Part shown: piece after piece, positions 1 to 64,000 of the stretch | Position numbering within the stretch: position 1 is the stretch's first letter | How the letters are laid out: the number at the start of each line of letters is the position of its first letter | IMG/VR virus record: IMGVR_UViG_3300020050_007362 | Span: 11,369 to 75,368 of that record | From: a virus | Lineage: Duplodnaviria > Caudoviricetes | DNA: 64,000 nt | Reading direction: 5' to 3' (one strand) | Made by a program: the position numbers and the translations under genes | The notes under the pieces: model-generated | What the model saw: only the letters and a program-made list of their open reading frames with translations | Databases searched by the model: none | What the model was told of the DNA's origin: nothing

Positions 1-71
1 CAGCTAGACATATCCCAGTAACCATAGAATACAAAGCGTCGCTTTCATCTGTTGTCGATTCTATACTGTGT

Positions 72-443
72 TTAACTATCATAATAGTTCCTATATGCAA
101 TAATAAATTGCTTAGTTATAACTTGACCATCATCGGTCGCCATAAAATTAGCAACACCTTTGATAACATCGTCTTTACAAAGCCAACGTTGTTCTTCTCC
201 GGTTAATGCTAAATTTACGGCTTCCAACATGGTATATTCTTTAATATCAGGTACTATTCCATCTCCAACTTTTACCTTTCTTTCTTCCCCTATCAATTCT
301 TTAACCATGCTGCGTAAGTCTTCAAGACTTACTGTAACTGGTGCGCTGACCGCAGCCGGTTCCTTAATAGGAGTTAACGTTTCCGCACTAGCTTTTAATG
401 CTGCGAGTTGTTGTTCAAGAGATAAAATAATTGGGCTTGTCAT
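72..443 (-). CDS. hypothetical phage protein, last gene of a tight three-gene unit
   Basis: 123-aa ORF; ATG 1 nt after the TAG (445-447) of the upstream hidden ORF; AAGG SD-like sequence upstream. Confidence 0.7.
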   Translation of the reverse strand: MTSPIILSLEQQLAALKASAETLTPIKEPAAVSAPVTVSLEDLRSMVKELIGEERKVKVGDGIVPDIKEYTMLEAVNLALTGEEQRWLCKDDVIKGVANFMATDDGQVITKQFIIAYRNYYDS

Positions 444-444
444 A

Positions 445-634
445 CTATACCTTTTTATTAATTAAACCATTTCGAGGACTGGGTTTCCCCTGCCCTCTAC
501 CGATGCTACCATTCCCATAAGACATATCTTTATACGTTTCAAGTGAAATATCTTCTGATTCATCATCTGAACAAGAATGTACTTCAGTTATGTTAGTAGT
601 AATAAAAATATCATCAAATGCTACGGGGATTCAT
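445..634 (-). pseudogene. hidden ORF lacking an in-frame start (frameshifted or read-through)
   Basis: 61 open codons (630-448, IPVAFDDIFITTNITEVHS...) in frame with the upstream TGA (631-633); the ATG at 634 joins them only if one C of the CCCC run (plus-strand GGGG 625-628) is skipped. Confidence 0.55.
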
Positions 635-1521
635 GCAACATTATTCGCTGTTTGAGTAGGACGATTGCCATTGCCAATAGTTACAGCAGTATTAGTAGCT
701 TGTTGAGCAGCAACTAATTGACCTAGCAAACCATTAGTAATAATTGCTTGTTGCTGCAATTGTGCTTGTGATTGAGCTTGAGCAACATTAGTAGTTACAT
801 TAACATTACCAGACTCAACTATACCTCTTGTAGTGGTATGTCTATGATCGTCCAAGGCAACAGCTAATTGACGTTGTAAGTCAAGTTCTCTGGAGTTAGG
901 AATAGATGCAGCCAGAGCAGCGATAGCTGTTCTAGTTTTATCACCATCATTATTAACAGCTTGTAGTGTTAAAGAACCTAATTGAGCAACGTTAGTATTT
1001 AACGCACCAAAAGCAGCAGCATTAGCTGTGTTACCATTCGTTACTGCGTTAATGACATTACCAGAAGCAGCTAGAGTAGTAGCAACCCCTTCACCACCTT
1101 GTTTAGCGATGGCAGCAGCACCTTCAGTTACGGCTTTGACAATGATACCTTGACCTTGCAAGTTAGCAATTTCAGATTGAAGAACAGCAGTGTTAGCAGC
1201 AGCGGTAGAAGCGGCCAAAGCAGCTTGTAATTGACCTTCTGCTTTCCAGATTTCTCCTTCAACATTACCCAAAGTTTGTGAATTTTGTGAACTGGTTACG
1301 ATGCCTTGGACATCAGCAGTAGTTAAACGATCAGCAGCAGCTACAGCAGCCGCATCAGTTCCACCACCGAGTAAATTAGTTCTACCCAATAACAAACCAA
1401 GTAACAGTCCGCCACCAAGACTTTCACCACCAGAACCTGTACCACCTAATAAATTGCCCATTTCCGCACCTTTTATCAACGAATTTAAATCAACATTACC
1501 TGTACTATCTGTGATAGCCAT
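631..1521 (-). CDS. Gly/Ala/Gln-rich hypothetical phage protein with a hydrophobic GGGLLLGLLLG segment
   Basis: ORF track 631-1572; GGAG SD precedes the ATG at 1521 (MAITDSTG), so the start is revised. Confidence 0.75.
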   Translation of the reverse strand: MAITDSTGNVDLNSLIKGAEMGNLLGGTGSGGESLGGGLLLGLLLGRTNLLGGGTDAAAVAAADRLTTADVQGIVTSSQNSQTLGNVEGEIWKAEGQLQAALAASTAAANTAVLQSEIANLQGQGIIVKAVTEGAAAIAKQGGEGVATTLAASGNVINAVTNGNTANAAAFGALNTNVAQLGSLTLQAVNNDGDKTRTAIAALAASIPNSRELDLQRQLAVALDDHRHTTTRGIVESGNVNVTTNVAQAQSQAQLQQQAIITNGLLGQLVAAQQATNTAVTIGNGNRPTQTANNVA

Positions 1522-1674
1522 AGTAATTCTCCTATACTTAACCCGGATGATGCCGGGACATCTGAGAAACATCTCTCAAAATCAACATAACGTTTAAGCT
1601 ATACTGATAATTTTAAGTGTAGTTGAAGATTTAAATCTTTAAAGGTGCGTAAAAAAAAAATATTTATAGGTTAA

Positions 1675-4600
1675 TTATTCCTCATCGTAATCTTGCAAAT
1701 CAAACGCTAATTCTAAATCTGGATCAGTGGTATAACCCCTAACCCCTCGTTTCTTTTCACCGAGTTTAGTAGCGTTAATTGACGCACTAATGTTTTGATT
1801 AGTAATAGGTTTAAGCGGATGACGTTCATTCCAAGCTGACACTTCTTTTTGTTTAGACGTATCACCTTTTCGTCTAGCGTTGGCCGCTGCATGGAGTATT
1901 CTTTGACGTTTACTTAATATACTTTTCTCAGCTTCTTTATAGTAGCCTCGTTCAGCATATTTCTGTTCCAGTTCAGCACTACCGAAACCAGCCATTTGCT
2001 CAAATATTTCCATAAATGACATTTCTTTTAGTTGAGCGCCATCGATTGAACTAGCCCCTTCAGCCATGAACCGGGTAGATTTAATAATATCTTTAATCAC
2101 TTTTGGTGAAGCGGTTTCAGCACCTCTGGCATAATTACCTTCTCCGGCCAAGCGTACACCTTCCCACACATTACCAACTAAGCCTCCAAATGGGCCAGCT
2201 ATAGATGATAGATATTGAGTAATCTCATCTCTACCTTCCATGTTCTGCATAGGTTCTCTAAAAATAGTATCCGCTAGAGACATACGACCGGCTACATCGC
2301 CTAATGGAATGCCGATAGTAGAGAAAGCGTTAAATAACCCTTTAGTAGCCGCTGTAGCAAAGAACTCACCGGTTAGATCAGTTAGTCCTACTCGAACTTC
2401 CCTTCTCCAATCCCATGGCTCATCGGCATCAGATATAGCGTCACCGATCATATTAACAACAACAGTTAATGCGCCCACTAAAGGCAATCCTAATGCACCT
2501 GCAAAAGACATTTGCATGGTTAATAACGCTACAAAAGTTCTTCCTGCTTGTTGGGACTCTAGTTTAGCCGCTGCTTTAGCGTCCTTTTCTTCTTGAGTTC
2601 CATCAGGCATCTTTTTCCAGCCGTTTAATTTATCGGCCAGTGTACGTCCCCAAAGATACAACATACCTTGTTGATATTTTTTGAACTGTAAAGCAATAGC
2701 CGCTGGCCAGCCTCTAAATATTCTAGCGGCGTTATCTGGTGAGTAGTTTAGTTGTGAACGATCATTAACATAACGTGCGTATTCAACAGCGTCCGCCCAT
2801 GCGCCAACATCTTCATTTCTGTTTTCACCCATCTTAATGCCTTTTTTAAGGGCTTCAGCTCTTGCTAATCGATAAGCGGCTATCAGTGTTACTTCACGAT
2901 TTAAGCGTTCAGCATGATGAAACATCCAGCCCATTTTCTTAGAAAACTCACCTAACTTACCGCCATGCTGATAACCTTCTTTACCAATCCCCATGATATC
3001 CATGGTTTGTGTCCTGGCAACAGTACCATCCTGTTTGAATAAGTTAAGCGCATCTATTTCACCTTTCAACTCCATATATTCAGGTGAAAATTCGGTCATT
3101 CTATTCAGGCGTTCTTGCATAATGGCGGATATAGACGCATTACCGTTTTCATCGTATTTACCGCTTTTTACAGATGCTATAAACTCATTGTAGGCATGGT
3201 TAAACTCTTTTAATACGTTGTTGAACTCATGCTTTCCAAGAGCTACCGGCATTGCTGCACCCGGTGTTTGGAATAAGTTCATAATGGTACTTGATATACT
3301 GGCACCTAAATTCCATAAGAAACCAAATTGTCTAATACTACCTGCTGCTTGATCCATAGCAGTGGTTGCTGAATTAACCATGGCGTTAAAAGTCATCTCT
3401 AACTCATCAACAATATCAACTGCTTTTACACGTTTTTCAGAAGTGTTTAGTAGTTTTGATCCGTCATAGATAGCTTGTGTTTTTTCGATAACTAAATCTA
3501 AAGCTTCTGTTGCATCATCCACATCCATTTTGCCAAAAGAGTTACGCAAATCCTTAGCCGCTCTTAGTAACTTAGCTTTATCGGTTAACTTAGCCCGTTT
3601 AATCTTATCTTCAAGCGGATCAACCATGCCTCTGGTTATTAAATTATCCCAATCATCAGATAACATTTGGAAAGCTTCATCGCTTACATTGTCATAAAGA
3701 GCTCTACCCCTTTCAATGGCATCGTTTAAAGCATCTAGGCTTCTATACTTATTACGTATTTTACGAACTTCTTTTAGTAAAATAACTTCAGGTGTATTTT
3801 CAGCTGCATTTATTTGCTCTTCTAATACACCGGGTTCAGAGAGTTCTTCCCAGTTTTCTAAAAGTAATCTGGCCGCTTCTATCTTCCGTAAACCGTCTTG
3901 TTGACGGTAAGGTGCGGTAGACATAGTGATAATATCGCGCAACTGTTTAATGGTTTGCTCCATTTTCTTACCCCATTTCATGTTACTGAATTGAGATGCA
4001 CCATGGGTCATGTGATTAGCGAAGTTGCGTTCTGCATCTTCTTCATAACCCTTAGTGCCTTTACGATGTTGAGCACTATGACGTAAAGAAACTTCAGGCA
4101 GTGTAGACAGGTACATTTGATAGATATCATCTCTTAGCTTTTCAGATATATCATCGTCAAGCCCAGCGCCGGATATCAACGTATTAATTTGTAAAATAAA
4201 GCTATCTGATCCGCCTTCTATTTTCAAAGCACTGCTGAAGGATTTACCGTCTGCAATAATAGAGTCTTCGCCGTTTAATTTCTTAAATTCTTCCAAAGCT
4301 TTATCACGCGCTTTTTGAGTTTCAAAATTACGGAAGGTCTTAGTGCCGTCTGTAAAGTTTCCATAAAACCAGAACTTACCGTAACGAGATAAAGGCGCGT
4401 AGTATTGTGATAATCGGTTAGCTTCGTAATGCAATCTAAGCAGTTTGTTCATTTCAATTCTACGATTGCCGTCTAGGATAGCTTCTCTTACATGATCTTC
4501 TAGCGTATCTTGTTTGGCATCAGCTAACTTATTTAACAGCTCATTAGACTGTACATAGAAGTCTTTAGACGCTTGTGGCATAGCGTTATATCGAGCTACT

Positions 4601-7600
4601 AAAGCAGGATGTTTAGCTTTTCTATCAGTATTTGGGTTTTTATAACGCGCTTCTGTAAAGGCAGCGTAACTTAATTCCTGTGCTTTTAAGAATTGCTCAA
4701 AGGTTTTAGCATCTTCTAAAGTGTTAAAAGCGGCGTTACCATTAAAAAAGGCTAATGGGTTTACCTTATTAATTGTATGTTGCTCATTAAGCTGATTAGC
4801 AAACTCAATGATTTCATTAGTATATTTGTTATTAAATTTAGCTTGAGTGAAAGCAAGATACCGTTCGCTTTCTATATCGGTAGCCGGCATTTTCTTAACG
4901 CCAGTCCAAGCTTTAGAAGCATCTACGTTAATAATGGTAGAATCTTGAACTACGCCGGTTAGTTCACCATGTTGCGCTTTGGTCAATATGTTATGGGTTA
5001 AAGCACTGACTTTATCACCTGCCAATACCCATTGCGTTTGTAAACCATCTCTTAACCTACGGTACTTCTCATAGCTATAAGCCGCAGGTAGGTATTTTTT
5101 ACAGTTTTCAACAAGTTGTTGTACTGATAAAAAGGCTAGTTTAGGCGAAGCTACTTGGCTAGATAACTTATCAAAGCCTTCTGAGATAATAGCTGACCAT
5201 TCTCTGTACTGCTGTTGGTATTGTGCTGATCCTTCAGTACCAGTGGCAGGAGCCGGACGGCTGTAACGAATATCATCGCTCTTTTCGGAGAACGCACCAA
5301 TATTAGCGGTTGCTGATTTGATTTGATTGGGGTTTTGAACTGCAAAAGCAATCCCAGACTCATCTTCTACATAAATAAGATCATCACCAGTACGCTCAAG
5401 AACGCTGGTAACTCTGTTTAACTTTTCATTATATTTAGTATAGGGTATGTCTCCGAAATGAACGGCTGTTTCTTTAGTGTTAAAGGGTGATCTTGCATTC
5501 AAATAAACCGCTATAGTGTCACCTTCTCCCATAGCAGCCATTATCGACCCAGCTTTTGAATCAGCAAACCATATAAGCCCTGCTGTTCCGCTTCTAAATT
5601 TAGTAAAATCATTTCCTTTTTGTCTAGTGTGATAAACAACAAGCGGTTCGCCATTCTCATCAACCACTTTAGAAGCGTTTTCTGGATCGTTAAGCCAATT
5701 TCCAAACCATTTTACGAACTCAGGTGTCCTCACTTGAGCGTGTTGAACCGCATTAAGGTTTGAAGGTTTGCCATTAGGCGCTAAAAGTTTTCCTTTTTGT
5801 ACACCCTGTGAAGAAGCCATAGCTGGGGTTCCACCAAACACCCACGCTTTATTTAATGTTCTACCGTGGATGGCGCTTTTCAAACTGGATACTAATAGTT
5901 CGTGCATATCAGCATCAGTTAGCGTTCCAGTAATGAAACCTCTAGCTAGGCCACGTTCCATCAGGAAGGCTTTAATTTTAGCAATCAGGCGACGATACCA
6001 TGGCAGGTTAGGGTTATTCTCTCCTAACTTAGCAATGACCTCAGAAATGAACTCCTTGCTGCCTTCATCTATATCAGGATAGAGTTTTTTAACTTGATTC
6101 CAAACACGTTGCGTTTCAGAACCCTCTACTCGTGATTGGTTACGGATTTGATTTTGTAAATCAGCGTAGCCTTTTAAACCCAGCATACGCTCAAGATTAA
6201 AATGCTCACCTAACTCATGTAAGACAACGGCTTTTATTCTATATCTAGCAGTAGATTGCAAATCGATATAAACCTTACCATTAAGGTAAACCGCTTCGGT
6301 AAAGAAACCTTCCGCTGCTTTTCTAGCCGATTCTGGCCAAGAGTCACGGCCTTGAGTTAAGTTAAGAACCTTAGTGTTAATAAGGTTGGCAATGCCAGGG
6401 CCGAACTGATCAATTAATTCGTTTTCAGCTTCTTGGGCATTGGCAAATGTATTTACATTTTTCGCTTCTTGTCTACTAAACTGAGGTTCAGATAAATTAA
6501 TACCTTCTAAAGAATCTAACCATCTTTGCATGGTCTCAGTAGGTAGGTATTGTTCATTAGATAAGAAAAAATTCTTTAAGGCTTTACCTAAACGAGAAAA
6601 AAACTTTTCTACTATGGATACAGGTTTATCAGAGGTGGTTGCCCATCTGGATACTTGATCTGAGAACCACTCTTTTTCTAAACTCCAATATCTATCTAAC
6701 CCCTCACTTGTTTTGCCTTCTAACCCTTTAGTAATTTTACCCATACTACGAGCACGTAAACTTTCAACATGCTCTCTAGCAGTTTTACCTTTTGTAGAAG
6801 CAAGCCATTTAGCGTAGTCTTCTTTTATGGCTTTCCTAGTAGTTTCATCAGCATTAATATAGCTAGTTCTTTCTAGTATATGCCCCATCTCATGCGAGAT
6901 GATTTCTAGCGTTTGAGTAAACTTAGCTTTAGGGCTGTACGCAATAATAAAATCCCCATTAGCTAACATACGCATGTTTCCCCCTTCATCCCCATCTAAA
7001 GCATGAGAAGGTATAGCTGCGTATTGCCCATGAAAACTTGCTGATTTAGCATCGTTGATAGTAGTAAAATAGACACGTTCCTTAATGCCCATTAACTTTT
7101 TCCACCCTTCTATAACACCTTTAATATTTTCAGGTACGTTTTCAGAATAAGCCGTATCTTCCCCGACTTTAAAAGGGCCATTAGGGTTAATTTCATTTAA
7201 CGCTTTATCTGCTTCTAACCATTTATTTTTAGCCTCAACAAGTGTTTTCTTTTCATCAGTGGAAACCATATTTCCTGTATAACTTTCAATATCAACTCTA
7301 GTTCTACCTTCACCTTCTTTAGCCGCAAGAAATAATGGTTTACCACTTAGAACACTGTGCCCTTTAATTAAAGCTATGCCTTCACCCCCTTTTCCTAAAG
7401 ATAGATGTACAACCTCCCCACCCAAATCAGTAGCATGGTCTTGCGCCCATTGAGGGGGGTTTTCTATTTTAGGCTTAACTATTTCTGTTTTCTTTACAGG
7501 TTCAGCTAATTCTCTAGCCGCTGCTTCATCTTCTATTTGCTCAGGTGTGGCTAGGGGTTCTATTTGTTTAGCGTCTGTTAAAGCATCTATAACCGGTTTA

Positions 7601-10600
7601 GTTTCAGTAACAAATTCTTTTATCTCAGCAGGTGTTAATTGTTCTTGCATGTCTTTAATAGACTGCTCAAAATCAACAGCGGTAAGACCTGCACCTAAAA
7701 TATATTCATATTCTTTGGATAAGTCATCTGGTAAAGATTCTAACTGTTTAGTTAGTTCTGCATCAGCCGTTTGCCAATCTGCTTTATCTAACTTAATAAA
7801 ATTAGCATTTACGCTTTTTACAAAACTGAATACTTCAGCTGCTTTTTGATTAGTTTTAGCGGCTTTTGCTAAAGCTCTATAGGATGCACCATCGCTTGAT
7901 GGGTGACTCTTCAAATAGAACATAACCGCACTAAATAGTCTATCTGCTAATTGTGCTTTAGAAAGTCTAGGTGCAATTTCTGTTTTCTTTACAGGTTCAG
8001 CTAATTCTCTAGCGGCTTTTAAAACACCGTTTTGAGCTATTGCCAAACCTTCAGTGTTCTTTGTTTCTGCGTATCTTAATAGAGGTTCTATTAATTGATC
8101 CGGTATACTGGAAGGCCAATCTTTTAAATTATTACGGTTTAATACACCTGCTCTATCTTGGCCTGTTCTGATAACCGCTATAGCGGCATCATAAGGCCCA
8201 GCATTGATAGGCATAATATCTATTTCATTTCTATTAGGAATGAATAGGTAGGTATGGTTGCCATAATCTAAAGCAACTCTAGCATCGTCGTATTCTTGCT
8301 CTGCTTTAGTTGCATCTCTTAAAAAGACAGTTTCTGTTTTCTGTACGGGTTCAGCTCTACCTAAATCTTTAATACCTTCTTCATCAAATAATCCGGCAGT
8401 TGCTGTACCACCAAAGCCTAACATTTCATCTTCAAGCGTATCGAGTTCTCTATCAGCTCGTGCTTTTTGCTCAGCAGCTAAATCAGCAGCCGCTTTTTCA
8501 GCCGCTAATCGTTTAGCTTCTTTTTGCTGTTCGAGTATTTCTTCTTGCGTATAGGTCTTTAATAAAGGCGCACCCGGTGTATAAGGTTTTACTTCTTCTG
8601 TTTCTCTTCCTGCCGCCTCTTCGCCGCCTTCAAAACCGCCAACATCTGTTCCCTCGTCATATCCATCAGTAAATCCCCAAAAGTCATTAAGATCATCGCC
8701 GGTTACTATGTCACCGTAGTTAAAATCGTCTTCTACATATTCAATAGCATCGTCAAAATCTGTGCTATCTATAAGTCCTTCTTCTACAGCGTCGTCATAT
8801 TTTTGTAATTGTCTTGCTTGCTCATCATTGAAATTTTCTTTTTCTTGAATAGCCAATAGGTTTTCATGGCCAGCTGGCGTGTAGTATTCGTTTCCTCTTA
8901 ATGAGTCATATAGCAATTCTGATAAACCATTTTCACCGTCTATATCATAGCCGTATTGATTTAAAGAAGTTGCCATGTCATCCATGGTTAACGCATTAGT
9001 ACCATTATTAAAAATGGCTTGGTAACGCCTTCCTTTATAATCAGAGAAAGCCGATTTAGGTCCGTTAGCGTCCCTAATGCCGCCTAATTTTTTAATAGCG
9101 CCTTGAAGCTCTTCTAATCCAGAGGGTGTTGTGTAAAAAGCCGCTTTTGCTTTTCTTACCTTTTTAGGCTTTATTGGTTTATCCCAAACTTCATTGGTCT
9201 TAGCTTTTAGATCGGCCATTGACATAGCGGTAATAGCGCCAAAGCCACTCCAACCTGAATTATAGTTTCTTAAGTACGCATCTTTAGCCGCATTAATATT
9301 AGGATAGCCAAGCATAACCTTATGCTCATCAAATTTATTAGTCTGTTTACCGTTATCATCAACTACATACTGATCAACTACGTAAGCGTATTTAGTTTTA
9401 TCTTCTTGTTCTTTGGTAAGCCCAACAGGTGTAAATACATCAAGATGATCTTTATCCGCACCCCTTACATTAGGCATACTTCCATAGTTATCTTCTAATT
9501 GTATTTCCCATTTTTCACCATTGGCATCTGTACCGGAGCGAACAGTTCCCGCTGGGTTTTCAATAGCGACATGAATACCTTGGAAATCAGCACCGGTTAA
9601 AGGGTAGGCTTCTTTTGCTTCAATAGCGGCTTTGCTGGGTGTTTGTTGTTGATCAGCTGCTGCTGAGACAGGTGCTTGTTTTGCTTCTGGTGCTTTTTCT
9701 TCTGTTTTATAGCCAACAAATTCTAAAGTGCCATCAGGTAATGTAATTGTTTCTGCTTTTGGCAATTGAACAGGAGTTACTTTAATATCGCTGGTAGCAA
9801 TCCATGATTCTACACCGGAAGCTGATCTTACTCTTACTCTTCCATAGGAAGGTGCAGATACAGCAGTAACTTGCTCGCCGTCTTTAGTTTGTAAAGGTGC
9901 ACCCTCTCTAATTTTATTAGCAAAGGCAACATTTTTTACGTTTTCTTTATCCGTATAAAGTCCGGTAATACGTCTTCTCTCAGCAGATAGCTTTTGGCCA
10001 GCCGCATTTAAACGCTTACCTCGTTCTTGAGAGTCACTGATACTATTTGCATATTCTATTTCAAGATTATGGTTTTCGTTAGCGGCATCCCATTCAGTTC
10101 GTTGCGTCGGTGTTAATCTATCAAGATTAACTTTTACGTTATTAACTATGTTCTGTTCTACAGGCGCTACTTTTTGCTCTTCTTGCCCTTGGTCTTCTTG
10201 CCCTTCTTTATCGATCTGGGTTGTGTCTTTGCCTTGGTCATACGCTGTTAATCCTGTAGTAGCTTCCGCACCCGTTGGAGGAATGACGGTTTCACCTTGG
10301 GCTTCGCCCATTGAAGGAGGTGCCTGTTCAGTAGTACCTGCTCCTGGTGTTGTTGGTTGTGCTGCTGTAGTTGGTGTAGCTGTTTCTTTAAGGCCATTTT
10401 CTGTTGTTTCTTGTTGTATCGTTCTAAGTTGTGATAATCGAAGTGTAATATTGTGTATTAAATCGCCTTCACTGGCTTTTAAATACGGCGCACCTAAATC
10501 TTTTGCTATCGTTCTTAATCTTCCTAAGTTAGCGACAGGTGGTGTCGTTCCGTTTTCTACAGCTTGTCTTTTTTGATCTAATAAATCACTAATAGCAAAA

Positions 10601-12294
10601 TCGTATTGGTTTAAAGTATCGTCAATAAAAGAAACTTTTTCAGGTTTCTTCCCATCAATTGTAGACCCTGTAAATATTTCTGCTGGAATATCTTCATCAC
10701 GTTGCGTAGATAGAGCTTGCGCATCTTGAGCATCTTGATCTTGTTGCGCTTCTAAAGCGGCTTGAGCTTCTTGCGTATCTTGAGTTGCTGCGTCTATTAT
10801 AGGTGCTGCTACACCTGAATTAACACCGGCCAAAGCAGCTTTAGAAGTAACCCCAGTAGTCGGGTTAGTGGCTATTGCTGCTGTTAAGGTGTTAATTAAA
10901 TCGGATGTTACTTGCTCAGTCCTTGTTGGAGCTGCACCTTGAGCCGCTGTTGTTCCCGCACCTGCTTGTGTTGCTCCAGTAATGTCAGTTTGGGCTTGGC
11001 CGCCACCTGTTCCTCCAGTTCCTGCACCCGTAGTACCAGTTGGGATAGCGCTTCCGTCTGCGCCAAGTAAAGCTGTTCCAGTGCCTGTAGTGTCAAGGTT
11101 TCCTTCATCAATCGCTCCTGCTGCTTCACGTTGTCTACGTTCTAAAGTTGTTCTTGCTATATCTGTACCTACACCAGCACCACCGTAAACACCACCGCCG
11201 ATTGCACCTTGTAAACCACTGGCTACGCCTTGTTCTACCAAACCTTCAGTTAAAGGTACGCCGGTATAAGGTTGAGCCGCAATGTTTTGTCCTAACTGTC
11301 CGGTAACACCTTGAATCGTTTCTTCAGGTATTTCTTTGGCCATGTACTTAGGTACTTCTTTAGCCGCGTACCTAGCTATGCCTTTAAGACCCGGTTGTAT
11401 CGTTTCTCTAGCGCCAGCACCAAAAGCACTTTCTAATAAACGTCCGCCAGCACCGCCACCTGTAAGTGCAGTAGCCGCACCGCCGCCAATAGCAGAGGGT
11501 GTAAATGCAGCTGACCCTGCTAATTCTTGGGCGATCTTTAACGCTTTATCAGTACCGTATTGAGCTTCTAACTCTTGAAAGCGTGGCGCTTTACGTAATT
11601 CTTCTACCGGTGTTTTAGCAATTTCTTCTCTTGCACCTTCACTACCGCCACCTCCTTCCAACAAGGCGTTAATACCAACGGCTTGTTTAAAGGCGCTGGC
11701 GCCTAACCCCAATGCTTTACTTGCCCATCCGCCAGCTAAGAACTGTGTTCCGCTTTCACCGATTGATGGTATGGCCGCGCTTGGGTGCGTAATAGCGGTT
11801 TTACCTGTTTCATAAACACGCTCAGGCAAGCCCATTTCTTTATTAGCTTGGATATCAGCTAACTGTTTACTGAACTCTTCTTGTGAAGCTTGAGTACCCG
11901 TTGAGTAAGGTATTGCTTCTGCGGCTGCTTTCTTTAGTTTTCGAGTAGTGGCATCGCGCATCAGGCCGCCGTATTCGGCTACCCCTGCTTCTGCTGGCCC
12001 TACTTCAGCTTGTTCTCCAGCTGCGACATCAAGCAGTTTACCGGCACCGCCGGCTACAATTTGAACAGGTTCGGCTAAAGCTTCGGGTATACCCGCTGCA
12101 CCTCTAACAGCTGATTTTAAAATATCAGTAGCTATGTTTCCTTGTTCTGGCTCTGGTTCTACTTGCTCTGGCGTTTTAGTTGCATAAGGAGCTAATAGCT
12201 TGTCCAGTTCTGATGATTTAGGGGCTCCTTTAGAGGTATTAGTAGAAGAAGCGTTTGCTAGTATTTCGTCTAAATTAAGAGAGCTGGATGGCAT
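1675..12294 (-). CDS. large polyvalent protein, probable virion-delivered (ejection) protein: InPase, two zincin-like MPTase motifs, ART-PolyVal-like and PLxRFG domains
   Basis: 3539 aa; FQGIHVAIENPAGTVRSG...DKDHLDVF (InPase-like, ~9170-9600); HEMGH 6880-6894; HELGEH 6202-6219; KVVDENGEPLVVYH...NQIKSATANIGAF (~5290-5680); PLSRYG 4378-4395; Gly/Ala-rich N-terminus. Confidence 0.8.
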   Translation of the reverse strand: MPSSSLNLDEILANASSTNTSKGAPKSSELDKLLAPYATKTPEQVEPEPEQGNIATDILKSAVRGAAGIPEALAEPVQIVAGGAGKLLDVAAGEQAEVGPAEAGVAEYGGLMRDATTRKLKKAAAEAIPYSTGTQASQEEFSKQLADIQANKEMGLPERVYETGKTAITHPSAAIPSIGESGTQFLAGGWASKALGLGASAFKQAVGINALLEGGGGSEGAREEIAKTPVEELRKAPRFQELEAQYGTDKALKIAQELAGSAAFTPSAIGGGAATALTGGGAGGRLLESAFGAGARETIQPGLKGIARYAAKEVPKYMAKEIPEETIQGVTGQLGQNIAAQPYTGVPLTEGLVEQGVASGLQGAIGGGVYGGAGVGTDIARTTLERRQREAAGAIDEGNLDTTGTGTALLGADGSAIPTGTTGAGTGGTGGGQAQTDITGATQAGAGTTAAQGAAPTRTEQVTSDLINTLTAAIATNPTTGVTSKAALAGVNSGVAAPIIDAATQDTQEAQAALEAQQDQDAQDAQALSTQRDEDIPAEIFTGSTIDGKKPEKVSFIDDTLNQYDFAISDLLDQKRQAVENGTTPPVANLGRLRTIAKDLGAPYLKASEGDLIHNITLRLSQLRTIQQETTENGLKETATPTTAAQPTTPGAGTTEQAPPSMGEAQGETVIPPTGAEATTGLTAYDQGKDTTQIDKEGQEDQGQEEQKVAPVEQNIVNNVKVNLDRLTPTQRTEWDAANENHNLEIEYANSISDSQERGKRLNAAGQKLSAERRRITGLYTDKENVKNVAFANKIREGAPLQTKDGEQVTAVSAPSYGRVRVRSASGVESWIATSDIKVTPVQLPKAETITLPDGTLEFVGYKTEEKAPEAKQAPVSAAADQQQTPSKAAIEAKEAYPLTGADFQGIHVAIENPAGTVRSGTDANGEKWEIQLEDNYGSMPNVRGADKDHLDVFTPVGLTKEQEDKTKYAYVVDQYVVDDNGKQTNKFDEHKVMLGYPNINAAKDAYLRNYNSGWSGFGAITAMSMADLKAKTNEVWDKPIKPKKVRKAKAAFYTTPSGLEELQGAIKKLGGIRDANGPKSAFSDYKGRRYQAIFNNGTNALTMDDMATSLNQYGYDIDGENGLSELLYDSLRGNEYYTPAGHENLLAIQEKENFNDEQARQLQKYDDAVEEGLIDSTDFDDAIEYVEDDFNYGDIVTGDDLNDFWGFTDGYDEGTDVGGFEGGEEAAGRETEEVKPYTPGAPLLKTYTQEEILEQQKEAKRLAAEKAAADLAAEQKARADRELDTLEDEMLGFGGTATAGLFDEEGIKDLGRAEPVQKTETVFLRDATKAEQEYDDARVALDYGNHTYLFIPNRNEIDIMPINAGPYDAAIAVIRTGQDRAGVLNRNNLKDWPSSIPDQLIEPLLRYAETKNTEGLAIAQNGVLKAARELAEPVKKTEIAPRLSKAQLADRLFSAVMFYLKSHPSSDGASYRALAKAAKTNQKAAEVFSFVKSVNANFIKLDKADWQTADAELTKQLESLPDDLSKEYEYILGAGLTAVDFEQSIKDMQEQLTPAEIKEFVTETKPVIDALTDAKQIEPLATPEQIEDEAAARELAEPVKKTEIVKPKIENPPQWAQDHATDLGGEVVHLSLGKGGEGIALIKGHSVLSGKPLFLAAKEGEGRTRVDIESYTGNMVSTDEKKTLVEAKNKWLEADKALNEINPNGPFKVGEDTAYSENVPENIKGVIEGWKKLMGIKERVYFTTINDAKSASFHGQYAAIPSHALDGDEGGNMRMLANGDFIIAYSPKAKFTQTLEIISHEMGHILERTSYINADETTRKAIKEDYAKWLASTKGKTAREHVESLRARSMGKITKGLEGKTSEGLDRYWSLEKEWFSDQVSRWATTSDKPVSIVEKFFSRLGKALKNFFLSNEQYLPTETMQRWLDSLEGINLSEPQFSRQEAKNVNTFANAQEAENELIDQFGPGIANLINTKVLNLTQGRDSWPESARKAAEGFFTEAVYLNGKVYIDLQSTARYRIKAVVLHELGEHFNLERMLGLKGYADLQNQIRNQSRVEGSETQRVWNQVKKLYPDIDEGSKEFISEVIAKLGENNPNLPWYRRLIAKIKAFLMERGLARGFITGTLTDADMHELLVSSLKSAIHGRTLNKAWVFGGTPAMASSQGVQKGKLLAPNGKPSNLNAVQHAQVRTPEFVKWFGNWLNDPENASKVVDENGEPLVVYHTRQKGNDFTKFRSGTAGLIWFADSKAGSIMAAMGEGDTIAVYLNARSPFNTKETAVHFGDIPYTKYNEKLNRVTSVLERTGDDLIYVEDESGIAFAVQNPNQIKSATANIGAFSEKSDDIRYSRPAPATGTEGSAQYQQQYREWSAIISEGFDKLSSQVASPKLAFLSVQQLVENCKKYLPAAYSYEKYRRLRDGLQTQWVLAGDKVSALTHNILTKAQHGELTGVVQDSTIINVDASKAWTGVKKMPATDIESERYLAFTQAKFNNKYTNEIIEFANQLNEQHTINKVNPLAFFNGNAAFNTLEDAKTFEQFLKAQELSYAAFTEARYKNPNTDRKAKHPALVARYNAMPQASKDFYVQSNELLNKLADAKQDTLEDHVREAILDGNRRIEMNKLLRLHYEANRLSQYYAPLSRYGKFWFYGNFTDGTKTFRNFETQKARDKALEEFKKLNGEDSIIADGKSFSSALKIEGGSDSFILQINTLISGAGLDDDISEKLRDDIYQMYLSTLPEVSLRHSAQHRKGTKGYEEDAERNFANHMTHGASQFSNMKWGKKMEQTIKQLRDIITMSTAPYRQQDGLRKIEAARLLLENWEELSEPGVLEEQINAAENTPEVILLKEVRKIRNKYRSLDALNDAIERGRALYDNVSDEAFQMLSDDWDNLITRGMVDPLEDKIKRAKLTDKAKLLRAAKDLRNSFGKMDVDDATEALDLVIEKTQAIYDGSKLLNTSEKRVKAVDIVDELEMTFNAMVNSATTAMDQAAGSIRQFGFLWNLGASISSTIMNLFQTPGAAMPVALGKHEFNNVLKEFNHAYNEFIASVKSGKYDENGNASISAIMQERLNRMTEFSPEYMELKGEIDALNLFKQDGTVARTQTMDIMGIGKEGYQHGGKLGEFSKKMGWMFHHAERLNREVTLIAAYRLARAEALKKGIKMGENRNEDVGAWADAVEYARYVNDRSQLNYSPDNAARIFRGWPAAIALQFKKYQQGMLYLWGRTLADKLNGWKKMPDGTQEEKDAKAAAKLESQQAGRTFVALLTMQMSFAGALGLPLVGALTVVVNMIGDAISDADEPWDWRREVRVGLTDLTGEFFATAATKGLFNAFSTIGIPLGDVAGRMSLADTIFREPMQNMEGRDEITQYLSSIAGPFGGLVGNVWEGVRLAGEGNYARGAETASPKVIKDIIKSTRFMAEGASSIDGAQLKEMSFMEIFEQMAGFGSAELEQKYAERGYYKEAEKSILSKRQRILHAAANARRKGDTSKQKEVSAWNERHPLKPITNQNISASINATKLGEKKRGVRGYTTDPDLELAFDLQDYDEE
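7481..8356. repeat. linker direct repeats inside the polyvalent gene
   Basis: Identical 38-mers at 7481-7518 and 7976-8013 (ARELAEPVKKTEI); a 24/26 partial copy at 8331-8356 (AEPVQKTE). Confidence 0.9.
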
Positions 12295-12348
12295 TATTTA
12301 ATATCCTTTAAAATGTACTTTTTAAAATTTATATGTGGATTATACACA

Positions 12349-14136
12349 TTATCTAAATGACGTTCCGTATCGCTGTTTATACGCCTCTAAAGCCATATCT
12401 TTTTCTTCTTTAGTTGCAGCACTATTTAAAAGGGTATTCATGTCGGCATCGTGTTTTAATTTATTATAATACTCAGGGTGCTCTTTAACATTTCTTGCAA
12501 TATCTCCTGCTTTTTCTCTTGTTTTTTGAGCTGTATCTGATTCAAACCATCCACGGCCTTCAGGATGTTCGTATTGAGACATTTCATACTCTCTTTGTAA
12601 TGCTGGAACTTCAGCTGGTGTAACATTAACTTTTTCTCCGCCTATCGTATAAGTACGTGGCGTATTTGCAGCGATATCTTCTCTTTGTTGTAGCGTAGCT
12701 TGTTGATACCCGTGTGTAGCTGCTCTTTCAGCTGCTGTTGCTTCCCTAGTAGCTTGAATGTTTTCTTGTCCTTGTGCAAATTTACGCTCTTCTAAATCTC
12801 TACCTGATAATCGATCTTGACGGGCTTCAGCTAATCGAGTTTGTTCGGTTTGGGCAGCGGTTTGAGCACGAGCTTGTTCAGCAGCTAGTTTATTAGCTTC
12901 AGAAGCACGTTCTCCGGCCATTTTTTGAGCATTTTGTAAAGCGCCAACTCTTGCTAAAATACCGGCTTTTTTTGATTTATTAGCTATCATCGTACCTAAA
13001 CTGTCAGTAGTTGATCCGCTAGGCATTTGAGACATTAAATTTTCTATTTCACCTGAATAGTCAGGCGCTTGTTGCTGTTGTAATTGTTGTACCTGTTGTT
13101 GAGCAGGTGCGTTAGAAACCGCTTTAGCTTCAGTCATTCTTTTTTCTGCAATAGCATTCTGTTCAGCTAATTTTGCTTTGAAAGCGGGGTCAGATTCTCT
13201 TTTCATAACACCTTGTATGTTTTGCATAGAGGCATCAGAAAGCTTTCTTCCGTCGGCAAACTGTACCCTACCTGTTCCGCCGGTAGATGATGTTACATCT
13301 AATGTACTAACCGGTTTACCAGTACCCCTATAAGGTTGTACAGATTGAGTGGCGGTTGCTTCTGGTGCTTCCGGTCCGCCTATACGTTGTAGATCAGCAG
13401 GGGCTTTATCCGGTACTATAGGCGTAGGTTGGTTAATTTTTGCTTCAGTTGCAGGAGTAGCTAAAGCGCTTTTTATACCCCCCATTAAACCGTATCCGGA
13501 AGATATACCTTCAGCAAATCGTTGTGCTGCTCCAATTTGTTGTTCTGCTTTTGACCTTTGTGCTGTTTTAGCTTCTTGTAAGCCTTCACCTATTTTAGTA
13601 CCTATATTACTAGCACCTGTACCAATAGCTTTTTCTATGTTGGCGGTACCTTTTTCTCCGAATAATACTTTAGAAGGTGTTTGAACTGCACTTTTTATAA
13701 TTCCTCCGGCAGTACCCATTCTACGTGTAGTTGCTTCCAATGGGCTTTCAGGATTGCCTTGAGAATCGTTGTTATACATATCAACAGCTTTGTTCTTTAT
13801 CGCATCCATGGCATTACCGGCTACACCTTTTACAGTATCGGTTATTGATGGTGTAGGGGTTGCTATAGGTGCTGCTGCTATAGGTGTAGGTGTAACAGCT
13901 GGCTTAGGTGTAACAGCTGGCGCAGCTGGGCTACTCATATCCGATACGATAGGTGTATTAACAGGTGTAGGGGATACAGCTTGATCAATTACCCCGCCTT
14001 GCATAGGAGGTGGTAACGTAGTTGGTATAACTCTAGTTCCTGGATGTTCATTCATAGGAACAACTGCGGGTATTCGAGATATAGGTTTAATGGCCGGTTG
14101 AGCAACGGATGGAAGTTGATTTAAATCTGTGGCCAT
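12349..14136 (-). CDS. putative internal virion/DNA ejection protein
   Basis: 595 aa; Pro/Thr-rich N-terminus and Ala/Gln-rich coiled coil; directly upstream of the giant gene (positional inference). Confidence 0.5.
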   Translation of the reverse strand: MATDLNQLPSVAQPAIKPISRIPAVVPMNEHPGTRVIPTTLPPPMQGGVIDQAVSPTPVNTPIVSDMSSPAAPAVTPKPAVTPTPIAAAPIATPTPSITDTVKGVAGNAMDAIKNKAVDMYNNDSQGNPESPLEATTRRMGTAGGIIKSAVQTPSKVLFGEKGTANIEKAIGTGASNIGTKIGEGLQEAKTAQRSKAEQQIGAAQRFAEGISSGYGLMGGIKSALATPATEAKINQPTPIVPDKAPADLQRIGGPEAPEATATQSVQPYRGTGKPVSTLDVTSSTGGTGRVQFADGRKLSDASMQNIQGVMKRESDPAFKAKLAEQNAIAEKRMTEAKAVSNAPAQQQVQQLQQQQAPDYSGEIENLMSQMPSGSTTDSLGTMIANKSKKAGILARVGALQNAQKMAGERASEANKLAAEQARAQTAAQTEQTRLAEARQDRLSGRDLEERKFAQGQENIQATREATAAERAATHGYQQATLQQREDIAANTPRTYTIGGEKVNVTPAEVPALQREYEMSQYEHPEGRGWFESDTAQKTREKAGDIARNVKEHPEYYNKLKHDADMNTLLNSAATKEEKDMALEAYKQRYGTSFR

Positions 14137-14331
14137 TATTTGAGTCCTATTAAATAATTAATAATATTAGGGTTTTATTTATAATATTTGCATTTATTGT
14201 ATCATATTCTGTTTATACTCAATATATGTTGTGGTATGCTAATTACGTGGCTATCTCGACGGAGAAAAAATGCGCTTCAGTAACGCACCCGCCACATCCA
14301 ATCCTCTACTGACAAAACTAACTGAGTTTTT

Positions 14332-15795
14332 ATGGCTATTAAATGTACAACCCCCGAATTTATTGAAAAAGCTAAAAGAGTTCATGGTCTTAAATATGAT
14401 TATTCTTTAGTAAACTATACTATTTCCAGAAATAATGTAACTATTATTTGCCCTATCCACGGTGAGTTTTTACAAAAAGCCAATGGCCATATACAAGGTG
14501 CAGGTTGCCAACAATGTTCGGCATTAAGAGTAGCTGATTTTCATAGAGGTTCTTTAGAAGAGTTTATATTAAAAGCAGTAAAAGTACATGGTAATAAATA
14601 CGACTATTCAAAAATAGTGTATACCAATCGTATGGTTAAAGTACCTATAGTATGTAAACTTCATGGCGTTTTTTTACAATCCCCAAGCCAGCATCTCAGT
14701 TATGGTTGTGTAAAATGCAGAGATGTTTTTAATTCTATTAATCTAAGAGATACTCAAGAAGATTTCATCACCAAAGCTTTAAGAGTACATGGTGATAAAT
14801 ATGACTACTCTTTTGTTAACTACGTTAAATCAAATATTAAGGTAGAAATAGTTTGTTCAGAGCATGGGCGTTTTTACCAGAACCCTTATGCCCATTTAAA
14901 CGGACAGGGTTGTAAATCTTGTTCGGTTGTTGGTCCTTCTAATGGGGAAATAGAATTGTCCGGTTTTATATCCTCTTTGGTAGGGACAACGTTATCTGAT
15001 AGAACCACTATTAAACCTTTTGAGTTAGATTGCTTTGTACCTGCTAAAAAACTAGGCATAGAGTTTTGTGGTATCTACTACCATTCCGATAGATTTAGGG
15101 ATGCCAACTACCATCTGCATAAGCATGTTTTGGCTACTGAAGCCGGTTGTGGTCTTATTCAAGTATTTGATGATGAGTGGAGTGATAAAAAAGAGATAGT
15201 AAAATCTATAGTAAAAAATAGGCTATGTTTGACCGATACAATTACCTACGCCCGTAAAACAATTATTAAAACCGTACCGCTAAAAGAAGCTAAGGAATTT
15301 TTAAAAAACAACCATTTGCAAGGTTATGCAAATGCTGAAATTCTATTAGGTTTATATCAAAACGGTGAGTTACTAACCCTTACTACTTTTTCAAAAAAGA
15401 GGCGGGTTTTAGGCGATATGCCAGATAATTGGTATGAGTTGGTTAGGTTGTGTACCAAGATAAATACGTCTGTTGTAGGTGGCTTTTCAAAGCTTATTAA
15501 ACATTTTATAAAAACCTATTTGCCGGATGGTATAAAAACCTTTTGTGATAGACGCTATTTTAATGGTTTAGGGTATAGAACTGTTGGGTTTATTGAATCT
15601 CATGTTTCTAAACCCAACTATTTTTATGTTAAACAAGGTGTTAGGTATTCTAGGTATCAATTTCAAAAGCATAAACTAAAAAACCTACTTTCTGTTTATG
15701 ACGATTTTTTATCCGAGAAACAAAACATGGTACTCAATGGTTATTCTCGGATATATGATTGTGGGAATATAGTTTTTACTATGCAGCTGCGCTAA
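14332..15795 (+). mobile_element. free-standing homing endonuclease, Hef-like, with three DUF723-type Zn-finger repeats
   Basis: Repeats CPIHGEF..C..C, CKLHGVF..C..C and CSEHGRF..C..C; ELDCFVPAKKLGIEFCGIYYHS and IQVFDDEW nuclease-like motifs; antisense within the structural operon. Confidence 0.75.
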
Positions 15796-17695
15796 GAGCA
15801 GATGAGGCCATAGTATTCAAGCTGCCTAACGCTGCCCCAGCCATGTTTCCGTAAGCACTAACAGATGCTTTTGAAGCATCCTCTGCTAAATTTAAACGTT
15901 GTATGTCTAGTTTAGACTCTTCTATCGCTGTGTTTACAGATAATTCATATTGCTTAATAGCGGCGTTCAACATAACCAATGGTACTTCCAAATTAGCTTT
16001 AAACGAGCTTATTGCATTTTCTAATTCAGTAGTATAAACGGTTTGGGCTAGTTTCTTAACTTCAGCATTAGCTGTAAATTTTTGTACAGCTGATTCAATG
16101 TCCAGTTTATAGACTTCCCCACCTGATTTAAAGACTTCTACCAGTGCATCGTTATGGGCTTTTGTAGCTTCTATCGTTTTTACTTGCGTATCAAGATTAA
16201 TTTGATCAATTTTGATCAAGTCTTCAAACACTGTAAGTTTAGTCATTTCAGCATCCATCTTCATTCTATCGCCAGATAATGCTGCTTTATAAACTTCAAA
16301 AGCGGATACTTTAGCTTGAGTGGTTGCTTTATAAACATCCGCACGAATAGAGTAACCTTTAAGCTTCAATTCTTCCAAAGATGCTTTACGTGATACAGCT
16401 TCTATTAAAGCAGTATAGGTACTTACTTGAAGCTGTTGAATCTTTATTTGTCCTTCTACAAATTGTATTTGGGCAATCTCTACGTCTTTTTTAGCTTTCT
16501 CAGCTTCTAGTTGTAGTTTATACCCTTCCAACCCTGATAATGCAGCTTTTAATCTAATTTCATATTGATCATTTAATGCGCCCATCACTTTTATAGCTAT
16601 GTCTGATTTAGCCATTAAATGTTCAAAAATCTTGGCGTGTTTATCTGCTATGTTTGAAGCGTATGAAGCGGCTTGTTGCATACTGTTGCCAACTACACCG
16701 GCATACTGAATGGCAATACCGCGAGTTCCTTGTATTTGAGCCGAAGCTATGTTCATAACAAACTGAAGGTGTTGTACTTCAACGTCCGTCTTTTTAATAT
16801 AGATATCTGTTGAGGTATTGGCCAAAGCTTCAGCATTTTTTAAACGGCCTGTTAGCATAGCGGATATCACAGCACCGGGAGGTTCCATAAAACCTCGTTT
16901 TGCATAGGTAGTTAATGTACCTTGCTCAATGGCATCAAAATCTCGTTCAATCCGTCCTCTAGCCCTTGTTATCATGGCTGTTTCGTATTGCTCTGGTAAT
17001 ACTTCACCATTCAAAGCACTACTAACTTTGATTTGCATTGCTGAGTTCCAAGACTCATATTCTGGTGCATATTGATTAACCCAACCGGTTACTTTATCAT
17101 CAATGAAATTTTGCATTTCAGGCAGCATTTGTTGATATTTAGTATCCATAACCGTTGCATAGTTTACCGGATCATTGATAGCATCAGGCGGTAGCGGCGC
17201 GTCAAATGCCGGTATATTTAATGTTGGCGCCAAACCTATATCTAAAGGTGTTAGTGTAGGTATGCTTATGTTCTGCAAAATAGGTTCTGCAATAGCGTCC
17301 ATCTGAGCTACTAACGCATCTATGCTTAAATCGGGTTCTGCTTCGTTAAAGTCCGGTAAATTGGAAGATGGGGCTATTTGTTGAAAAAGACCTGCAAAAT
17401 TTAACGTAGGTTCTGTTCTAGCCGCTGGCGCTATAACTTGATTAATATCTGCTAAATTAGGTGTTACCGGTAATTTAGATTTTGGTGGTTCGTACACCGG
17501 CATAGCAGTAACATCTTTATCAGGAGTAACGTATGTAGGTAAAGCAACATGCGTTAAATCAAGATTCTGTTTTGCTATAGTTATAGGGTTATTATTAATG
17601 AACGTTCGCAGTTCACTAACTAAAAAATCAGTTGCGTTTGCGTAACTATTAGCTCTACTTGTGGCGTTTGCTATTAAGGTATCTACTGTTGACAT
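15779..17695 (-). CDS. coiled-coil virion protein, possibly an ejection protein
   Basis: 638 aa; long helical C-terminal half; position between tail and ejection genes. Confidence 0.5.
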   Translation of the reverse strand: MSTVDTLIANATSRANSYANATDFLVSELRTFINNNPITIAKQNLDLTHVALPTYVTPDKDVTAMPVYEPPKSKLPVTPNLADINQVIAPAARTEPTLNFAGLFQQIAPSSNLPDFNEAEPDLSIDALVAQMDAIAEPILQNISIPTLTPLDIGLAPTLNIPAFDAPLPPDAINDPVNYATVMDTKYQQMLPEMQNFIDDKVTGWVNQYAPEYESWNSAMQIKVSSALNGEVLPEQYETAMITRARGRIERDFDAIEQGTLTTYAKRGFMEPPGAVISAMLTGRLKNAEALANTSTDIYIKKTDVEVQHLQFVMNIASAQIQGTRGIAIQYAGVVGNSMQQAASYASNIADKHAKIFEHLMAKSDIAIKVMGALNDQYEIRLKAALSGLEGYKLQLEAEKAKKDVEIAQIQFVEGQIKIQQLQVSTYTALIEAVSRKASLEELKLKGYSIRADVYKATTQAKVSAFEVYKAALSGDRMKMDAEMTKLTVFEDLIKIDQINLDTQVKTIEATKAHNDALVEVFKSGGEVYKLDIESAVQKFTANAEVKKLAQTVYTTELENAISSFKANLEVPLVMLNAAIKQYELSVNTAIEESKLDIQRLNLAEDASKASVSAYGNMAGAALGSLNTMASSALSAAA

Positions 17696-17727
17696 TTTTT
17701 ACTCCCGACTACGCGGATAAAATTAAT

Positions 17728-20376
17728 TTATTTAACTCTTCTTGATTTAATTTCAGGAAGAATTTCTAATCCTTGCAAGTTTTTTATACCTGATATTTTT
17801 AACTTAACATACCTAGCTTCAGCACCTCTTGATAGATGGCATTTACGGCCAGTAAAAGAGCTTGCTTGAGGTGTTTGTGCAACGCCATCCATATAAGCAG
17901 TTGTATATGTTAACGTATCGCTGTTTAAATAAATAGTCGGTATCGATTTAGCCATGTTAGTACCTAAATCAGTTTCTTTGGTTGCCATATAGGTATCAAT
18001 AGCTATCCCATTATCTGTAGAACCTTCTAATAGATATAATCCTGTTGAGGTTACACCGTAAGGTTTATTACCTAACACCACAATATGATCCCAATTTTGG
18101 TTAGTATACCGAGTTGATTCATTAGTCACTATGTTAAGTACATAGGCTACCGCGTTAGCAACTGTAATTGATCCGATTGCTGATAAATTTAAAAACGGTG
18201 CTGGTAATACCGCACTGCCCCAAACTGATGTAAAAACGGGAAACCCTATAGTGGCATTGCCAATAGCATCAAGCGTACCGGTACTGGATACTGACCACGT
18301 TAAGAAGTCTAATGTAGCATTGCCTAAAGGTATGTAAGACCCGGTACTAGCCAAGGTAAATACAGGCGCTGTTAATTCGGAATTAGCACCGCCAAAGCTA
18401 GTAATTGTAGAACTTATAAATCCAATAGAAGCGTTGCTAGTACCGTACCCTATACCGGTACTGGATAGCGTAAACGTAGAGAATGCAACATTGGCATTGC
18501 CATAATCTAAATGCGTACCGATACAGCTAAAAGCAGAGAGGTCAATAAAGTTAATGGCGTCTTCTTCTGTTATAGCACCGCCGTAACCTTCTATAGTTGA
18601 ATCTATAAAAGTTAAAGCGGCACTGTTAACATCAGAAGAATATCCGGAAACTACTAGAGTAGAGGTTATGAACGGTAATACTGCAAAGTTTCCTAAATCC
18701 GGAAACTGTCCTGCGTAAACGGCCATCGCCCCTAGCTCACCCGTCATACCGGCGTAGCTATTTAAGTCCCCGTTGTCGGTATAGGTTCCGTTAAAATAAA
18801 CTGTTGAATTAGCTAATATAGAAGCAGATGCCGTTACTTTTGCTATGTCTATTACTGAAAAGGCGTTAATGTTAACCTTAGAAACGACTAGGCTGTTTCC
18901 CCCTAACGTATAGTTTCCGTTAAAATAAACTGTTGAATTAGCTAATATAGAAGCAGATGCCGTTACTTTTGCTATGTCTATTACTGAAAAGGCGTTAATC
19001 TGACTGGTTTTTGAATGTACTGTACCTGACGAGTTGTGAGTAGTTCCTAAAACTGACAAAGGTTGTAGTGATACAGTATGGTCTAAGTTGGTTTCGCCTG
19101 TTAAACAACGAGCATCTAAAATTAGAGCGTCAAATCCCGCAGCTATATAAGTAAAATTAACAACTTCAGAACCGGCTCCTGCGCTTGCTGTCATGGACGG
19201 TAAGCTTGCTACTACCTCGGCGTAGATTTCATACCCGCTGGTGGCGTTTGCGGTCAATCCCCCTAATGCGGCTTTTACTCCCGTTAAAGTTCGACCTATT
19301 GAAGTTAATGTAGAGATGGAAGATATTACTGGATATCCTCCAAACTGCTTGTTGTTTGTTAAGGTGGCTACCGCAGTTATATTAACGGCGGCATTAACTC
19401 CGTTGGCGTTGCTGTATACCCCTTTAAAAGCAAGGGTTGCTTGTGCTGATATAGCCGCTGTCGCTTTAGGTCTAGCGTATAAGTTGCCTATAGCCGTAAT
19501 AGCAGCAAACCTGCTAACTACATCAGACTCATTAACTAAAGAGGCGTTATATATTGAATCGCCGCCAGAATATAAAGAACAATCTAACAGCAGTTCATCA
19601 AAAGATAGGATTGTAGATTTATAAAATACTTGGTTGTTTATTGCATAAAATATCTCGTTATCGGTACGTGAAATGGAGAATATATCCCCTGATACGTAAG
19701 CCAAACTTGATGTTTTTACTACCCCTTGCTCAACAATTTTATAAAAACCGCGTTTAAAAAAGATGCCAAAAGATATCTCAAAGTAATCGCTACCAATGCT
19801 ATCGTAGACTTCGTTTAACCCAACGACCGCTCCGGTTACATCTACTCTAGGGGAGAAGGTAGCCGTACCATTCCCTAAAATTGAAACTATAGAACGGGCA
19901 GAACTATTCCAACCGGTATTTGGGTTATATACTATTTCGTAGGTATCTGGTTGTATGGTGTACGAATAATATCCCGGTGAAGTTACGGTTTTAGTAACGT
20001 AGTTAGTTTCGTAATACCCTGCTGTAGTACCGTTTATAGTGGTTGTAGTAGACCCGTCTGCATTAAAATACTCTATAACAGACCATAATCCATTAAGCGC
20101 ATTTATTTGAACAAACGATACTTCTTTAGTTAAAGGTATCCCTGATTCCAGTAAAGTCGTACTACCGTCTGTGTAATGCGCTACTGTATAGTACGGAGAT
20201 GGAGGGTTAAACCCTACACCAAAAGAAGTAATTGTCTGGCTATAAGACGTTCCTGGAACCCATCGAACAACTGGTGTTGTAGTTACTCGCGTTACTGGCG
20301 GATTCCAACGGCTTATTGTGTAACCCGATATTAATACAGGTTCTTCGATAAAAAGTTTCTGTAATATATTACTCAT
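17728..20376 (-). CDS. tail/virion structural protein, Ser/Thr/Gly beta-rich
   Basis: 882 aa; C-terminal YVLNIVTNESTRYTN...GLYLLEG..DNG motif recalled from phage tail proteins. Confidence 0.55.
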   Translation of the reverse strand: MSNILQKLFIEEPVLISGYTISRWNPPVTRVTTTPVVRWVPGTSYSQTITSFGVGFNPPSPYYTVAHYTDGSTTLLESGIPLTKEVSFVQINALNGLWSVIEYFNADGSTTTTINGTTAGYYETNYVTKTVTSPGYYSYTIQPDTYEIVYNPNTGWNSSARSIVSILGNGTATFSPRVDVTGAVVGLNEVYDSIGSDYFEISFGIFFKRGFYKIVEQGVVKTSSLAYVSGDIFSISRTDNEIFYAINNQVFYKSTILSFDELLLDCSLYSGGDSIYNASLVNESDVVSRFAAITAIGNLYARPKATAAISAQATLAFKGVYSNANGVNAAVNITAVATLTNNKQFGGYPVISSISTLTSIGRTLTGVKAALGGLTANATSGYEIYAEVVASLPSMTASAGAGSEVVNFTYIAAGFDALILDARCLTGETNLDHTVSLQPLSVLGTTHNSSGTVHSKTSQINAFSVIDIAKVTASASILANSTVYFNGNYTLGGNSLVVSKVNINAFSVIDIAKVTASASILANSTVYFNGTYTDNGDLNSYAGMTGELGAMAVYAGQFPDLGNFAVLPFITSTLVVSGYSSDVNSAALTFIDSTIEGYGGAITEEDAINFIDLSAFSCIGTHLDYGNANVAFSTFTLSSTGIGYGTSNASIGFISSTITSFGGANSELTAPVFTLASTGSYIPLGNATLDFLTWSVSSTGTLDAIGNATIGFPVFTSVWGSAVLPAPFLNLSAIGSITVANAVAYVLNIVTNESTRYTNQNWDHIVVLGNKPYGVTSTGLYLLEGSTDNGIAIDTYMATKETDLGTNMAKSIPTIYLNSDTLTYTTAYMDGVAQTPQASSFTGRKCHLSRGAEARYVKLKISGIKNLQGLEILPEIKSRRVK
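18786..18999. repeat. perfect 85-bp direct repeat, period 129 bp
   Basis: 18786-18870 is identical to 18915-18999 (INAFSVIDIAKVTASASILANSTVYFNG twice, in frame). Confidence 0.9.
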
Positions 20377-22139
20377 TTCCTTTCCTTTTTCTTAGCCCAT
20401 GCGCCGGTAGTAAAATACCTATTTAAGTACGGTGCTTCGGTATGCGTTAACTCATATATTTTACGGTGGTACCCTTCTTGAAAAGCAGTTGCCGCGCTTT
20501 GTTCGGTTTGAGTATCTATCCTAAAATCCAAAGCTTTATTAGGATCAGTATCTCCTGTTTCTTCATTTATTATACAAGGCGCGTAGACGCATAGGTTTCT
20601 TATCTCCCACGGTTCGGTTTTTAAATGCGGTATAGCGGCTATAGTTTGCGGTATCATCATTATCTTTATAGGGGCATATAGCGTATCGGGTATATAAAAG
20701 TTACTAGCGGAAGTCGGAACTTGATTGCCACTTGATTGTAGATTTGTTCCATTACTCCATTCTTTACCGTAGGCTGTTACGTACACTCCGCCGTTTGAAG
20801 AATACGCAGTTATCCCCCTTATACGTAAATCAAGGCCTGAAATATAATTTATGAATGATGAGCCTTCGCCCTCATACCACGTTCCTGCACTGGATTCCTT
20901 AGTCTTTACATCTATGTTATGCGTTAGTTCTAATGCTTGTATTAAAGTGCCGTCCGCTGTAGCTATTTTTAACCATATATCTATAGCACTATGCTGCGAT
21001 TTAATATTGTTATATTGAGCGCGTACTCCGAGACCGTAGTCAGCAATCGATATTAATTCATATAGTTGTTTAGGTCTAACTTTATCTACCGCCGTATAAA
21101 CAGTGTAAAAATGATCCCCAACTTCTCCTAGTATATCTCCGTTAGATATAGAAGTTTCCGTAGCTAAAATAGCCTTACCAAACCTATAATCAAATCCGTA
21201 AAGTGTAGCTATAACTAATTCATTTTCTTCAGTAGTCCAGTCATAGTCAGCGGCTATACAAAAATCCTCAGTCTCACCTTCCCTTAACTTCTGTATACCT
21301 GCAAAGTTCCCATTGCCGTCTAATATCAATCCTATTTCTATTACGTAGGAGGTATTAAATTCTCCTATTGTAGGAGTTGATTGGCTAGGTGGTTGTGTAG
21401 TACCAAATCGCTCAGCATCGCGTACCCATACAACGCTACAGGCTTTGTCACCTGCCCTATTAAAAGACCAAAACCCCTTTGCATCTTTATCGTTGGAGGC
21501 ATTGGTAACCCATTCACCAAATATATAACCTGAAAAAACTATCTGTTGAGATGTCATATCTTCAACAAATACTATACTCTTAGTGCTCGTACCACCTGGT
21601 TGTATGTACCATAGGTACTTACCCGCTATGGCAGACGCGCTTGCTAAGCTGGAACTTTTATAACTTTCTGTAGTACCGCCAAAGTACACCCTAGAGGGAC
21701 CTACGTAAGTGTACAAGTAGTCGACGTTTATTTTTTGAAATATGTTTCTATATCGAGCCGCCGCTCCATTTGTTACATACCCATTCAATGAATACCATAC
21801 GTTGTAAGGTACCGCTAATGTATTAGCGTTTTTTAATATTTTAGCGGGGGATGTTTCTACCCCGTTGTAGAAATCTAGTCCCGTATAAACGTAATCTTCC
21901 CAATTTATATATCCTATAGGTACTGTAAACTCATAACCGCCTTCGGTATATATAAAGGCTTGTGGATGCCCATTAATCATCTTTATAAATATCTTTACAT
22001 CAGCATTTACTTGTTTCCATGTGCTCATGTTTTGGTTAGTACGGTTATAAATACTAACTAACTGCTGTTTTAAAAACTCAGCTTGTCCAAACCATTTCTG
22101 GCCTTCAGCAATGTCCCCGATTATTATGGTATTAGACAT
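20373..22139 (-). CDS. hypothetical tail-associated protein
   Basis: ORF track 20373-22196; start revised to MSNTIIIGD (22139), which overlaps the upstream stop. Confidence 0.55.
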
Positions 22140-23274
22140 CGGATTCTTCCGAGTTAATGTAGTCTTTCCAAAAAACTGACGTAAGTGCCTCCACATAACC
22201 TGTGCGGATTAGCGTATTGCTACCAGCAGTGTTAGTAACCGTTAAGGTAACTGTATAGACACCTTTTACTGCGTAGGTGTGCGTGGGATTCTGTGTTGTA
22301 CTGGTGGCTCCATCCCCAAACATCCATGCCCAACTGGTAGGTGCGTTTATTGAAGTATCTGTAAAAGCAACTGTAAGAGGTCCATTTCCCTTTAGTGGTG
22401 TACCCGTAAAGTTGGCTACTGGAATTATTACAACCAAAGCTGAGGAGGCCGCAATAGCCATCCAAGTCCTAGCGGCTGGCATAGCATTAATAGTCCAAGT
22501 ACTCCCGTTTACCGATGACACTGTTTGGGAACTACCCATTGCTACACAACAAAATTTACTGCCGTTCCACGCTGGTCTTGACCAAGATCGTGAAGGGATA
22601 ACACCAGAGTTAACAGTCCAATTAATTCCATCTGCGGAGGTCATTGTATCCGGTCCTACAGATACTCCACAGAATATCCCATTACCCGCTCCCAGGTAAG
22701 AAAAACCCATAAATCCCGCTGCCGTTGCGTCCGCCCATGTTAAGCCATTATTGGAGGTGGATGTGACATTACTCCATGATTGTACCGCGCAAAAAGTTGT
22801 GCCGTTAAAAGCTATATCGATACTACCATGCGATAAAGAACCAACGGTCCATGTACTACCGTTAGCAGATGTATACGCATTGGGGCCACCAGCGTCAGAT
22901 ACTACACAAAAAACAGACCCGTTTGAGGCAATGCCGTTATTAGTATATAAAGGTAAAGTACGCTGAAACCATGTAATACCATCAACCGAAGTAACTGCAA
23001 ATTCAGAATCGGATATGATACAAAATACACCGGCGTTATAACCTATTTTAGTCCAGTTTCTTGAAACTGGAAGCGTGTATTCGCTCCATGTAATGCCATC
23101 CGTGGAAATGGCAACTTTATTTGTCCCCGCAGCCACGGTTACAAATAAACCACCCCCATAACAGATATCAATCCATGTTCGTGATGCCGGTAATGGGTGT
23201 TCAACCCATGTAGCCCCATTGGAGGATGTGGCAGATACCGCAGTTCCATAGGCTACCGCGCAAAAAGTCGTCAT
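22132..23274 (-). CDS. beta-propeller (S-x-D/N-G-x-T-W repeats) plus C-terminal PKD domain; putative adhesin/tail appendage
   Basis: Repeated [21 protein letters not shown]; PVANFTGTP...[35 protein letters not shown] is a typical PKD domain. Confidence 0.75.
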
Positions 23275-23332
23275 CGTTTAACCTATTAAAGCTTTTAACA
23301 TATGTGTGCCTTATTTTTAATTATGCTTTCCG

Positions 23333-24472
23333 TTAAAAATCTTTTTCTTTTGTATGTATGTAATCTTTCCAAAACTTAGGTACCGGCGGAATTACATCGG
23401 AGATATTTAAAGACGCAGTTAATATTCGTTGACCTGCGTTGATGTTTCCAAATCGATTACCTGGGTACGGTGTTACACCATCATCTTCTACAGCTTCCCA
23501 ATTTAAACTATCCGTTGATCGAAGAAGCCCTAATCGTGTAATTACTAAGTAATGTGTTCCAGTATAGGTAACACTGAATACCGCGTTAGATGGAGCCCCC
23601 CACGTAGCTACTATTGAACTTGATGTTCCGTAGTCCGCATCTATAAAATCTGTATCGTTTTCTATATTATATTTTTTTAGATTGCTGAAATAACAACGAT
23701 CTCTATCGTAGGTCGGGAATAATGGGTAAAAACTATATGATCCCGAATAAACGATGTTTAAACCGTTCATCACTGCCATCTGCGCATATCCGGCGTAATT
23801 CCATCTTGTTGATGTCTGTTCCCACGTTACTCCCGAATCAGTTGAGTAGTTTACCCTACCGCCTTCCCCGTATGGATTCAAAAGAACTATATACCCACCT
23901 CCGTTTAACAACGTATGTACTTGATTGCTCCTTGCAGTAGTTGGTGTAAAACTAGGTGAGGATGGGGGGTTAAATGGTGGGTAGTAATCCAGTTGTGTAA
24001 ACTCAGTCCAAGTAATACCATCAGGTGAAGTTGTTGCTAAAGGTATCTCATTTCCTAACCCGTCATCCCCGTAACCAAATGCACAGAATACTCCAGCCTC
24101 GTAAACTAACCCTTTCCAAGTTAACTCTGCTGGTAATAACTGCTCTGCCCACGTTATTCCATCGGCAGATGTAGCGCATACATTGGTATCATTAAGTAAC
24201 GCTAGAAATACCAACCCATTCCATGCGATATTATTCCAGTTACCTATGGAAGGTAAAGTTCCGTAATTAATAGTATCTCCGTCTATTGTCGTAAAAACAA
24301 TGTCAGAGTCATACGGTGTAACGCAGAACACGGTACCGTTAGAACATATAGCGCTTGTATCGTGGGTTATATCCGTAGGGCATTCAGTCCAAGAAGTCCC
24401 ATTGTCTGTAGAAATAAGAGCAACATCAGGCGAAGAAGGACATAAAGTAAATATTTTGTTTATAATAGCCAT
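23333..24472 (-). CDS. beta-propeller protein (BNR-like repeats); putative adhesin/tail appendage
   Basis: STDNGTSW, SADGITW, SPDGITW, STDSGVTW and STDSLNW repeats; paralogous to 22132-23274. Confidence 0.65.
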   Translation of the reverse strand: MAIINKIFTLCPSSPDVALISTDNGTSWTECPTDITHDTSAICSNGTVFCVTPYDSDIVFTTIDGDTINYGTLPSIGNWNNIAWNGLVFLALLNDTNVCATSADGITWAEQLLPAELTWKGLVYEAGVFCAFGYGDDGLGNEIPLATTSPDGITWTEFTQLDYYPPFNPPSSPSFTPTTARSNQVHTLLNGGGYIVLLNPYGEGGRVNYSTDSGVTWEQTSTRWNYAGYAQMAVMNGLNIVYSGSYSFYPLFPTYDRDRCYFSNLKKYNIENDTDFIDADYGTSSSIVATWGAPSNAVFSVTYTGTHYLVITRLGLLRSTDSLNWEAVEDDGVTPYPGNRFGNINAGQRILTASLNISDVIPPVPKFWKDYIHTKEKDF

Positions 24473-24497
24473 CCGATATTACTCCTATATTACGTAA

Positions 24498-24938
24498 TTA
24501 ACCTGGCAATGCAACGGAGAAATAATCAATAGTTTGAGTTGCTCCGCCAGATAAAGAAACGCTTGTCATTACTAACTCAGACCCGGAAGTTGCTGCTGTA
24601 CCTTGTAAACGAACTTCCGTTGTAGATGCTGCGCCGGTATCCCCTGTTTTTACAAATCGCCAAAACACGGCTGTACCGCTCAATGCGTTAACACCTTGCC
24701 ACACTTCATTTGCCTTTGAAACAGCACCTAAAGCTGCTACAGAAGCCATTGATAGTCCTGTTGACCCATCACCGTTTTTAGTTATAGTGCATAAAAGAAC
24801 AGCTGATCCAATAGAAGAATCAGCATCTGAAGGTACGGTTCCTGAATATATTTTAATAAAACCACCATCTAATTGTGATTTTAAACTACCAGTTACCAAC
24901 ATGTTGTTTCGTAATGCTGTTGATGCTTTAAGTGCCAT
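24498..24938 (-). CDS. small virion structural protein (IKIYSGTVP family)
   Basis: 146 aa; clearly paralogous to 27575-28027 (IRVYSGAQPASAD). Confidence 0.6.
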   Translation of the reverse strand: MALKASTALRNNMLVTGSLKSQLDGGFIKIYSGTVPSDADSSIGSAVLLCTITKNGDGSTGLSMASVAALGAVSKANEVWQGVNALSGTAVFWRFVKTGDTGAASTTEVRLQGTAATSGSELVMTSVSLSGGATQTIDYFSVALPG

Positions 24939-24959
24939 TGATATGTCCTTTTTTAAAAG

Positions 24960-25601
24960 TTAATTGTATCTGATTTCATACGTTCCTACTGTATCTCGCC
25001 AGTAAGGTAAAGGTAATGGTAAATCTACTACATTAGATAAAGTTAACATGGAGGTAGCTGTTATACTTCCAGTAAATGTTACACTTGTAGGAACCGCTAT
25101 TAAAGTTGTAATAGTCAAGATCGAAGCCGATGCAAAAAGGGTCTCGACTATTAAGTTACTTGAAGCACTTATACTTGCTGAATAGTTACTAATTACCCCA
25201 ACAGCATTTAAAGTAGAAACAGTGGATATAGTAGCTTCGTTTCTAGGTGTAGCTACAATATTGCTTAAAGCGCTGATATTTGCTAAAGATGTACTGGTTA
25301 AACCTGTCGCAGTTAAACTAGCTACACCGTTTAAAGTGGCTGTATTAGTATTGGTTAAACCTGTTGCAGTTAAACTAGCTACACTGTTTAAAGTGGCTGT
25401 ATTAGTATTGGTTAAACCTGTTGCAGTTAAATCTGATATTGCGCTAATATTTGCAAAAGGGTATATATCTGCTGTTAAAACAGAACTTGCAACAATATCA
25501 GCAGTTCCTTTTGCACTTATATCCCCTAAAAAATCAAACGCTACTGCATTACCCGTAGGGGCAATGTAAGTTCCAGCAAACGTTAAATCAATATAGGCCA
25601 T
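24960..25601 (-). CDS. Thr/Ala/Ser-rich tail-associated protein with 19-aa tandem repeats
   Basis: ATLNSVASLTATGLTNTNT repeated with a 57-bp period around 25290-25430. Confidence 0.6.
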   Translation of the reverse strand: MAYIDLTFAGTYIAPTGNAVAFDFLGDISAKGTADIVASSVLTADIYPFANISAISDLTATGLTNTNTATLNSVASLTATGLTNTNTATLNGVASLTATGLTSTSLANISALSNIVATPRNEATISTVSTLNAVGVISNYSASISASSNLIVETLFASASILTITTLIAVPTSVTFTGSITATSMLTLSNVVDLPLPLPYWRDTVGTYEIRYN

Positions 25602-25605
25602 GTTT

Positions 25606-25974
25606 TTAAGTTGCCGTTATATTTGAATAGATTATGTCGTTGTATACGTTACCTATATCTGTAGTAGTAACGGTATAAATATAACCTTTATTAAGTCCTG
25701 TAAATGAATAAGTACCATCAATGTTAGCCCATATTTCTCTGATTAATATCCCGGTACTGTTTTCATAAAGTCTTACCCTCCGTTTAGCAGCGGTAGTTCC
25801 TATTTTTACAGTACCTGAAATTACACCTGTCCCTCCGTAGATAGCGTTTTTATAATTGTGCAGGGCTGTATATTTTGCGGGAATAGCTTTATATTTTTTA
25901 GGTAAACTAATCCAACTTAAAAACGATTTCTTTAGTACCGTATTTACGAGTTTTGAATAAGTTGGGTCGGCCAT
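25606..25974 (-). CDS. small beta-sandwich (carboxypeptidase-regulatory-like) tail accessory protein
   Basis: RRVRLYENSTGILIREIW...GTYSFTGL motif, commonly found after the STDxGAP tail fibre family. Confidence 0.5.
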   Translation of the reverse strand: MADPTYSKLVNTVLKKSFLSWISLPKKYKAIPAKYTALHNYKNAIYGGTGVISGTVKIGTTAAKRRVRLYENSTGILIREIWANIDGTYSFTGLNKGYIYTVTTTDIGNVYNDIIYSNITAT

Positions 25975-25977
25975 AGG

Positions 25978-27141
25978 TTATCTCCAAGGTCCGTCAATAT
26001 CTACATGAGTTTCGCCGGGTGTTGTAGTTACATACGCAGTTGCTATGGTATATATTCTTCTACCGATAGGTGAAACGTTAGCCGCTAATAACGCACCGTG
26101 TCCAAGTGGCCTAATTTGAAGGGGTTGATATATTCCTTTTATCTGGGCTCTTATTACAGAAGTATCTGCTAAGAATAAAGGCGCTACATATAACCCATTA
26201 TTAGCTGGTGAAGGATAACTGAATATCGAGGTAGCCGCTCCTATAGTACCTGAACCTAAAGTATAACTCCCATGTAAACTTGCACCTACTGATGTTCCTA
26301 TCTGGGTATAGAGCCTTGCAAAGTAAAATCCAGGAAATACACTTAGTGAGGGGCTTGTTTGTATTAAATAAGTTGTTGAACCCGTGGTGGGTGTGGATAA
26401 TGATGCAGCCGTATCACCATAGATCAAACACCCGTAGGGATCACTTGCCATTTCAGACGCAGGATCGCCAAAATGAAACTGCCTATAGATATTATCATAA
26501 GAAGGATTACAAACATAAAAGAAATGAAACTCAAACCCATCACCTACTAAAATCCATTTACGCGCTGCGGTAGTTGCTACATCAGATTTACTAATGTATA
26601 AACCTCCCGATAACTGTGTATCAGTAGGAAATAATCCTGTTCCTGTATTAACATCCGTCATGGCTTCATAGCCTCGAACTCTGGCGGTTGTGGTACCCGT
26701 ATCGTCTACACGAAGATACAAACGGGTACTGGCGCCTTCATTACTTCTATAAGCAGCTAGGTTAGTCCCTGAAAAAGCTTTGCTCCAACCTAATGGAGCG
26801 ACTACGGAAGTAATAGTACCGGTAGCGGGAGTTGCTGGCGTTCCTGCGACAGTAAAATCAAACGTATTAGTTGTTACATTGGTAATGGTAAACGTACCGT
26901 TGTATTCGGTTTCATTAGCACCGCTAATTTGTATCTTACTTAATCCATCAGCTGCATAACCGTGCGATGCAAACGTAGCTGTAGCCGTAGCCCCTGAGCG
27001 AGTTATGCTAGTAAGGGTACGACTGTTGTAGCCATTGACTAAACACGCATCTAATAGTGTCGTAATATCCCCTGCTGTTCCTGATGATCTAGGTGCTCCA
27101 GTGTCAGTGGAGCGAAGCAGCATAACTGTAGTGCCGCTCAT
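25978..27141 (-). CDS. putative tail fibre protein (STDTGAP...LLDACLVNGY family)
   Basis: N-terminal RSTDTGAP..GTAGDITTLLDACLVNGY and YLRVDDT motifs recalled from proteobacterial phage tail proteins. Confidence 0.6.
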   Translation of the reverse strand: MSGTTVMLLRSTDTGAPRSSGTAGDITTLLDACLVNGYNSRTLTSITRSGATATATFASHGYAADGLSKIQISGANETEYNGTFTITNVTTNTFDFTVAGTPATPATGTITSVVAPLGWSKAFSGTNLAAYRSNEGASTRLYLRVDDTGTTTARVRGYEAMTDVNTGTGLFPTDTQLSGGLYISKSDVATTAARKWILVGDGFEFHFFYVCNPSYDNIYRQFHFGDPASEMASDPYGCLIYGDTAASLSTPTTGSTTYLIQTSPSLSVFPGFYFARLYTQIGTSVGASLHGSYTLGSGTIGAATSIFSYPSPANNGLYVAPLFLADTSVIRAQIKGIYQPLQIRPLGHGALLAANVSPIGRRIYTIATAYVTTTPGETHVDIDGPWR

Positions 27142-27151
27142 GGTTTATTCC

Positions 27152-27565
27152 TTAATCTAGTGCAACAGTGATAGCGCCAACATCAAACGCTAACGTTTTA
27201 CCAACTGTTCTTGAAATACTTGCACCTAAAGCGGTTGATTCAAGTAAATTTCCTCCGGTTAACGCATCAAATATGCCTATGTGTGTCACTGTATAAGCGG
27301 CTGCTCCAGAGCCGTATACAACAGCAGCAAACGTTTGAGCATTTGAAGATAAAGCAATACCGGTTGCTAAAGTAGTTGCGGCAAACGTGATCAGTTGCCT
27401 TGCATAGGCAGTATCATCAGTCGTTGCGCTAACTTCTGTTCCTGAATTGGCTTCACCTGGATCAGATTTATATAACGCAACGTATTTATTAGTAGGTGCA
27501 GTAAAAGCAGTTACACCGTTTAAATGATCCAATAAAGCTTTTTCTGTATAGTTTGAGAATGACAT
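27152..27565 (-). CDS. small tail/virion protein (MSFSNYxE family)
   Basis: MSFSNYTEKALLDHL...YVALYKSDP...THIGIFDALTGGNLL. Confidence 0.6.
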   Translation of the reverse strand: MSFSNYTEKALLDHLNGVTAFTAPTNKYVALYKSDPGEANSGTEVSATTDDTAYARQLITFAATTLATGIALSSNAQTFAAVVYGSGAAAYTVTHIGIFDALTGGNLLESTALGASISRTVGKTLAFDVGAITVALD

Positions 27566-27574
27566 GTTTAATCC

Positions 27575-28027
27575 TTATGCAGCGGTAATAGTAAAAGTAT
27601 CTATTGTAATAATAGAGTTTACGGCGGAAGTAACGGTTGATAACCTAACGTCCCCTGATGTAATGCCTACAGACATATCGATTCTAGGCAATGTAACACT
27701 GCTTAATTGATTATCCGCCGCATTACCTTGAAACCGCATATACCCAATTGTTCCCGCAGCTACACCTTTAAATTTCCAATCTTCAGCGGCTGCTTTAGAA
27801 ATAGACTTGCCTACTGGTGCATCAAACTCCAAACCATTAGTAACAGTACCCTCGGTAAAAGTGCCACCTGCTAAAGAGACAGTACCTAACAATGTACCTG
27901 TAGCTGCTGCATCAGCTGAAGCGGGTTGAGCCCCTGAGTATACACGTATAACGCCGTTAGCTAACGTGGCTTTCAATGAGGTTGTACCCATCATTGAATT
28001 AATAAGACCTGTTGAGTATGAAATCAT
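27575..28027 (-). CDS. small virion structural protein, paralog of 24498-24938
   Basis: 150 aa with a shared YSG-x-P-x-x-AD motif. Confidence 0.6.
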   Translation of the reverse strand: MISYSTGLINSMMGTTSLKATLANGVIRVYSGAQPASADAAATGTLLGTVSLAGGTFTEGTVTNGLEFDAPVGKSISKAAAEDWKFKGVAAGTIGYMRFQGNAADNQLSSVTLPRIDMSVGITSGDVRLSTVTSAVNSIITIDTFTITAA

Positions 28028-28056
28028 TTTGTTTCCTTAATATTTATATTTAAAAT

Positions 28057-29157
28057 TTAATATCGAGAGTTAAACGGTACGCCTGAACCGTCTGTTAAGG
28101 CTACAAATTTCTGTAACCCATCCTGATAAACTAAAGCGGTTGAGCATTTATCTCCCATAGCAAAAGATGCTTTATCAGAAGATATATTGGCAAAGGGTAG
28201 AGCTCTACAAACACCCCATTTAGTGTGCATATAAACCGTTTTATCAGTCCCTCTAGCAAATGGTCTTCCTGATATAACGCCATAAGTTGCCAAAGTAGTC
28301 AATACATCCCCGTCAAACACATATATTACGCTATCTGTACCGATAATAAGACCGCCATTAGCGGACATCATTCCGCGCACTTCTCCGGGTACTACAATAT
28401 AACCATTAATGGCATCGTAAATATGGTATAGAAAAGGATCGGAAAACCAAATGACTGTTGAACCGTTACTTTGCGCTTGGCTTACCCATAACCGGCTATC
28501 GTGAAAAGCTATTTGCTTTACTTTATCCGGAAACGGTTGTGATATTGTTTGATATTGGGCTAATTGAATGCCCTCCGCGTTGTAGTACACGGCGCCATCT
28601 ACATCCGTGATATAAACAATAGCAGTAAATCCAACAGGTGCTACTATAGGCAATACAGAAAATCCACCGGTAGTTGTTAGTTCTATTGAGGATATAGGGG
28701 AAGAACCTCCCTCCATGCCGTCAGCTGATCGATACGTGTAACAAACACTGTACGTGCCGGCAAAACTATTTCCGCTTGTAGCGATTAAATTTGGAGGTAT
28801 TTCAGGGCTTGGTATTTTAATATTAATAGCAATATCATTTTGAATCTTCAAACCATCGTTAGTAAAAAGCACTTCACCGAAGTCTGTAAATTCTGTTGCC
28901 GTTGATGGGCAAATGGGTATGAGCGTTAGATCATCTCGTACTCTATTTAAAATACCGTTTGATATGATGTATACAGATTGATCAAAAGTTGAATACGCAG
29001 TTGATATAGAGACTGATTTAGCTAAAGAACAACCATTACGTTGGCTAATAGCGCCTTCTACCGAGATATCTACGTTAACTGCTTCAGAACAAGCGTTGTT
29101 TGGTATCGATCTAATAGGTTCGGTGTTTCTAATACCGAGAAACTTTGATACCAACAT
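28057..29157 (-). CDS. putative tail nozzle/stabilisation-type beta-propeller virion protein
   Basis: FLGIRN...AVNVDIS N-terminus; beta-rich; downstream of the adaptor. Confidence 0.45.
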   Translation of the reverse strand: MLVSKFLGIRNTEPIRSIPNNACSEAVNVDISVEGAISQRNGCSLAKSVSISTAYSTFDQSVYIISNGILNRVRDDLTLIPICPSTATEFTDFGEVLFTNDGLKIQNDIAINIKIPSPEIPPNLIATSGNSFAGTYSVCYTYRSADGMEGGSSPISSIELTTTGGFSVLPIVAPVGFTAIVYITDVDGAVYYNAEGIQLAQYQTISQPFPDKVKQIAFHDSRLWVSQAQSNGSTVIWFSDPFLYHIYDAINGYIVVPGEVRGMMSANGGLIIGTDSVIYVFDGDVLTTLATYGVISGRPFARGTDKTVYMHTKWGVCRALPFANISSDKASFAMGDKCSTALVYQDGLQKFVALTDGSGVPFNSRY

Positions 29158-29224
29158 TTTGAAACCCTCTTATCGGGTGGATAATTTATTTAACGTATAT
29201 AAATACTATTTATACGTGCTAATG

Positions 29225-29503
29225 TCAATGAACTTTATCGCCGAAGAAATACACAAAGGCTGCAAACAGAGCACCAACTGTAAAAACAATGCCGCCGAAG
29301 AACCCTTTATGTTTTTCCCCGTCTTTTTTTAATTCGTCTAACGCATCAAATATTCTATCGGATTGCCTACGGTTTTCTTCTTTGTCGTCGTTCAATTCAC
29401 GACATAGACCGTCTATTCTTTGTTCGACTTTAGCTAATCTGCAATTTATATCTGCCATTACTACACACCTTTTATTGCTTTCGCATTCCGTATATTGTGG
29501 CAT
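29225..29503 (-). CDS. putative holin-like protein (coiled coil plus C-terminal transmembrane helix)
   Basis: Charged coiled coil followed by FFGGIVFTVGALFAAFVYFF. Confidence 0.4.
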   Translation of the reverse strand: MPQYTECESNKRCVVMADINCRLAKVEQRIDGLCRELNDDKEENRRQSDRIFDALDELKKDGEKHKGFFGGIVFTVGALFAAFVYFFGDKVH

Positions 29504-29530
29504 AGTAACTTCTTTTGCCTTTGCACTATT

Positions 29531-29887
29531 TTAACTTAAAAACCGCAACTTATACAAAGTAGAAAGATATGTTTCTTCCACAACATCAATTAAATTTTGA
29601 ATTGCTGTATGTTCTTTTGAACATACTTTATATCTGTTTTCTTTAATCCATTCTAAATGGCTGGTTAGCTCATCTATTATTGGCATATCGCCGCTATGTC
29701 CAAGAATAGCCATATTAGTTAATAAACCGTATTTACCTTGATACGCTTCGGCTATAGCATCCGCATTATCTACAATAGCACTGTAGAAACCGTTTAAAGC
29801 CATATGTTGTGCATAAGACTTTGTTTTTAAGTGTTCTCTGTGTGCTATGTCACGCGCAAAGAATAAAAGCGATATTAAATGTTCCAT
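29531..29887 (-). CDS. ferritin/Dps-like four-helix protein (DUF5856-like)
   Basis: AHREHLKTKSYAQHMALNGFYSAIVDNADAIAEAYQGKYG...TLYKLRFL. Confidence 0.55.
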   Translation of the reverse strand: MEHLISLLFFARDIAHREHLKTKSYAQHMALNGFYSAIVDNADAIAEAYQGKYGLLTNMAILGHSGDMPIIDELTSHLEWIKENRYKVCSKEHTAIQNLIDVVEETYLSTLYKLRFLS

Positions 29888-29917
29888 TTGGAGTCCTTAT
29901 ACTATTATTAAATATTA

Positions 29918-30613
29918 TTAGTATAGTATCATTTCAATAGGATTGTCGGTTTGACGTTCCCGTATTACAACCGAAGGAAGCCTTTCTCCAAATCGATCGG
30001 TAAAAATCTGTAAATCTCGTTGTGACCTTTTAGGGTCAAACGTATCGGTATCTCTTTTTAAATAAGCTAATCCGGTTATTCCGTAAATCAAATCGGGTTG
30101 AAACATTTCATCTATTTCTGGAATATCGTCACTTACTTCTAGTATATTAGGTAGACGTACAATACTTAACATCGCAGTATCAGCTACTGTTGGCGTACCT
30201 ATAAAAGTAATAGCTCTTACGTACATCCCTGAATAATCCCCGGTTCCTGCTTTAGTTTGATCAAGTGCATAGGCATACGGAGAACCTAATTGAGTAGGGA
30301 TACTGTTAGTATTTCTTTCAATGCTGCTAAAACTGGTACGGGTAAGAGGATATTGAGGTTGTGAGGCTAGATAAACGCTTCTAACTGAAAGCGCATTGCT
30401 GGGCAATGCGTATTTGGCTTTCCATGTTAAGTCTACGTTCTGAGTAAAGACAACAGGGACATCATCTTGTACTGATAAATTTGCACGTATAGCGGCATCC
30501 GCTATCGTATCGTTGATACAGTCTATTAACTCTGCATCTGACCATAGGTAAGGAGCCACCGAGTCATCTAAGCGTGATCTAGTTCTGCGGAGCAGGTCTG
30601 CAAGCGTTAGCAT
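29918..30613 (-). CDS. putative head-tail adaptor protein
   Basis: LLRRTRSRLDD..PYLWSDAELIDCINDTI; position downstream of the capsid genes. Confidence 0.6.
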   Translation of the reverse strand: MLTLADLLRRTRSRLDDSVAPYLWSDAELIDCINDTIADAAIRANLSVQDDVPVVFTQNVDLTWKAKYALPSNALSVRSVYLASQPQYPLTRTSFSSIERNTNSIPTQLGSPYAYALDQTKAGTGDYSGMYVRAITFIGTPTVADTAMLSIVRLPNILEVSDDIPEIDEMFQPDLIYGITGLAYLKRDTDTFDPKRSQRDLQIFTDRFGERLPSVVIRERQTDNPIEMILY

Positions 30614-30662
30614 GTTATCGGTGTCCTAACTGTTTGGCCTGATTTTTACATCAGGTAGGTGT

Positions 30663-30875
30663 TTAAGCTATATCTTCCGCTGTTTCTACAGAAGGTTCTT
30701 CTACTTTGGCAGAAGCTGCTATTTTAGCAGATACTGACGTTTTAGTAGGAGCTTTTACTTTAACTTCTTCTAAAGATTCACCGTTTTTATCAAACTTTTC
30801 ACCATCTTGCATATAAGCAATTGGTGCATTAATAGGGTCAATTTCTGAATAAGGTCTTGATCTATCGAGCGACAT
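30663..30875 (-). CDS. hypothetical protein
   Basis: 70-aa ORF within the operon. Confidence 0.55.
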   Translation of the reverse strand: MSLDRSRPYSEIDPINAPIAYMQDGEKFDKNGESLEEVKVKAPTKTSVSAKIAASAKVEEPSVETAEDIA

Positions 30876-31107
30876 CTGGAGTATTCCTTCCTGGTATTTT
30901 AGTCATGCTTGGGGTTTCTTCATTTTCAAAACGTCGACCATGCCCATAACTTGTTCCATAGCTTGTATCATCCCAAGCGGTACCCGTTCTAGCGCATGAA
31001 GAGCCTTCGTCTATAAAACCTGTCTGAACAGGGTCTTTAGCCGGATCATCATTGTAATGACCGGCATCAAGACCATTCAAGACAATACTTGCTTGAATGG
31101 TAATCAT
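30862..31107 (-). CDS. hypothetical protein
   Basis: 81-aa ORF coupled to its neighbours. Confidence 0.55.
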   Translation of the reverse strand: MITIQASIVLNGLDAGHYNDDPAKDPVQTGFIDEGSSCARTGTAWDDTSYGTSYGHGRRFENEETPSMTKIPGRNTPDVAR

Positions 31108-31109
31108 AA

Positions 31110-31331
31110 TTAACGTAAAAAGTTAAAACTTTTGCCGTTACCTGATACTGATTCAGTTATCTTTTCTTGACGGAAAATAGAACCAGAAGTTTTTTGTTCT
31201 GCTTCAACGTTACCGCGTGGAAGTGATTCCACCATAGATAAACCATCAGTTACACCAGCTGATAAACCTGATTTAGGAAAGCTTGTGTTAACAGCCATTT
31301 TGTTGCTGTCATCTGCATTAAAATCTGCCAT
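31110..31331 (-). CDS. hypothetical protein
   Basis: 73-aa ORF with a GGAG SD. Confidence 0.6.
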   Translation of the reverse strand: MADFNADDSNKMAVNTSFPKSGLSAGVTDGLSMVESLPRGNVEAEQKTSGSIFRQEKITESVSGNGKSFNFLR

Positions 31332-31364
31332 GTTAATCTCCTTAAAGATTTTATGTTGTTTGTA

Positions 31365-31817
31365 TTAGAACCAGTCTAAAGTAATTTCAGCAATAGCCGC
31401 GCCAGCTGGCGTACCGCCAGTAGAAGCTGTCAAAGTGATCAGAGCTGGGCCAACTACCTCAGGAATGGTAGGTGTTCCAGAAATAGTATTAGATGTACCA
31501 GTTAAATTAACTGTACCGTAAACAGGGTTTGTGCCTCTGATGTATTGGCTGCTAAAACCGACCGCTGTGTTAACAGCAGCAGGTACCGCAGCAGTACCAA
31601 AATCAATAAAACCAGCTACGTTTACGTTACCGGCAACACCAACACCTAGTTTAGCAGGAGTAGTCGTACCAACAAAAGCAGTTGTTACAGAAGCACTAAT
31701 GCCAGCAACACGAAATTGAGTGCAACCTAGTGGAGGTGAAAGTGACCAAGTAGCAGTTGTTGCACCGGCAACAGTTCTAGTATAGGTTACAGTTTTTGGA
31801 TTTGCATATGATGCCAT
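31365..31817 (-). CDS. putative capsid decoration/cement protein
   Basis: 150 aa, beta-rich and Thr/Gly/Ala-rich; first gene after the MCP/HNH pair. Confidence 0.45.
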   Translation of the reverse strand: MASYANPKTVTYTRTVAGATTATWSLSPPLGCTQFRVAGISASVTTAFVGTTTPAKLGVGVAGNVNVAGFIDFGTAAVPAAVNTAVGFSSQYIRGTNPVYGTVNLTGTSNTISGTPTIPEVVGPALITLTASTGGTPAGAAIAEITLDWF

Positions 31818-31908
31818 GTTAAATATCCTTAAATTATCTATTTGTGTACACTTTAGTCTAATGACTGTTAAGTGCTATAACTTAGTAAACATTGTGTTAC
31901 CCAAAAAC

Positions 31909-32712
31909 TTACATTGCCGGGTTAGCGTTGTTTTCTATATACTTAAGCCTTGATGCTCGCATCTTAGCTCGTGTTTCTTCTGAAACACCTATCTTACCTT
32001 TGTTCCAAACTTCTTTACCTACAGAACCTTTGTTAACATGAGGTTTTCCTTTTTTAGCTAGGCTCATTTTCTGACGAGTCTCATCAGATATTACACCTTT
32101 TTTTCCTTTATTCCAAGGTTCTCTACTTAAAACCATGGTTTTAAACTGCGCCATTTGAGCTTCAGTTTTAATTTTGTAGCTACCGTTAGCTATTCTAGTG
32201 GCTCTTGTTTTAGCCGCTATTTCTTTATCGGTACCGTTTTCTCTTCGTTGTTCCCATGTTTTTCTTCTTGCTTCAGCCATATTTGCTTTAGCTTCATCAG
32301 AAAAACTTCTGCTTTTTGCAGTAAGTCTGGAAGTACGTATGTTTTCTATTTCTTCATTGGTTTTTTTACGACCTTTTTGTAATTTAGAAATAAATTTTGC
32401 TGCCCTAATTCTTAAATACTCAAATTCTTCTGCCGCTTCATCTAAGTTTAATGTTTTTCCTTGATGGCTTCTTATCATCCTAATACAAGCATTAGCTAAT
32501 CCATTATTATCAGGGTATATATCTGCTAATAATATATGTGCTTTAAAATGTTCTTTTATCGTTAATAAAACTAAATTACTTTTATCATTTGTTCCACCCA
32601 TACATCTGGGTTTAATATGGTGTTCCTCATATTTAAAAGGTTCCCATTTTATGTTTCGGTTTTTAGCTTTTTCTATCAGTTGTAGGTATTCTTTTTCTGC
32701 TTCTATCATCAT
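31909..32712 (-). mobile_element. free-standing HNH homing endonuclease with NUMOD3-like DNA-binding repeats
   Basis: YEEHHIKPRCMGGTNDKSNLVLLTIKEHFKAH; C-terminal SDETRQKMSLAKKGK and SEETRAKMR. Confidence 0.85.
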
Positions 32713-32825
32713 TACTACACACCTTAATATCTAGTTTTATAAATATTAAAGCATATAGTAATAATTTAAATAATCAATGCTTAAATGCAAGTATTGTTTA
32801 AATACTAGCTAAGTTATTGATTTTA

Positions 32826-33836
32826 TTAAGCTTGTGAGTCCCATTTTACTATTCTTCCGTTTGCAGCATCTGGATGGCTTAAACCGAAACCTTCCAAAGC
32901 ATACCAAGCGATAGCACGTTCTCTACCGAAATCACCAGGAATTTGACCACGGATTTCTTCAGGAATTGCAACACCTTCAGCAACAGTATCTGAACCCATA
33001 AAGAAAATCCAATCAGATTTAGCATTGTTCCATGCGTCAGCTGTACCGGTTTGTGGGTTGAAAGTAGTTGAATCAGCAGCGCCGCCAGCAGGAATGTGAG
33101 TTTGTTCGATAAAACGAACACCACGGTAACGACCGATTTCGCCGTTCTTGATTTGAGCAAGACCTGTTTCAGTGTAAGTTTGGATACCTTCCAAATCAGA
33201 TTTCAACTGAATGTAAGCAGACGGTCTGGCAATAGCCATGTAATCGCCGTTTTCATAAGCTGGAATACCACGTTCTTTCATCATTGTAGAAATAGGTTCT
33301 ACATGGCCTTTACCGAACGCAACGTTGTTGGTTTGGCTAGGTACACCATTAACTGATAAAGGATCGATTGCAGTAGTGCTGCTACCTGATAAAGGAGATA
33401 CTTTCAACAAAGTTTGGTTAAATTGAGTCCAAGCTGCAATATCCATAGTTTCAGCAACATCCAATTTCAGGATTTTGCGGATAACTTCTTTTACTGGTTG
33501 CTCAGATAAATCATCCAATTTGCCGGTGTATTCAACAGAGTTACCGAACTCACTCATTTTAGCTGAGTATTGAGCGATTTTAAAACCGCTAGTTGGCATT
33601 TTTTCTGTTTCGTCTAACGCTCTGCCTTTTTGAGACAGTTTAGTGTAAACGTTCCAAGACCAAGTGTCGCCACGGTGTTTACCTAAAAGATCACGACCAT
33701 CAGCATCGCTTTCTTTAACATCGCACAACTGTCTAAATTTAACTACGGGAAGGTTTTGTAGTCTCAGATATTGTGAAAGGTTAGGACTCCACATGTATCC
33801 ACCTTCGTCACTCACACTCCAGATTTGTCCAGCCAT
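32826..33836 (-). CDS. major capsid protein, N4-gp56 family-like
   Basis: 336 aa; GEIGRYRGVRFIEQT and GDFGRERAIAWYALEGFG motifs; follows the scaffold; GGAG SD. Confidence 0.85.
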   Translation of the reverse strand: MAGQIWSVSDEGGYMWSPNLSQYLRLQNLPVVKFRQLCDVKESDADGRDLLGKHRGDTWSWNVYTKLSQKGRALDETEKMPTSGFKIAQYSAKMSEFGNSVEYTGKLDDLSEQPVKEVIRKILKLDVAETMDIAAWTQFNQTLLKVSPLSGSSTTAIDPLSVNGVPSQTNNVAFGKGHVEPISTMMKERGIPAYENGDYMAIARPSAYIQLKSDLEGIQTYTETGLAQIKNGEIGRYRGVRFIEQTHIPAGGAADSTTFNPQTGTADAWNNAKSDWIFFMGSDTVAEGVAIPEEIRGQIPGDFGRERAIAWYALEGFGLSHPDAANGRIVKWDSQA

Positions 33837-33922
33837 TTTGTATTGCTCCTACTTATTACATTCGGTTTTTTAAACTTTCCGAACGGGATTATTCCGCCTC
33901 TCGACGAAAGGTTAAAAAAATA

Positions 33923-34912
33923 TTATGCTTGGTTACGTCTTGCTTTCATATCCGCTATTGCACTTGAGCGAGTTGCTTGAGGTGCTTCTTCTGGCGGTGC
34001 TACTTTAGCAGACGCTGAAGGAATAGACGGGATATTACGTTTTCTTGCTTTACGTTCTTCCATGCCGGGCATCTCAGTAACGTTTGCTGCTTCAGGAGCC
34101 GCTTCAGGAGCTGCTTCTGCTGCCATCGGCATTTCTTCAGCAGGTTCTTCAGCAGGTTCTTCAACTGGTGCTGGTGCTTCAACAGGTGCTGGTGCTGCTG
34201 CGCTTTCAGGATATAGATCGGCAACTGCTTTGCGTAAAGCGTCAGCTTCACGATCACCGTTTTGCCAATAGATATCTTTTAAAGCTAAAACTTTATCTGC
34301 TTCAATACCGTCTACGTTCAATTCAGGATGAAGAGCAGCTAATTCTTTAGCAGTATCTAAATATTCTTGTTCATCTTTAGAAGCTTGAGCATCAGATACT
34401 GACCTGTGCGAATTTTCTTTGTACCGGTGCTCATGAAGTTGCTTGTATAACATCTTAGCAGAATCAAGATCACCAAAGGCTAGTGCTTCGTGATACTGAT
34501 CAATCAATTCGTCATGGCCAGCGCCTTCAGGTGGTTGGTACTCACCGGTTGGTTTGCTTTCAGCTTCGGGTGCAGCACCTTCACCTTCTGGTGTATACGC
34601 TTCAGCTTCAGCTTCGCCTTCAGCTTCGGGTTCAGCTTCAGCTTCGCCTTCAGGCTCACCTTCCATTTCAGGTTGGCCTTCTGGTTCTTTAGCCTCTTCA
34701 TTGACCATTGCTACTTCTTTTTCTGCTTCAGCAACGATACCGCCTTCTGCTTCTGCTGCCGGTGCTTCTGCTGGCATATCTGCTGGCATATCTGCTGGGG
34801 TTTCTGAAACAACTTCTTCAGGTACGCCTCTTTTAGCAGCTACTTTTTTACCGGCTCTGTCACGAGCTTGGGCATTAGCATCGACTGGTGGAACTTTATT
34901 TTTTACGGCCAT
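33923..34912 (-). CDS. capsid scaffolding protein
   Basis: Highly acidic Ala/Glu/Pro-rich protein immediately upstream of the MCP; start revised to MAVKNKVPP (AGGA SD). Confidence 0.7.
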   Translation of the reverse strand: MAVKNKVPPVDANAQARDRAGKKVAAKRGVPEEVVSETPADMPADMPAEAPAAEAEGGIVAEAEKEVAMVNEEAKEPEGQPEMEGEPEGEAEAEPEAEGEAEAEAYTPEGEGAAPEAESKPTGEYQPPEGAGHDELIDQYHEALAFGDLDSAKMLYKQLHEHRYKENSHRSVSDAQASKDEQEYLDTAKELAALHPELNVDGIEADKVLALKDIYWQNGDREADALRKAVADLYPESAAAPAPVEAPAPVEEPAEEPAEEMPMAAEAAPEAAPEAANVTEMPGMEERKARKRNIPSIPSASAKVAPPEEAPQATRSSAIADMKARRNQA

Positions 34913-34965
34913 GTTAGAAATCCTGCTCTGGGAAAGGTCTAGCTTTACAGCTATACGTTGGATAA

Positions 34966-34994
34966 TTGATAACATTATTACTTTTTAATGTCAA
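34966..34994 (-). promoter_or_regulatory. sigma70-like promoter for the scaffold/capsid genes
   Basis: Minus strand TTGACA-17 bp-TATCAA with a TG extended -10. Confidence 0.55.
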
Positions 34995-35058
34995 CGTTTT
35001 TACTTATATACTTTACTTAGGTTTTGTTCTATATTCTTTAAAATTATAGGAGATTAAA

Positions 35059-35214
35059 ATGCCAAGTACCAGTTTAAAACAACACCGCCTCATGTTAGCT
35101 GCCGCTCATAACCCAGCATTTGCAAAGAAAGTGGGTATACCTCCATCAGTCGGTAAAGACTTTATGGAGGCGGATAAAGCAAAAGGTATTTTCAAATCCC
35201 GTTCTAAAAAATAA
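35059..35214 (+). CDS. small basic phage protein (MPSTS...HNPAFAKKVGIP family), not in the ORF track
   Basis: 51 aa MPSTSLKQHRLMLAAAHNPAFAKKVGIPPSVGKDFMEADKAKG...; GGAG SD at 35049-35052. Confidence 0.75.
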   Translation: MPSTSLKQHRLMLAAAHNPAFAKKVGIPPSVGKDFMEADKAKGIFKSRSKK

Positions 35215-35217
35215 CAT

Positions 35218-35934
35218 TTATATTAAGTTTTTTAATGGGTAATCTTTATACCTATCCAAACCATCTAAATAAGAGGGGTTAAAATCACCCTCTTTAGGTA
35301 TTAGTTTAGGGTCTATTTCAAAAGTTACTGTAAATTTACCATTATGTATTTTAGGTATTAACGTTCCGACACCATATATCTCAAACTTTCTAAGGTCTCT
35401 AAGCTCGTTAGCTATTACGCCTTCTATAGCAGCTGAGAAAAAACGCCCTTCTGCAACTGTAGTTCCGGTTACTTCTGCAAGTAATTGCTCTAAACGTTCT
35501 CTATCAAGGGCGAGGGTCTTATCAAACTTCCTTTCCCGCATCCATTTTCTTAACCTAGCCCATTCTTCCCTGTCATTTAGCATATCCAGCTTGTATTCTA
35601 TCCATCTTTCTTTGTTATCCCTGTAATTTTTACGTCTTACTAGCTGATGCTTGACTTGCAAAGACCACATTCGCTTTTGTGCTCGGTGATTTGAAGTTTG
35701 CTGACGGCGCAAAGCTAATTCCGCTTCAGCTTCTTTTCTAGCGTTTTCAATAACGGCAAGAAGCCGGTTTCTTTCGGCTTTTGACTTTATATTTTCTTGT
35801 CTTTGGACTTTCATCCTTGCAAAAAGCTCTTGTCGCTCTTCTTTTGTTAAAGAAGCCCTCCATTCGTTAATTGCTCGCAACTGTAAAGCCGATCTTTTTC
35901 TATTCTCCTCTTCTGTGAGTTTTTTCTCCCCCAT
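35218..35934 (-). CDS. basic helical protein, possibly with an HU/IHF-like C-terminus
   Basis: 238 aa, Arg/Lys/Glu-rich; ends RKFEIYGVGTLIPK...FTVTFEIDPKL. Confidence 0.45.
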   Translation of the reverse strand: MGEKKLTEEENRKRSALQLRAINEWRASLTKEERQELFARMKVQRQENIKSKAERNRLLAVIENARKEAEAELALRRQQTSNHRAQKRMWSLQVKHQLVRRKNYRDNKERWIEYKLDMLNDREEWARLRKWMRERKFDKTLALDRERLEQLLAEVTGTTVAEGRFFSAAIEGVIANELRDLRKFEIYGVGTLIPKIHNGKFTVTFEIDPKLIPKEGDFNPSYLDGLDRYKDYPLKNLI

Positions 35935-35939
35935 AACCG

Positions 35940-36245
35940 CTATCTCCCATAGGAATCTTCTACTCTAATTGATTCTTCCGCTGCTGTTCCCGTAGAAATT
36001 GCCTCATCTAGCCACAAAAGGAACAAATCAGGGACTTTTGCAGCCCATTGTAGCTCTCTTATGGCATCAGAATCGATTGGGTTAGCGGTAGCCAGCTGTT
36101 CTAAGGCGTTAATTCGACATTGGTGCGCCCTTTCTACCAAATAAACACCTATTTTGCTATCTGCTATGAACCGTTCGGTGTCTAAACCAAGTGCAACGGC
36201 TTTAAAAGAGGGGTCATTACTGTATTGATTAACTTCTTGGTTCAT
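35940..36245 (-). CDS. hypothetical head-module protein
   Basis: 101-aa helical ORF. Confidence 0.6.
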   Translation of the reverse strand: MNQEVNQYSNDPSFKAVALGLDTERFIADSKIGVYLVERAHQCRINALEQLATANPIDSDAIRELQWAAKVPDLFLLWLDEAISTGTAAEESIRVEDSYGR

Positions 36246-36255
36246 TTTTTAACCC

Positions 36256-36903
36256 TTATCCTAAATATTCTGCAACAATTTCATTCAATATGACTTCTGC
36301 ATAAGCATTTACTTGGCCAAAGCGAGGGTCACGGACTTTATCAATAGGTATATTACGTTCTCGACTTAAATGCGCTGCTCTTTTACCGATAGTTTGTGCA
36401 TCTTTTAAAATTAAATGCTGAAGGTTGTTTAGATTTGCGTATCCTAAGACTGTAAAAAACTTTAACCCTTCAATTATAGCGTTTTGTCTGGCCAATACCT
36501 CTTTGTTTGATGTTTCCAATTCAGATAACCGTAAAGCTTGCTCTTTTTGCTCTTTTCTAACCGCCATAAGATGTTGAGCGGAGGCAATTACCATTTCAAG
36601 TTCATCCATTACTGGTTTATCCTGAATCGCTTCTAGTTCTTGCCAACGATCTATTATTGCTAAACGGTATTTAGCGGAATACCCAGTTATAATTAAGTCA
36701 CATTCTCTGCGTGGGAGATTAAAGCAACGTGATAATTTATTTTGCTTTGTTAAATACGAGCCGTTGAATTGAACGTGTCCTATTTCTGCTTCATCAAGTA
36801 TACGTCTAATGTCTTTTAAAACATTATCGTGGTTTTTATCAGTCAACTTAGCTATTTCTAAAGAAGACATAGTTATTACATTTACATTTATTAGTTCATT
36901 CAT
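36256..36903 (-). CDS. rha: Rha family phage regulatory protein
   Basis: MSSLEIAKLTDKNHDNVLKDIR...FNLPRRECDLIITGYSAKYRLAIIDRWQELE. Confidence 0.9.
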   Translation of the reverse strand: MNELINVNVITMSSLEIAKLTDKNHDNVLKDIRRILDEAEIGHVQFNGSYLTKQNKLSRCFNLPRRECDLIITGYSAKYRLAIIDRWQELEAIQDKPVMDELEMVIASAQHLMAVRKEQKEQALRLSELETSNKEVLARQNAIIEGLKFFTVLGYANLNNLQHLILKDAQTIGKRAAHLSRERNIPIDKVRDPRFGQVNAYAEVILNEIVAEYLG

Positions 36904-37097
36904 TTTCTTTCTCGCATAAAAAAAGCTTCTTTCCTAAGTCGGGTAGTAATGGCTAGAAAATGCGCCACCGACGTAAAGAAAAAAGCTTTGTTTAATTTTC
37001 TATTTAACGGTTACTACACCGACATTTTTACTATACAACGCATCGTTAAAAATACAATAAAAAAAGGATGCCTTTTTAGGGGCATCCATAGAGGGGG

Positions 37098-40031
37098 CTA
37101 TTTTTTACGTTTGGTTATTCCATTTTTAGGATATTCAGTAACCGGTTCAATTGGTTTGGCAAATACTGGTTTGCCTTGCCATTGTCTATCGGCTGCTGCG
37201 CGTTCTGCATTGGCATAGTCTTCTGGTGATACTTCACCGGCGGCTATATTTTGTAACTGTTCTTGGTTAAGACCGGGAACAATAGAGGGTGCATCATAAT
37301 ACTTCTGATGGCCTTCTAACTGTAGCGGAGCTGTACTGGGGTTTAGACCGGGGATATGTTGGTAATCTTTTGGAACTCCAACCCCTATCGAATACTCAGT
37401 TACTGCTGGCGCTTCAGCATTGCTGGTGCCGCTTACATTTCCGTAAAAACCTTGACCTTTAGCTGACATATCATCTCGCATCAGATGGCGTTGAGTCAAA
37501 TCAGGTTGGGTTAAACCAGTATTAGCTATTGCTGGCGCGTAGTTATTAGGAACTACTGTTCCGCTTTGATTAGGTACAATAACTTCTGGTCCTTTCTCCC
37601 CTACAAGATAAGGTTGCCCTTCGTTTACCGGTCCTCCTTTTGCTCTTGCTTCAATCTCCGGTGTTTCTATCCCTGCTTGCAAACCTGATCTGGCAGAAGG
37701 TGGTTGGCTAGGGTGATAGTTAGGCGCTTGTGGCATTACTGCTGGCGGTACCATGCCGGGTTGAGGGGTCACTTCAGATACAATCGGTGCTTTGTTATGA
37801 TCAGAAAAGCCTGAAGACGCTAGAATCTCATCGGATACCGGTGCAATGCCTGGGTTTTGGGCAATGACTCCTGCTGCTTGAGTGGCTTCGTAAACAGCCG
37901 TTACATTAGTGGTTGCTGTTTGAGCAATTAACAAATTAATCTTGGCTTCCATTTCCTTCATTGCCAATGTTAGTTTATCATTCTCCAACTGAATCTTAGC
38001 TTGTGCCACTTCAAGTTTACCTTGCTCAAACTTAGATTTTTCCTCTAACTGTTTTTGAGCCAACTCAATTTTTGGATCAGTTTGTGGGTTAGCTTTCATC
38101 TCTTCTGCTTTGGCAAAATCAAAGAAGCGTTCACCGTTATCATAGCCGGCTGCACCAAATACCTCTTTGGCAATCTCTCTTCCGTTGATAGCCGCTGCTG
38201 CATCCGGTACTAACTGAATAACCGTTGAGATAGCGGTAGAAATCTTTTGGATACGTTGGCTAGGGCTTACAGCGCCAGCACCTACGTTAACCGTTACAGA
38301 GAACTTATGGTCAAAATACTCAGGTAATACTTGTAACAACTTGGCTTTCTTAGAAGCGACAGTGATTGCCGTGATATCGGTTTCATACATCGATTCAAGC
38401 TGAATGATTTGATGTAATACTGTTTCAATCCATGTTTTAGTAATGGTACGTAGTTCCATTTCACGAACACGGTTGCCGGCAGACTGCATCATCTCCATAC
38501 CGCCAACTGTCTCGTTCATTTTACGATTAGAGTTAACCGTACTGCCGGCCATAGAACCTGATAGATCATCCGCTGCCAAGTTGATTCTATCTTCTTCTTG
38601 GTAACTTGAACTGGTGACATCCGCTGTCGCTAAAGGCATTACATGACTATCCAGCGCACCGGGTGCTGAGATACCAATCAGTCCGCCGGGAACATTACGA
38701 CTTAACGCCCGAACATCAACTTGACTGCCTTGACGGTATAAGTATCTTCTGTTTAATACTTGACGAACGTTATCAATTCGTTGGTTCTTGATTTCGTTTA
38801 AAGATTTTTGCAAACCGGCTATTAAAGATACCGCACTGCTTGGGTAAACTTTATCAGTTTCAACTTCAAGCTTACCTGACGCATAATCGCGTTTGCCATT
38901 TGCCCAAGGGATAACCGATGACAGTAATACTGGCTCTGACAACATGAGCATTGTGCCGGCAGTGTAATACAGCCAGTCTTCACCGTTGTAACGTACTATG
39001 TTACGGTGTATCCAAATCATTTTGAAATCATCAACCGATTCCATCTGATAAGACTTAGGATCAAGATGGTTCTGTCCGGCTCTGGCTCTTCGGGTGGTAT
39101 CAAAATCTCCCCTTTCTCCAGCTGCCATTAACATATTCTTACCGATATCCTTCCAAGAAGGTTCACCGTTCTTACTGTCTTTACCTTCTCTGATCTTAGT
39201 TTCAACATCCACTAAGAACATCGGGATCATTTCAATCAGGTATGGTGATGAGTTAATGGGGTCTAACCAATCAGATGCCGGTGAAATGCGTAGATTTTCA
39301 GCAGGTACAATGCGGACGTTAGGTTTATCAACTATCGTTTCAGTTGTATACAGCTCAACCATTTCGCCGGTTAATGGGTCAATTTCTTGACCGATTACGG
39401 TTTCCTTTTCCCGATACTCCCAAGATTGATGGGAAACGACCATGCCTAATACGGCTACTTCTTGAATACCGCCTAACAATATTTGATACCAAGGAATAGA
39501 ATTAGCTAAACGGTAATTAACCAACTCCTTCATTAAGCTAGCCGCTTCGTTTTGTTGTTGATCATCCTGATCTTCAGCTTCTATGGCTACGACATCCGAG
39601 CTGGCAAAAAAGGCACTGGTGGCCGCCGCTTGGATATCTCGGACTAGCGTTCTGGTCTTTGGCCAAAAGTAACTTGAGCGATGCTTATTAGCATCCGATA
39701 AGATAGGTGAGCCTTCCGCGTGTTCAGAATGGTAATGGCGTAAGTTCCTTGACCATTCAGCACGTAGGTTAATCTTCATCCACGCATCGGAGGCTTCAAA
39801 CGCATTCCTAGCCATGCGTAGCCAATCAGCTGATTCAGTGCTAGCACCTTCTGCCGATTGCGTATCTTGTTGAGCAGATTTAGGTTGATCAGTTTGGCTA
39901 GTATCACGCGCACGTTGTTGAAGTTCAGCTTCAACCGAATTTACAATGGGCGCCGTTACTGAAGATGAAGGTCTCCATTGTCCCCCTTCGAGACTTGCTT
40001 GCGGACCTGATGTGTCACTGATAATAGCCAT
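37098..40031 (-). CDS. portal protein with a long C-terminal extension
   Basis: 977 aa between TerL and the scaffold; PKTRTLVR, VPAENLRISP and EIKNQRIDNV motifs of podovirus-type portals. Confidence 0.8.
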   Translation of the reverse strand: MAIISDTSGPQASLEGGQWRPSSSVTAPIVNSVEAELQQRARDTSQTDQPKSAQQDTQSAEGASTESADWLRMARNAFEASDAWMKINLRAEWSRNLRHYHSEHAEGSPILSDANKHRSSYFWPKTRTLVRDIQAAATSAFFASSDVVAIEAEDQDDQQQNEAASLMKELVNYRLANSIPWYQILLGGIQEVAVLGMVVSHQSWEYREKETVIGQEIDPLTGEMVELYTTETIVDKPNVRIVPAENLRISPASDWLDPINSSPYLIEMIPMFLVDVETKIREGKDSKNGEPSWKDIGKNMLMAAGERGDFDTTRRARAGQNHLDPKSYQMESVDDFKMIWIHRNIVRYNGEDWLYYTAGTMLMLSEPVLLSSVIPWANGKRDYASGKLEVETDKVYPSSAVSLIAGLQKSLNEIKNQRIDNVRQVLNRRYLYRQGSQVDVRALSRNVPGGLIGISAPGALDSHVMPLATADVTSSSYQEEDRINLAADDLSGSMAGSTVNSNRKMNETVGGMEMMQSAGNRVREMELRTITKTWIETVLHQIIQLESMYETDITAITVASKKAKLLQVLPEYFDHKFSVTVNVGAGAVSPSQRIQKISTAISTVIQLVPDAAAAINGREIAKEVFGAAGYDNGERFFDFAKAEEMKANPQTDPKIELAQKQLEEKSKFEQGKLEVAQAKIQLENDKLTLAMKEMEAKINLLIAQTATTNVTAVYEATQAAGVIAQNPGIAPVSDEILASSGFSDHNKAPIVSEVTPQPGMVPPAVMPQAPNYHPSQPPSARSGLQAGIETPEIEARAKGGPVNEGQPYLVGEKGPEVIVPNQSGTVVPNNYAPAIANTGLTQPDLTQRHLMRDDMSAKGQGFYGNVSGTSNAEAPAVTEYSIGVGVPKDYQHIPGLNPSTAPLQLEGHQKYYDAPSIVPGLNQEQLQNIAAGEVSPEDYANAERAAADRQWQGKPVFAKPIEPVTEYPKNGITKRKK

Positions 40032-40093
40032 TCTTTTACCTTTTGTTGTTTTAGTCTCACGACTATAAAGAGTTTACGTAAATATTTGTATAC

Positions 40094-40570
40094 TTACGTA
40101 ATAATACGGTCAGGTGTTAGTGCTTCAAATTCTTTTTTCACTTTGGCATAACCCGTATTAGTTTCAGGCATAGCCGCATGGTTAGGTACAAGCAAACCGG
40201 CTGCGTTAGTCATCATGCCTCTAATCGCATCGCCTTTAGCTCTATCCGGTTTAATCCCTAATGCTTCTAATAGCAAACCGCCGGCTCTCATAACGCAAAG
40301 CATACGATCTTTATCAATGTCCTTATAGTTAATGACATAAACGATATCTGTTGGCACATCCAACAACCGGATGATCATTGAACTCATCTCTTTGCCGTCA
40401 CAGGCCGAGAACTCTACGCCCCATGCCCAGTTTTTATAATGCTTGTGCAGCATACGCAAGGCTTCTTTGGCCAACATTTCCTCTTCACTTTTCCAGTCTT
40501 GAGGAACGGTATCACTAACCGGGTCTATTCTTGGGGTATGTCTTTTCTTAATAGGTGTGTTTTCTATCAT
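40094..40570 (-). CDS. hypothetical protein (LHKHY..W.W.V...GGLLLE family found near terminase/portal genes)
   Basis: 158-aa ORF. Confidence 0.6.
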   Translation of the reverse strand: MIENTPIKKRHTPRIDPVSDTVPQDWKSEEEMLAKEALRMLHKHYKNWAWGVEFSACDGKEMSSMIIRLLDVPTDIVYVINYKDIDKDRMLCVMRAGGLLLEALGIKPDRAKGDAIRGMMTNAAGLLVPNHAAMPETNTGYAKVKKEFEALTPDRIIT

Positions 40571-40596
40571 GGGTTATTGTTATGCTTATGGGTTAT

Positions 40597-40839
40597 CTAA
40601 GGATTAGTAGAAACCAGTTCTGGATCAGGTAGATGTGTTGTTACACCGCCTGTAATAGAGACTGGTTTTTCATAAGGGGAGAAAGGGTTTAGGTTAGACA
40701 TAAAACGTTTACGACCACCACCAAACTCATACTTTGCATAAGGGGGTTCTTGCCCTCCTCGCGCTTGTTGCAGTAAAGTTTCATATTCTATTACTCGTTG
40801 AGTAACTTTATTTTTAGGTGGGAAAGGAACAGCGGTCAT
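40597..40839 (-). CDS. hypothetical protein
   Basis: 80-aa ORF with GGAG SD; upstream TTGTCA-17-TATTAA on the minus strand near 40864-40892. Confidence 0.6.
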   Translation of the reverse strand: MTAVPFPPKNKVTQRVIEYETLLQQARGGQEPPYAKYEFGGGRKRFMSNLNPFSPYEKPVSITGGVTTHLPDPELVSTNP

Positions 40840-40898
40840 TTTATTCTCCTATTCATTGTTCGCTATTAATAGCATACACCGCTGTTTTTGACAAGAAT

Positions 40899-41224
40899 TT
40901 ACGAGTCTAGCCCACGGGAACTTTTCATATCTAGGGGAACTTTATGCACGATTATTTCCACATTATATTCTTCGTGTCCTGTGTTAATAAGAAAGGCAAT
41001 ACCGTCTTCTTCAGCATGGTCAGCATATATCATGCCAATAGCTCCCATCGCATTAATAATATTTTTAAATATCCACTCATCCGAATACCCTAAATTATGC
41101 GCTACTTCTTCCAGAGTAATATTGGTATCCGGATTAAGGTTTTCGTTTCGGTTTCGGTTTCGGTTTCGGTTTCAGTTTTGTTTTTGTTTGTTTTTGGTTT
41201 TTTAGGTACTAAGGTTAATGTCAT
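40899..41224 (-). pseudogene. ORF frameshifted within a (GAAACC)n repeat
   Basis: ATG 41224 gives MTLTLVPKKPKTNKNKTETETETETETK..., stopping after 40 aa; the -1 frame ENLNPDTNITLEEVAHNLGY...GLDS runs to TAA 40899-40901 with no upstream start; the last repeat unit lacks one C. Confidence 0.55.
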
Positions 41225-41225
41225 T

Positions 41226-42806
41226 TTAAAATCCTAATTCTGGTTCAATAATTGGGTCAGACCCATACATGCTGGAGCGACCTACTGCTGTAAACGCACC
41301 TGTTGCAACCGCTTGAGCAAACTGTTGAAACGCATCTGCTGCGTTTGATTCTTGGCCATGGCGGGGAACTTTAGACCATGTACCTGTTCTTGCATCCCAT
41401 TTCTTTCGATACGCTTCAAGATGCTTTAATCCCATATGGCAATTAGATTCATCAAACACACATTGCCTTAATACGTTACGCGCTTGTTGAATAGCCATCT
41501 GCTTATCAGGCGTTCTAGGGATGACCCATACTTGCCAAAAGGGTGCTAGTTGTTGAACCATGTCTGCCGGTGTTGTATTAACCATTTGCCCTTGTCGCAT
41601 ATGGTTAGCATCATGCGGTAGGAAGCACTGATCAACGACATAGCCCCAACCGTTAATAACATCTACAAAATACTTAAAAGTCTCCCCACTGGCTTCGGTA
41701 AAGTTGATCACCGAATAATGAGTAGGCTTTTTTTGTATTGCCCAAACTGAAGTTTCATCTGAAGCCCCGATATCAAAGAACACCGATACCGGATACATCT
41801 CATCAACCGGATTCAAACCAATCCTTCTCTCTTTACGTAATGCCCTAAACTGTTCTCTGAAATAAGAACCTTCAAGTGATACTTTAAAAGCTTCGTCAGG
41901 TGTTGCCGGCATTTCCTGCCAGAACATCTCTTCGTCACCGGAATAAGTAATTGCGCAATACTGAACGCGCCAGGCTTTCTGTTCAGGCGTTAGCTTTACT
42001 TTAATCTCCGCTTCTAGTTCTTCAAAGTATTCTTCATCCCGTTTAGTCAACGTCACTAACTCTGGCGGAGCGACATAACGTTTCTCCTGCCACCAAGCAA
42101 AGAAGAAAAACTTAAACGATATCTTGAGTAAGGGCTTACCGGCTTCTTTATACTTCCTAGCCGTATCGACTAAATCAAAAAATGCCCCTGAGTTTCCTTC
42201 CGCAGTTGACTCAATAAAAATCAAACCGTCTTCCGCTACTGAGGTAATAGACCCTGTGATAATTTCCTTCGCTTTACCATTATCCTTAGCCGCGATCTTA
42301 CCAAACTCAGATACCCATAAAAATGTCGGTGTACCACCACGAGAAGAGGTACGCACTTCAATAACCGACTTATTGGTAAAGGCCAACGCTGTCTTAGATG
42401 GCAATCCTTCCAATGGCAGGGCTTTCTTCAAGGGCTCTGGTAAGTTATCATAAGCATAGCGGATTAAACCCCTAAAGATAGCCTCAGCACTGGACATATC
42501 TTGCGCAATGAACACCACCGTTTCATTAGGGGAGAAAAGCGCCGTGTCCAATCCTAATATCGCAATAGCTGTAGAGAACCCTAGCTTTCGTGCTTTGAGT
42601 ACAATGTTTCGGGTATGCACATCATTAAACAGCATCTGCTGGGCATCGTTCGGTTTAAAAGTAATCTTTTGTTTCTTTGCATCGATGATGGAATAGATAT
42701 GGCTTAAACGCCATTGTGGATCAGATAACCCCTTAGCTAAATCCGCTTCAGTGAAATCAAAACCCGGCATGGGTGTTGTTAAAGCAACTGGTTTTTTATA
42801 AGCCAT
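41226..42806 (-). CDS. terL: terminase large subunit
   Basis: Walker A VLKARKLGFST, Walker B-like FLWVSEFG, ESTAEG coupling motif, nuclease FFDIG and HGQESNAADAF. Confidence 0.92.
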   Translation of the reverse strand: MAYKKPVALTTPMPGFDFTEADLAKGLSDPQWRLSHIYSIIDAKKQKITFKPNDAQQMLFNDVHTRNIVLKARKLGFSTAIAILGLDTALFSPNETVVFIAQDMSSAEAIFRGLIRYAYDNLPEPLKKALPLEGLPSKTALAFTNKSVIEVRTSSRGGTPTFLWVSEFGKIAAKDNGKAKEIITGSITSVAEDGLIFIESTAEGNSGAFFDLVDTARKYKEAGKPLLKISFKFFFFAWWQEKRYVAPPELVTLTKRDEEYFEELEAEIKVKLTPEQKAWRVQYCAITYSGDEEMFWQEMPATPDEAFKVSLEGSYFREQFRALRKERRIGLNPVDEMYPVSVFFDIGASDETSVWAIQKKPTHYSVINFTEASGETFKYFVDVINGWGYVVDQCFLPHDANHMRQGQMVNTTPADMVQQLAPFWQVWVIPRTPDKQMAIQQARNVLRQCVFDESNCHMGLKHLEAYRKKWDARTGTWSKVPRHGQESNAADAFQQFAQAVATGAFTAVGRSSMYGSDPIIEPELGF

Positions 42807-42840
42807 GGTTATTTTTATTATTTATAATGGAGAGCATTTT

Positions 42841-43044
42841 CTACCCTATCTGATTACATTTAGCTTCAGGATTTTTACGGCCAACGCCGTACTTACAATC
42901 TTCACACATTAAAGTGGTGTTGTATTCACAATCAGAATAACCCGACCACTCATCGTAAACGCCTTTGCACTTAGGGTGCTTAAGTGGTTTAACATCGTTA
43001 GAGAAATTAAAAAGTTCTATTTCTATAGTCATTGTAGCTATCAC
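42841..43044 (-). CDS. small Cys-rich hypothetical protein
   Basis: HPKC...DCEY...CEDCKY...KC. Confidence 0.55.
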   Translation of the reverse strand: MIATMTIEIELFNFSNDVKPLKHPKCKGVYDEWSGYSDCEYNTTLMCEDCKYGVGRKNPEAKCNQIG

Positions 43045-43385
43045 TTACAATTAAAGACTTGGCGGGTTGGTGTTGAGTTTTCAGAATTACAATATAAAGC
43101 TTTACCGTAAGGTGTGTTTTCTATTTTATCTTTTTCCTTACTATCCACTAGAGTTTGGTATTGCATATTTGATGGCTCATCTATTCCACCTTGGCCGATT
43201 GCACAAATATGATCTACTATATATCCTTTACGCCCATGGGGATAGCCTTGCGCTTTATCAAACTGCCTTTTTACTGCGGCTGATCGACAACTGGCATCCG
43301 CGTAGTTTACACCTGTAAACAAAATAATTATTATAATTGGCCATAAAGATCGTATTGACATAGGTTGCGCTATCATTGGTATCAT
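43041..43385 (-). CDS. HNH-like protein with an N-terminal signal/transmembrane segment
   Basis: WPIIIIILFTGVNYADA followed by YIVDHICAIGQGGIDEPSNMQYQT; start revised to 43385 (AGGAA SD). Confidence 0.6.
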   Translation of the reverse strand: MIPMIAQPMSIRSLWPIIIIILFTGVNYADASCRSAAVKRQFDKAQGYPHGRKGYIVDHICAIGQGGIDEPSNMQYQTLVDSKEKDKIENTPYGKALYCNSENSTPTRQVFNCK

Positions 43386-43395
43386 ATCGGTATTC

Positions 43396-43590
43396 CTAAT
43401 GTTTATACTTTTTAAATTGAGCACATTTATCTCCGGGACTTTCTTCAAACATATAGCAGTGCTGGTTCCGGTATTCTGCATAAGCGACTTGTCTGAATTT
43501 ACAGTTATCGCAATCCGCATCCGGTAGTTCTTTTGGATCACTTTCCATAAGTAGACAATTTAGTAAGTCCATCATTGTTCTTGCTTTCAT
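43396..43590 (-). CDS. small Cys-rich hypothetical protein
   Basis: CDNC...HCY...KC; overlaps the endolysin stop. Confidence 0.55.
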   Translation of the reverse strand: MKARTMMDLLNCLLMESDPKELPDADCDNCKFRQVAYAEYRNQHCYMFEESPGDKCAQFKKYKH

Positions 43591-44015
43591 AATAACAGCT
43601 CCGCTTCTTTAGCTCTACGTTTAACTAAACCCTTAAGCACTTTACCACCGCCCTTGTTCCATCTCTTAATCTCAATGATTGCGTTTGGCCAATCCTTTGC
43701 GTCAACTTTTTTCTTTAGTGTAGAGCTTTTGTAATTGGTTATTCCACAGTTGTAAATAAAATCAGCTATGGCCGCTTGACGTTTAGAAGATTCATGTATG
43801 AGAACTGGACTGACTTTTAAAGCCTGTTCAATGCAAGCCGTTGCTTCTTTGAGTAGGTCTTCATCGGCTTGCTCTTGCGTCCAGAGCATCCCTTCTTTTA
43901 CCCCGTGAGTTTGGCCCCAACCGATCGTGAGCACCTTCGCCGGACAAAGATAAGCCTTTAAAGAACAGCCTTCAAACTGTTTTATTAGTAACGTTAATAT
44001 TTGTAATGTATTCAT
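43587..44015 (-). CDS. endolysin, GH24 lysozyme family
   Basis: FEGCSLKAYLCPAKVLTIGWGQT (E-X8-C-X5-T triad) and WNKGGGKVLKGLVKRRAKEAEL. Confidence 0.92.
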   Translation of the reverse strand: MNTLQILTLLIKQFEGCSLKAYLCPAKVLTIGWGQTHGVKEGMLWTQEQADEDLLKEATACIEQALKVSPVLIHESSKRQAAIADFIYNCGITNYKSSTLKKKVDAKDWPNAIIEIKRWNKGGGKVLKGLVKRRAKEAELLL

Positions 44016-44017
44016 GA

Positions 44018-44689
44018 TTAAACCAAATCTTCTAAATCATAATCGTCGTTGGAAAAGGTTTTATCTTCAAACTCATTAAGTAAAAAATCACTTACATCGT
44101 CATCGCTTGGGTAATACTCTGCTTCTTCCGTATCGGTATTGTCTTCTATCTTTACTGCTGTCGAAGCGATAACAGGCCGTAGTACACTGCCTTGCAAAGC
44201 GGATAGCAATTGGGTTAAAGAGTCACCGGTTTCTACCACGGTCTTCTGCTCGATGCGGTCACTGTAACCGTGATGGTTTTTTAGATCGAATACGATGCCG
44301 TTTACATTTCTTCCTCCCTCTATTAGCAATTCGTTCTTCCACTCCTCAATTCGTGTTCTAGCAGTATCAATAACATCAGCAAAATCCTCTCCCTTCTCCT
44401 CATACCGTCTTAATGCTTCTTTTGTAGTAAACCCTAACGACAATGCTAATCCCGCAATAGTAAGCGGTTTCTCATCTGCAAGCTTCTTATCAAAATACAG
44501 GTTGACGGCATGTTCCAAAGCTTTTGCCGAAGCGTACTTACCCATAAACCCACTGGACGCTCCCATCCCTCTTGGTTTATACAAACCGGGAGAGCCGTTA
44601 GCATTCTTAGCCGGAGGCGGCAATAACGGTTTGTTATCGCTCTTTTTAGTGTTTTTTTCGGGCGTATTGTAAGCCGATGTCTCTTTCAT
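44018..44689 (-). CDS. terS: terminase small subunit (P22 gp3-like DNA packaging protein)
   Basis: AVNLYFD...PLTIAGLALSLGF...IFDLKNHHGYSDRIE. Confidence 0.8.
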   Translation of the reverse strand: MKETSAYNTPEKNTKKSDNKPLLPPPAKNANGSPGLYKPRGMGASSGFMGKYASAKALEHAVNLYFDKKLADEKPLTIAGLALSLGFTTKEALRRYEEKGEDFADVIDTARTRIEEWKNELLIEGGRNVNGIVFDLKNHHGYSDRIEQKTVVETGDSLTQLLSALQGSVLRPVIASTAVKIEDNTDTEEAEYYPSDDDVSDFLLNEFEDKTFSNDDYDLEDLV

Positions 44690-44720
44690 TTGCGTATTCC
44701 GGTATTTGTTTATCTATTAG

Positions 44721-44750
44721 TTTATAGCACTTGCTATATTAATTTGTCAA
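44721..44750 (-). promoter_or_regulatory. sigma70-like promoter overlapped by a dyad
   Basis: Minus strand TTGACA-18-TATAAA with a TG extension; TATAGCA-CT-TGCTATA palindrome covers the -10. Confidence 0.6.
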
Positions 44751-44765
44751 GAGTGTGTTGGGCGT

Positions 44766-45842
44766 TTAGGCCAAATCCTCCAGATCGTATAAATCAGAAT
44801 ACGTTGATACTTCCAAAGCAGTTAATGGGGCGTCCTTCTTTTTTGTTTCAGCTTTAGGGATATCATAGTAATAACCGACAATGGTTTTAACTTTGCGTTC
44901 AAGGGTATGGTTTTGTTTTACCAGTTCAGAAATGTTCATGGGTAAACAATTTAAAGCCAAAGCCGCTTCGTCAACCGTAAACCCATTCTTCAATTGATCA
45001 GGCGTTCTGTTCTTTAGAAACGTATTGAACCGCTCAGGGATATCTTTAAAGTTTAAAACGTGCATCGGTTCTTTGGTTTGAGCTGTTGGGTTTGGTGCTT
45101 TAACTTGCGCTATTCGATTGATACTTTGTTGTTTGATATACCCTAAAGGTTCAGATTTTTCTTTTCTTTCAACAACGGGCGCTCTTTTTTTAATTTTTGG
45201 GTCAGGATACCCATTTATTTTTTCAAACAAATCATCTTTTTGTTTTTGTTTTAATAATGCGCACCTATCTTTACTTTTAATTTGTTTTTTTAAAAGGTAT
45301 TTTTCCATCTCTATAAAACTTTGGTGTTTCCAATAATACCCTTTTATGGAATTTCTTGTTCCTTGTATTTGCATAAAACCAAGGGCGTGTAGTATTTTGG
45401 AAAGTTGTTGTTTATTGCTTTGCCCAATATCCATTGTTTTTGCAACTTCTACCAACATCTCTTCAGTTGTCCTTATTAAATTTTTATCTCCGGGGTTATC
45501 TTCAAAATGTTTTTTTATTTTCTTGGTCATATTTGATTGAGAATCAAAATAGTTACCATTTCTTGCTATATTGGCTTCTATTTTAGCCGCTTGCTTTTCC
45601 ATTCTAAATTCTTGGGTTTGTTGCCTATCGATTAATCTTTTTTTAGCTTTGTCCTCTTCCCACTGTTTTGTAAATTCTCTTGAATATCGTCTATCTTCCG
45701 CTCTTTTTTCTTTATGCGCCCTTTCTTTCTCTTTTTCTTCTGCTCTAATTCGCAACCTTTCATTTTTTAATTCTTCTATGAGTCTTTTTTCTTTTAGCTT
45801 CTCCATTGCTTTTTCTTCTTTTAATTTTTCTAAAATATACAT
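44766..45842 (-). CDS. Lys/Glu-rich hypothetical protein, possibly DNA-binding
   Basis: 358-aa ORF; ends YDLEDLA, like the TerS ending YDLEDLV. Confidence 0.6.
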   Translation of the reverse strand: MYILEKLKEEKAMEKLKEKRLIEELKNERLRIRAEEKEKERAHKEKRAEDRRYSREFTKQWEEDKAKKRLIDRQQTQEFRMEKQAAKIEANIARNGNYFDSQSNMTKKIKKHFEDNPGDKNLIRTTEEMLVEVAKTMDIGQSNKQQLSKILHALGFMQIQGTRNSIKGYYWKHQSFIEMEKYLLKKQIKSKDRCALLKQKQKDDLFEKINGYPDPKIKKRAPVVERKEKSEPLGYIKQQSINRIAQVKAPNPTAQTKEPMHVLNFKDIPERFNTFLKNRTPDQLKNGFTVDEAALALNCLPMNISELVKQNHTLERKVKTIVGYYYDIPKAETKKKDAPLTALEVSTYSDLYDLEDLA

Positions 45843-45886
45843 TTGTTTTTCCCCTAGGCATAGTACAGTATTAAAATATAAAGCTT

Positions 45887-45916
45887 ATAGTACCTACATT
45901 TAAAGAAGGTTGTCAA
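45887..45916 (-). promoter_or_regulatory. sigma70-like promoter
   Basis: Minus strand TTGACA-18-TACTAT upstream of the 358-aa gene. Confidence 0.5.
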
Positions 45917-46032
45917 TTTTTTATTTTTTTATTTTTTTTATAAGTATGTTTTAATACATATGGTTTGTTAAAAAAAATAACAATTAAAAACAATATGTTA
46001 TGTATATGTTTAATCGTTTATACCGTAATGCG

Positions 46033-46345
46033 TATTACAGGGTTGTTAAAAAGCTGTATACCTTAAAATTACATTAGCTATATTCTATAAAGGTTTAATG
46101 ATACCTATCCTGCTATCCTGTAGGTATTCAAACACCTTCAACTAACCAAACAGTTTAACGTTGTACCTGATTTATTAACGTTACCTATTCTATACTGGTC
46201 CCTATACTACTCTATCTACCCCTATTTATTCTATCTATACTATTTATTATATTATTATATTATTAAAGGATAGTAGTAGTATAGAGTATATAGATAAAGG
46301 GAAATTGTAATTTTGAGTATACAGCTTTTTGTATGTATTGTAATA
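46033..46345. repeat. long-spaced inverted repeat around an AT-rich core
   Basis: TATTACA-N8-AAAAAGCTGTATAC-N2/3-AAAATTACA at 46033-46073 and its reverse complement at 46306-46345. Confidence 0.8.
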
Positions 46346-46485
46346 AGTCCAAAAATCAATGTTTTTTATTTTTAATAAAAAATTTAAATTGCTTTACTGA
46401 ACCTGTTGCGGAATAGCCCCTTGGTAAGGATGCGGCATGGTTTTAACAAGCAACTAATAGCTTTATGGGGGATGGGGGAGTGGGG

Positions 46486-46639
46486 TTAGCTATGAGGGAT
46501 TAGCTATGAGGGATTAGCTATGAGGGATTAGCTATGAGGGATTAGCTATGAGGGATTAGCTATCGGCTAAAAGATATGAGGGATTAGCTATGAGGGATTA
46601 GCTATCGGCTAAAAGCTATGAGGGATTAGCTATCGGCTA
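46486..46639. repeat. tandem array of 11 in-phase 14-bp units (TTAGCTATGAGGGA / TTAGCTATCGGCTA)
   Basis: Read directly from the sequence; no spacers. Confidence 0.95.
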
Positions 46640-46736
46640 ATAGAGAATTTTTTTTATAAAATTTTTTTCTAAATTTTTGACGAAGCTGTATATATGCGAG
46701 GCATGGGGTGGTTACTATTTGCCGTCACCCGAAAGA

Positions 46737-46748
46737 GGGGTATACCCC
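46737..46748. other. perfect palindrome GGGGTATACCCC
   Basis: Seen directly at the AT-rich to GC-richer transition. Confidence 0.8.
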
Positions 46749-47028
46749 CTTGGGAATGGTAACTTGTTTTTAAAAAATCAAAAATGGCGTGGCGTAGCCA
46801 CTCCTTACAGCTCTTGACCTTATCAAAATAAAACCGAGCGAAGCGAGAACCTACAGGAGCGCAGCGATCTAGCATTTTTTGCACCCCTACAGAGCAACGA
46901 CAACAAGCCGCCGAAGCCCTGCAAATAGGCGTTAAATAAACATTTATATTATTAACACCCTTATTTTATACCAGTTTGGACGATATAACGCCCAGAAAAC
47001 GTTAAAAAACTAGGTAAACAAAGCAACG

Positions 47029-47331
47029 TTAAACAACCCCTGCATAGTATCCACGCCGCCGGTGGTTTCTTATGTTATTAAATGGCACCGCGACCAGAGC
47101 GCCGCCGGTATACGCCATCATGAAAACCGAAAGCGCCGCCGGTGAAGCGACGAAAGACCAAGCCGCCGACCAAACACCCGCCGCCGTTTTTGTCTCAATC
47201 CTGCACGCCGCAAAACCGGCGTTATCTATTCGACGAGCCACGCGCAACAAATCCGCCTCAGTGGAAGCCGTCACAATGTATGTTTTTTGCCTCCAAAAAT
47301 GCTCACTACGCCACGAAATAGAATTAGCCAT
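47029..47331 (-). CDS. possible hypothetical protein
   Basis: 100-aa ORF with protein-like composition but no clear SD. Confidence 0.3.
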   Translation of the reverse strand: MANSISWRSEHFWRQKTYIVTASTEADLLRVARRIDNAGFAACRIETKTAAGVWSAAWSFVASPAALSVFMMAYTGGALVAVPFNNIRNHRRRGYYAGVV

Positions 47332-47562
47332 GCAAAGACATTACCATAAAAAAATCAGCTCACCCGCGAGAATTGCCAAAATATCTGCAAGGACACATTA
47401 TAATATAACATATCAGCTTTTAGCCAATAGCCACCAGAGCCCACCAAACCGGAACAGGTATAAATTAAGCAAAGCCCTATAAACAAAAGACTTAAGCAAC
47501 CCGCCCACCGTAACAAATAACTAAAAAATAGATACTATTTAAAAAGAAAATCTAATTTTTAG

Positions 47563-47597
47563 ATGTTATAATATAACATTGTTGTTATATTATAACA
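47563..47597. promoter_or_regulatory. two tandem palindromes TGTTATAWTATAACA overlapping an extended -10
   Basis: 47564-47578 and 47583-47597; TG-T-TATAAT at 47564-47572; partial third copy near 47398-47415. Confidence 0.65.
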
Positions 47598-47696
47598 TAT
47601 CAAAAAACCACCAGCGACCAGACCAAACCCAAACCGCCGAACATCTAAAAGATACAAGCCCACCGCCGCCGCTGTCAAATGCTACAGAAGCCAAAC

Positions 47697-47802
47697 CGAT
47701 CCCGAAGCGATCCCGAAGCGATCCCGAAACAATCCCGAAGCGATCCCGAAGCGATCCCGAAGCGATCCCGAAACAATCCCGAAGCGATCCCGAAGCGATC
47801 CC
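47697..47802. repeat. tandem array of 11-bp units CGATCCCGAAG (9 full plus a partial) with a 44-bp higher-order period
   Basis: The variant pair CGATCCCGAAA/CAATCCCGAAG recurs at 47719 and 47763. Confidence 0.95.
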
Positions 47803-48139
47803 ACCGCCCCTGATCCCTTAGCATTAACCATGCCAAAAAACAGCTCAAAAACACCCTAAAAACACCCTAAAAACACCGCAACGAGTGCCGGCCAAAACGT
47901 AAAAAACTAATTTATTTTGATTTGGTAAGAGCGCCGAGAAGCGCCGAGTTATAACCTAACCTATTGATTTATATAGCTTTTCTTACATAAAGGCATAAAT
48001 AACAAATAAACGTTAAAAAAACTATATACACCCTTTATTAATTGACGTTATAATTTAACCAGTATTTTAATTTAATGTTTTAGTTTTACCCCGCCCCGCC
48101 TAACCGGCGACGGCATCACCCAACCGAAGAGGAACGACC

Positions 48140-48943
48140 ATGGCCACAACCGAAACAATGAACCCAAGCAATACAAGCAAGCTTGACGGCTCAGAGCTTG
48201 CCGAATATTTAGCCGCAAGATTCCCAACACCAACACCAGCAACCCAACCAACCACCACCGAAAAGGCCGCAACCATGAACGCACCAGCAACCGTTAAAAC
48301 TTTGACTATTGAACAATTAATAAACAGAGCCGGACACATTCCCGCCGAGCTGATCCGCTCAACCGTAGCCCAGTTTGGCGACTGGCTTTACTTTCAAGAA
48401 AGCGCCGCGAACATCAGCGACCACGGCGCCGCCGGTGGTTTTACTGGCTTTTCTTATTATCATGACACCCTTGCATTTTTTGACGCTAACAGAGCATCAA
48501 TTTTAAAAATGGCCGCAGAAATGGCCACCGATTGCGGGTACAAATCAAGCTTTGAAATGATGGCCGCTTTTAATTGTTTTGCCGGCCTGACTGATCAAGA
48601 AATATTTAACGCCCTGATTGATCCGGAAGCGGAAGAAAGCACCACCGTTAAAAACGGCCTCGCATGGTTTGCACTCGAAGAAGTAGCACGCGCCGTTTAC
48701 GACTACCAAAACGACGACGAAGCAGAGGAAGACGACGCCGGCGAATGGGAACCAGAAGAAGAACAAGAAAGCCCAATCAACCAATTATGTGAAAGCTGGC
48801 TAAACGGTAATATTGCATGGTGTATAGAAGAAGTAAAAACACATGGTTATACTGTTCAAGCTATACGCGAAGTTTTAATGGAAGAAAAAGGCGCCGACTT
48901 TGAAGCCGCCACCAGAGCCGCCGAACGTATGAAAGGCTATTAA
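48140..48943 (+). CDS. early hypothetical protein (HGAAGGFTGFSYYHDT family)
   Basis: 267 aa; AACCGAAGAGG SD; TATAAT at 48049-48054 upstream. Confidence 0.75.
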   Translation: MATTETMNPSNTSKLDGSELAEYLAARFPTPTPATQPTTTEKAATMNAPATVKTLTIEQLINRAGHIPAELIRSTVAQFGDWLYFQESAANISDHGAAGGFTGFSYYHDTLAFFDANRASILKMAAEMATDCGYKSSFEMMAAFNCFAGLTDQEIFNALIDPEAEESTTVKNGLAWFALEEVARAVYDYQNDDEAEEDDAGEWEPEEEQESPINQLCESWLNGNIAWCIEEVKTHGYTVQAIREVLMEEKGADFEAATRAAERMKGY

Positions 48944-49015
48944 ACCAGAACCAGAACCAGCAACCACGGCCAAGGACGGCCACAACCTAAACCAACCAAC
49001 CGCAGAGGCTACACA

Positions 49016-49642
49016 ATGAACAAATTAAACGCCCTATTTATGGAAGCGCAAGAAATAGCACACGAAGCGCAAGCCAGAAAAACCTTAAACGAACGCGCAA
49101 CACCCAGCGCCGCCGACGTATTAAAAAATTCTATTGATGCAATGTTAAAAGACCGCACAGAGCGCGAAAAGTTAGCAATGGAAAAAGCGCAAGCATTCAC
49201 CGCCGCCCAATCATTAGACGATTTGAGATTGCAATTTTTAGCCGAAACCTACAACGACTTAATGTCTTTAACTATGGCCGAACTTTTAGAGATTGAACCA
49301 CCAGCCGCACCACCAGCGCCGCCCGTTATTGAAACATGGAACACAGGCAACCTATACAGCGAACACGGCCAACGCATAGCGGCGACAAGATTAACCGGCG
49401 GAAAATATGCCTTTTTAGATTTAGATAGAGGCCTCAGCGGGATTTTAACAGAAAACAACAAACCGGAAAGCCTAAGCGCCGCGCATTATGTAGGCGAACA
49501 GTACAGAGCCGGAAACTATACAGACGGTTTATTTATTTATAATCGCCCTTACGCCGAGGGGAGAGAACTTGAAGAACTGTTAAAAGCCGCCGCCATGACT
49601 GCAACAAGTTTAAAAACCGAGTTGAGAGGCCGAAAAAAATGA
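49016..49642 (+). CDS. early hypothetical protein (WNTGNLYSEHGQRI family)
   Basis: 208 aa; GAGG SD. Confidence 0.7.
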   Translation: MNKLNALFMEAQEIAHEAQARKTLNERATPSAADVLKNSIDAMLKDRTEREKLAMEKAQAFTAAQSLDDLRLQFLAETYNDLMSLTMAELLEIEPPAAPPAPPVIETWNTGNLYSEHGQRIAATRLTGGKYAFLDLDRGLSGILTENNKPESLSAAHYVGEQYRAGNYTDGLFIYNRPYAEGRELEELLKAAAMTATSLKTELRGRKK

Positions 49643-49809
49643 AAGGAAAAAGCTTTATTTTATCCGGTATCACTGGCTATATTGATCAATATGATTTTAT
49701 AACATGGCATACTATAGGCGCACACCTTAAAAGTTTAGCAGATTGCCCCCTAAAAAGAGCCGCCACGACCGCAAAAGAAAAAAGATACACCGAACACCGC
49801 CCCAAGTAA
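49639..49809 (+). CDS. small hypothetical protein, not in the ORF track
   Basis: 56 aa MKGKSFILSG...; ATGA overlap with the upstream stop. Confidence 0.5.
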   Translation: MKGKSFILSGITGYIDQYDFITWHTIGAHLKSLADCPLKRAATTAKEKRYTEHRPK

Positions 49810-49902
49810 TAAACGCGCCAAGGACGGCGCACAGTTTACCCTTTAGCATTCTATCCAGTGCTAAACGTTAAACTTTAACCAACCAACCGAAAAGGCTACA
49901 AC

Positions 49903-50115
49903 ATGAAAAACGCAATTATTAACATCGCCGCCGCCCTTGCTTTTTTTAGCGCTGGGTATTTTATCGCCGCCAATATGCCAACCCCTAAAGACGTCGTGAA
50001 GCTTGAGCACACTAAGAGCGGCCTTTTTATTTTGGATCAGGGCAGAATTTACACCGTTTCCGAATTGGTCACAACGGCGGATACTTATCAAAAAGTAGAA
50101 CGCTTACACCCATAA
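49903..50115 (+). CDS. small membrane-anchored or exported protein
   Basis: Hydrophobic N-terminus IINIAAALAFFSAGYFIAA. Confidence 0.6.
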   Translation: MKNAIINIAAALAFFSAGYFIAANMPTPKDVVKLEHTKSGLFILDQGRIYTVSELVTTADTYQKVERLHP

Positions 50116-50164
50116 ACGCAACCACCGGCCAAGGACGGCCACAACCTAAACCAGAGGGCAGACC

Positions 50165-50401
50165 ATGACACCAGCAACCGCACCAGCAACCGCAAAGCCT
50201 ACAACCAAAGCGCCACGCATTAATAAATTTTTGTATCTTTACGTTTTACAAGGTTTTTACGGCCAAGGCTGGGAAGACCTAACCGCCAGCGAAAACCGCG
50301 CCGAAGTACGCGACAATTTGAAAGATTACCGCGACAACGAACGCGGAGCCTACAGGATTATAAAAAGAACGGAAGCAAACCCCGAACACATAACCAACTA
50401 A
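50165..50401 (+). CDS. early hypothetical protein
   Basis: YVLQGFYGQGWEDLT motif; GAGGG SD. Confidence 0.7.
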   Translation: MTPATAPATAKPTTKAPRINKFLYLYVLQGFYGQGWEDLTASENRAEVRDNLKDYRDNERGAYRIIKRTEANPEHITN

Positions 50402-50416
50402 ACCAAAGGGCAGACC

Positions 50417-50614
50417 ATGAAAATTAAACTAACCAACCAGCGCACCGGACGCGCTCAAATTTACCACGTAAGTTATTTATTAAAAATATGTTTATTGATG
50501 GCCGGAGGCGGACACGAACCCGCCCAAGTTAGAAGAGCAGAAAACTTTAAAAAAGAAGTATTAAGAGATAATTTTTTAATGGTGCGAAATTGCACAATAG
50601 AAGTATTAATTTAA
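50417..50614 (+). CDS. early hypothetical protein
   Basis: 65 aa; AAGGG SD with the shared CAGACCATG context. Confidence 0.6.
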   Translation: MKIKLTNQRTGRAQIYHVSYLLKICLLMAGGGHEPAQVRRAENFKKEVLRDNFLMVRNCTIEVLI

Positions 50615-50643
50615 ACCAAACCATAAACCGAAGAGGGCAGACC

Positions 50644-51390
50644 ATGAAAGCACAACTAAACACACCAGCAAGCCGCCGCCTGAAAGCCTACAAAGCCAGC
50701 GCCGCAAAGTTAACAGAGAGCTATAAAAAGAACCATAACAGCGATTATGTGACAACTTGGCAAAAACAACGCTATCCAAAACCGGACGTATTAAGCCGGC
50801 CATACTTGACGCGCTCAACCGATAAACAAAAATATTTTATCGATTCCCTAGACAGTTTCCCCTGTAAAAAATGGATTGACGCCGAGAAAACCGGCGCCCG
50901 CAATATATCATCATGGTATGCGGACAATTACCAAAACGAGCTTATTACGCCCGCCGTGGTTTTTATTCGCAACCCCAAAGCATTAAACGACGACGACCGC
51001 GACAACGCCGGCGTACACATTCAATTTATGCCGGCAATCTATTGGAGCGACTGCGACAGCGCGACAGTTTACGCCGATTTATACGATTGTATGAACCAAG
51101 CCGCACACGCCGCCAACCGTTACGCCGAACGCATAGCCGAAGAGGGCAGAGAAGAGGACGCAAAGTATAGAGCAGAGGAAGACATCAGGACGCACCGCGA
51201 AATGATCCACGAACTAAACCGCGAAGCCTTGCCCCTGATAGCAGAGTTAAAAGCACATCCAGAGGGCTACGCGGAACCAATATGCAAAGCGATAAAAAAC
51301 ACCCTCAACGACATAATGTACCAACGTAAAAAAGCTTTTCAAAATATCGAAAAGTTAGAAGATAATTATTGGAACGCTATCAGCTACTAA
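50644..51390 (+). CDS. early hypothetical protein
   Basis: Start revised to 50644 after AACCGAAGAGG. Confidence 0.7.
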   Translation: MKAQLNTPASRRLKAYKASAAKLTESYKKNHNSDYVTTWQKQRYPKPDVLSRPYLTRSTDKQKYFIDSLDSFPCKKWIDAEKTGARNISSWYADNYQNELITPAVVFIRNPKALNDDDRDNAGVHIQFMPAIYWSDCDSATVYADLYDCMNQAAHAANRYAERIAEEGREEDAKYRAEEDIRTHREMIHELNREALPLIAELKAHPEGYAEPICKAIKNTLNDIMYQRKKAFQNIEKLEDNYWNAISY

Positions 51391-51443
51391 AGCCTACAAC
51401 CACGGCCACGGACGGCCACAACTCAAACCGAAGAGGAAAAACC

Positions 51444-51659
51444 ATGTTAAACGGATGCTATTATTTAAACAACACCGGAAGCCGCTGGGTAGTCTATACC
51501 AACGGCAAAAAAGAAAAAGTAACACTAGAAACAAAGAGCGGCGAACTGATCACCAGAACCGCAATATTTTATGAAAGCTTTGGCAATTTTGGCCTAGTCT
51601 GCATCAGCTACAAGGGCAAGAAAATAAAAGTATTCCCTGATTCATTACTTGACGATTAA
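51444..51659 (+). CDS. early hypothetical protein
   Basis: Start revised to 51444 after AACCGAAGAGG. Confidence 0.7.
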   Translation: MLNGCYYLNNTGSRWVVYTNGKKEKVTLETKSGELITRTAIFYESFGNFGLVCISYKGKKIKVFPDSLLDD

Positions 51660-51668
51660 GGCGGAACC

Positions 51669-51965
51669 ATGAACGCACCAGAACCAGCAGAACCAACAAC
51701 CCTTAAAATCTTAAGCATTGACGCATGGGCAGATACAGAGCCAAAAAGCTGGAACTGGAACCAATGGTACAACGCCGGCGAGATATCAGAAGAGGCATTG
51801 ACATGGACACCAAGAAAATTATTAAAATACTTTAGGGGTGCTGGATTGTTAAGCGCCACAAGCGCCGGAAAATGCGCAATAGAAGACGACCAGTATAATA
51901 TTGTGATTGTTGACAAAGCAAACCGCCGCCCCCTGTATGCTATCGAATACGGTAGCCATTACTAA
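51669..51965 (+). CDS. early hypothetical protein (SIDAWAD...WNWNQWY family)
   Basis: 98-aa ORF. Confidence 0.7.
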   Translation: MNAPEPAEPTTLKILSIDAWADTEPKSWNWNQWYNAGEISEEALTWTPRKLLKYFRGAGLLSATSAGKCAIEDDQYNIVIVDKANRRPLYAIEYGSHY

Positions 51966-51985
51966 ACCACAACCAAGAGAAAATT

Positions 51986-52141
51986 ATGTTTACAGATTAT
52001 TATAAAGGCTGTTACATCCACGGATATTTTAACCATCCAGCCGTAAGAGTATCTTTTTGCCATGGTTACGGAACTACACCCTACAAGACCATGAAAGCCG
52101 CTAAACGCGCAATATCGATATTCGTTAAGAACGGCGGATAA
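51986..52141 (+). CDS. small hypothetical protein, not in the ORF track
   Basis: 51 aa MFTDYYKGCYIHGYFNHP...; followed by a hairpin copy. Confidence 0.55.
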   Translation: MFTDYYKGCYIHGYFNHPAVRVSFCHGYGTTPYKTMKAAKRAISIFVKNGG

Positions 52142-52193
52142 ACCCACAATCCTAGCGCCAAGGACGGCCACAACTTAAAACCGGAGTAATACC

Positions 52194-52355
52194 ATGGAAA
52201 AATACCTTATAGCGTTGCCAGTATTTAAAGGCGGGACAGGCTATAACCATCAAACAATATTGGTCAGCGCTACCAATAAAAGCGATGCTATAGCTATAGC
52301 AAGGCATTTAAAACCTGATTGTAATATAGGTGATGTCAAACAAGTAAACTATTAG
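52194..52355 (+). CDS. small hypothetical protein, not in the ORF track
   Basis: 53 aa MEKYLIALPVF...; GGAG SD; followed by a hairpin copy. Confidence 0.6.
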   Translation: MEKYLIALPVFKGGTGYNHQTILVSATNKSDAIAIARHLKPDCNIGDVKQVNY

Positions 52356-52473
52356 AATAAGCCCACAACCCTAGCGCCAAGGACGGCGCAAGCTTATCAG
52401 TTAGCATTTTACCAAGTGCTAACCGCTAAACTTAATTAACCAGAACCCAATCATAAACCGAAGAGGACAGACC

Positions 52474-52692
52474 ATGACAACACCAGAGCGCCCTTATTTT
52501 TGTTACTACGTTAAAAATAACGTTTTGTATTTTAGGCACGAAGACGGACGGAACGGAGGCGAACCCCTGAACCTGAAGCAAGAAACAAAAGAGCAAGCAG
52601 TACAACGCTTGACGGCTCAACTGGGATTAATTAACCCGATCATGGAAGACTTAACAACCACACCAGCAACCACCGAAAAGGATACTATCTAA
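52474..52692 (+). CDS. early hypothetical protein
   Basis: 72 aa; AACCGAAGAGG SD. Confidence 0.65.
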   Translation: MTTPERPYFCYYVKNNVLYFRHEDGRNGGEPLNLKQETKEQAVQRLTAQLGLINPIMEDLTTTPATTEKDTI

Positions 52693-53108
52693 TGGCACAA
52701 GAAAAATTAATTGCAACTATCCCATCATATAACAACCAAAAAGATAACGCTAAAAACCTCGGAGGCAATAAAGAAACGGTAGACCGCTATCTATCTATTG
52801 CTAAACTAAAAACAGCGCCTGACGGCAATTTTATGACCGTTATTGATGCACGTTTTTACATGGGCAGAGCTTCAAGCGCCAGCGTAGTTTATTGCTCAGT
52901 TTGGATTAATTGCTATGGCTACACCACGAGCGGCCACGGCTCAGCAGGTGGTTATGGTTACGACAAAATAAGCGCCGCACTAGGCGACGCATTAGAAAGC
53001 GCCGGCGTAGTATTAAACCGATCAATAAACGGCTCAGGACAGACCAGAGAAGCACTCGAAGCAATCACCGAAGCCCTAGGCTATAAAGATTTTACCGTGA
53101 TCAATTAA
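52692..53108 (+). CDS. early hypothetical protein (GSAGGYGYDK family)
   Basis: 138 aa, coupled to the upstream gene. Confidence 0.7.
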   Translation: MAQEKLIATIPSYNNQKDNAKNLGGNKETVDRYLSIAKLKTAPDGNFMTVIDARFYMGRASSASVVYCSVWINCYGYTTSGHGSAGGYGYDKISAALGDALESAGVVLNRSINGSGQTREALEAITEALGYKDFTVIN

Positions 53109-53321
53109 CCCCACAACCCCAGCGCCAAGGACGGCGCACCCTTTACCGGTAAGTTTACCCTTTAGTATTGTACGCAGTGCTAAACGTTAAACTTCAACCC
53201 AGTAAAAAAACTCAACCCAGTCAAATAAAAGGGTTTGAAAACGTAAAAAATCGTGATAGCATTTGCTACAACATTTTATTAATGCCGACAACTAAAGGCC
53301 GACAACCGAAGAGGAAAACAT

Positions 53322-53693
53322 ATGTGTACCAAAGACAGCTCAATAATTAACAAATTGTTTCAGCTAGAATTTAATACTGAACTTGATTTAGCGGACATTA
53401 CCCATTTCATTAACCAACGAATGAATGTGCTGGATGTATTCCCAGAGTTAACATCAGAAGAAGTTACCTTATTAACTTTAGAAATGGGGATAGAACCCAT
53501 GCAGATGTTTGACGCTCAGGAAATGTTAACTGCAATTCAGGATGACCTTGAACCAATAACTATTTGCCAACAGCTGATCGAAGAAGGCGCTATAGATGCC
53601 CTTGCTTTATTCACCGTAGAAGAAATGCTTTTCAATATCGACGATCAACAATTAATAGATGAAGCCAACGACCGTGGTTTATCACTGGGCTAA
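53322..53693 (+). CDS. acidic hypothetical protein
   Basis: 123 aa, strongly acidic; AACCGAAGAGG SD. Confidence 0.65.
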   Translation: MCTKDSSIINKLFQLEFNTELDLADITHFINQRMNVLDVFPELTSEEVTLLTLEMGIEPMQMFDAQEMLTAIQDDLEPITICQQLIEEGAIDALALFTVEEMLFNIDDQQLIDEANDRGLSLG

Positions 53694-53719
53694 TGCCGAC
53701 AACCGAAGAGGATATTAAG

Positions 53720-54283
53720 ATGAATAAGGTTTGCAATAAATGCAATGAAGAAAAACCTTTAGGTTTATTTGGAAAACATAAAAGGTGTTCCGATGGGCAT
53801 GGAGGAACATGTAAAAAGTGTTTATCAATTTATAACAAAAAGTATTATTTAAACAACGAAGAAAAAATAAAGGAAAGGAGCAACCTTAACTACGCTGAAA
53901 ATATTGAAAGATGCAAAGAAAAAAACCACATGTATTATCAAAAAAACAAGGATAAATGTATAGAAATATCAAAAAAATGGCAGGAGAACAACCCTGAAAA
54001 ATGTAAAGAGTATAGAAAAGCAAAAAATATAAATAGACTTGGAAAATACAAGGATATACAAAAATTGTGGGTTATAAATAATATAGAAGCAGTTAAAGAA
54101 AACAGAAAGACTAGGAAAAAATTTAACTCTGAAAATTTAACGGATAGTTATGTTAGAGGGATGCTGCAAAAAAGAACACAAATGTCAGGCGGAGATTTAC
54201 CACAAGAACTTGTAGAACTTAAGAGAATACAACTATTAATTACACGTGAAATAAGGAATAAAAATGTCATTAACAATTACTGA
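53720..54283 (+). CDS. Zn-finger basic protein (CxxC...CxxC N-terminus as in phage HNH-associated proteins; no HNH core seen)
   Basis: CNKCNEEK...TCKKC; start revised to 53720. Confidence 0.6.
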   Translation: MNKVCNKCNEEKPLGLFGKHKRCSDGHGGTCKKCLSIYNKKYYLNNEEKIKERSNLNYAENIERCKEKNHMYYQKNKDKCIEISKKWQENNPEKCKEYRKAKNINRLGKYKDIQKLWVINNIEAVKENRKTRKKFNSENLTDSYVRGMLQKRTQMSGGDLPQELVELKRIQLLITREIRNKNVINNY

Positions 54284-54455
54284 ATTAAGAGAAGACCTAT
54301 TGAAAGTTTATGCCGATTTAAGAAGTGGTGTAATGGATTCAAGAGATGCTAAACAAATAAATAACACAGCTGGAAAAATCCTTACTTCTGCCAAAGTACA
54401 GATTGAATACGCATCTTTGCGAAATGAAAAGCCTGATATTGATTTTATTAAATAA
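54264..54455 (+). CDS. small helical protein coupled to the Zn-finger gene
   Basis: LREDLLKVYADLRSG...AKQINNTAGKIL. Confidence 0.6.
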   Translation: MSLTITELREDLLKVYADLRSGVMDSRDAKQINNTAGKILTSAKVQIEYASLRNEKPDIDFIK

Positions 54456-54490
54456 AGAAGTTAATGCCGACAACCGAAGAGGATACACAA

Positions 54491-55060
54491 ATGAAAGTAG
54501 GATACGCACGAGTCAGCACCAATGATCAAGATACACAACTGCAATTAGATGCGCTCAGTGCCGCAGGATGTGAAATTATCTATCAAGAAAAGATGTCCGG
54601 CGCCAAAACAGACAGGCCAGAGCTTAAAAACTGCCTAAAATCCCTAAGAAAAGAGGATACACTGGTTGTTTGGAAATTAGATAGGTTAGGACGCAGCCTT
54701 CAACATTTGCTAGTCGTAGTAAAGGATTTAGAGAATGCCGACATCGGCTTTCAATCCTTAACGGAAAGCATCGACACCACATCCAACACCGGTAAATTGA
54801 TCTTCCATATCTTTGCCAGTCTAGCGGAGTTTGAACGCGGCCTGATCACTGAACGAGTAAATGCTGGATTGGCTGCTGCCCGTAAGAAGGGAACAAAGTT
54901 TGGTCGCCCTGAATCATTAAATAAGAAACAAAAAGCCATGGCCTTAGCTATGTATTACGGCGGAACCTCAAAGATTGAAATAGCCAACCACTTTGAAGTC
55001 ACCCGGCAAACAATCTATGCCCTGATTAAAAAGGATATCCCCTTGGATGAGTTGGCTTAA
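54491..55060 (+). CDS. serine recombinase (resolvase/invertase family) with a C-terminal HTH
   Basis: MKVGYARVST, DTLVVWKLDRLGRS, AEFERGLITERVNAGLAAAR..G..FGRP and EIANHFEVTRQTIY; start revised to 54491. Confidence 0.95.
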   Translation: MKVGYARVSTNDQDTQLQLDALSAAGCEIIYQEKMSGAKTDRPELKNCLKSLRKEDTLVVWKLDRLGRSLQHLLVVVKDLENADIGFQSLTESIDTTSNTGKLIFHIFASLAEFERGLITERVNAGLAAARKKGTKFGRPESLNKKQKAMALAMYYGGTSKIEIANHFEVTRQTIYALIKKDIPLDELA

Positions 55061-55084
55061 CGCCGACAACTACATGGTGTCGAT

Positions 55085-55279
55085 ATGAAAACTACCATCG
55101 CAATAATTGTACTGGCAATAATGACTAGCAATGCCTATGCCAAAAAGCCGACATCTAAAAAGCCGACAACCAAACAGGGGTGTACGCAATTAGAAAAGAA
55201 ATACCGAGCAGCAAAGAAAACAAAACAACTATGCCGACATAAACTGGCCGAACAACTTTGGATGAGATGCGGAAAATGA
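55085..55279 (+). CDS. small exported Lys-rich protein
   Basis: Signal-like MKTTIAIIVLAIMTSNAYA. Confidence 0.55.
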   Translation: MKTTIAIIVLAIMTSNAYAKKPTSKKPTTKQGCTQLEKKYRAAKKTKQLCRHKLAEQLWMRCGK

Positions 55280-55376
55280 AATCACCTAAACGACGAGATG
55301 AAAATGAAATCGTATTAGCTATTTGCTTATTGGGAATGGCTATTATTTTAATAACCGTTATTGTGGAGAATTTACA

Positions 55377-56144
55377 ATGGCAATGACAAGAGAAGAAAAG
55401 CTGGCTAAAAACAAAGCTTATTATATTGCTAATAAAGAGGCTATTCAAGCAAGGAAAAAAGCCTATGCACTAGCCAACCCAGATAAAGTAAAAGCCGCTA
55501 ATCAAAGAAGGATTGAACGCATAGCCCAAGATGTAGTGTTAAAACAAAAACAAAAAGAATACCAAGCCCTTTGGTACGTTGATAACGCTAGTAAAGTAGC
55601 AGAATACTATAAAGCCTATGCGGAAAACAATAGGGAAAAAATAGCTGAATCACACAGAAAACACGAAAAGAAAAAAGCTGAAACTAAAAAAGCAGGAAAG
55701 CAAATTAACAAAACCGTAGAGGAAATAAAAATGGAAGTAAAACCTGAGACTAATAAGCCACAAGAAATGGTAAACATTCCTGATGATAGCAAAATGATAT
55801 CTCGAAAAACAATTGCCAAAGACTTAAACATTAGCTTGGTAACGCTAGATAGAGTAAGCAGAACACCACACTACAACATGCCTAAACACGTTTGCTTAAG
55901 ATCAAATAGATCGCATTTGTACAATCGGCAAGAAGTTGAAAATTGGTACCCTTTTGCTTTAGAGATATTAGCTTTATCAAAACAAGGGGAACGTTTGCCA
56001 AAAGCAAAGAAAGGTTATGTGTTTAAAGAAGGCAGCATGGGCTGGGGATTAATTATGTTTATGCGCAACAACAAAGACTTGATTTTAAAACACCAAGGTG
56101 AACGCCGGTTACACGGTGTTATGAAGGATGGGCGGTTTATATGA
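55377..56144 (+). CDS. protein with an excisionase/AlpA-like HTH in its C-terminal half
   Basis: MISRKTIAKDLNISLVTLDR...LYNRQEVENW; GGAG SD before 55377. Confidence 0.5.
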   Translation: MAMTREEKLAKNKAYYIANKEAIQARKKAYALANPDKVKAANQRRIERIAQDVVLKQKQKEYQALWYVDNASKVAEYYKAYAENNREKIAESHRKHEKKKAETKKAGKQINKTVEEIKMEVKPETNKPQEMVNIPDDSKMISRKTIAKDLNISLVTLDRVSRTPHYNMPKHVCLRSNRSHLYNRQEVENWYPFALEILALSKQGERLPKAKKGYVFKEGSMGWGLIMFMRNNKDLILKHQGERRLHGVMKDGRFI

Positions 56145-56246
56145 GCACCGGCGGAAAAGGCAGTCGGCAAAGACCAACTGATCAGCAGAAGTATAACGAT
56201 AACTGGGAAGCTATCTTCGGTAAGAAGAAAAAAGAGGAAAAGAAAA

Positions 56247-56468
56247 ATGAACGAGAAAATTAAAGAAATTTCTAACCAATGTCGGTCTAACCACATCCAT
56301 AAGATGGGGGATTTTGATCAAGAAAAGTTTGCTCAATTGATTATTGAAGAGTGTATTAGACAGATTGTACGTATCCCTACTCGCGTAGAGTATCTCGGAG
56401 GGCAATCGTTTACATATATTCAGTTAGGTGAAACAGTCGAAACAATTAAAAACCATTTTGGAGTGTAG
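56247..56468 (+). CDS. hypothetical protein (EKFAQLIIEECI family)
   Basis: 73-aa ORF. Confidence 0.6.
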   Translation: MNEKIKEISNQCRSNHIHKMGDFDQEKFAQLIIEECIRQIVRIPTRVEYLGGQSFTYIQLGETVETIKNHFGV

Positions 56469-56720
56469 ATGATGATGAGTAAAAATGTACCGGCATACCC
56501 ATCAGGAGAAAGTTACACCACGTTTGATAATGCTTCTGGAATTACGTCAAAGCATGGTAAATCGCCTTTACATACTGGAATGACATTACGCGATCACTTC
56601 GCGGGTCTTGCGATGCAAGGATTAATGACAACTTATGACGGTAACTCTTGCTCAATTATTGCAAGAGACGCATATGAAGTTGCGGATGCAATGATAGCAG
56701 AACGGGAGAAAAAGAAATGA
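56469..56720 (+). CDS. RDxFA..AMQG family small protein
   Basis: GMTLRDHFAGLAMQGL...AYEVADAMIAER. Confidence 0.7.
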   Translation: MMMSKNVPAYPSGESYTTFDNASGITSKHGKSPLHTGMTLRDHFAGLAMQGLMTTYDGNSCSIIARDAYEVADAMIAEREKKK

Positions 56721-57175
56721 ATATTGAATCAGATAATAAAGAAGAGTTAAAAGCGCGAAGAAATGTTTATCTTACATGGGTAGCTAAAATAGATGAGCAA
56801 ATAGCCGAGTTAGAAAAACCTAAACCATGGGAACCTAAAAGTGGGAGATGGGTAATAAGTGCAAATGGGAGGGCTATGAAAACTATTACCATGACAAAAT
56901 CGCAATTGTTTGGTACAGAACGCCAAACCGAAGAACAAGCAGAAAAAGCGGCTGTTGCAATGCGAAGGTTCAATCGATTATTAGCGTACCGTGATGAGTT
57001 TGCAGCAGGGTACATATTCCAAGTAGGGGGAATGAACTGTTACATCTATGCCAAAGAACATACATGGTTAGCAGGATCAACCTCTACAAATATACACCCA
57101 GCAGAGGTTTATTTTCCAGAACATGTAGCAAAGACACTATGTGCCAAACTTAATAGTGGTGAGGTTGTTTTATGA
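56717..57175 (+). CDS. hypothetical protein
   Basis: 152 aa; ATGA-coupled. Confidence 0.65.
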   Translation: MNIESDNKEELKARRNVYLTWVAKIDEQIAELEKPKPWEPKSGRWVISANGRAMKTITMTKSQLFGTERQTEEQAEKAAVAMRRFNRLLAYRDEFAAGYIFQVGGMNCYIYAKEHTWLAGSTSTNIHPAEVYFPEHVAKTLCAKLNSGEVVL

Positions 57176-57462
57176 ACCCATACACTTTCAGCTGGCAAGA
57201 ACAGATAAAAACCCCTTACATACAAAAACGTGAGTGGTGGAATATATTTGGCTCAGATACTATAGGTTATACAAATAGTTGGGTGCTTAAAGAACACACT
57301 ATAACCAGTCCAGAGTTAGTGGAGATGCTTATCTGTAACTCAGGTATGGCTATAACCGAATTAAATAAATTAATGTTTATGGATAAAACAATATGTAATT
57401 TATGTTTAACACAAGGTGCAAAAGCAACTGAATTTATCCCAACAACAAAGGCAGCGTTATGA
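57172..57462 (+). CDS. hypothetical protein
   Basis: 96 aa; ATGA-coupled. Confidence 0.6.
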   Translation: MNPYTFSWQEQIKTPYIQKREWWNIFGSDTIGYTNSWVLKEHTITSPELVEMLICNSGMAITELNKLMFMDKTICNLCLTQGAKATEFIPTTKAAL

Positions 57463-57878
57463 ACACGGTATCTTTAGACAAAAAGTACACTACGATATCT
57501 GGTTTAAAAGTAGTTATCTACGCTATTTACCCAGAATTACCCGCAGACCGAGTACACGGCGCTATGTTTTTCGATAATGGCGATGTGCTTTCTACTACAT
57601 GGGATATTGATGGTGAATATTGTAATAGTAAAGAGGGGCCAACCTGCATACTGTCTTTAAAAGAAGTTGAAGAAGATGTAAATTCTTTTAAAGCTTGCCA
57701 AAAAGACTTAGAAGAAAACAATTTAAGTTTAAATACAGGTTCCGGTATTTATTTTAAAGATTCAACAGGTAGAACAATGATTGTTGGCAATAGCATAGTA
57801 AAAGCAGTATTAGAAAAGTATACCGGTACCTATTTAGAAGAAATGTCTCAATGGACTAATCGAAATAAGGATAGCTAA
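57459..57878 (+). CDS. hypothetical protein
   Basis: 139 aa; ATGA-coupled. Confidence 0.6.
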   Translation: MNTVSLDKKYTTISGLKVVIYAIYPELPADRVHGAMFFDNGDVLSTTWDIDGEYCNSKEGPTCILSLKEVEEDVNSFKACQKDLEENNLSLNTGSGIYFKDSTGRTMIVGNSIVKAVLEKYTGTYLEEMSQWTNRNKDS

Positions 57879-58111
57879 TGTGGCAACAGTCAGAAGGTAA
57901 TCAACATTATTATTTAGGTAAGTACAAAGTAGGCGCAGTATTTCTTGATGAGAAAACAACAGGGGAAGAAGGTAAATATAAAGTAAACATCAATTTAGTC
58001 GGATTAAAGAATTATGTAGGCCACTTCATAACGCTAGAAGAAGGCATGACAATGCTGGAATTGGTAGTAGATATGTGGTTAATTAACAGTGAATTAAAAA
58101 GGGTAGACTAA
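57878..58111 (+). CDS. hypothetical protein
   Basis: 77 aa; coupled. Confidence 0.6.
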   Translation: MWQQSEGNQHYYLGKYKVGAVFLDEKTTGEEGKYKVNINLVGLKNYVGHFITLEEGMTMLELVVDMWLINSELKRVD

Positions 58112-58533
58112 TGAATATAGTAGTATTTGCAACCAAAGAGTTAAAGAAAGCACATCCAACAGATGCGGCATTTGATATAGAAGCCGATGAGTTCACTTCA
58201 ATAGAGCCAGATGAACGAAAACTGATAAGCACCGGTTTAAAAATGATAATACCTGATGGGTATTGCGGTATTTTAAAATCAAGAAGTGGTTTATCTGTAA
58301 AGCAGGGTGTTGAAGTGGGCGCTGGCGTAATCGATAGTGACTATAGGGGAGAAATTAAAGTTCTTATTTTAAACCATGGTGATTTACCTTTTAACATCAG
58401 TAAAGGGGATCGTATTGCTCAGATGATGATAGTGCCTGTGCCTAACGTTGAAATTAAAGTGATTGATGATCTATCTCCAACAAACAGGGGAGAAAAAGGC
58501 TTTGGTTCTTCCGGGATCGGTACTAAATTATAA
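58111..58533 (+). CDS. dut: trimeric dUTP diphosphatase (dUTPase)
   Basis: Motifs AAFDI, SRSGLS, GVIDSDYRGEIKV, GDRIAQ and RGEKGFGSSG. Confidence 0.95.
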   Translation: MNIVVFATKELKKAHPTDAAFDIEADEFTSIEPDERKLISTGLKMIIPDGYCGILKSRSGLSVKQGVEVGAGVIDSDYRGEIKVLILNHGDLPFNISKGDRIAQMMIVPVPNVEIKVIDDLSPTNRGEKGFGSSGIGTKL

Positions 58534-58554
58534 ACGCCGATAAACAAAAGTAGG

Positions 58555-58782
58555 ATGAAGAAAATGAGTAAGTTTGGTGACCCATTTTGGCAAATGCAGG
58601 GAAATGTAGAGCAAAAAGAGCGTAGCAGTACCTCCGGACTAGGAATGTTTTTAAGCGCATACTGTCCTATTTGCAAAGAACACAGAGGTAAAGATGGTAA
58701 ACATAATAAATGCAGTAAGATTATGCAGAAAATAAGACAAAAGGAGGATTTAAAAATAGCTATGCTTAATAACTTAGAATAG
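58555..58782 (+). CDS. small Zn-ribbon-like protein
   Basis: YCPICKEHR...HNKCSK. Confidence 0.5.
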   Translation: MKKMSKFGDPFWQMQGNVEQKERSSTSGLGMFLSAYCPICKEHRGKDGKHNKCSKIMQKIRQKEDLKIAMLNNLE

Positions 58783-59074
58783 GTATTTTAACAGGACATT
58801 TTTATGAACGTTAATATTTGCTGGGTTATCCCATCATTAATCGTAGGAGCGGTGTGTATATTTAGGTTGATCGATAATAGATTTATCGGCGCAATTATAT
58901 TTTCGATATACGTTTATGCCGCATTATTTTTTATACACGGTAAGTTTTATTATTAGGAGAAAAGATGGACAGAGAAAATCTGGAAAAAAAAATAAGTGGT
59001 TTATATATAGATATGATGTGGCTGTCATTGGCTACGCTATCAGCTATTGCCATTAGTATTATATCAATATTACG

Positions 59075-59416
59075 TTGTTGAGAAAAAAGATGGGATCAAT
59101 ATATAAATCATTTTTTGAAACAATGTTTACCCCAACCACTAAATATTATCGAGGATACCCTGTGCAAGATAAAAATGGCTCAACTGATTTTACTACGTTT
59201 ACCGGTACTGAAGAATTTGAACCCAAAGACGATACCCTAGCATCTTATATGATAGGTGTTAATGATAATAATCATGTGCAACTTCAAATAAACGGTGATC
59301 AACACGCTATAGCAACAATATCAATGAATTATGATGCTACTGCCAAATTAATAACCCATTTAGCAACAGTAATATCAGACAAATACACTATAACTGTAGA
59401 GAGGATAGAAGAATGA
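59075..59416 (+). CDS. hypothetical protein
   Basis: 113-aa ORF; the start may be the ATG at ~59090. Confidence 0.55.
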   Translation: MLRKKMGSIYKSFFETMFTPTTKYYRGYPVQDKNGSTDFTTFTGTEEFEPKDDTLASYMIGVNDNNHVQLQINGDQHAIATISMNYDATAKLITHLATVISDKYTITVERIEE

Positions 59417-59793
59417 CCGATGTACGTAAAATAGCTGAACAAGCGGGTTTTAGCATTCATGAAAACCAAATAATTTTTAACAATGAATACGAAATGACAG
59501 AGGAGATATTTCAAATAGCTATGTTAGTTGAGCAAGATGTTCTTAATAGAATGCCAAACCCATCGCAAGTATTAAAAGAGCAACAAAAGATGTTGGACGG
59601 CGTAGCGGATAAGTTGTTAGCCCCACAACAAGACCCTGAACGGGAAAAGAAATGGCTACGTGATCAGTTTGCCATGGCCGCTTTACAAGGGATGATATCT
59701 AATTCTAAAGTAATTACTAATTATGAAGTGGCTACTAGAGTAGCATACATATACGCTGATTTGATGTTAACTGAAAGGGATAAGGAAGACTAG
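59413..59793 (+). CDS. RDxFA..ALQG family protein
   Basis: WLRDQFAMAALQGM...AYIYADLMLTER. Confidence 0.7.
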   Translation: MTDVRKIAEQAGFSIHENQIIFNNEYEMTEEIFQIAMLVEQDVLNRMPNPSQVLKEQQKMLDGVADKLLAPQQDPEREKKWLRDQFAMAALQGMISNSKVITNYEVATRVAYIYADLMLTERDKED

Positions 59794-59996
59794 ATGTACA
59801 CCCTAATCTTAATAGTGTTCTTAAACACGACTATGTATTCCATAGTAGTACCTGATTTAGCAGATGATCGGGTTTGTTTAAGGTTAGGGAAAAATCTATC
59901 TAACGATATTCAAGATAACATTAAAAAAATTTCAACTAAAATTAGATGTGAGCCAACCGGCTATCAATAACCTTAACTTTAATTGTGAGAAATAAA

Positions 59997-60413
59997 ATGA
60001 AAAAATTAACAATACCCATGTCGTTTATTGTACTTAACGTAGTTGCCCTTGTTGCGTCTGCTACACCTCCGACTCCAGCCGCTAATATTACGTCCGTAAT
60101 GAACGGTGCGGTGATGGTTGGAACCAATGTATCGGCAGGTGTTGGCCAAAGCCAAGTACAAACATCAACAGCAACGTTGACTGGATCGTCAAGCTTGACT
60201 GTTGTTAATTCTATACCCACTATAGCCAATTCAATTACCGGTACGGCTGCTTCTACTGCTACAGGTAATGGTTATGTTTCCCCTACATGGAACATCGTTG
60301 ATGTCCACGGTACAACACAAGGTGTATCTGCAATATCAACTGGTACTGTTGTAACGACTTTGACAGATTATCCTATAGTAACTTCAACTATTACACCACA
60401 TGATCATGATTAA
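59997..60413 (+). CDS. secreted Ser/Thr/Gly-rich beta protein
   Basis: Signal peptide MKKLTIPMSFIVLNVVALVASA. Confidence 0.6.
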   Translation: MKKLTIPMSFIVLNVVALVASATPPTPAANITSVMNGAVMVGTNVSAGVGQSQVQTSTATLTGSSSLTVVNSIPTIANSITGTAASTATGNGYVSPTWNIVDVHGTTQGVSAISTGTVVTTLTDYPIVTSTITPHDHD

Positions 60414-60924
60414 GCTAATCCCTTTTCTATTGGTTCCCTGTTTAGCGTTTGCTGATGCAAATCAGTCAACTAACATACCGGTGACTGCTAATACAAATGT
60501 CGATGCTAGAAATCTATCCACTGCGGTAGGTTCTGATCCGAGTAGAGCAGTAGGCATGGCCGTAGCGCCAGGCTTATCCTCATCGTTTAATGACGTCTGT
60601 ATGGGTAGCACCAGTATGGGCGCAGGGTTTTCAGGCGGAAGTATTGCTCTCGGTACAACTTGGGAAGACCCTGATTGTGTACGGCGTTTAAATGCAAGGG
60701 AAATAAAAAACATGGGCGATGCCCAAGTTGCAAAAGAAATAATGTGTGGAAACGATGATGTCCGCGCAGCGTTTAAAAGGGTAGGTAGACCTTGCATAGA
60801 AGACGGTGGTACTGCTACTACTTCTTTACAAGGCGTTACCATTAATGAGAAAAGTAAACAGCGTCAGGATGAGCTATACGCTGTTGCTGTTAAGAAGAAC
60901 CAACAGCAACAACTAATACATTAA
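60400..60924 (+). CDS. secreted Cys-containing phage protein
   Basis: Signal peptide, then DVCMGSTS...DPDCVRRLNARE...IMC. Confidence 0.65.
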   Translation: MIMIKLIPFLLVPCLAFADANQSTNIPVTANTNVDARNLSTAVGSDPSRAVGMAVAPGLSSSFNDVCMGSTSMGAGFSGGSIALGTTWEDPDCVRRLNAREIKNMGDAQVAKEIMCGNDDVRAAFKRVGRPCIEDGGTATTSLQGVTINEKSKQRQDELYAVAVKKNQQQQLIH

Positions 60925-61097
60925 TCTTCTTTTCTATTCAAATACCGGTGTCTTGCTCTCAGCATGGCACCGGCTTGGCTGTAAGCTGAATCAGCTAAAT
61001 CATCTTGGCCAATATCAAACTCATAATCCGCCGACAAAAATCCCATCATCGCATAGGCAGCAAACGCATCCAAAAGCGCTTTTTCATCATCGTTCAT
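60921..61097 (-). CDS. RDxFA..AM.G family small protein, not in the ORF track
   Basis: 58 aa MNDDEKALLDAFAAYAMMGF...AYSQAGAMLRAR; stop overlaps the convergent plus-strand stop. Confidence 0.65.
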   Translation of the reverse strand: MNDDEKALLDAFAAYAMMGFLSADYEFDIGQDDLADSAYSQAGAMLRARHRYLNRKED

Positions 61098-61279
61098 TCT
61101 TTTACCTCAGCAGTTATTGGGTTTAAACCCCGTACATATTTACCATGGCCGGTGGTATTAGTACCGGCAGTAGTAAACTCAAAGTGTGTAGGTTGAGCTT
61201 GTTTACAAATATAGTCAACGGTTGAAATATCTGTCGCTTCCACTTCAATCTCAAAACTAATTATGACTCTATATTTCAT
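61094..61279 (-). CDS. hypothetical protein
   Basis: 61 aa; coupled. Confidence 0.55.
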   Translation of the reverse strand: MKYRVIISFEIEVEATDISTVDYICKQAQPTHFEFTTAGTNTTGHGKYVRGLNPITAEVKE

Positions 61280-61440
61280 TAGTAATCTTCCTTTAGTTCA
61301 ACTTCAACTACTTCCATCCTATAAAAAGGCGTTTCCATATTAGAAAACTGTTCTGCATAGTTTAAAGCATCTATTCTAGTGGTAAAGGCTATCTCTGGTT
61401 CACCATCATTACGACACATCACCACATAGATTGTACTCAT
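61279..61440 (-). CDS. small hypothetical protein, not in the ORF track
   Basis: 53 aa MSTIYVVMCRNDGEPEIAF...; coupled at both ends. Confidence 0.55.
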   Translation of the reverse strand: MSTIYVVMCRNDGEPEIAFTTRIDALNYAEQFSNMETPFYRMEVVEVELKEDY

Positions 61441-61829
61441 AGATGTCTCTTCCTTTCTTTTAACATCGCATTGGCAAGTCCATAAGCATCTTTTGCCGTA
61501 ACAGCTTCATTATTCAAAGCAGTATGGAACTTAGGATCACCTATTAACAAACCATTCATAGCCGTTATAGCTATCTGATCTCTTAGTTTATCTATATCGG
61601 TTTCAAGTTGCTTTGCATAAAGTTCAGATTGGTCTTCAAATATTTTAAGTGCTTTAGCGTTATGTTCGGCCATCATAAACTCAGTTAAATCGTTTACCAA
61701 TAACAACATATGATCATCTATTCTATCTGCAATAATTTCTATTGTTTCAGGGTTCATATAACCAGTATCAAATAGTTTTGCTACTTCTTCAGCTGCGTCT
61801 AATGCGTATTTTTCAGTCTTAGTTGTCAT
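61437..61829 (-). CDS. RDx.A..AM.G family protein
   Basis: LRDQIAITAMNGLL...AYGLANAMLKER. Confidence 0.65.
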   Translation of the reverse strand: MTTKTEKYALDAAEEVAKLFDTGYMNPETIEIIADRIDDHMLLLVNDLTEFMMAEHNAKALKIFEDQSELYAKQLETDIDKLRDQIAITAMNGLLIGDPKFHTALNNEAVTAKDAYGLANAMLKERKRHL

Positions 61830-62160
61830 CGTTATACCCTCCGATAATCATATTTACATTTTGGTTTAGTGTGTTATTTGGCACTACACTATTAATACCC
61901 ATACCTTCTTTATTACCTCTTGCTAATCGAGCTTTAAATTCTGATTCAGCAACACGTTGTTCTAACTTACGTAATTCTTCATTTTTAGTTTTAGCTTCAT
62001 CATAACCCCCTTGTTTCAATACCTCATCCGCTACTTTATAAGCCCAAATTACGTTAAATTTTATAGCTTCATCATGTAAATCACCTTCATGTGCAGCTAG
62101 GCCTTGTAATAGGTTATAAGCAATCTTCATTCTTGTTTCTTTTAGTTTTTCAGCGTTCAT
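61819..62160 (-). CDS. divergent member of the same family
   Basis: RMKIAYNLLQGL...AYKVADEVLK. Confidence 0.6.
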   Translation of the reverse strand: MNAEKLKETRMKIAYNLLQGLAAHEGDLHDEAIKFNVIWAYKVADEVLKQGGYDEAKTKNEELRKLEQRVAESEFKARLARGNKEGMGINSVVPNNTLNQNVNMIIGGYNDDN

Positions 62161-62437
62161 TTCTTTCTCCTATCCCATGTGCATCTTCGATAGCTCGTGC
62201 CAATTCAAACACACCTGCTTTTTTTAATTCGTTAATAGTTATATCTTGTACCCCCAGTTTAATAGCGACTGCCAAAGCAGTCTCTAAAATTTCCTGATCA
62301 CTCAAAGGTTTTTTCCTCGTATAAAGCGGTTGGCATGTTAAATCTAATTTATAAGGAAAATCGGAATATTTCCAATCATCTGTAACAACTCGATATGTTC
62401 GCCAAGCAACGGGTTCTTTACTCATAGTTCTCTCCAA
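62150..62437 (-). CDS. EPVA(W)-motif phage protein
   Basis: MSKEPVAW...PLYTRKKPLSDQEI...HGIGE. Confidence 0.65.
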   Translation of the reverse strand: MERTMSKEPVAWRTYRVVTDDWKYSDFPYKLDLTCQPLYTRKKPLSDQEILETALAVAIKLGVQDITINELKKAGVFELARAIEDAHGIGERNER

Positions 62438-62753
62438 GTGCTTTAACTATAGCTTTTTCAGCTTTAATGTATCGCCCATGGCTAACATCTAAAACATTAG
62501 GTTCGTCTGTAAGGGATGCTCTAAGTTTAAGATCGGCCATTAAATCTTGCAGTGCTTCCAGTAAATCTACGTTTACATCTTTAAGCGGTGCTGTGTAAAG
62601 AAAATTACCAACACTAACACCATGATGCCCTCTGTTAACCCACAACAAACTAAACCCTGAGCCTACTATGGCAACTGGTTCTTGTTTACTTTCCGAAAGA
62701 TACCAAGCCTCGCTCATCGCATCTCTTTCTCTATTCCAATCTTTACTCATCAT
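62418..62753 (-). CDS. EPVA-motif phage protein
   Basis: KQEPVA...FLYTAP...DLLEALQ. Confidence 0.65.
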   Translation of the reverse strand: MMSKDWNRERDAMSEAWYLSESKQEPVAIVGSGFSLLWVNRGHHGVSVGNFLYTAPLKDVNVDLLEALQDLMADLKLRASLTDEPNVLDVSHGRYIKAEKAIVKALGENYE

Positions 62754-63041
62754 CTACTCCAATACAGGTAAGCTTAAATTTACCCCTTTATGATCAACAA
62801 TATATTGATGGCATTCGTTTAATGTTTCAAACCAATCATCTATTTTTTTATATTCTCCAAAGTTGGTATTGTCATAAGTGGTTAGTGTAAACCATGCTAA
62901 CTTGTCTATATTCTTATCCTCTTTGATATAGCTTACTTTAAAACTATCTGTGTAATAGCTATATGAGTATCTACCGACAACACATTCATTTTTATCATTT
63001 ACCCACACGCTATATTCCATCACTCTCTCCAAATGTTTCAC
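62754..63041 (-). CDS. hypothetical protein
   Basis: 95-aa ORF. Confidence 0.55.
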   Translation of the reverse strand: MKHLERVMEYSVWVNDKNECVVGRYSYSYYTDSFKVSYIKEDKNIDKLAWFTLTTYDNTNFGEYKKIDDWFETLNECHQYIVDHKGVNLSLPVLE

Positions 63042-63414
63042 GCCTTTCTTTATAGTGGTTGTTGCGTTCTCCAGTTATGCCGTAATGTTGTTCTGCAAAG
63101 CGCACCCCATCTTTAAATGCGAGGTCATAATAATTTCTACAGGACTCTTGGTATGCTTTATCAATTTCATCCTCACTTAAAGGTTTGCGTTTTGGTGGTG
63201 ATGCGTAGAGTGGTATTGTTATTCCATCAAAATTCTTTTCAAACCCTACCGATAAAGTCCGCTCTGTAAAATCTTCGTTTTGACGTTCATACATCCAAGC
63301 TGCAGGCTCTTGCTCAGGTTCCTTAAGGAGTTCTTCAATCTCGTAAATAATTTGTATTGGCATACTATGCCCATTATTTAATACCCTTTGTAACAACTCT
63401 CTTTCTTTACTCAT
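63010..63414 (-). CDS. EPxAW-motif phage protein
   Basis: MSKERELL...EQEPAAW...PLYASPPKRKPLSEDEI...GVRFAEQHYGI. Confidence 0.65.
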   Translation of the reverse strand: MSKERELLQRVLNNGHSMPIQIIYEIEELLKEPEQEPAAWMYERQNEDFTERTLSVGFEKNFDGITIPLYASPPKRKPLSEDEIDKAYQESCRNYYDLAFKDGVRFAEQHYGITGERNNHYKERRETFGESDGI

Positions 63415-63529
63415 AATCTACTCCAAATTTCTTTAATTACCATTACTAGCTTTTCAACCAAATATGGAAAGCTGAGGCATACCCAAGATAATCCTACGGA
63501 AGTAACCGTAGCAAACCATTCAAAAAGAC

Positions 63530-63901
63530 TCATTCCTCACCTCCTATACCGTGTTGCTTCTCAGCAAACCGAATACCTTTTATAAATGTCATCGATTTAT
63601 AGTCAGGCACTTCTTCTGAAGATAATCCGTTTTGTATACACCCGACACTCAAAGGCTCACGCTTTAACTCTTGCTTTGCCTTTTCATAACCTATTTGATG
63701 CCACTCTTTGTTGATGTTTATGAGTTCGCGCAAAGGTTGTTTTCTTTCTACCATATCGGTAACACCACCTAAATGCTCAGGTTGGGCGAGAAGTTCTTCA
63801 GCGTCTGCTATTAATAAAAGCCAATCACTATATGTCATTTGAAAACTACATAATTTCTCAATCATCTCTCTTTCTTTACTCATTACCACCTCCAATGCCA
63901 T
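63530..63901 (-). CDS. paralog of 63010-63414
   Basis: MSKERE...KREPLS...GIRFAEKQHGIGG. Confidence 0.6.
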   Translation of the reverse strand: MALEVVMSKEREMIEKLCSFQMTYSDWLLLIADAEELLAQPEHLGGVTDMVERKQPLRELININKEWHQIGYEKAKQELKREPLSVGCIQNGLSSEEVPDYKSMTFIKGIRFAEKQHGIGGEE

Positions 63902-64000
63902 GTGCTTTTTCTACTCTTCTTATCCATCTAATGACGTATCTGACTTGATGATCGTCCATATTTTCAACAACCCCTTCTTTATCAAGAGCATATATAACAT

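Follow-up and report, generated by a model that had tools for sequence, protein, structure and literature searches.

Seven short hairpins that punctuate the early genes of this phage are predicted to be sites for the host CsrA/RsmA protein, disposed much as in the glgC leader, a reading to which we assign a probability of about 0.55; under the same reading the repeated modules that carry the hairpins would also be recombination points. All seven lie between positions 48968 and 53137 of the window (the whole 64,000-nucleotide stretch that was analysed), on the + (coding) strand and in intergenic positions. A search of the whole 75,368-bp genome for A[AC]GGAC loops with complementary arms of at least 3 pairs revealed no further copy. 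The initial annotation had reported seven intergenic elements following stop codons in C/A-rich surroundings, with stems of two versions (GGCC/GGCC and GCGCC/GGCGC) plus one hybrid and with AAGGAC or ACGGAC loops; positions, strand and sequences were all confirmed.

48025..48054, + strand: best match to a sigma-70-type promoter ahead of the block's first gene (by consensus only).
48140..53108, + strand: early-gene block punctuated by the hairpins, about 14 small genes without known function.
48968..48981, + strand: H1, GGCC-AAGGAC-GGCC, 24 nt past the stop of gene 48140-48943, its end 34 nt 5′ of ATG 49016.
49815..49830, + strand: H2, GCGCC-AAGGAC-GGCGC, 5 nt past a stop codon, with a larger hairpin next to it.
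49833..49874, + strand: larger interrupted hairpin after H2, a TTAGCA...TGCTAA dyad with an outer extension.
50127..50140, + strand: H3, GGCC-AAGGAC-GGCC, its end 24 nt 5′ of ATG 50165.
51404..51417, + strand: H4, GGCC-ACGGAC-GGCC, its end 26 nt 5′ of ATG 51444.
52155..52169, + strand: H5, the hybrid, GCGCC-AAGGAC-GGCC, whose left arm is of the GCGCC type and right arm of the GGCC type, with only 3 pairs.
52374..52389, + strand: H6, GCGCC-AAGGAC-GGCGC, with a larger hairpin next to it.
52400-52423: larger hairpin after H6, similar to that after H2, from folding of the spacer.
53122..53137, + strand: H7, GCGCC-AAGGAC-GGCGC, with a larger hairpin next to it.
53142-53206: larger hairpin after H7, similar to that after H2, from folding of the spacer.

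The seven copies were defined by sequence search and folding, with covariance model matches for H1 (E 5e-07), H2, H3, H4, H6 and H7. Each starts 5-24 nt downstream of a stop codon, between C/A-rich flanks. When up to 3 mismatches were allowed, the hairpin pattern was matched 8 times against 1.77 expected, a count reached in 0/100 shuffles. CANGGAYG occurs 15 times in the window (6.9 expected), and 7 of the 15 occurrences fall within the 4.2-kb hairpin region, all of them on the + strand. Every copy presents this sequence as a hexaloop carried by a G+C stem of 3-5 bp, and in 7/7 spacers the minimum-energy RNA structure was the hairpin with GGA in an open hexaloop; folding of H5 is weak (-4.6 kcal/mol). 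Family matches for the genes of the block were limited to DUF7222 and to PHROG families without an assigned function.

Many bacteria have CsrA/RsmA as a master post-transcriptional regulator. For RsmA/RsmF, the consensus given in the literature is a stem-loop with CANGGAYG (bioRxiv 10.1101/315341), the high-affinity form for RsmE is an ANGGAX hexaloop placed directly on the stem (PMC4005645), and CsrA hairpins obtained by SELEX are mostly hexaloops with no more than 4 contiguous pairs (PMC7652899). The full consensus (CANGGAYG; ANGGAX hexaloop with a C-G closing pair) is found in 7/7 copies here and in 75/75 aligned copies; C, A, G, G, A and G are invariant in all of them, N is free, and loop position 6 is C or T. 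The stem length of 3-5 pairs fits the short SELEX-type stems. Orthologous hairpins in a complete relative, ~90% identical and containing eight copies, follow the same rule, as their cores differ at N only: H3 has changed from A to C (ACGGAC in the relative) and H4 from C to T (ATGGAC in the relative). The relative also has G at N in a CAGGGACG occurrence, seen as a sequence match only, so that this position takes A, C, T and probably G.

Core, hexaloop, closing C-G pair and short stem are identical to those of CsrA/RsmA/RsmE operators such as E. coli glgC and P. fluorescens hcnA, and as in those leaders the phage hairpin stands just 5′ of a Shine-Dalgarno sequence; a GGA that may be the second site typically follows ~18 nt downstream. 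In a context-selected set of 82 copies from many phages, the median distance from the end of the stem to the ATG is 20 nt. From the GGA of the loop to the next GGA downstream the median is 18 nt, and 91% of the copies lie within 10-63 nt, which is to be read knowing that a Shine-Dalgarno sequence contains GGA anyway. Published bridging by a CsrA dimer spans 10-63 nt and is optimal near 18 nt (PMC7652899). Unlike the known leaders, the candidate phage sites belong to the early polycistronic mRNA of a lytic-type phage; they sit between cistrons just past stop codons, are repeated sevenfold, and in three cases are far from ribosome sites.

On the polycistronic early mRNA the hairpins would display the C-A-N-G-G-A-Y-G hexaloop, closed by C-G on a short G+C stem. 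In H1, H3, H4 and H5, which end 24-34 nt upstream of the next start codon, a CsrA dimer held by the hairpin would bridge to the Shine-Dalgarno sequence and block the ribosome, as in glgC; translation of these cistrons would thus track the cellular level of free CsrA. GGA is present in the downstream Shine-Dalgarno region for only 4/7 copies (the sequence downstream of H4, GAGGAA, contains such a second GGA), and a ribosome-site block, AGRGGNNNNACCATG, is common to five genes of the hairpin-punctuated block. At 73-185 nt from the next start codon, the three GCGCC copies are unable to mask a ribosome site and may instead be extra tethers or titrating sites. Repression, stabilisation and titration are all possible as the direction of the effect. 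The binder is most likely the CsrA/RsmA of the host, since a csrA gene is absent from this phage genome and from its complete relative, and unrelated carriers of the element share no protein with it.

These carriers are numerous. The unit formed by a stop codon, a C/A-rich run, the hairpin, a Shine-Dalgarno sequence and an ATG recurs on different stems in phages that are unrelated to this one and infect E. coli or Pseudomonas putida, the hosts of the named phages with full context, as well as in numerous IMG/VR contigs and among prophages. The loop remains constant on stems as different as CCGC/GCGG, TGCCC/GGGCA, TACCC/GGGTA, ACCGCC/GGCGGT, CAGTGGCC/GGCCACTG and AGCC/GGCT, in phages without other similarity whose G+C content ranges from 0.37 to 0.67. 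No proteins were found to be shared between this phage and Escherichia phage ECML-606-1 or a 20-kb stretch of phage KoPa-5, and csrA was not found in ECML-606-1. An Enterobacter phage has one intergenic match to the motif, at the sequence level only. Full-context prophage copies occur in Thiocapsa, Halomonas, Contendobacter, Methylomicrobium and a Pseudomonadota MAG; all prophage hosts named to class are Gammaproteobacteria, and CsrA is present in 3/5 of the prophage host genomes tested. E. coli and Pseudomonas possess a CsrA-family protein. The same device preceding genes of many unrelated phages suggests that phages probably plug early expression into the host Csr/Rsm system.

The changes in both arms that had been put forward as covariation amount, within the genome, to a single G-C to C-G swap at pair 4 and one extra pair (the two stem classes), but covariation across other phages is real. 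Pair 4 is C-G in 37 copies, G-C in 27, A-U in 2 and U-A in 1, and the covariation score is 0.213 against 0.05 in shuffles (0/500 reach it) and at most 0.07 with slid partners, the counts being inflated because two collection scans had fixed the whole stem. In the one scan with the outer pairs free (n=19, C/A-rich flanks), the signal was modest: pairing was 68% at pair 3 and 58% at pair 4, against 16-37% in slid controls. A few stems pair through G-U on the sense strand only, which is weak evidence for an RNA form.

In three Aeromonadales genomes the 16-nt hairpin recurs unchanged beside a second ANGGAU hexaloop hairpin, within a conserved non-coding stretch that has ~8 GGA motifs in 130 nt and resembles a Csr-type sponge RNA. 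The sponges CsrB, CsrC, RsmY, RsmZ and RsmV likewise have several high-affinity GGA hairpins per transcript (seven here; four CANGGAYG in RsmV), but in these short non-coding RNAs the sites follow one another at intervals of tens of nt. The phage array was rejected as a sponge of this short, GGA-dense kind: neighbouring sites are 220-1280 nt apart in coding RNA, with genes in between, and no Rfam match was found for the hairpin elements. The nearest named relatives by portal protein (31.6% identity) are csrA-carrying Vibrio podophages, and the one examined showed no hairpin array, a point against the CsrA reading. Phage-encoded CsrA, described in Vibrio podophages, Pseudomonas F116-like phages and Escherichia phage PTXU04 (PMC7366521, PMC8450108, PMC11879866), concerns the same host pathway; those phages supply the protein, whereas this one supplies candidate sites and has no csrA.

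The constant position of the hairpin, at a median of 20 nt upstream of the start codon, and its C/A-rich flanks, predicted to be unstructured, would also suit another conserved factor. This could be the 30S subunit, with the AAGGA loop as a Shine-Dalgarno-like standby site or enhancer by the C/A-rich leader, or else a different RNA-binding protein of host or phage, and the early genes without known function could include such a binder. AAGGA can pair with the 3′ end of 16S rRNA, and the Shine-Dalgarno likeness of this loop counts against the CsrA reading. However, loop position 2 is free (A, C or T, and G in other phage contigs) while position 1 is an invariant A; contiguous anti-Shine-Dalgarno pairing is thereby broken, and the pattern is exactly that recognised by CsrA. 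Moreover, the G that a Shine-Dalgarno sequence would have at position 6 never occurs there, where C or T is found instead, and a phage factor is hard to reconcile with unrelated carriers that share no protein with this phage. We consider such a factor unlikely.

Gene order was compared with that of the relative, as the initial annotation had proposed. Three gene-cassette insertions or deletions were found, with junctions exactly within the 25-33-nt hairpin modules. A one-gene cassette (52194-52355), with its left junction at H5 and its right junction at H6, is missing in the relative; at the point corresponding to H7, the relative has one extra gene between two hairpin copies. Thus, the repeated modules are points of single-gene cassette gain and loss. 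They recall the PeSL cassettes of T4-type phages (PMC2839356, PMC4122927), where repeated stem-loop modules likewise flank non-essential early genes and recombination between modules adds or removes single genes, as in the three events seen here. A PeSL, ~70 bp long, combines a sigma-70 promoter with a terminator stem-loop, whereas no promoter-like or terminator-like match was found inside the hairpin modules, and the stem here is 4-5 bp, with the loop as the conserved part.

The three junctions and the hybrid arms of H5 would equally be expected of PeSL-like modules with no trans partner, stabilising or insulating the mRNA and chiefly shuffling early cassettes by recombination, and the PeSLs of RB49 and phi1 do act as cassette recombination modules (PMC2839356). 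Yet identity alone suffices for recombination, which leaves unexplained both an invariant loop on differing stems in dissimilar phages and the confinement of changes between orthologues to N; the promoter component of a PeSL was not found next to the hairpins either. It is thus quite improbable that the modules work without a partner, and their role in cassette exchange is part of the CsrA/RsmA reading as well.

The hairpins are not intrinsic terminators, as was recognised at the outset: they have no U tract, their 3′ flanks are A/C-rich, and no terminator-like site was found on the + strand at any copy. The spacers with larger hairpins fold with z scores of -3.1 to -4.6 (0/200 shuffles fold as well), and these structures are not of the U-tract terminator type. 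Lying between cistrons of a long operon, and in three cases adjoining the larger hairpins, whose ~16 pairs make them possible RNase III substrates, the elements might be taken for endonuclease sites or boxB-like nut sites. This is very unlikely, given 4-5 bp stems that are too short for RNase III, the lack of an Rfam match and the presence of the element in phages of very different types. Of the functions originally listed, two fit the evidence, namely cassette recombination sites and an RNA hairpin bound by a protein. The analogies with T7, lambda and N4 do not hold. A T7 RNase III site is an irregular duplex of ~20 bp, against stems of 3-5 pairs. The lambda boxB is a GNRA-like pentaloop with a boxA partner, typically at two sites per genome, whereas ANGGAY is a hexaloop of the wrong type and no boxA-like sequence was noticed in the C/A-run flanks. 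N4 promoters have 3-nt loops, not 6, and no N4-type virion RNA polymerase is present. DNA hairpins, whether promoters of that type or single-strand recombinase sites, are barely credible: the genome does encode a 3539-aa virion-type giant protein and a serine recombinase and has hairpin-bounded gene cassettes, but the former belongs to the polyvalent proteins (domains InPase, ART-PolyVal and LPD39), and neither Pfam nor solved structures gave it a match to an RNA polymerase. In addition, every copy is found on the coding strand and keeps a fixed spacing to the ribosome site, although the phages differ in gene content.

The proposal of an undescribed cis-element system therefore stands in part. 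The hairpins form a real family of coding-strand cis-elements, but loop and stem match a textbook CsrA/RsmA site and the element is common among phages unrelated to this one. The searchable literature yielded no account of perfect CsrA sites arrayed on the early mRNAs of phages; phage-encoded CsrA is known, and its role is only beginning to be tested (PMC11879866). CRISPR-Cas is among the systems under CsrA/RsmA control, and susceptibility to phages is influenced by Gac/Rsm signalling, which governs CsrA/RsmA activity (PMC8450108, PMC9992862).

We tentatively suggest that lytic phages of Gammaproteobacteria may widely wire early accessory genes, possibly for host takeover or counter-defence, to the Csr/Rsm state of the host by way of perfect CsrA hairpins and so sense its defence state, or that early RNA may titrate CsrA. 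The modules would be plug-and-play leaders, with new cassettes joining the regulon at once. In the sensor version, phage genes with CsrA sites would be released along with host defences, since free CsrA represses host immunity such as CRISPR-Cas. The sponge version is doubtful because CsrA titration is expected to derepress CRISPR-Cas (PMC8450108), which would not help the phage. Direct testing is feasible, as phages of E. coli and P. putida that carry the element are in culture. Should the sites prove functional, they would give phages a widespread means to read or disturb the physiological and defence state of the host, and would explain the exchange of orphan early genes as ready-regulated cassettes.

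The block of small rightward genes that makes up the early region of the phage is punctuated by seven intergenic hairpins, H1 to H7, which we regard as candidate sites for the translation regulator CsrA/RsmA, probably that of the host. Each displays the core CANGGAYG as an ANGGAY hexaloop on a short G+C stem, and all seven lie exactly where the initial annotation had placed them. Three of them are followed by larger interrupted hairpins, made of a TTAGCA...TGCTAA core and an outer helix, which were identified by RNA folding.

48968, + strand: H1, GGCC stem
49815, + strand: H2, GCGCC/GGCGC stem
49833-49874: larger interrupted hairpin
50127, + strand: H3, GGCC stem
51404, + strand: H4, GGCC stem
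52155, + strand: H5, hybrid stem (left arm GCGCC, right arm GGCC)
52374, + strand: H6, GCGCC/GGCGC stem
52400-52423: larger interrupted hairpin
53122, + strand: H7, GCGCC/GGCGC stem
53142-53206: larger interrupted hairpin

Nowhere else in the 75,368-bp genome does an A[AC]GGAC loop stand between complementary arms, and H1 to H7 account for 7/15 of the CANGGAYG matches in the window, all seven being on the + strand. They begin 5-24 nt past a stop codon. H1, H3, H4 and H5 end 24-34 nt upstream of the next ATG; H2, H6 and H7, the full GCGCC type, are followed by the larger hairpin and then by a spacer of 73-185 nt. In all seven spacers, RNA folding predicts a small hairpin with an open hexaloop within unstructured C/A-rich flanks, the predicted fold being weak for the hybrid H5, which has three pairs only. 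Spacers containing the larger hairpins have fold z values of -3.1 to -4.6 relative to shuffled sequences. These larger structures lack a U tract, and a U-G wobble preserves pairing in one arm; they may serve as processing sites or mark unit boundaries. Scanning the hairpin region against Rfam at permissive thresholds returned no family.

The window spans bases 11369-75368 of the source record, which is linear, with a CheckV completeness of 84%. The phage is a tailed one and has an SU10-type portal gene. The leftward virion-gene arm and the rightward small-gene block diverge from a 2.3-kb non-coding stretch containing two tandem arrays.

37098-40031, - strand: SU10-type portal gene
46482-46640: tandem array, 14-bp unit GGGATTAGCTATGA, about 11 copies
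47697-47802 (also 47836-47877): tandem array, 11-bp unit CGATCCCGAAG, about 10 copies
53693-54283: endonuclease VII-like protein
54464-55060: serine recombinase of the DNA-invertase type (PHROG 125, E 1e-74)

Between them the arrays enclose roughly 1 kb of non-coding sequence that separates the virion arm from the divergent early arm, and the complete relative described below aligns across this region. We counted 14 AACGTWAAA motifs in the window (3.06 expected); 8/14 copies are on the + strand across the non-coding region and early block (46998-53248), two of them directly 3' of larger hairpins, and the motif may be a transcription signal. Five early genes share a ribosome-site block, AGRGGNNNNACCATG (48128, 50153, 50632, 51432 and 52462; 0.04 matches expected). 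The recombinase and endonuclease VII-like genes lie directly downstream of the hairpin block. A 3539-aa polyvalent protein carries InPase, ART-PolyVal and LPD39 domains, with no RNA polymerase match in Pfam or among solved structures. The window has no close DNA relatives among named phages, and a homology search with one early protein gave no match beyond a single close relative.

This relative, IMG/VR contig 3300020048_000076, is 89,711 bp long, has direct terminal repeats and is 100% complete. It is colinear with the hairpin region at 87-94% identity and carries eight hairpin copies (2959-7673, - strand), in a block that lies 3-7.7 kb from one end of the genome and is transcribed towards it. 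Orthologous cores of 14-16 nt are constant save for loop position 2 (AAGGAC versus ACGGAC at H3, ACGGAC versus ATGGAC at H4), against a divergence of about 10% in the DNA around them. As the initial annotation had proposed, gene order between the copies was compared, revealing three single-gene gains or losses at hairpin modules.

At H1: additional gene in the relative, between two GGCC copies
At H7: additional gene in the relative, between two GCGCC copies
52194-52355: additional gene in the window, between H5 and H6; one GCGCC copy in the relative

H5 is the same as the one GCGCC copy at this place in the relative as far as base 3 of the right arm, beyond which it has a GGCC-type flank; this switch explains its hybrid stem. 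Since every junction falls inside the modules (25-33-nt repeated hairpin units), alignment of the two genomes shows these modules to be points of recombination, whichever state is ancestral. For one gene missing from the relative (50417-50614), the boundaries are not hairpins but repeats resembling the shared ribosome-site block.

The junctions would be accounted for if the hairpins were purely structural or recombinational modules; such a role leaves unexplained the invariance of the loop across unrelated phages. Exact-pattern scans of IMG/VR, which also return many chance matches in G+C-rich coding DNA, yielded about 90 copies whose context is always the same: stop codon, C/A-rich run, stem, ANGGAY loop, stem, short spacer, Shine-Dalgarno sequence and ATG. 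The contigs concerned range in G+C content from 0.37 to 0.67, and several with at most slight homology to our phage (a dUTPase match only) have hairpin arrays of their own: six copies in 4.7 kb in contig L055, and three to five each in L096, L072, L177 and L231. Escherichia phage ECML-606-1 has two copies in the same context (GCGCC-AAGGAC-GGCGC and CCGC-AGGGAT-GCGG), and Pseudomonas putida phage KoPa-5 has GCGCC-ACGGAC-GGCGC, matched identically in four sister phages. No proteins common to our phage and either ECML-606-1 or a 20-kb stretch of KoPa-5 were found. Enterobacter phage phiT5282EW gave a candidate match in intergenic DNA. BLAST matches in Ralstonia and Brevundimonas phages, which lack the context, and one in an Alteromonas phage, between convergent genes, were excluded from the counts.

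In bacteria, full-context copies occur in Thiocapsa (2), Halomonas, Contendobacter (2), Methylomicrobium and one Pseudomonadota MAG; the carriers named to class are all Gammaproteobacteria. The GGCC-stem scan of bacterial genomes was dominated by chance coding matches. In Oceanisphaera and Tolumonas genomes, an identical 16-nt hairpin adjoins a second, ANGGAU hexaloop hairpin in a conserved, GGA-rich non-coding stretch.

Oceanisphaera MAG, L346:430-560
Tolumonas, L375:7266-7456, - strand
Tolumonas, L378:903-1093, - strand

This stretch has about 8 GGA motifs within 130 nt and combines GCGCC-AAGGAC-GGCGC with a UAC-AUGGAU-GUA hairpin that shows a compensatory change. Its sequence gives no match in Rfam and conserves no open reading frame; it looks like a Csr/Rsm-type sponge RNA, as yet unannotated, of Aeromonadales.

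Among 75 aligned copies, the C, A, G, G, A and G columns of CANGGAYG are invariant. Stem pair 3 is paired in every copy (G-C 70, C-G 4, A-U 1), and pair 4 is C-G in 37, G-C in 27, A-U in 2, U-A in 1 and U-G in 1. The covariation score was 0.213, against 0.05 in shuffles (0/500 as high) and at most 0.07 with slid partners, in an alignment biased by two contributing scans in which the whole stem was fixed. A scan fixing the two inner pairs only gave 68% pairing at position 3 and 58% at position 4 among 19 copies with C/A-rich upstream flanks, slid controls giving 16-37%; its support for covariation is real but modest. Owing to the C/A-rich flanks, G-U versus A-C counts carried no information on RNA-level structure. 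A covariance model of the kind the initial annotation had recommended, built from the alignment, recovered H1 to H7 and nothing else in the window.

These features fit CsrA/RsmA sites in core sequence, loop and stem. The RsmA/RsmF site is CANGGAYG in a stem-loop, in which N may be any base, GGA does not vary and Y stands for C or U (bioRxiv 10.1101/315341); the top-affinity target of RsmE is an ANGGAX hexaloop seated directly on the stem (PMC4005645); and most CsrA ligands from SELEX are hairpins with a hexaloop and no more than four pairs (PMC7652899). Paired sites separated by 10-63 nt, and best by about 18 nt, are within reach of one CsrA dimer (PMC7652899). Across 82 copies selected for their context, the loop GGA lay a median of 18 nt upstream of the next GGA, a spacing that may suit bridging, although Shine-Dalgarno sequences contain GGA in any case. 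The invariant A1, free N2 and invariant GGA are as RsmE-RNA structures predict, and are hard to account for by pairing with 16S rRNA. An N4-type promoter, a boxB/nut site and an RNase III site, the parallels initially drawn, each miss a defining feature, as does an intrinsic terminator, which the initial annotation had rightly discounted.

This genome, the complete relative and ECML-606-1 have no detectable CsrA-family gene. By portal protein (31.6% identity), the named phages closest to ours are Vibrio phages 431E45.1, D279 and others; these encode CsrA (431E45.1, L528:2628-2801), as do about 90 other phage-collection records, including many Pseudomonas phages (F116-like) and Escherichia phage PTXU04. 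One csrA-carrying Vibrio phage was examined and lacks any hairpin array; the covariance model found no copy in it. Portal protein relatives in bacterial genomes and tRNA genes in the window, sought as host clues, were absent. The simplest reading is that the phage depends on host CsrA/RsmA. The literature contains phage-encoded CsrA proteins, and also PeSL recombination cassettes of T4-type phages (PMC2839356); within the literature searched, we saw no account of CsrA-type hairpins recurring as cis-elements in the early operons of phages.

We propose that CsrA binds the hairpins. In glgC, a high-affinity hairpin just 5' of the Shine-Dalgarno sequence tethers a CsrA dimer, so that the ribosome site is occluded (PMC7652899), and similar control would apply to the four cistrons downstream of H1, H3, H4 and H5, where 24-34 nt separate the hairpin end from the start codon. 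Phage csrA genes have been proposed to suppress CsrA-repressed immunity, and titration of CsrA is expected to derepress CRISPR-Cas (PMC8450108). For the latter reason we would speculate that the early RNA serves a sensing or coupling role rather than that of a sponge.
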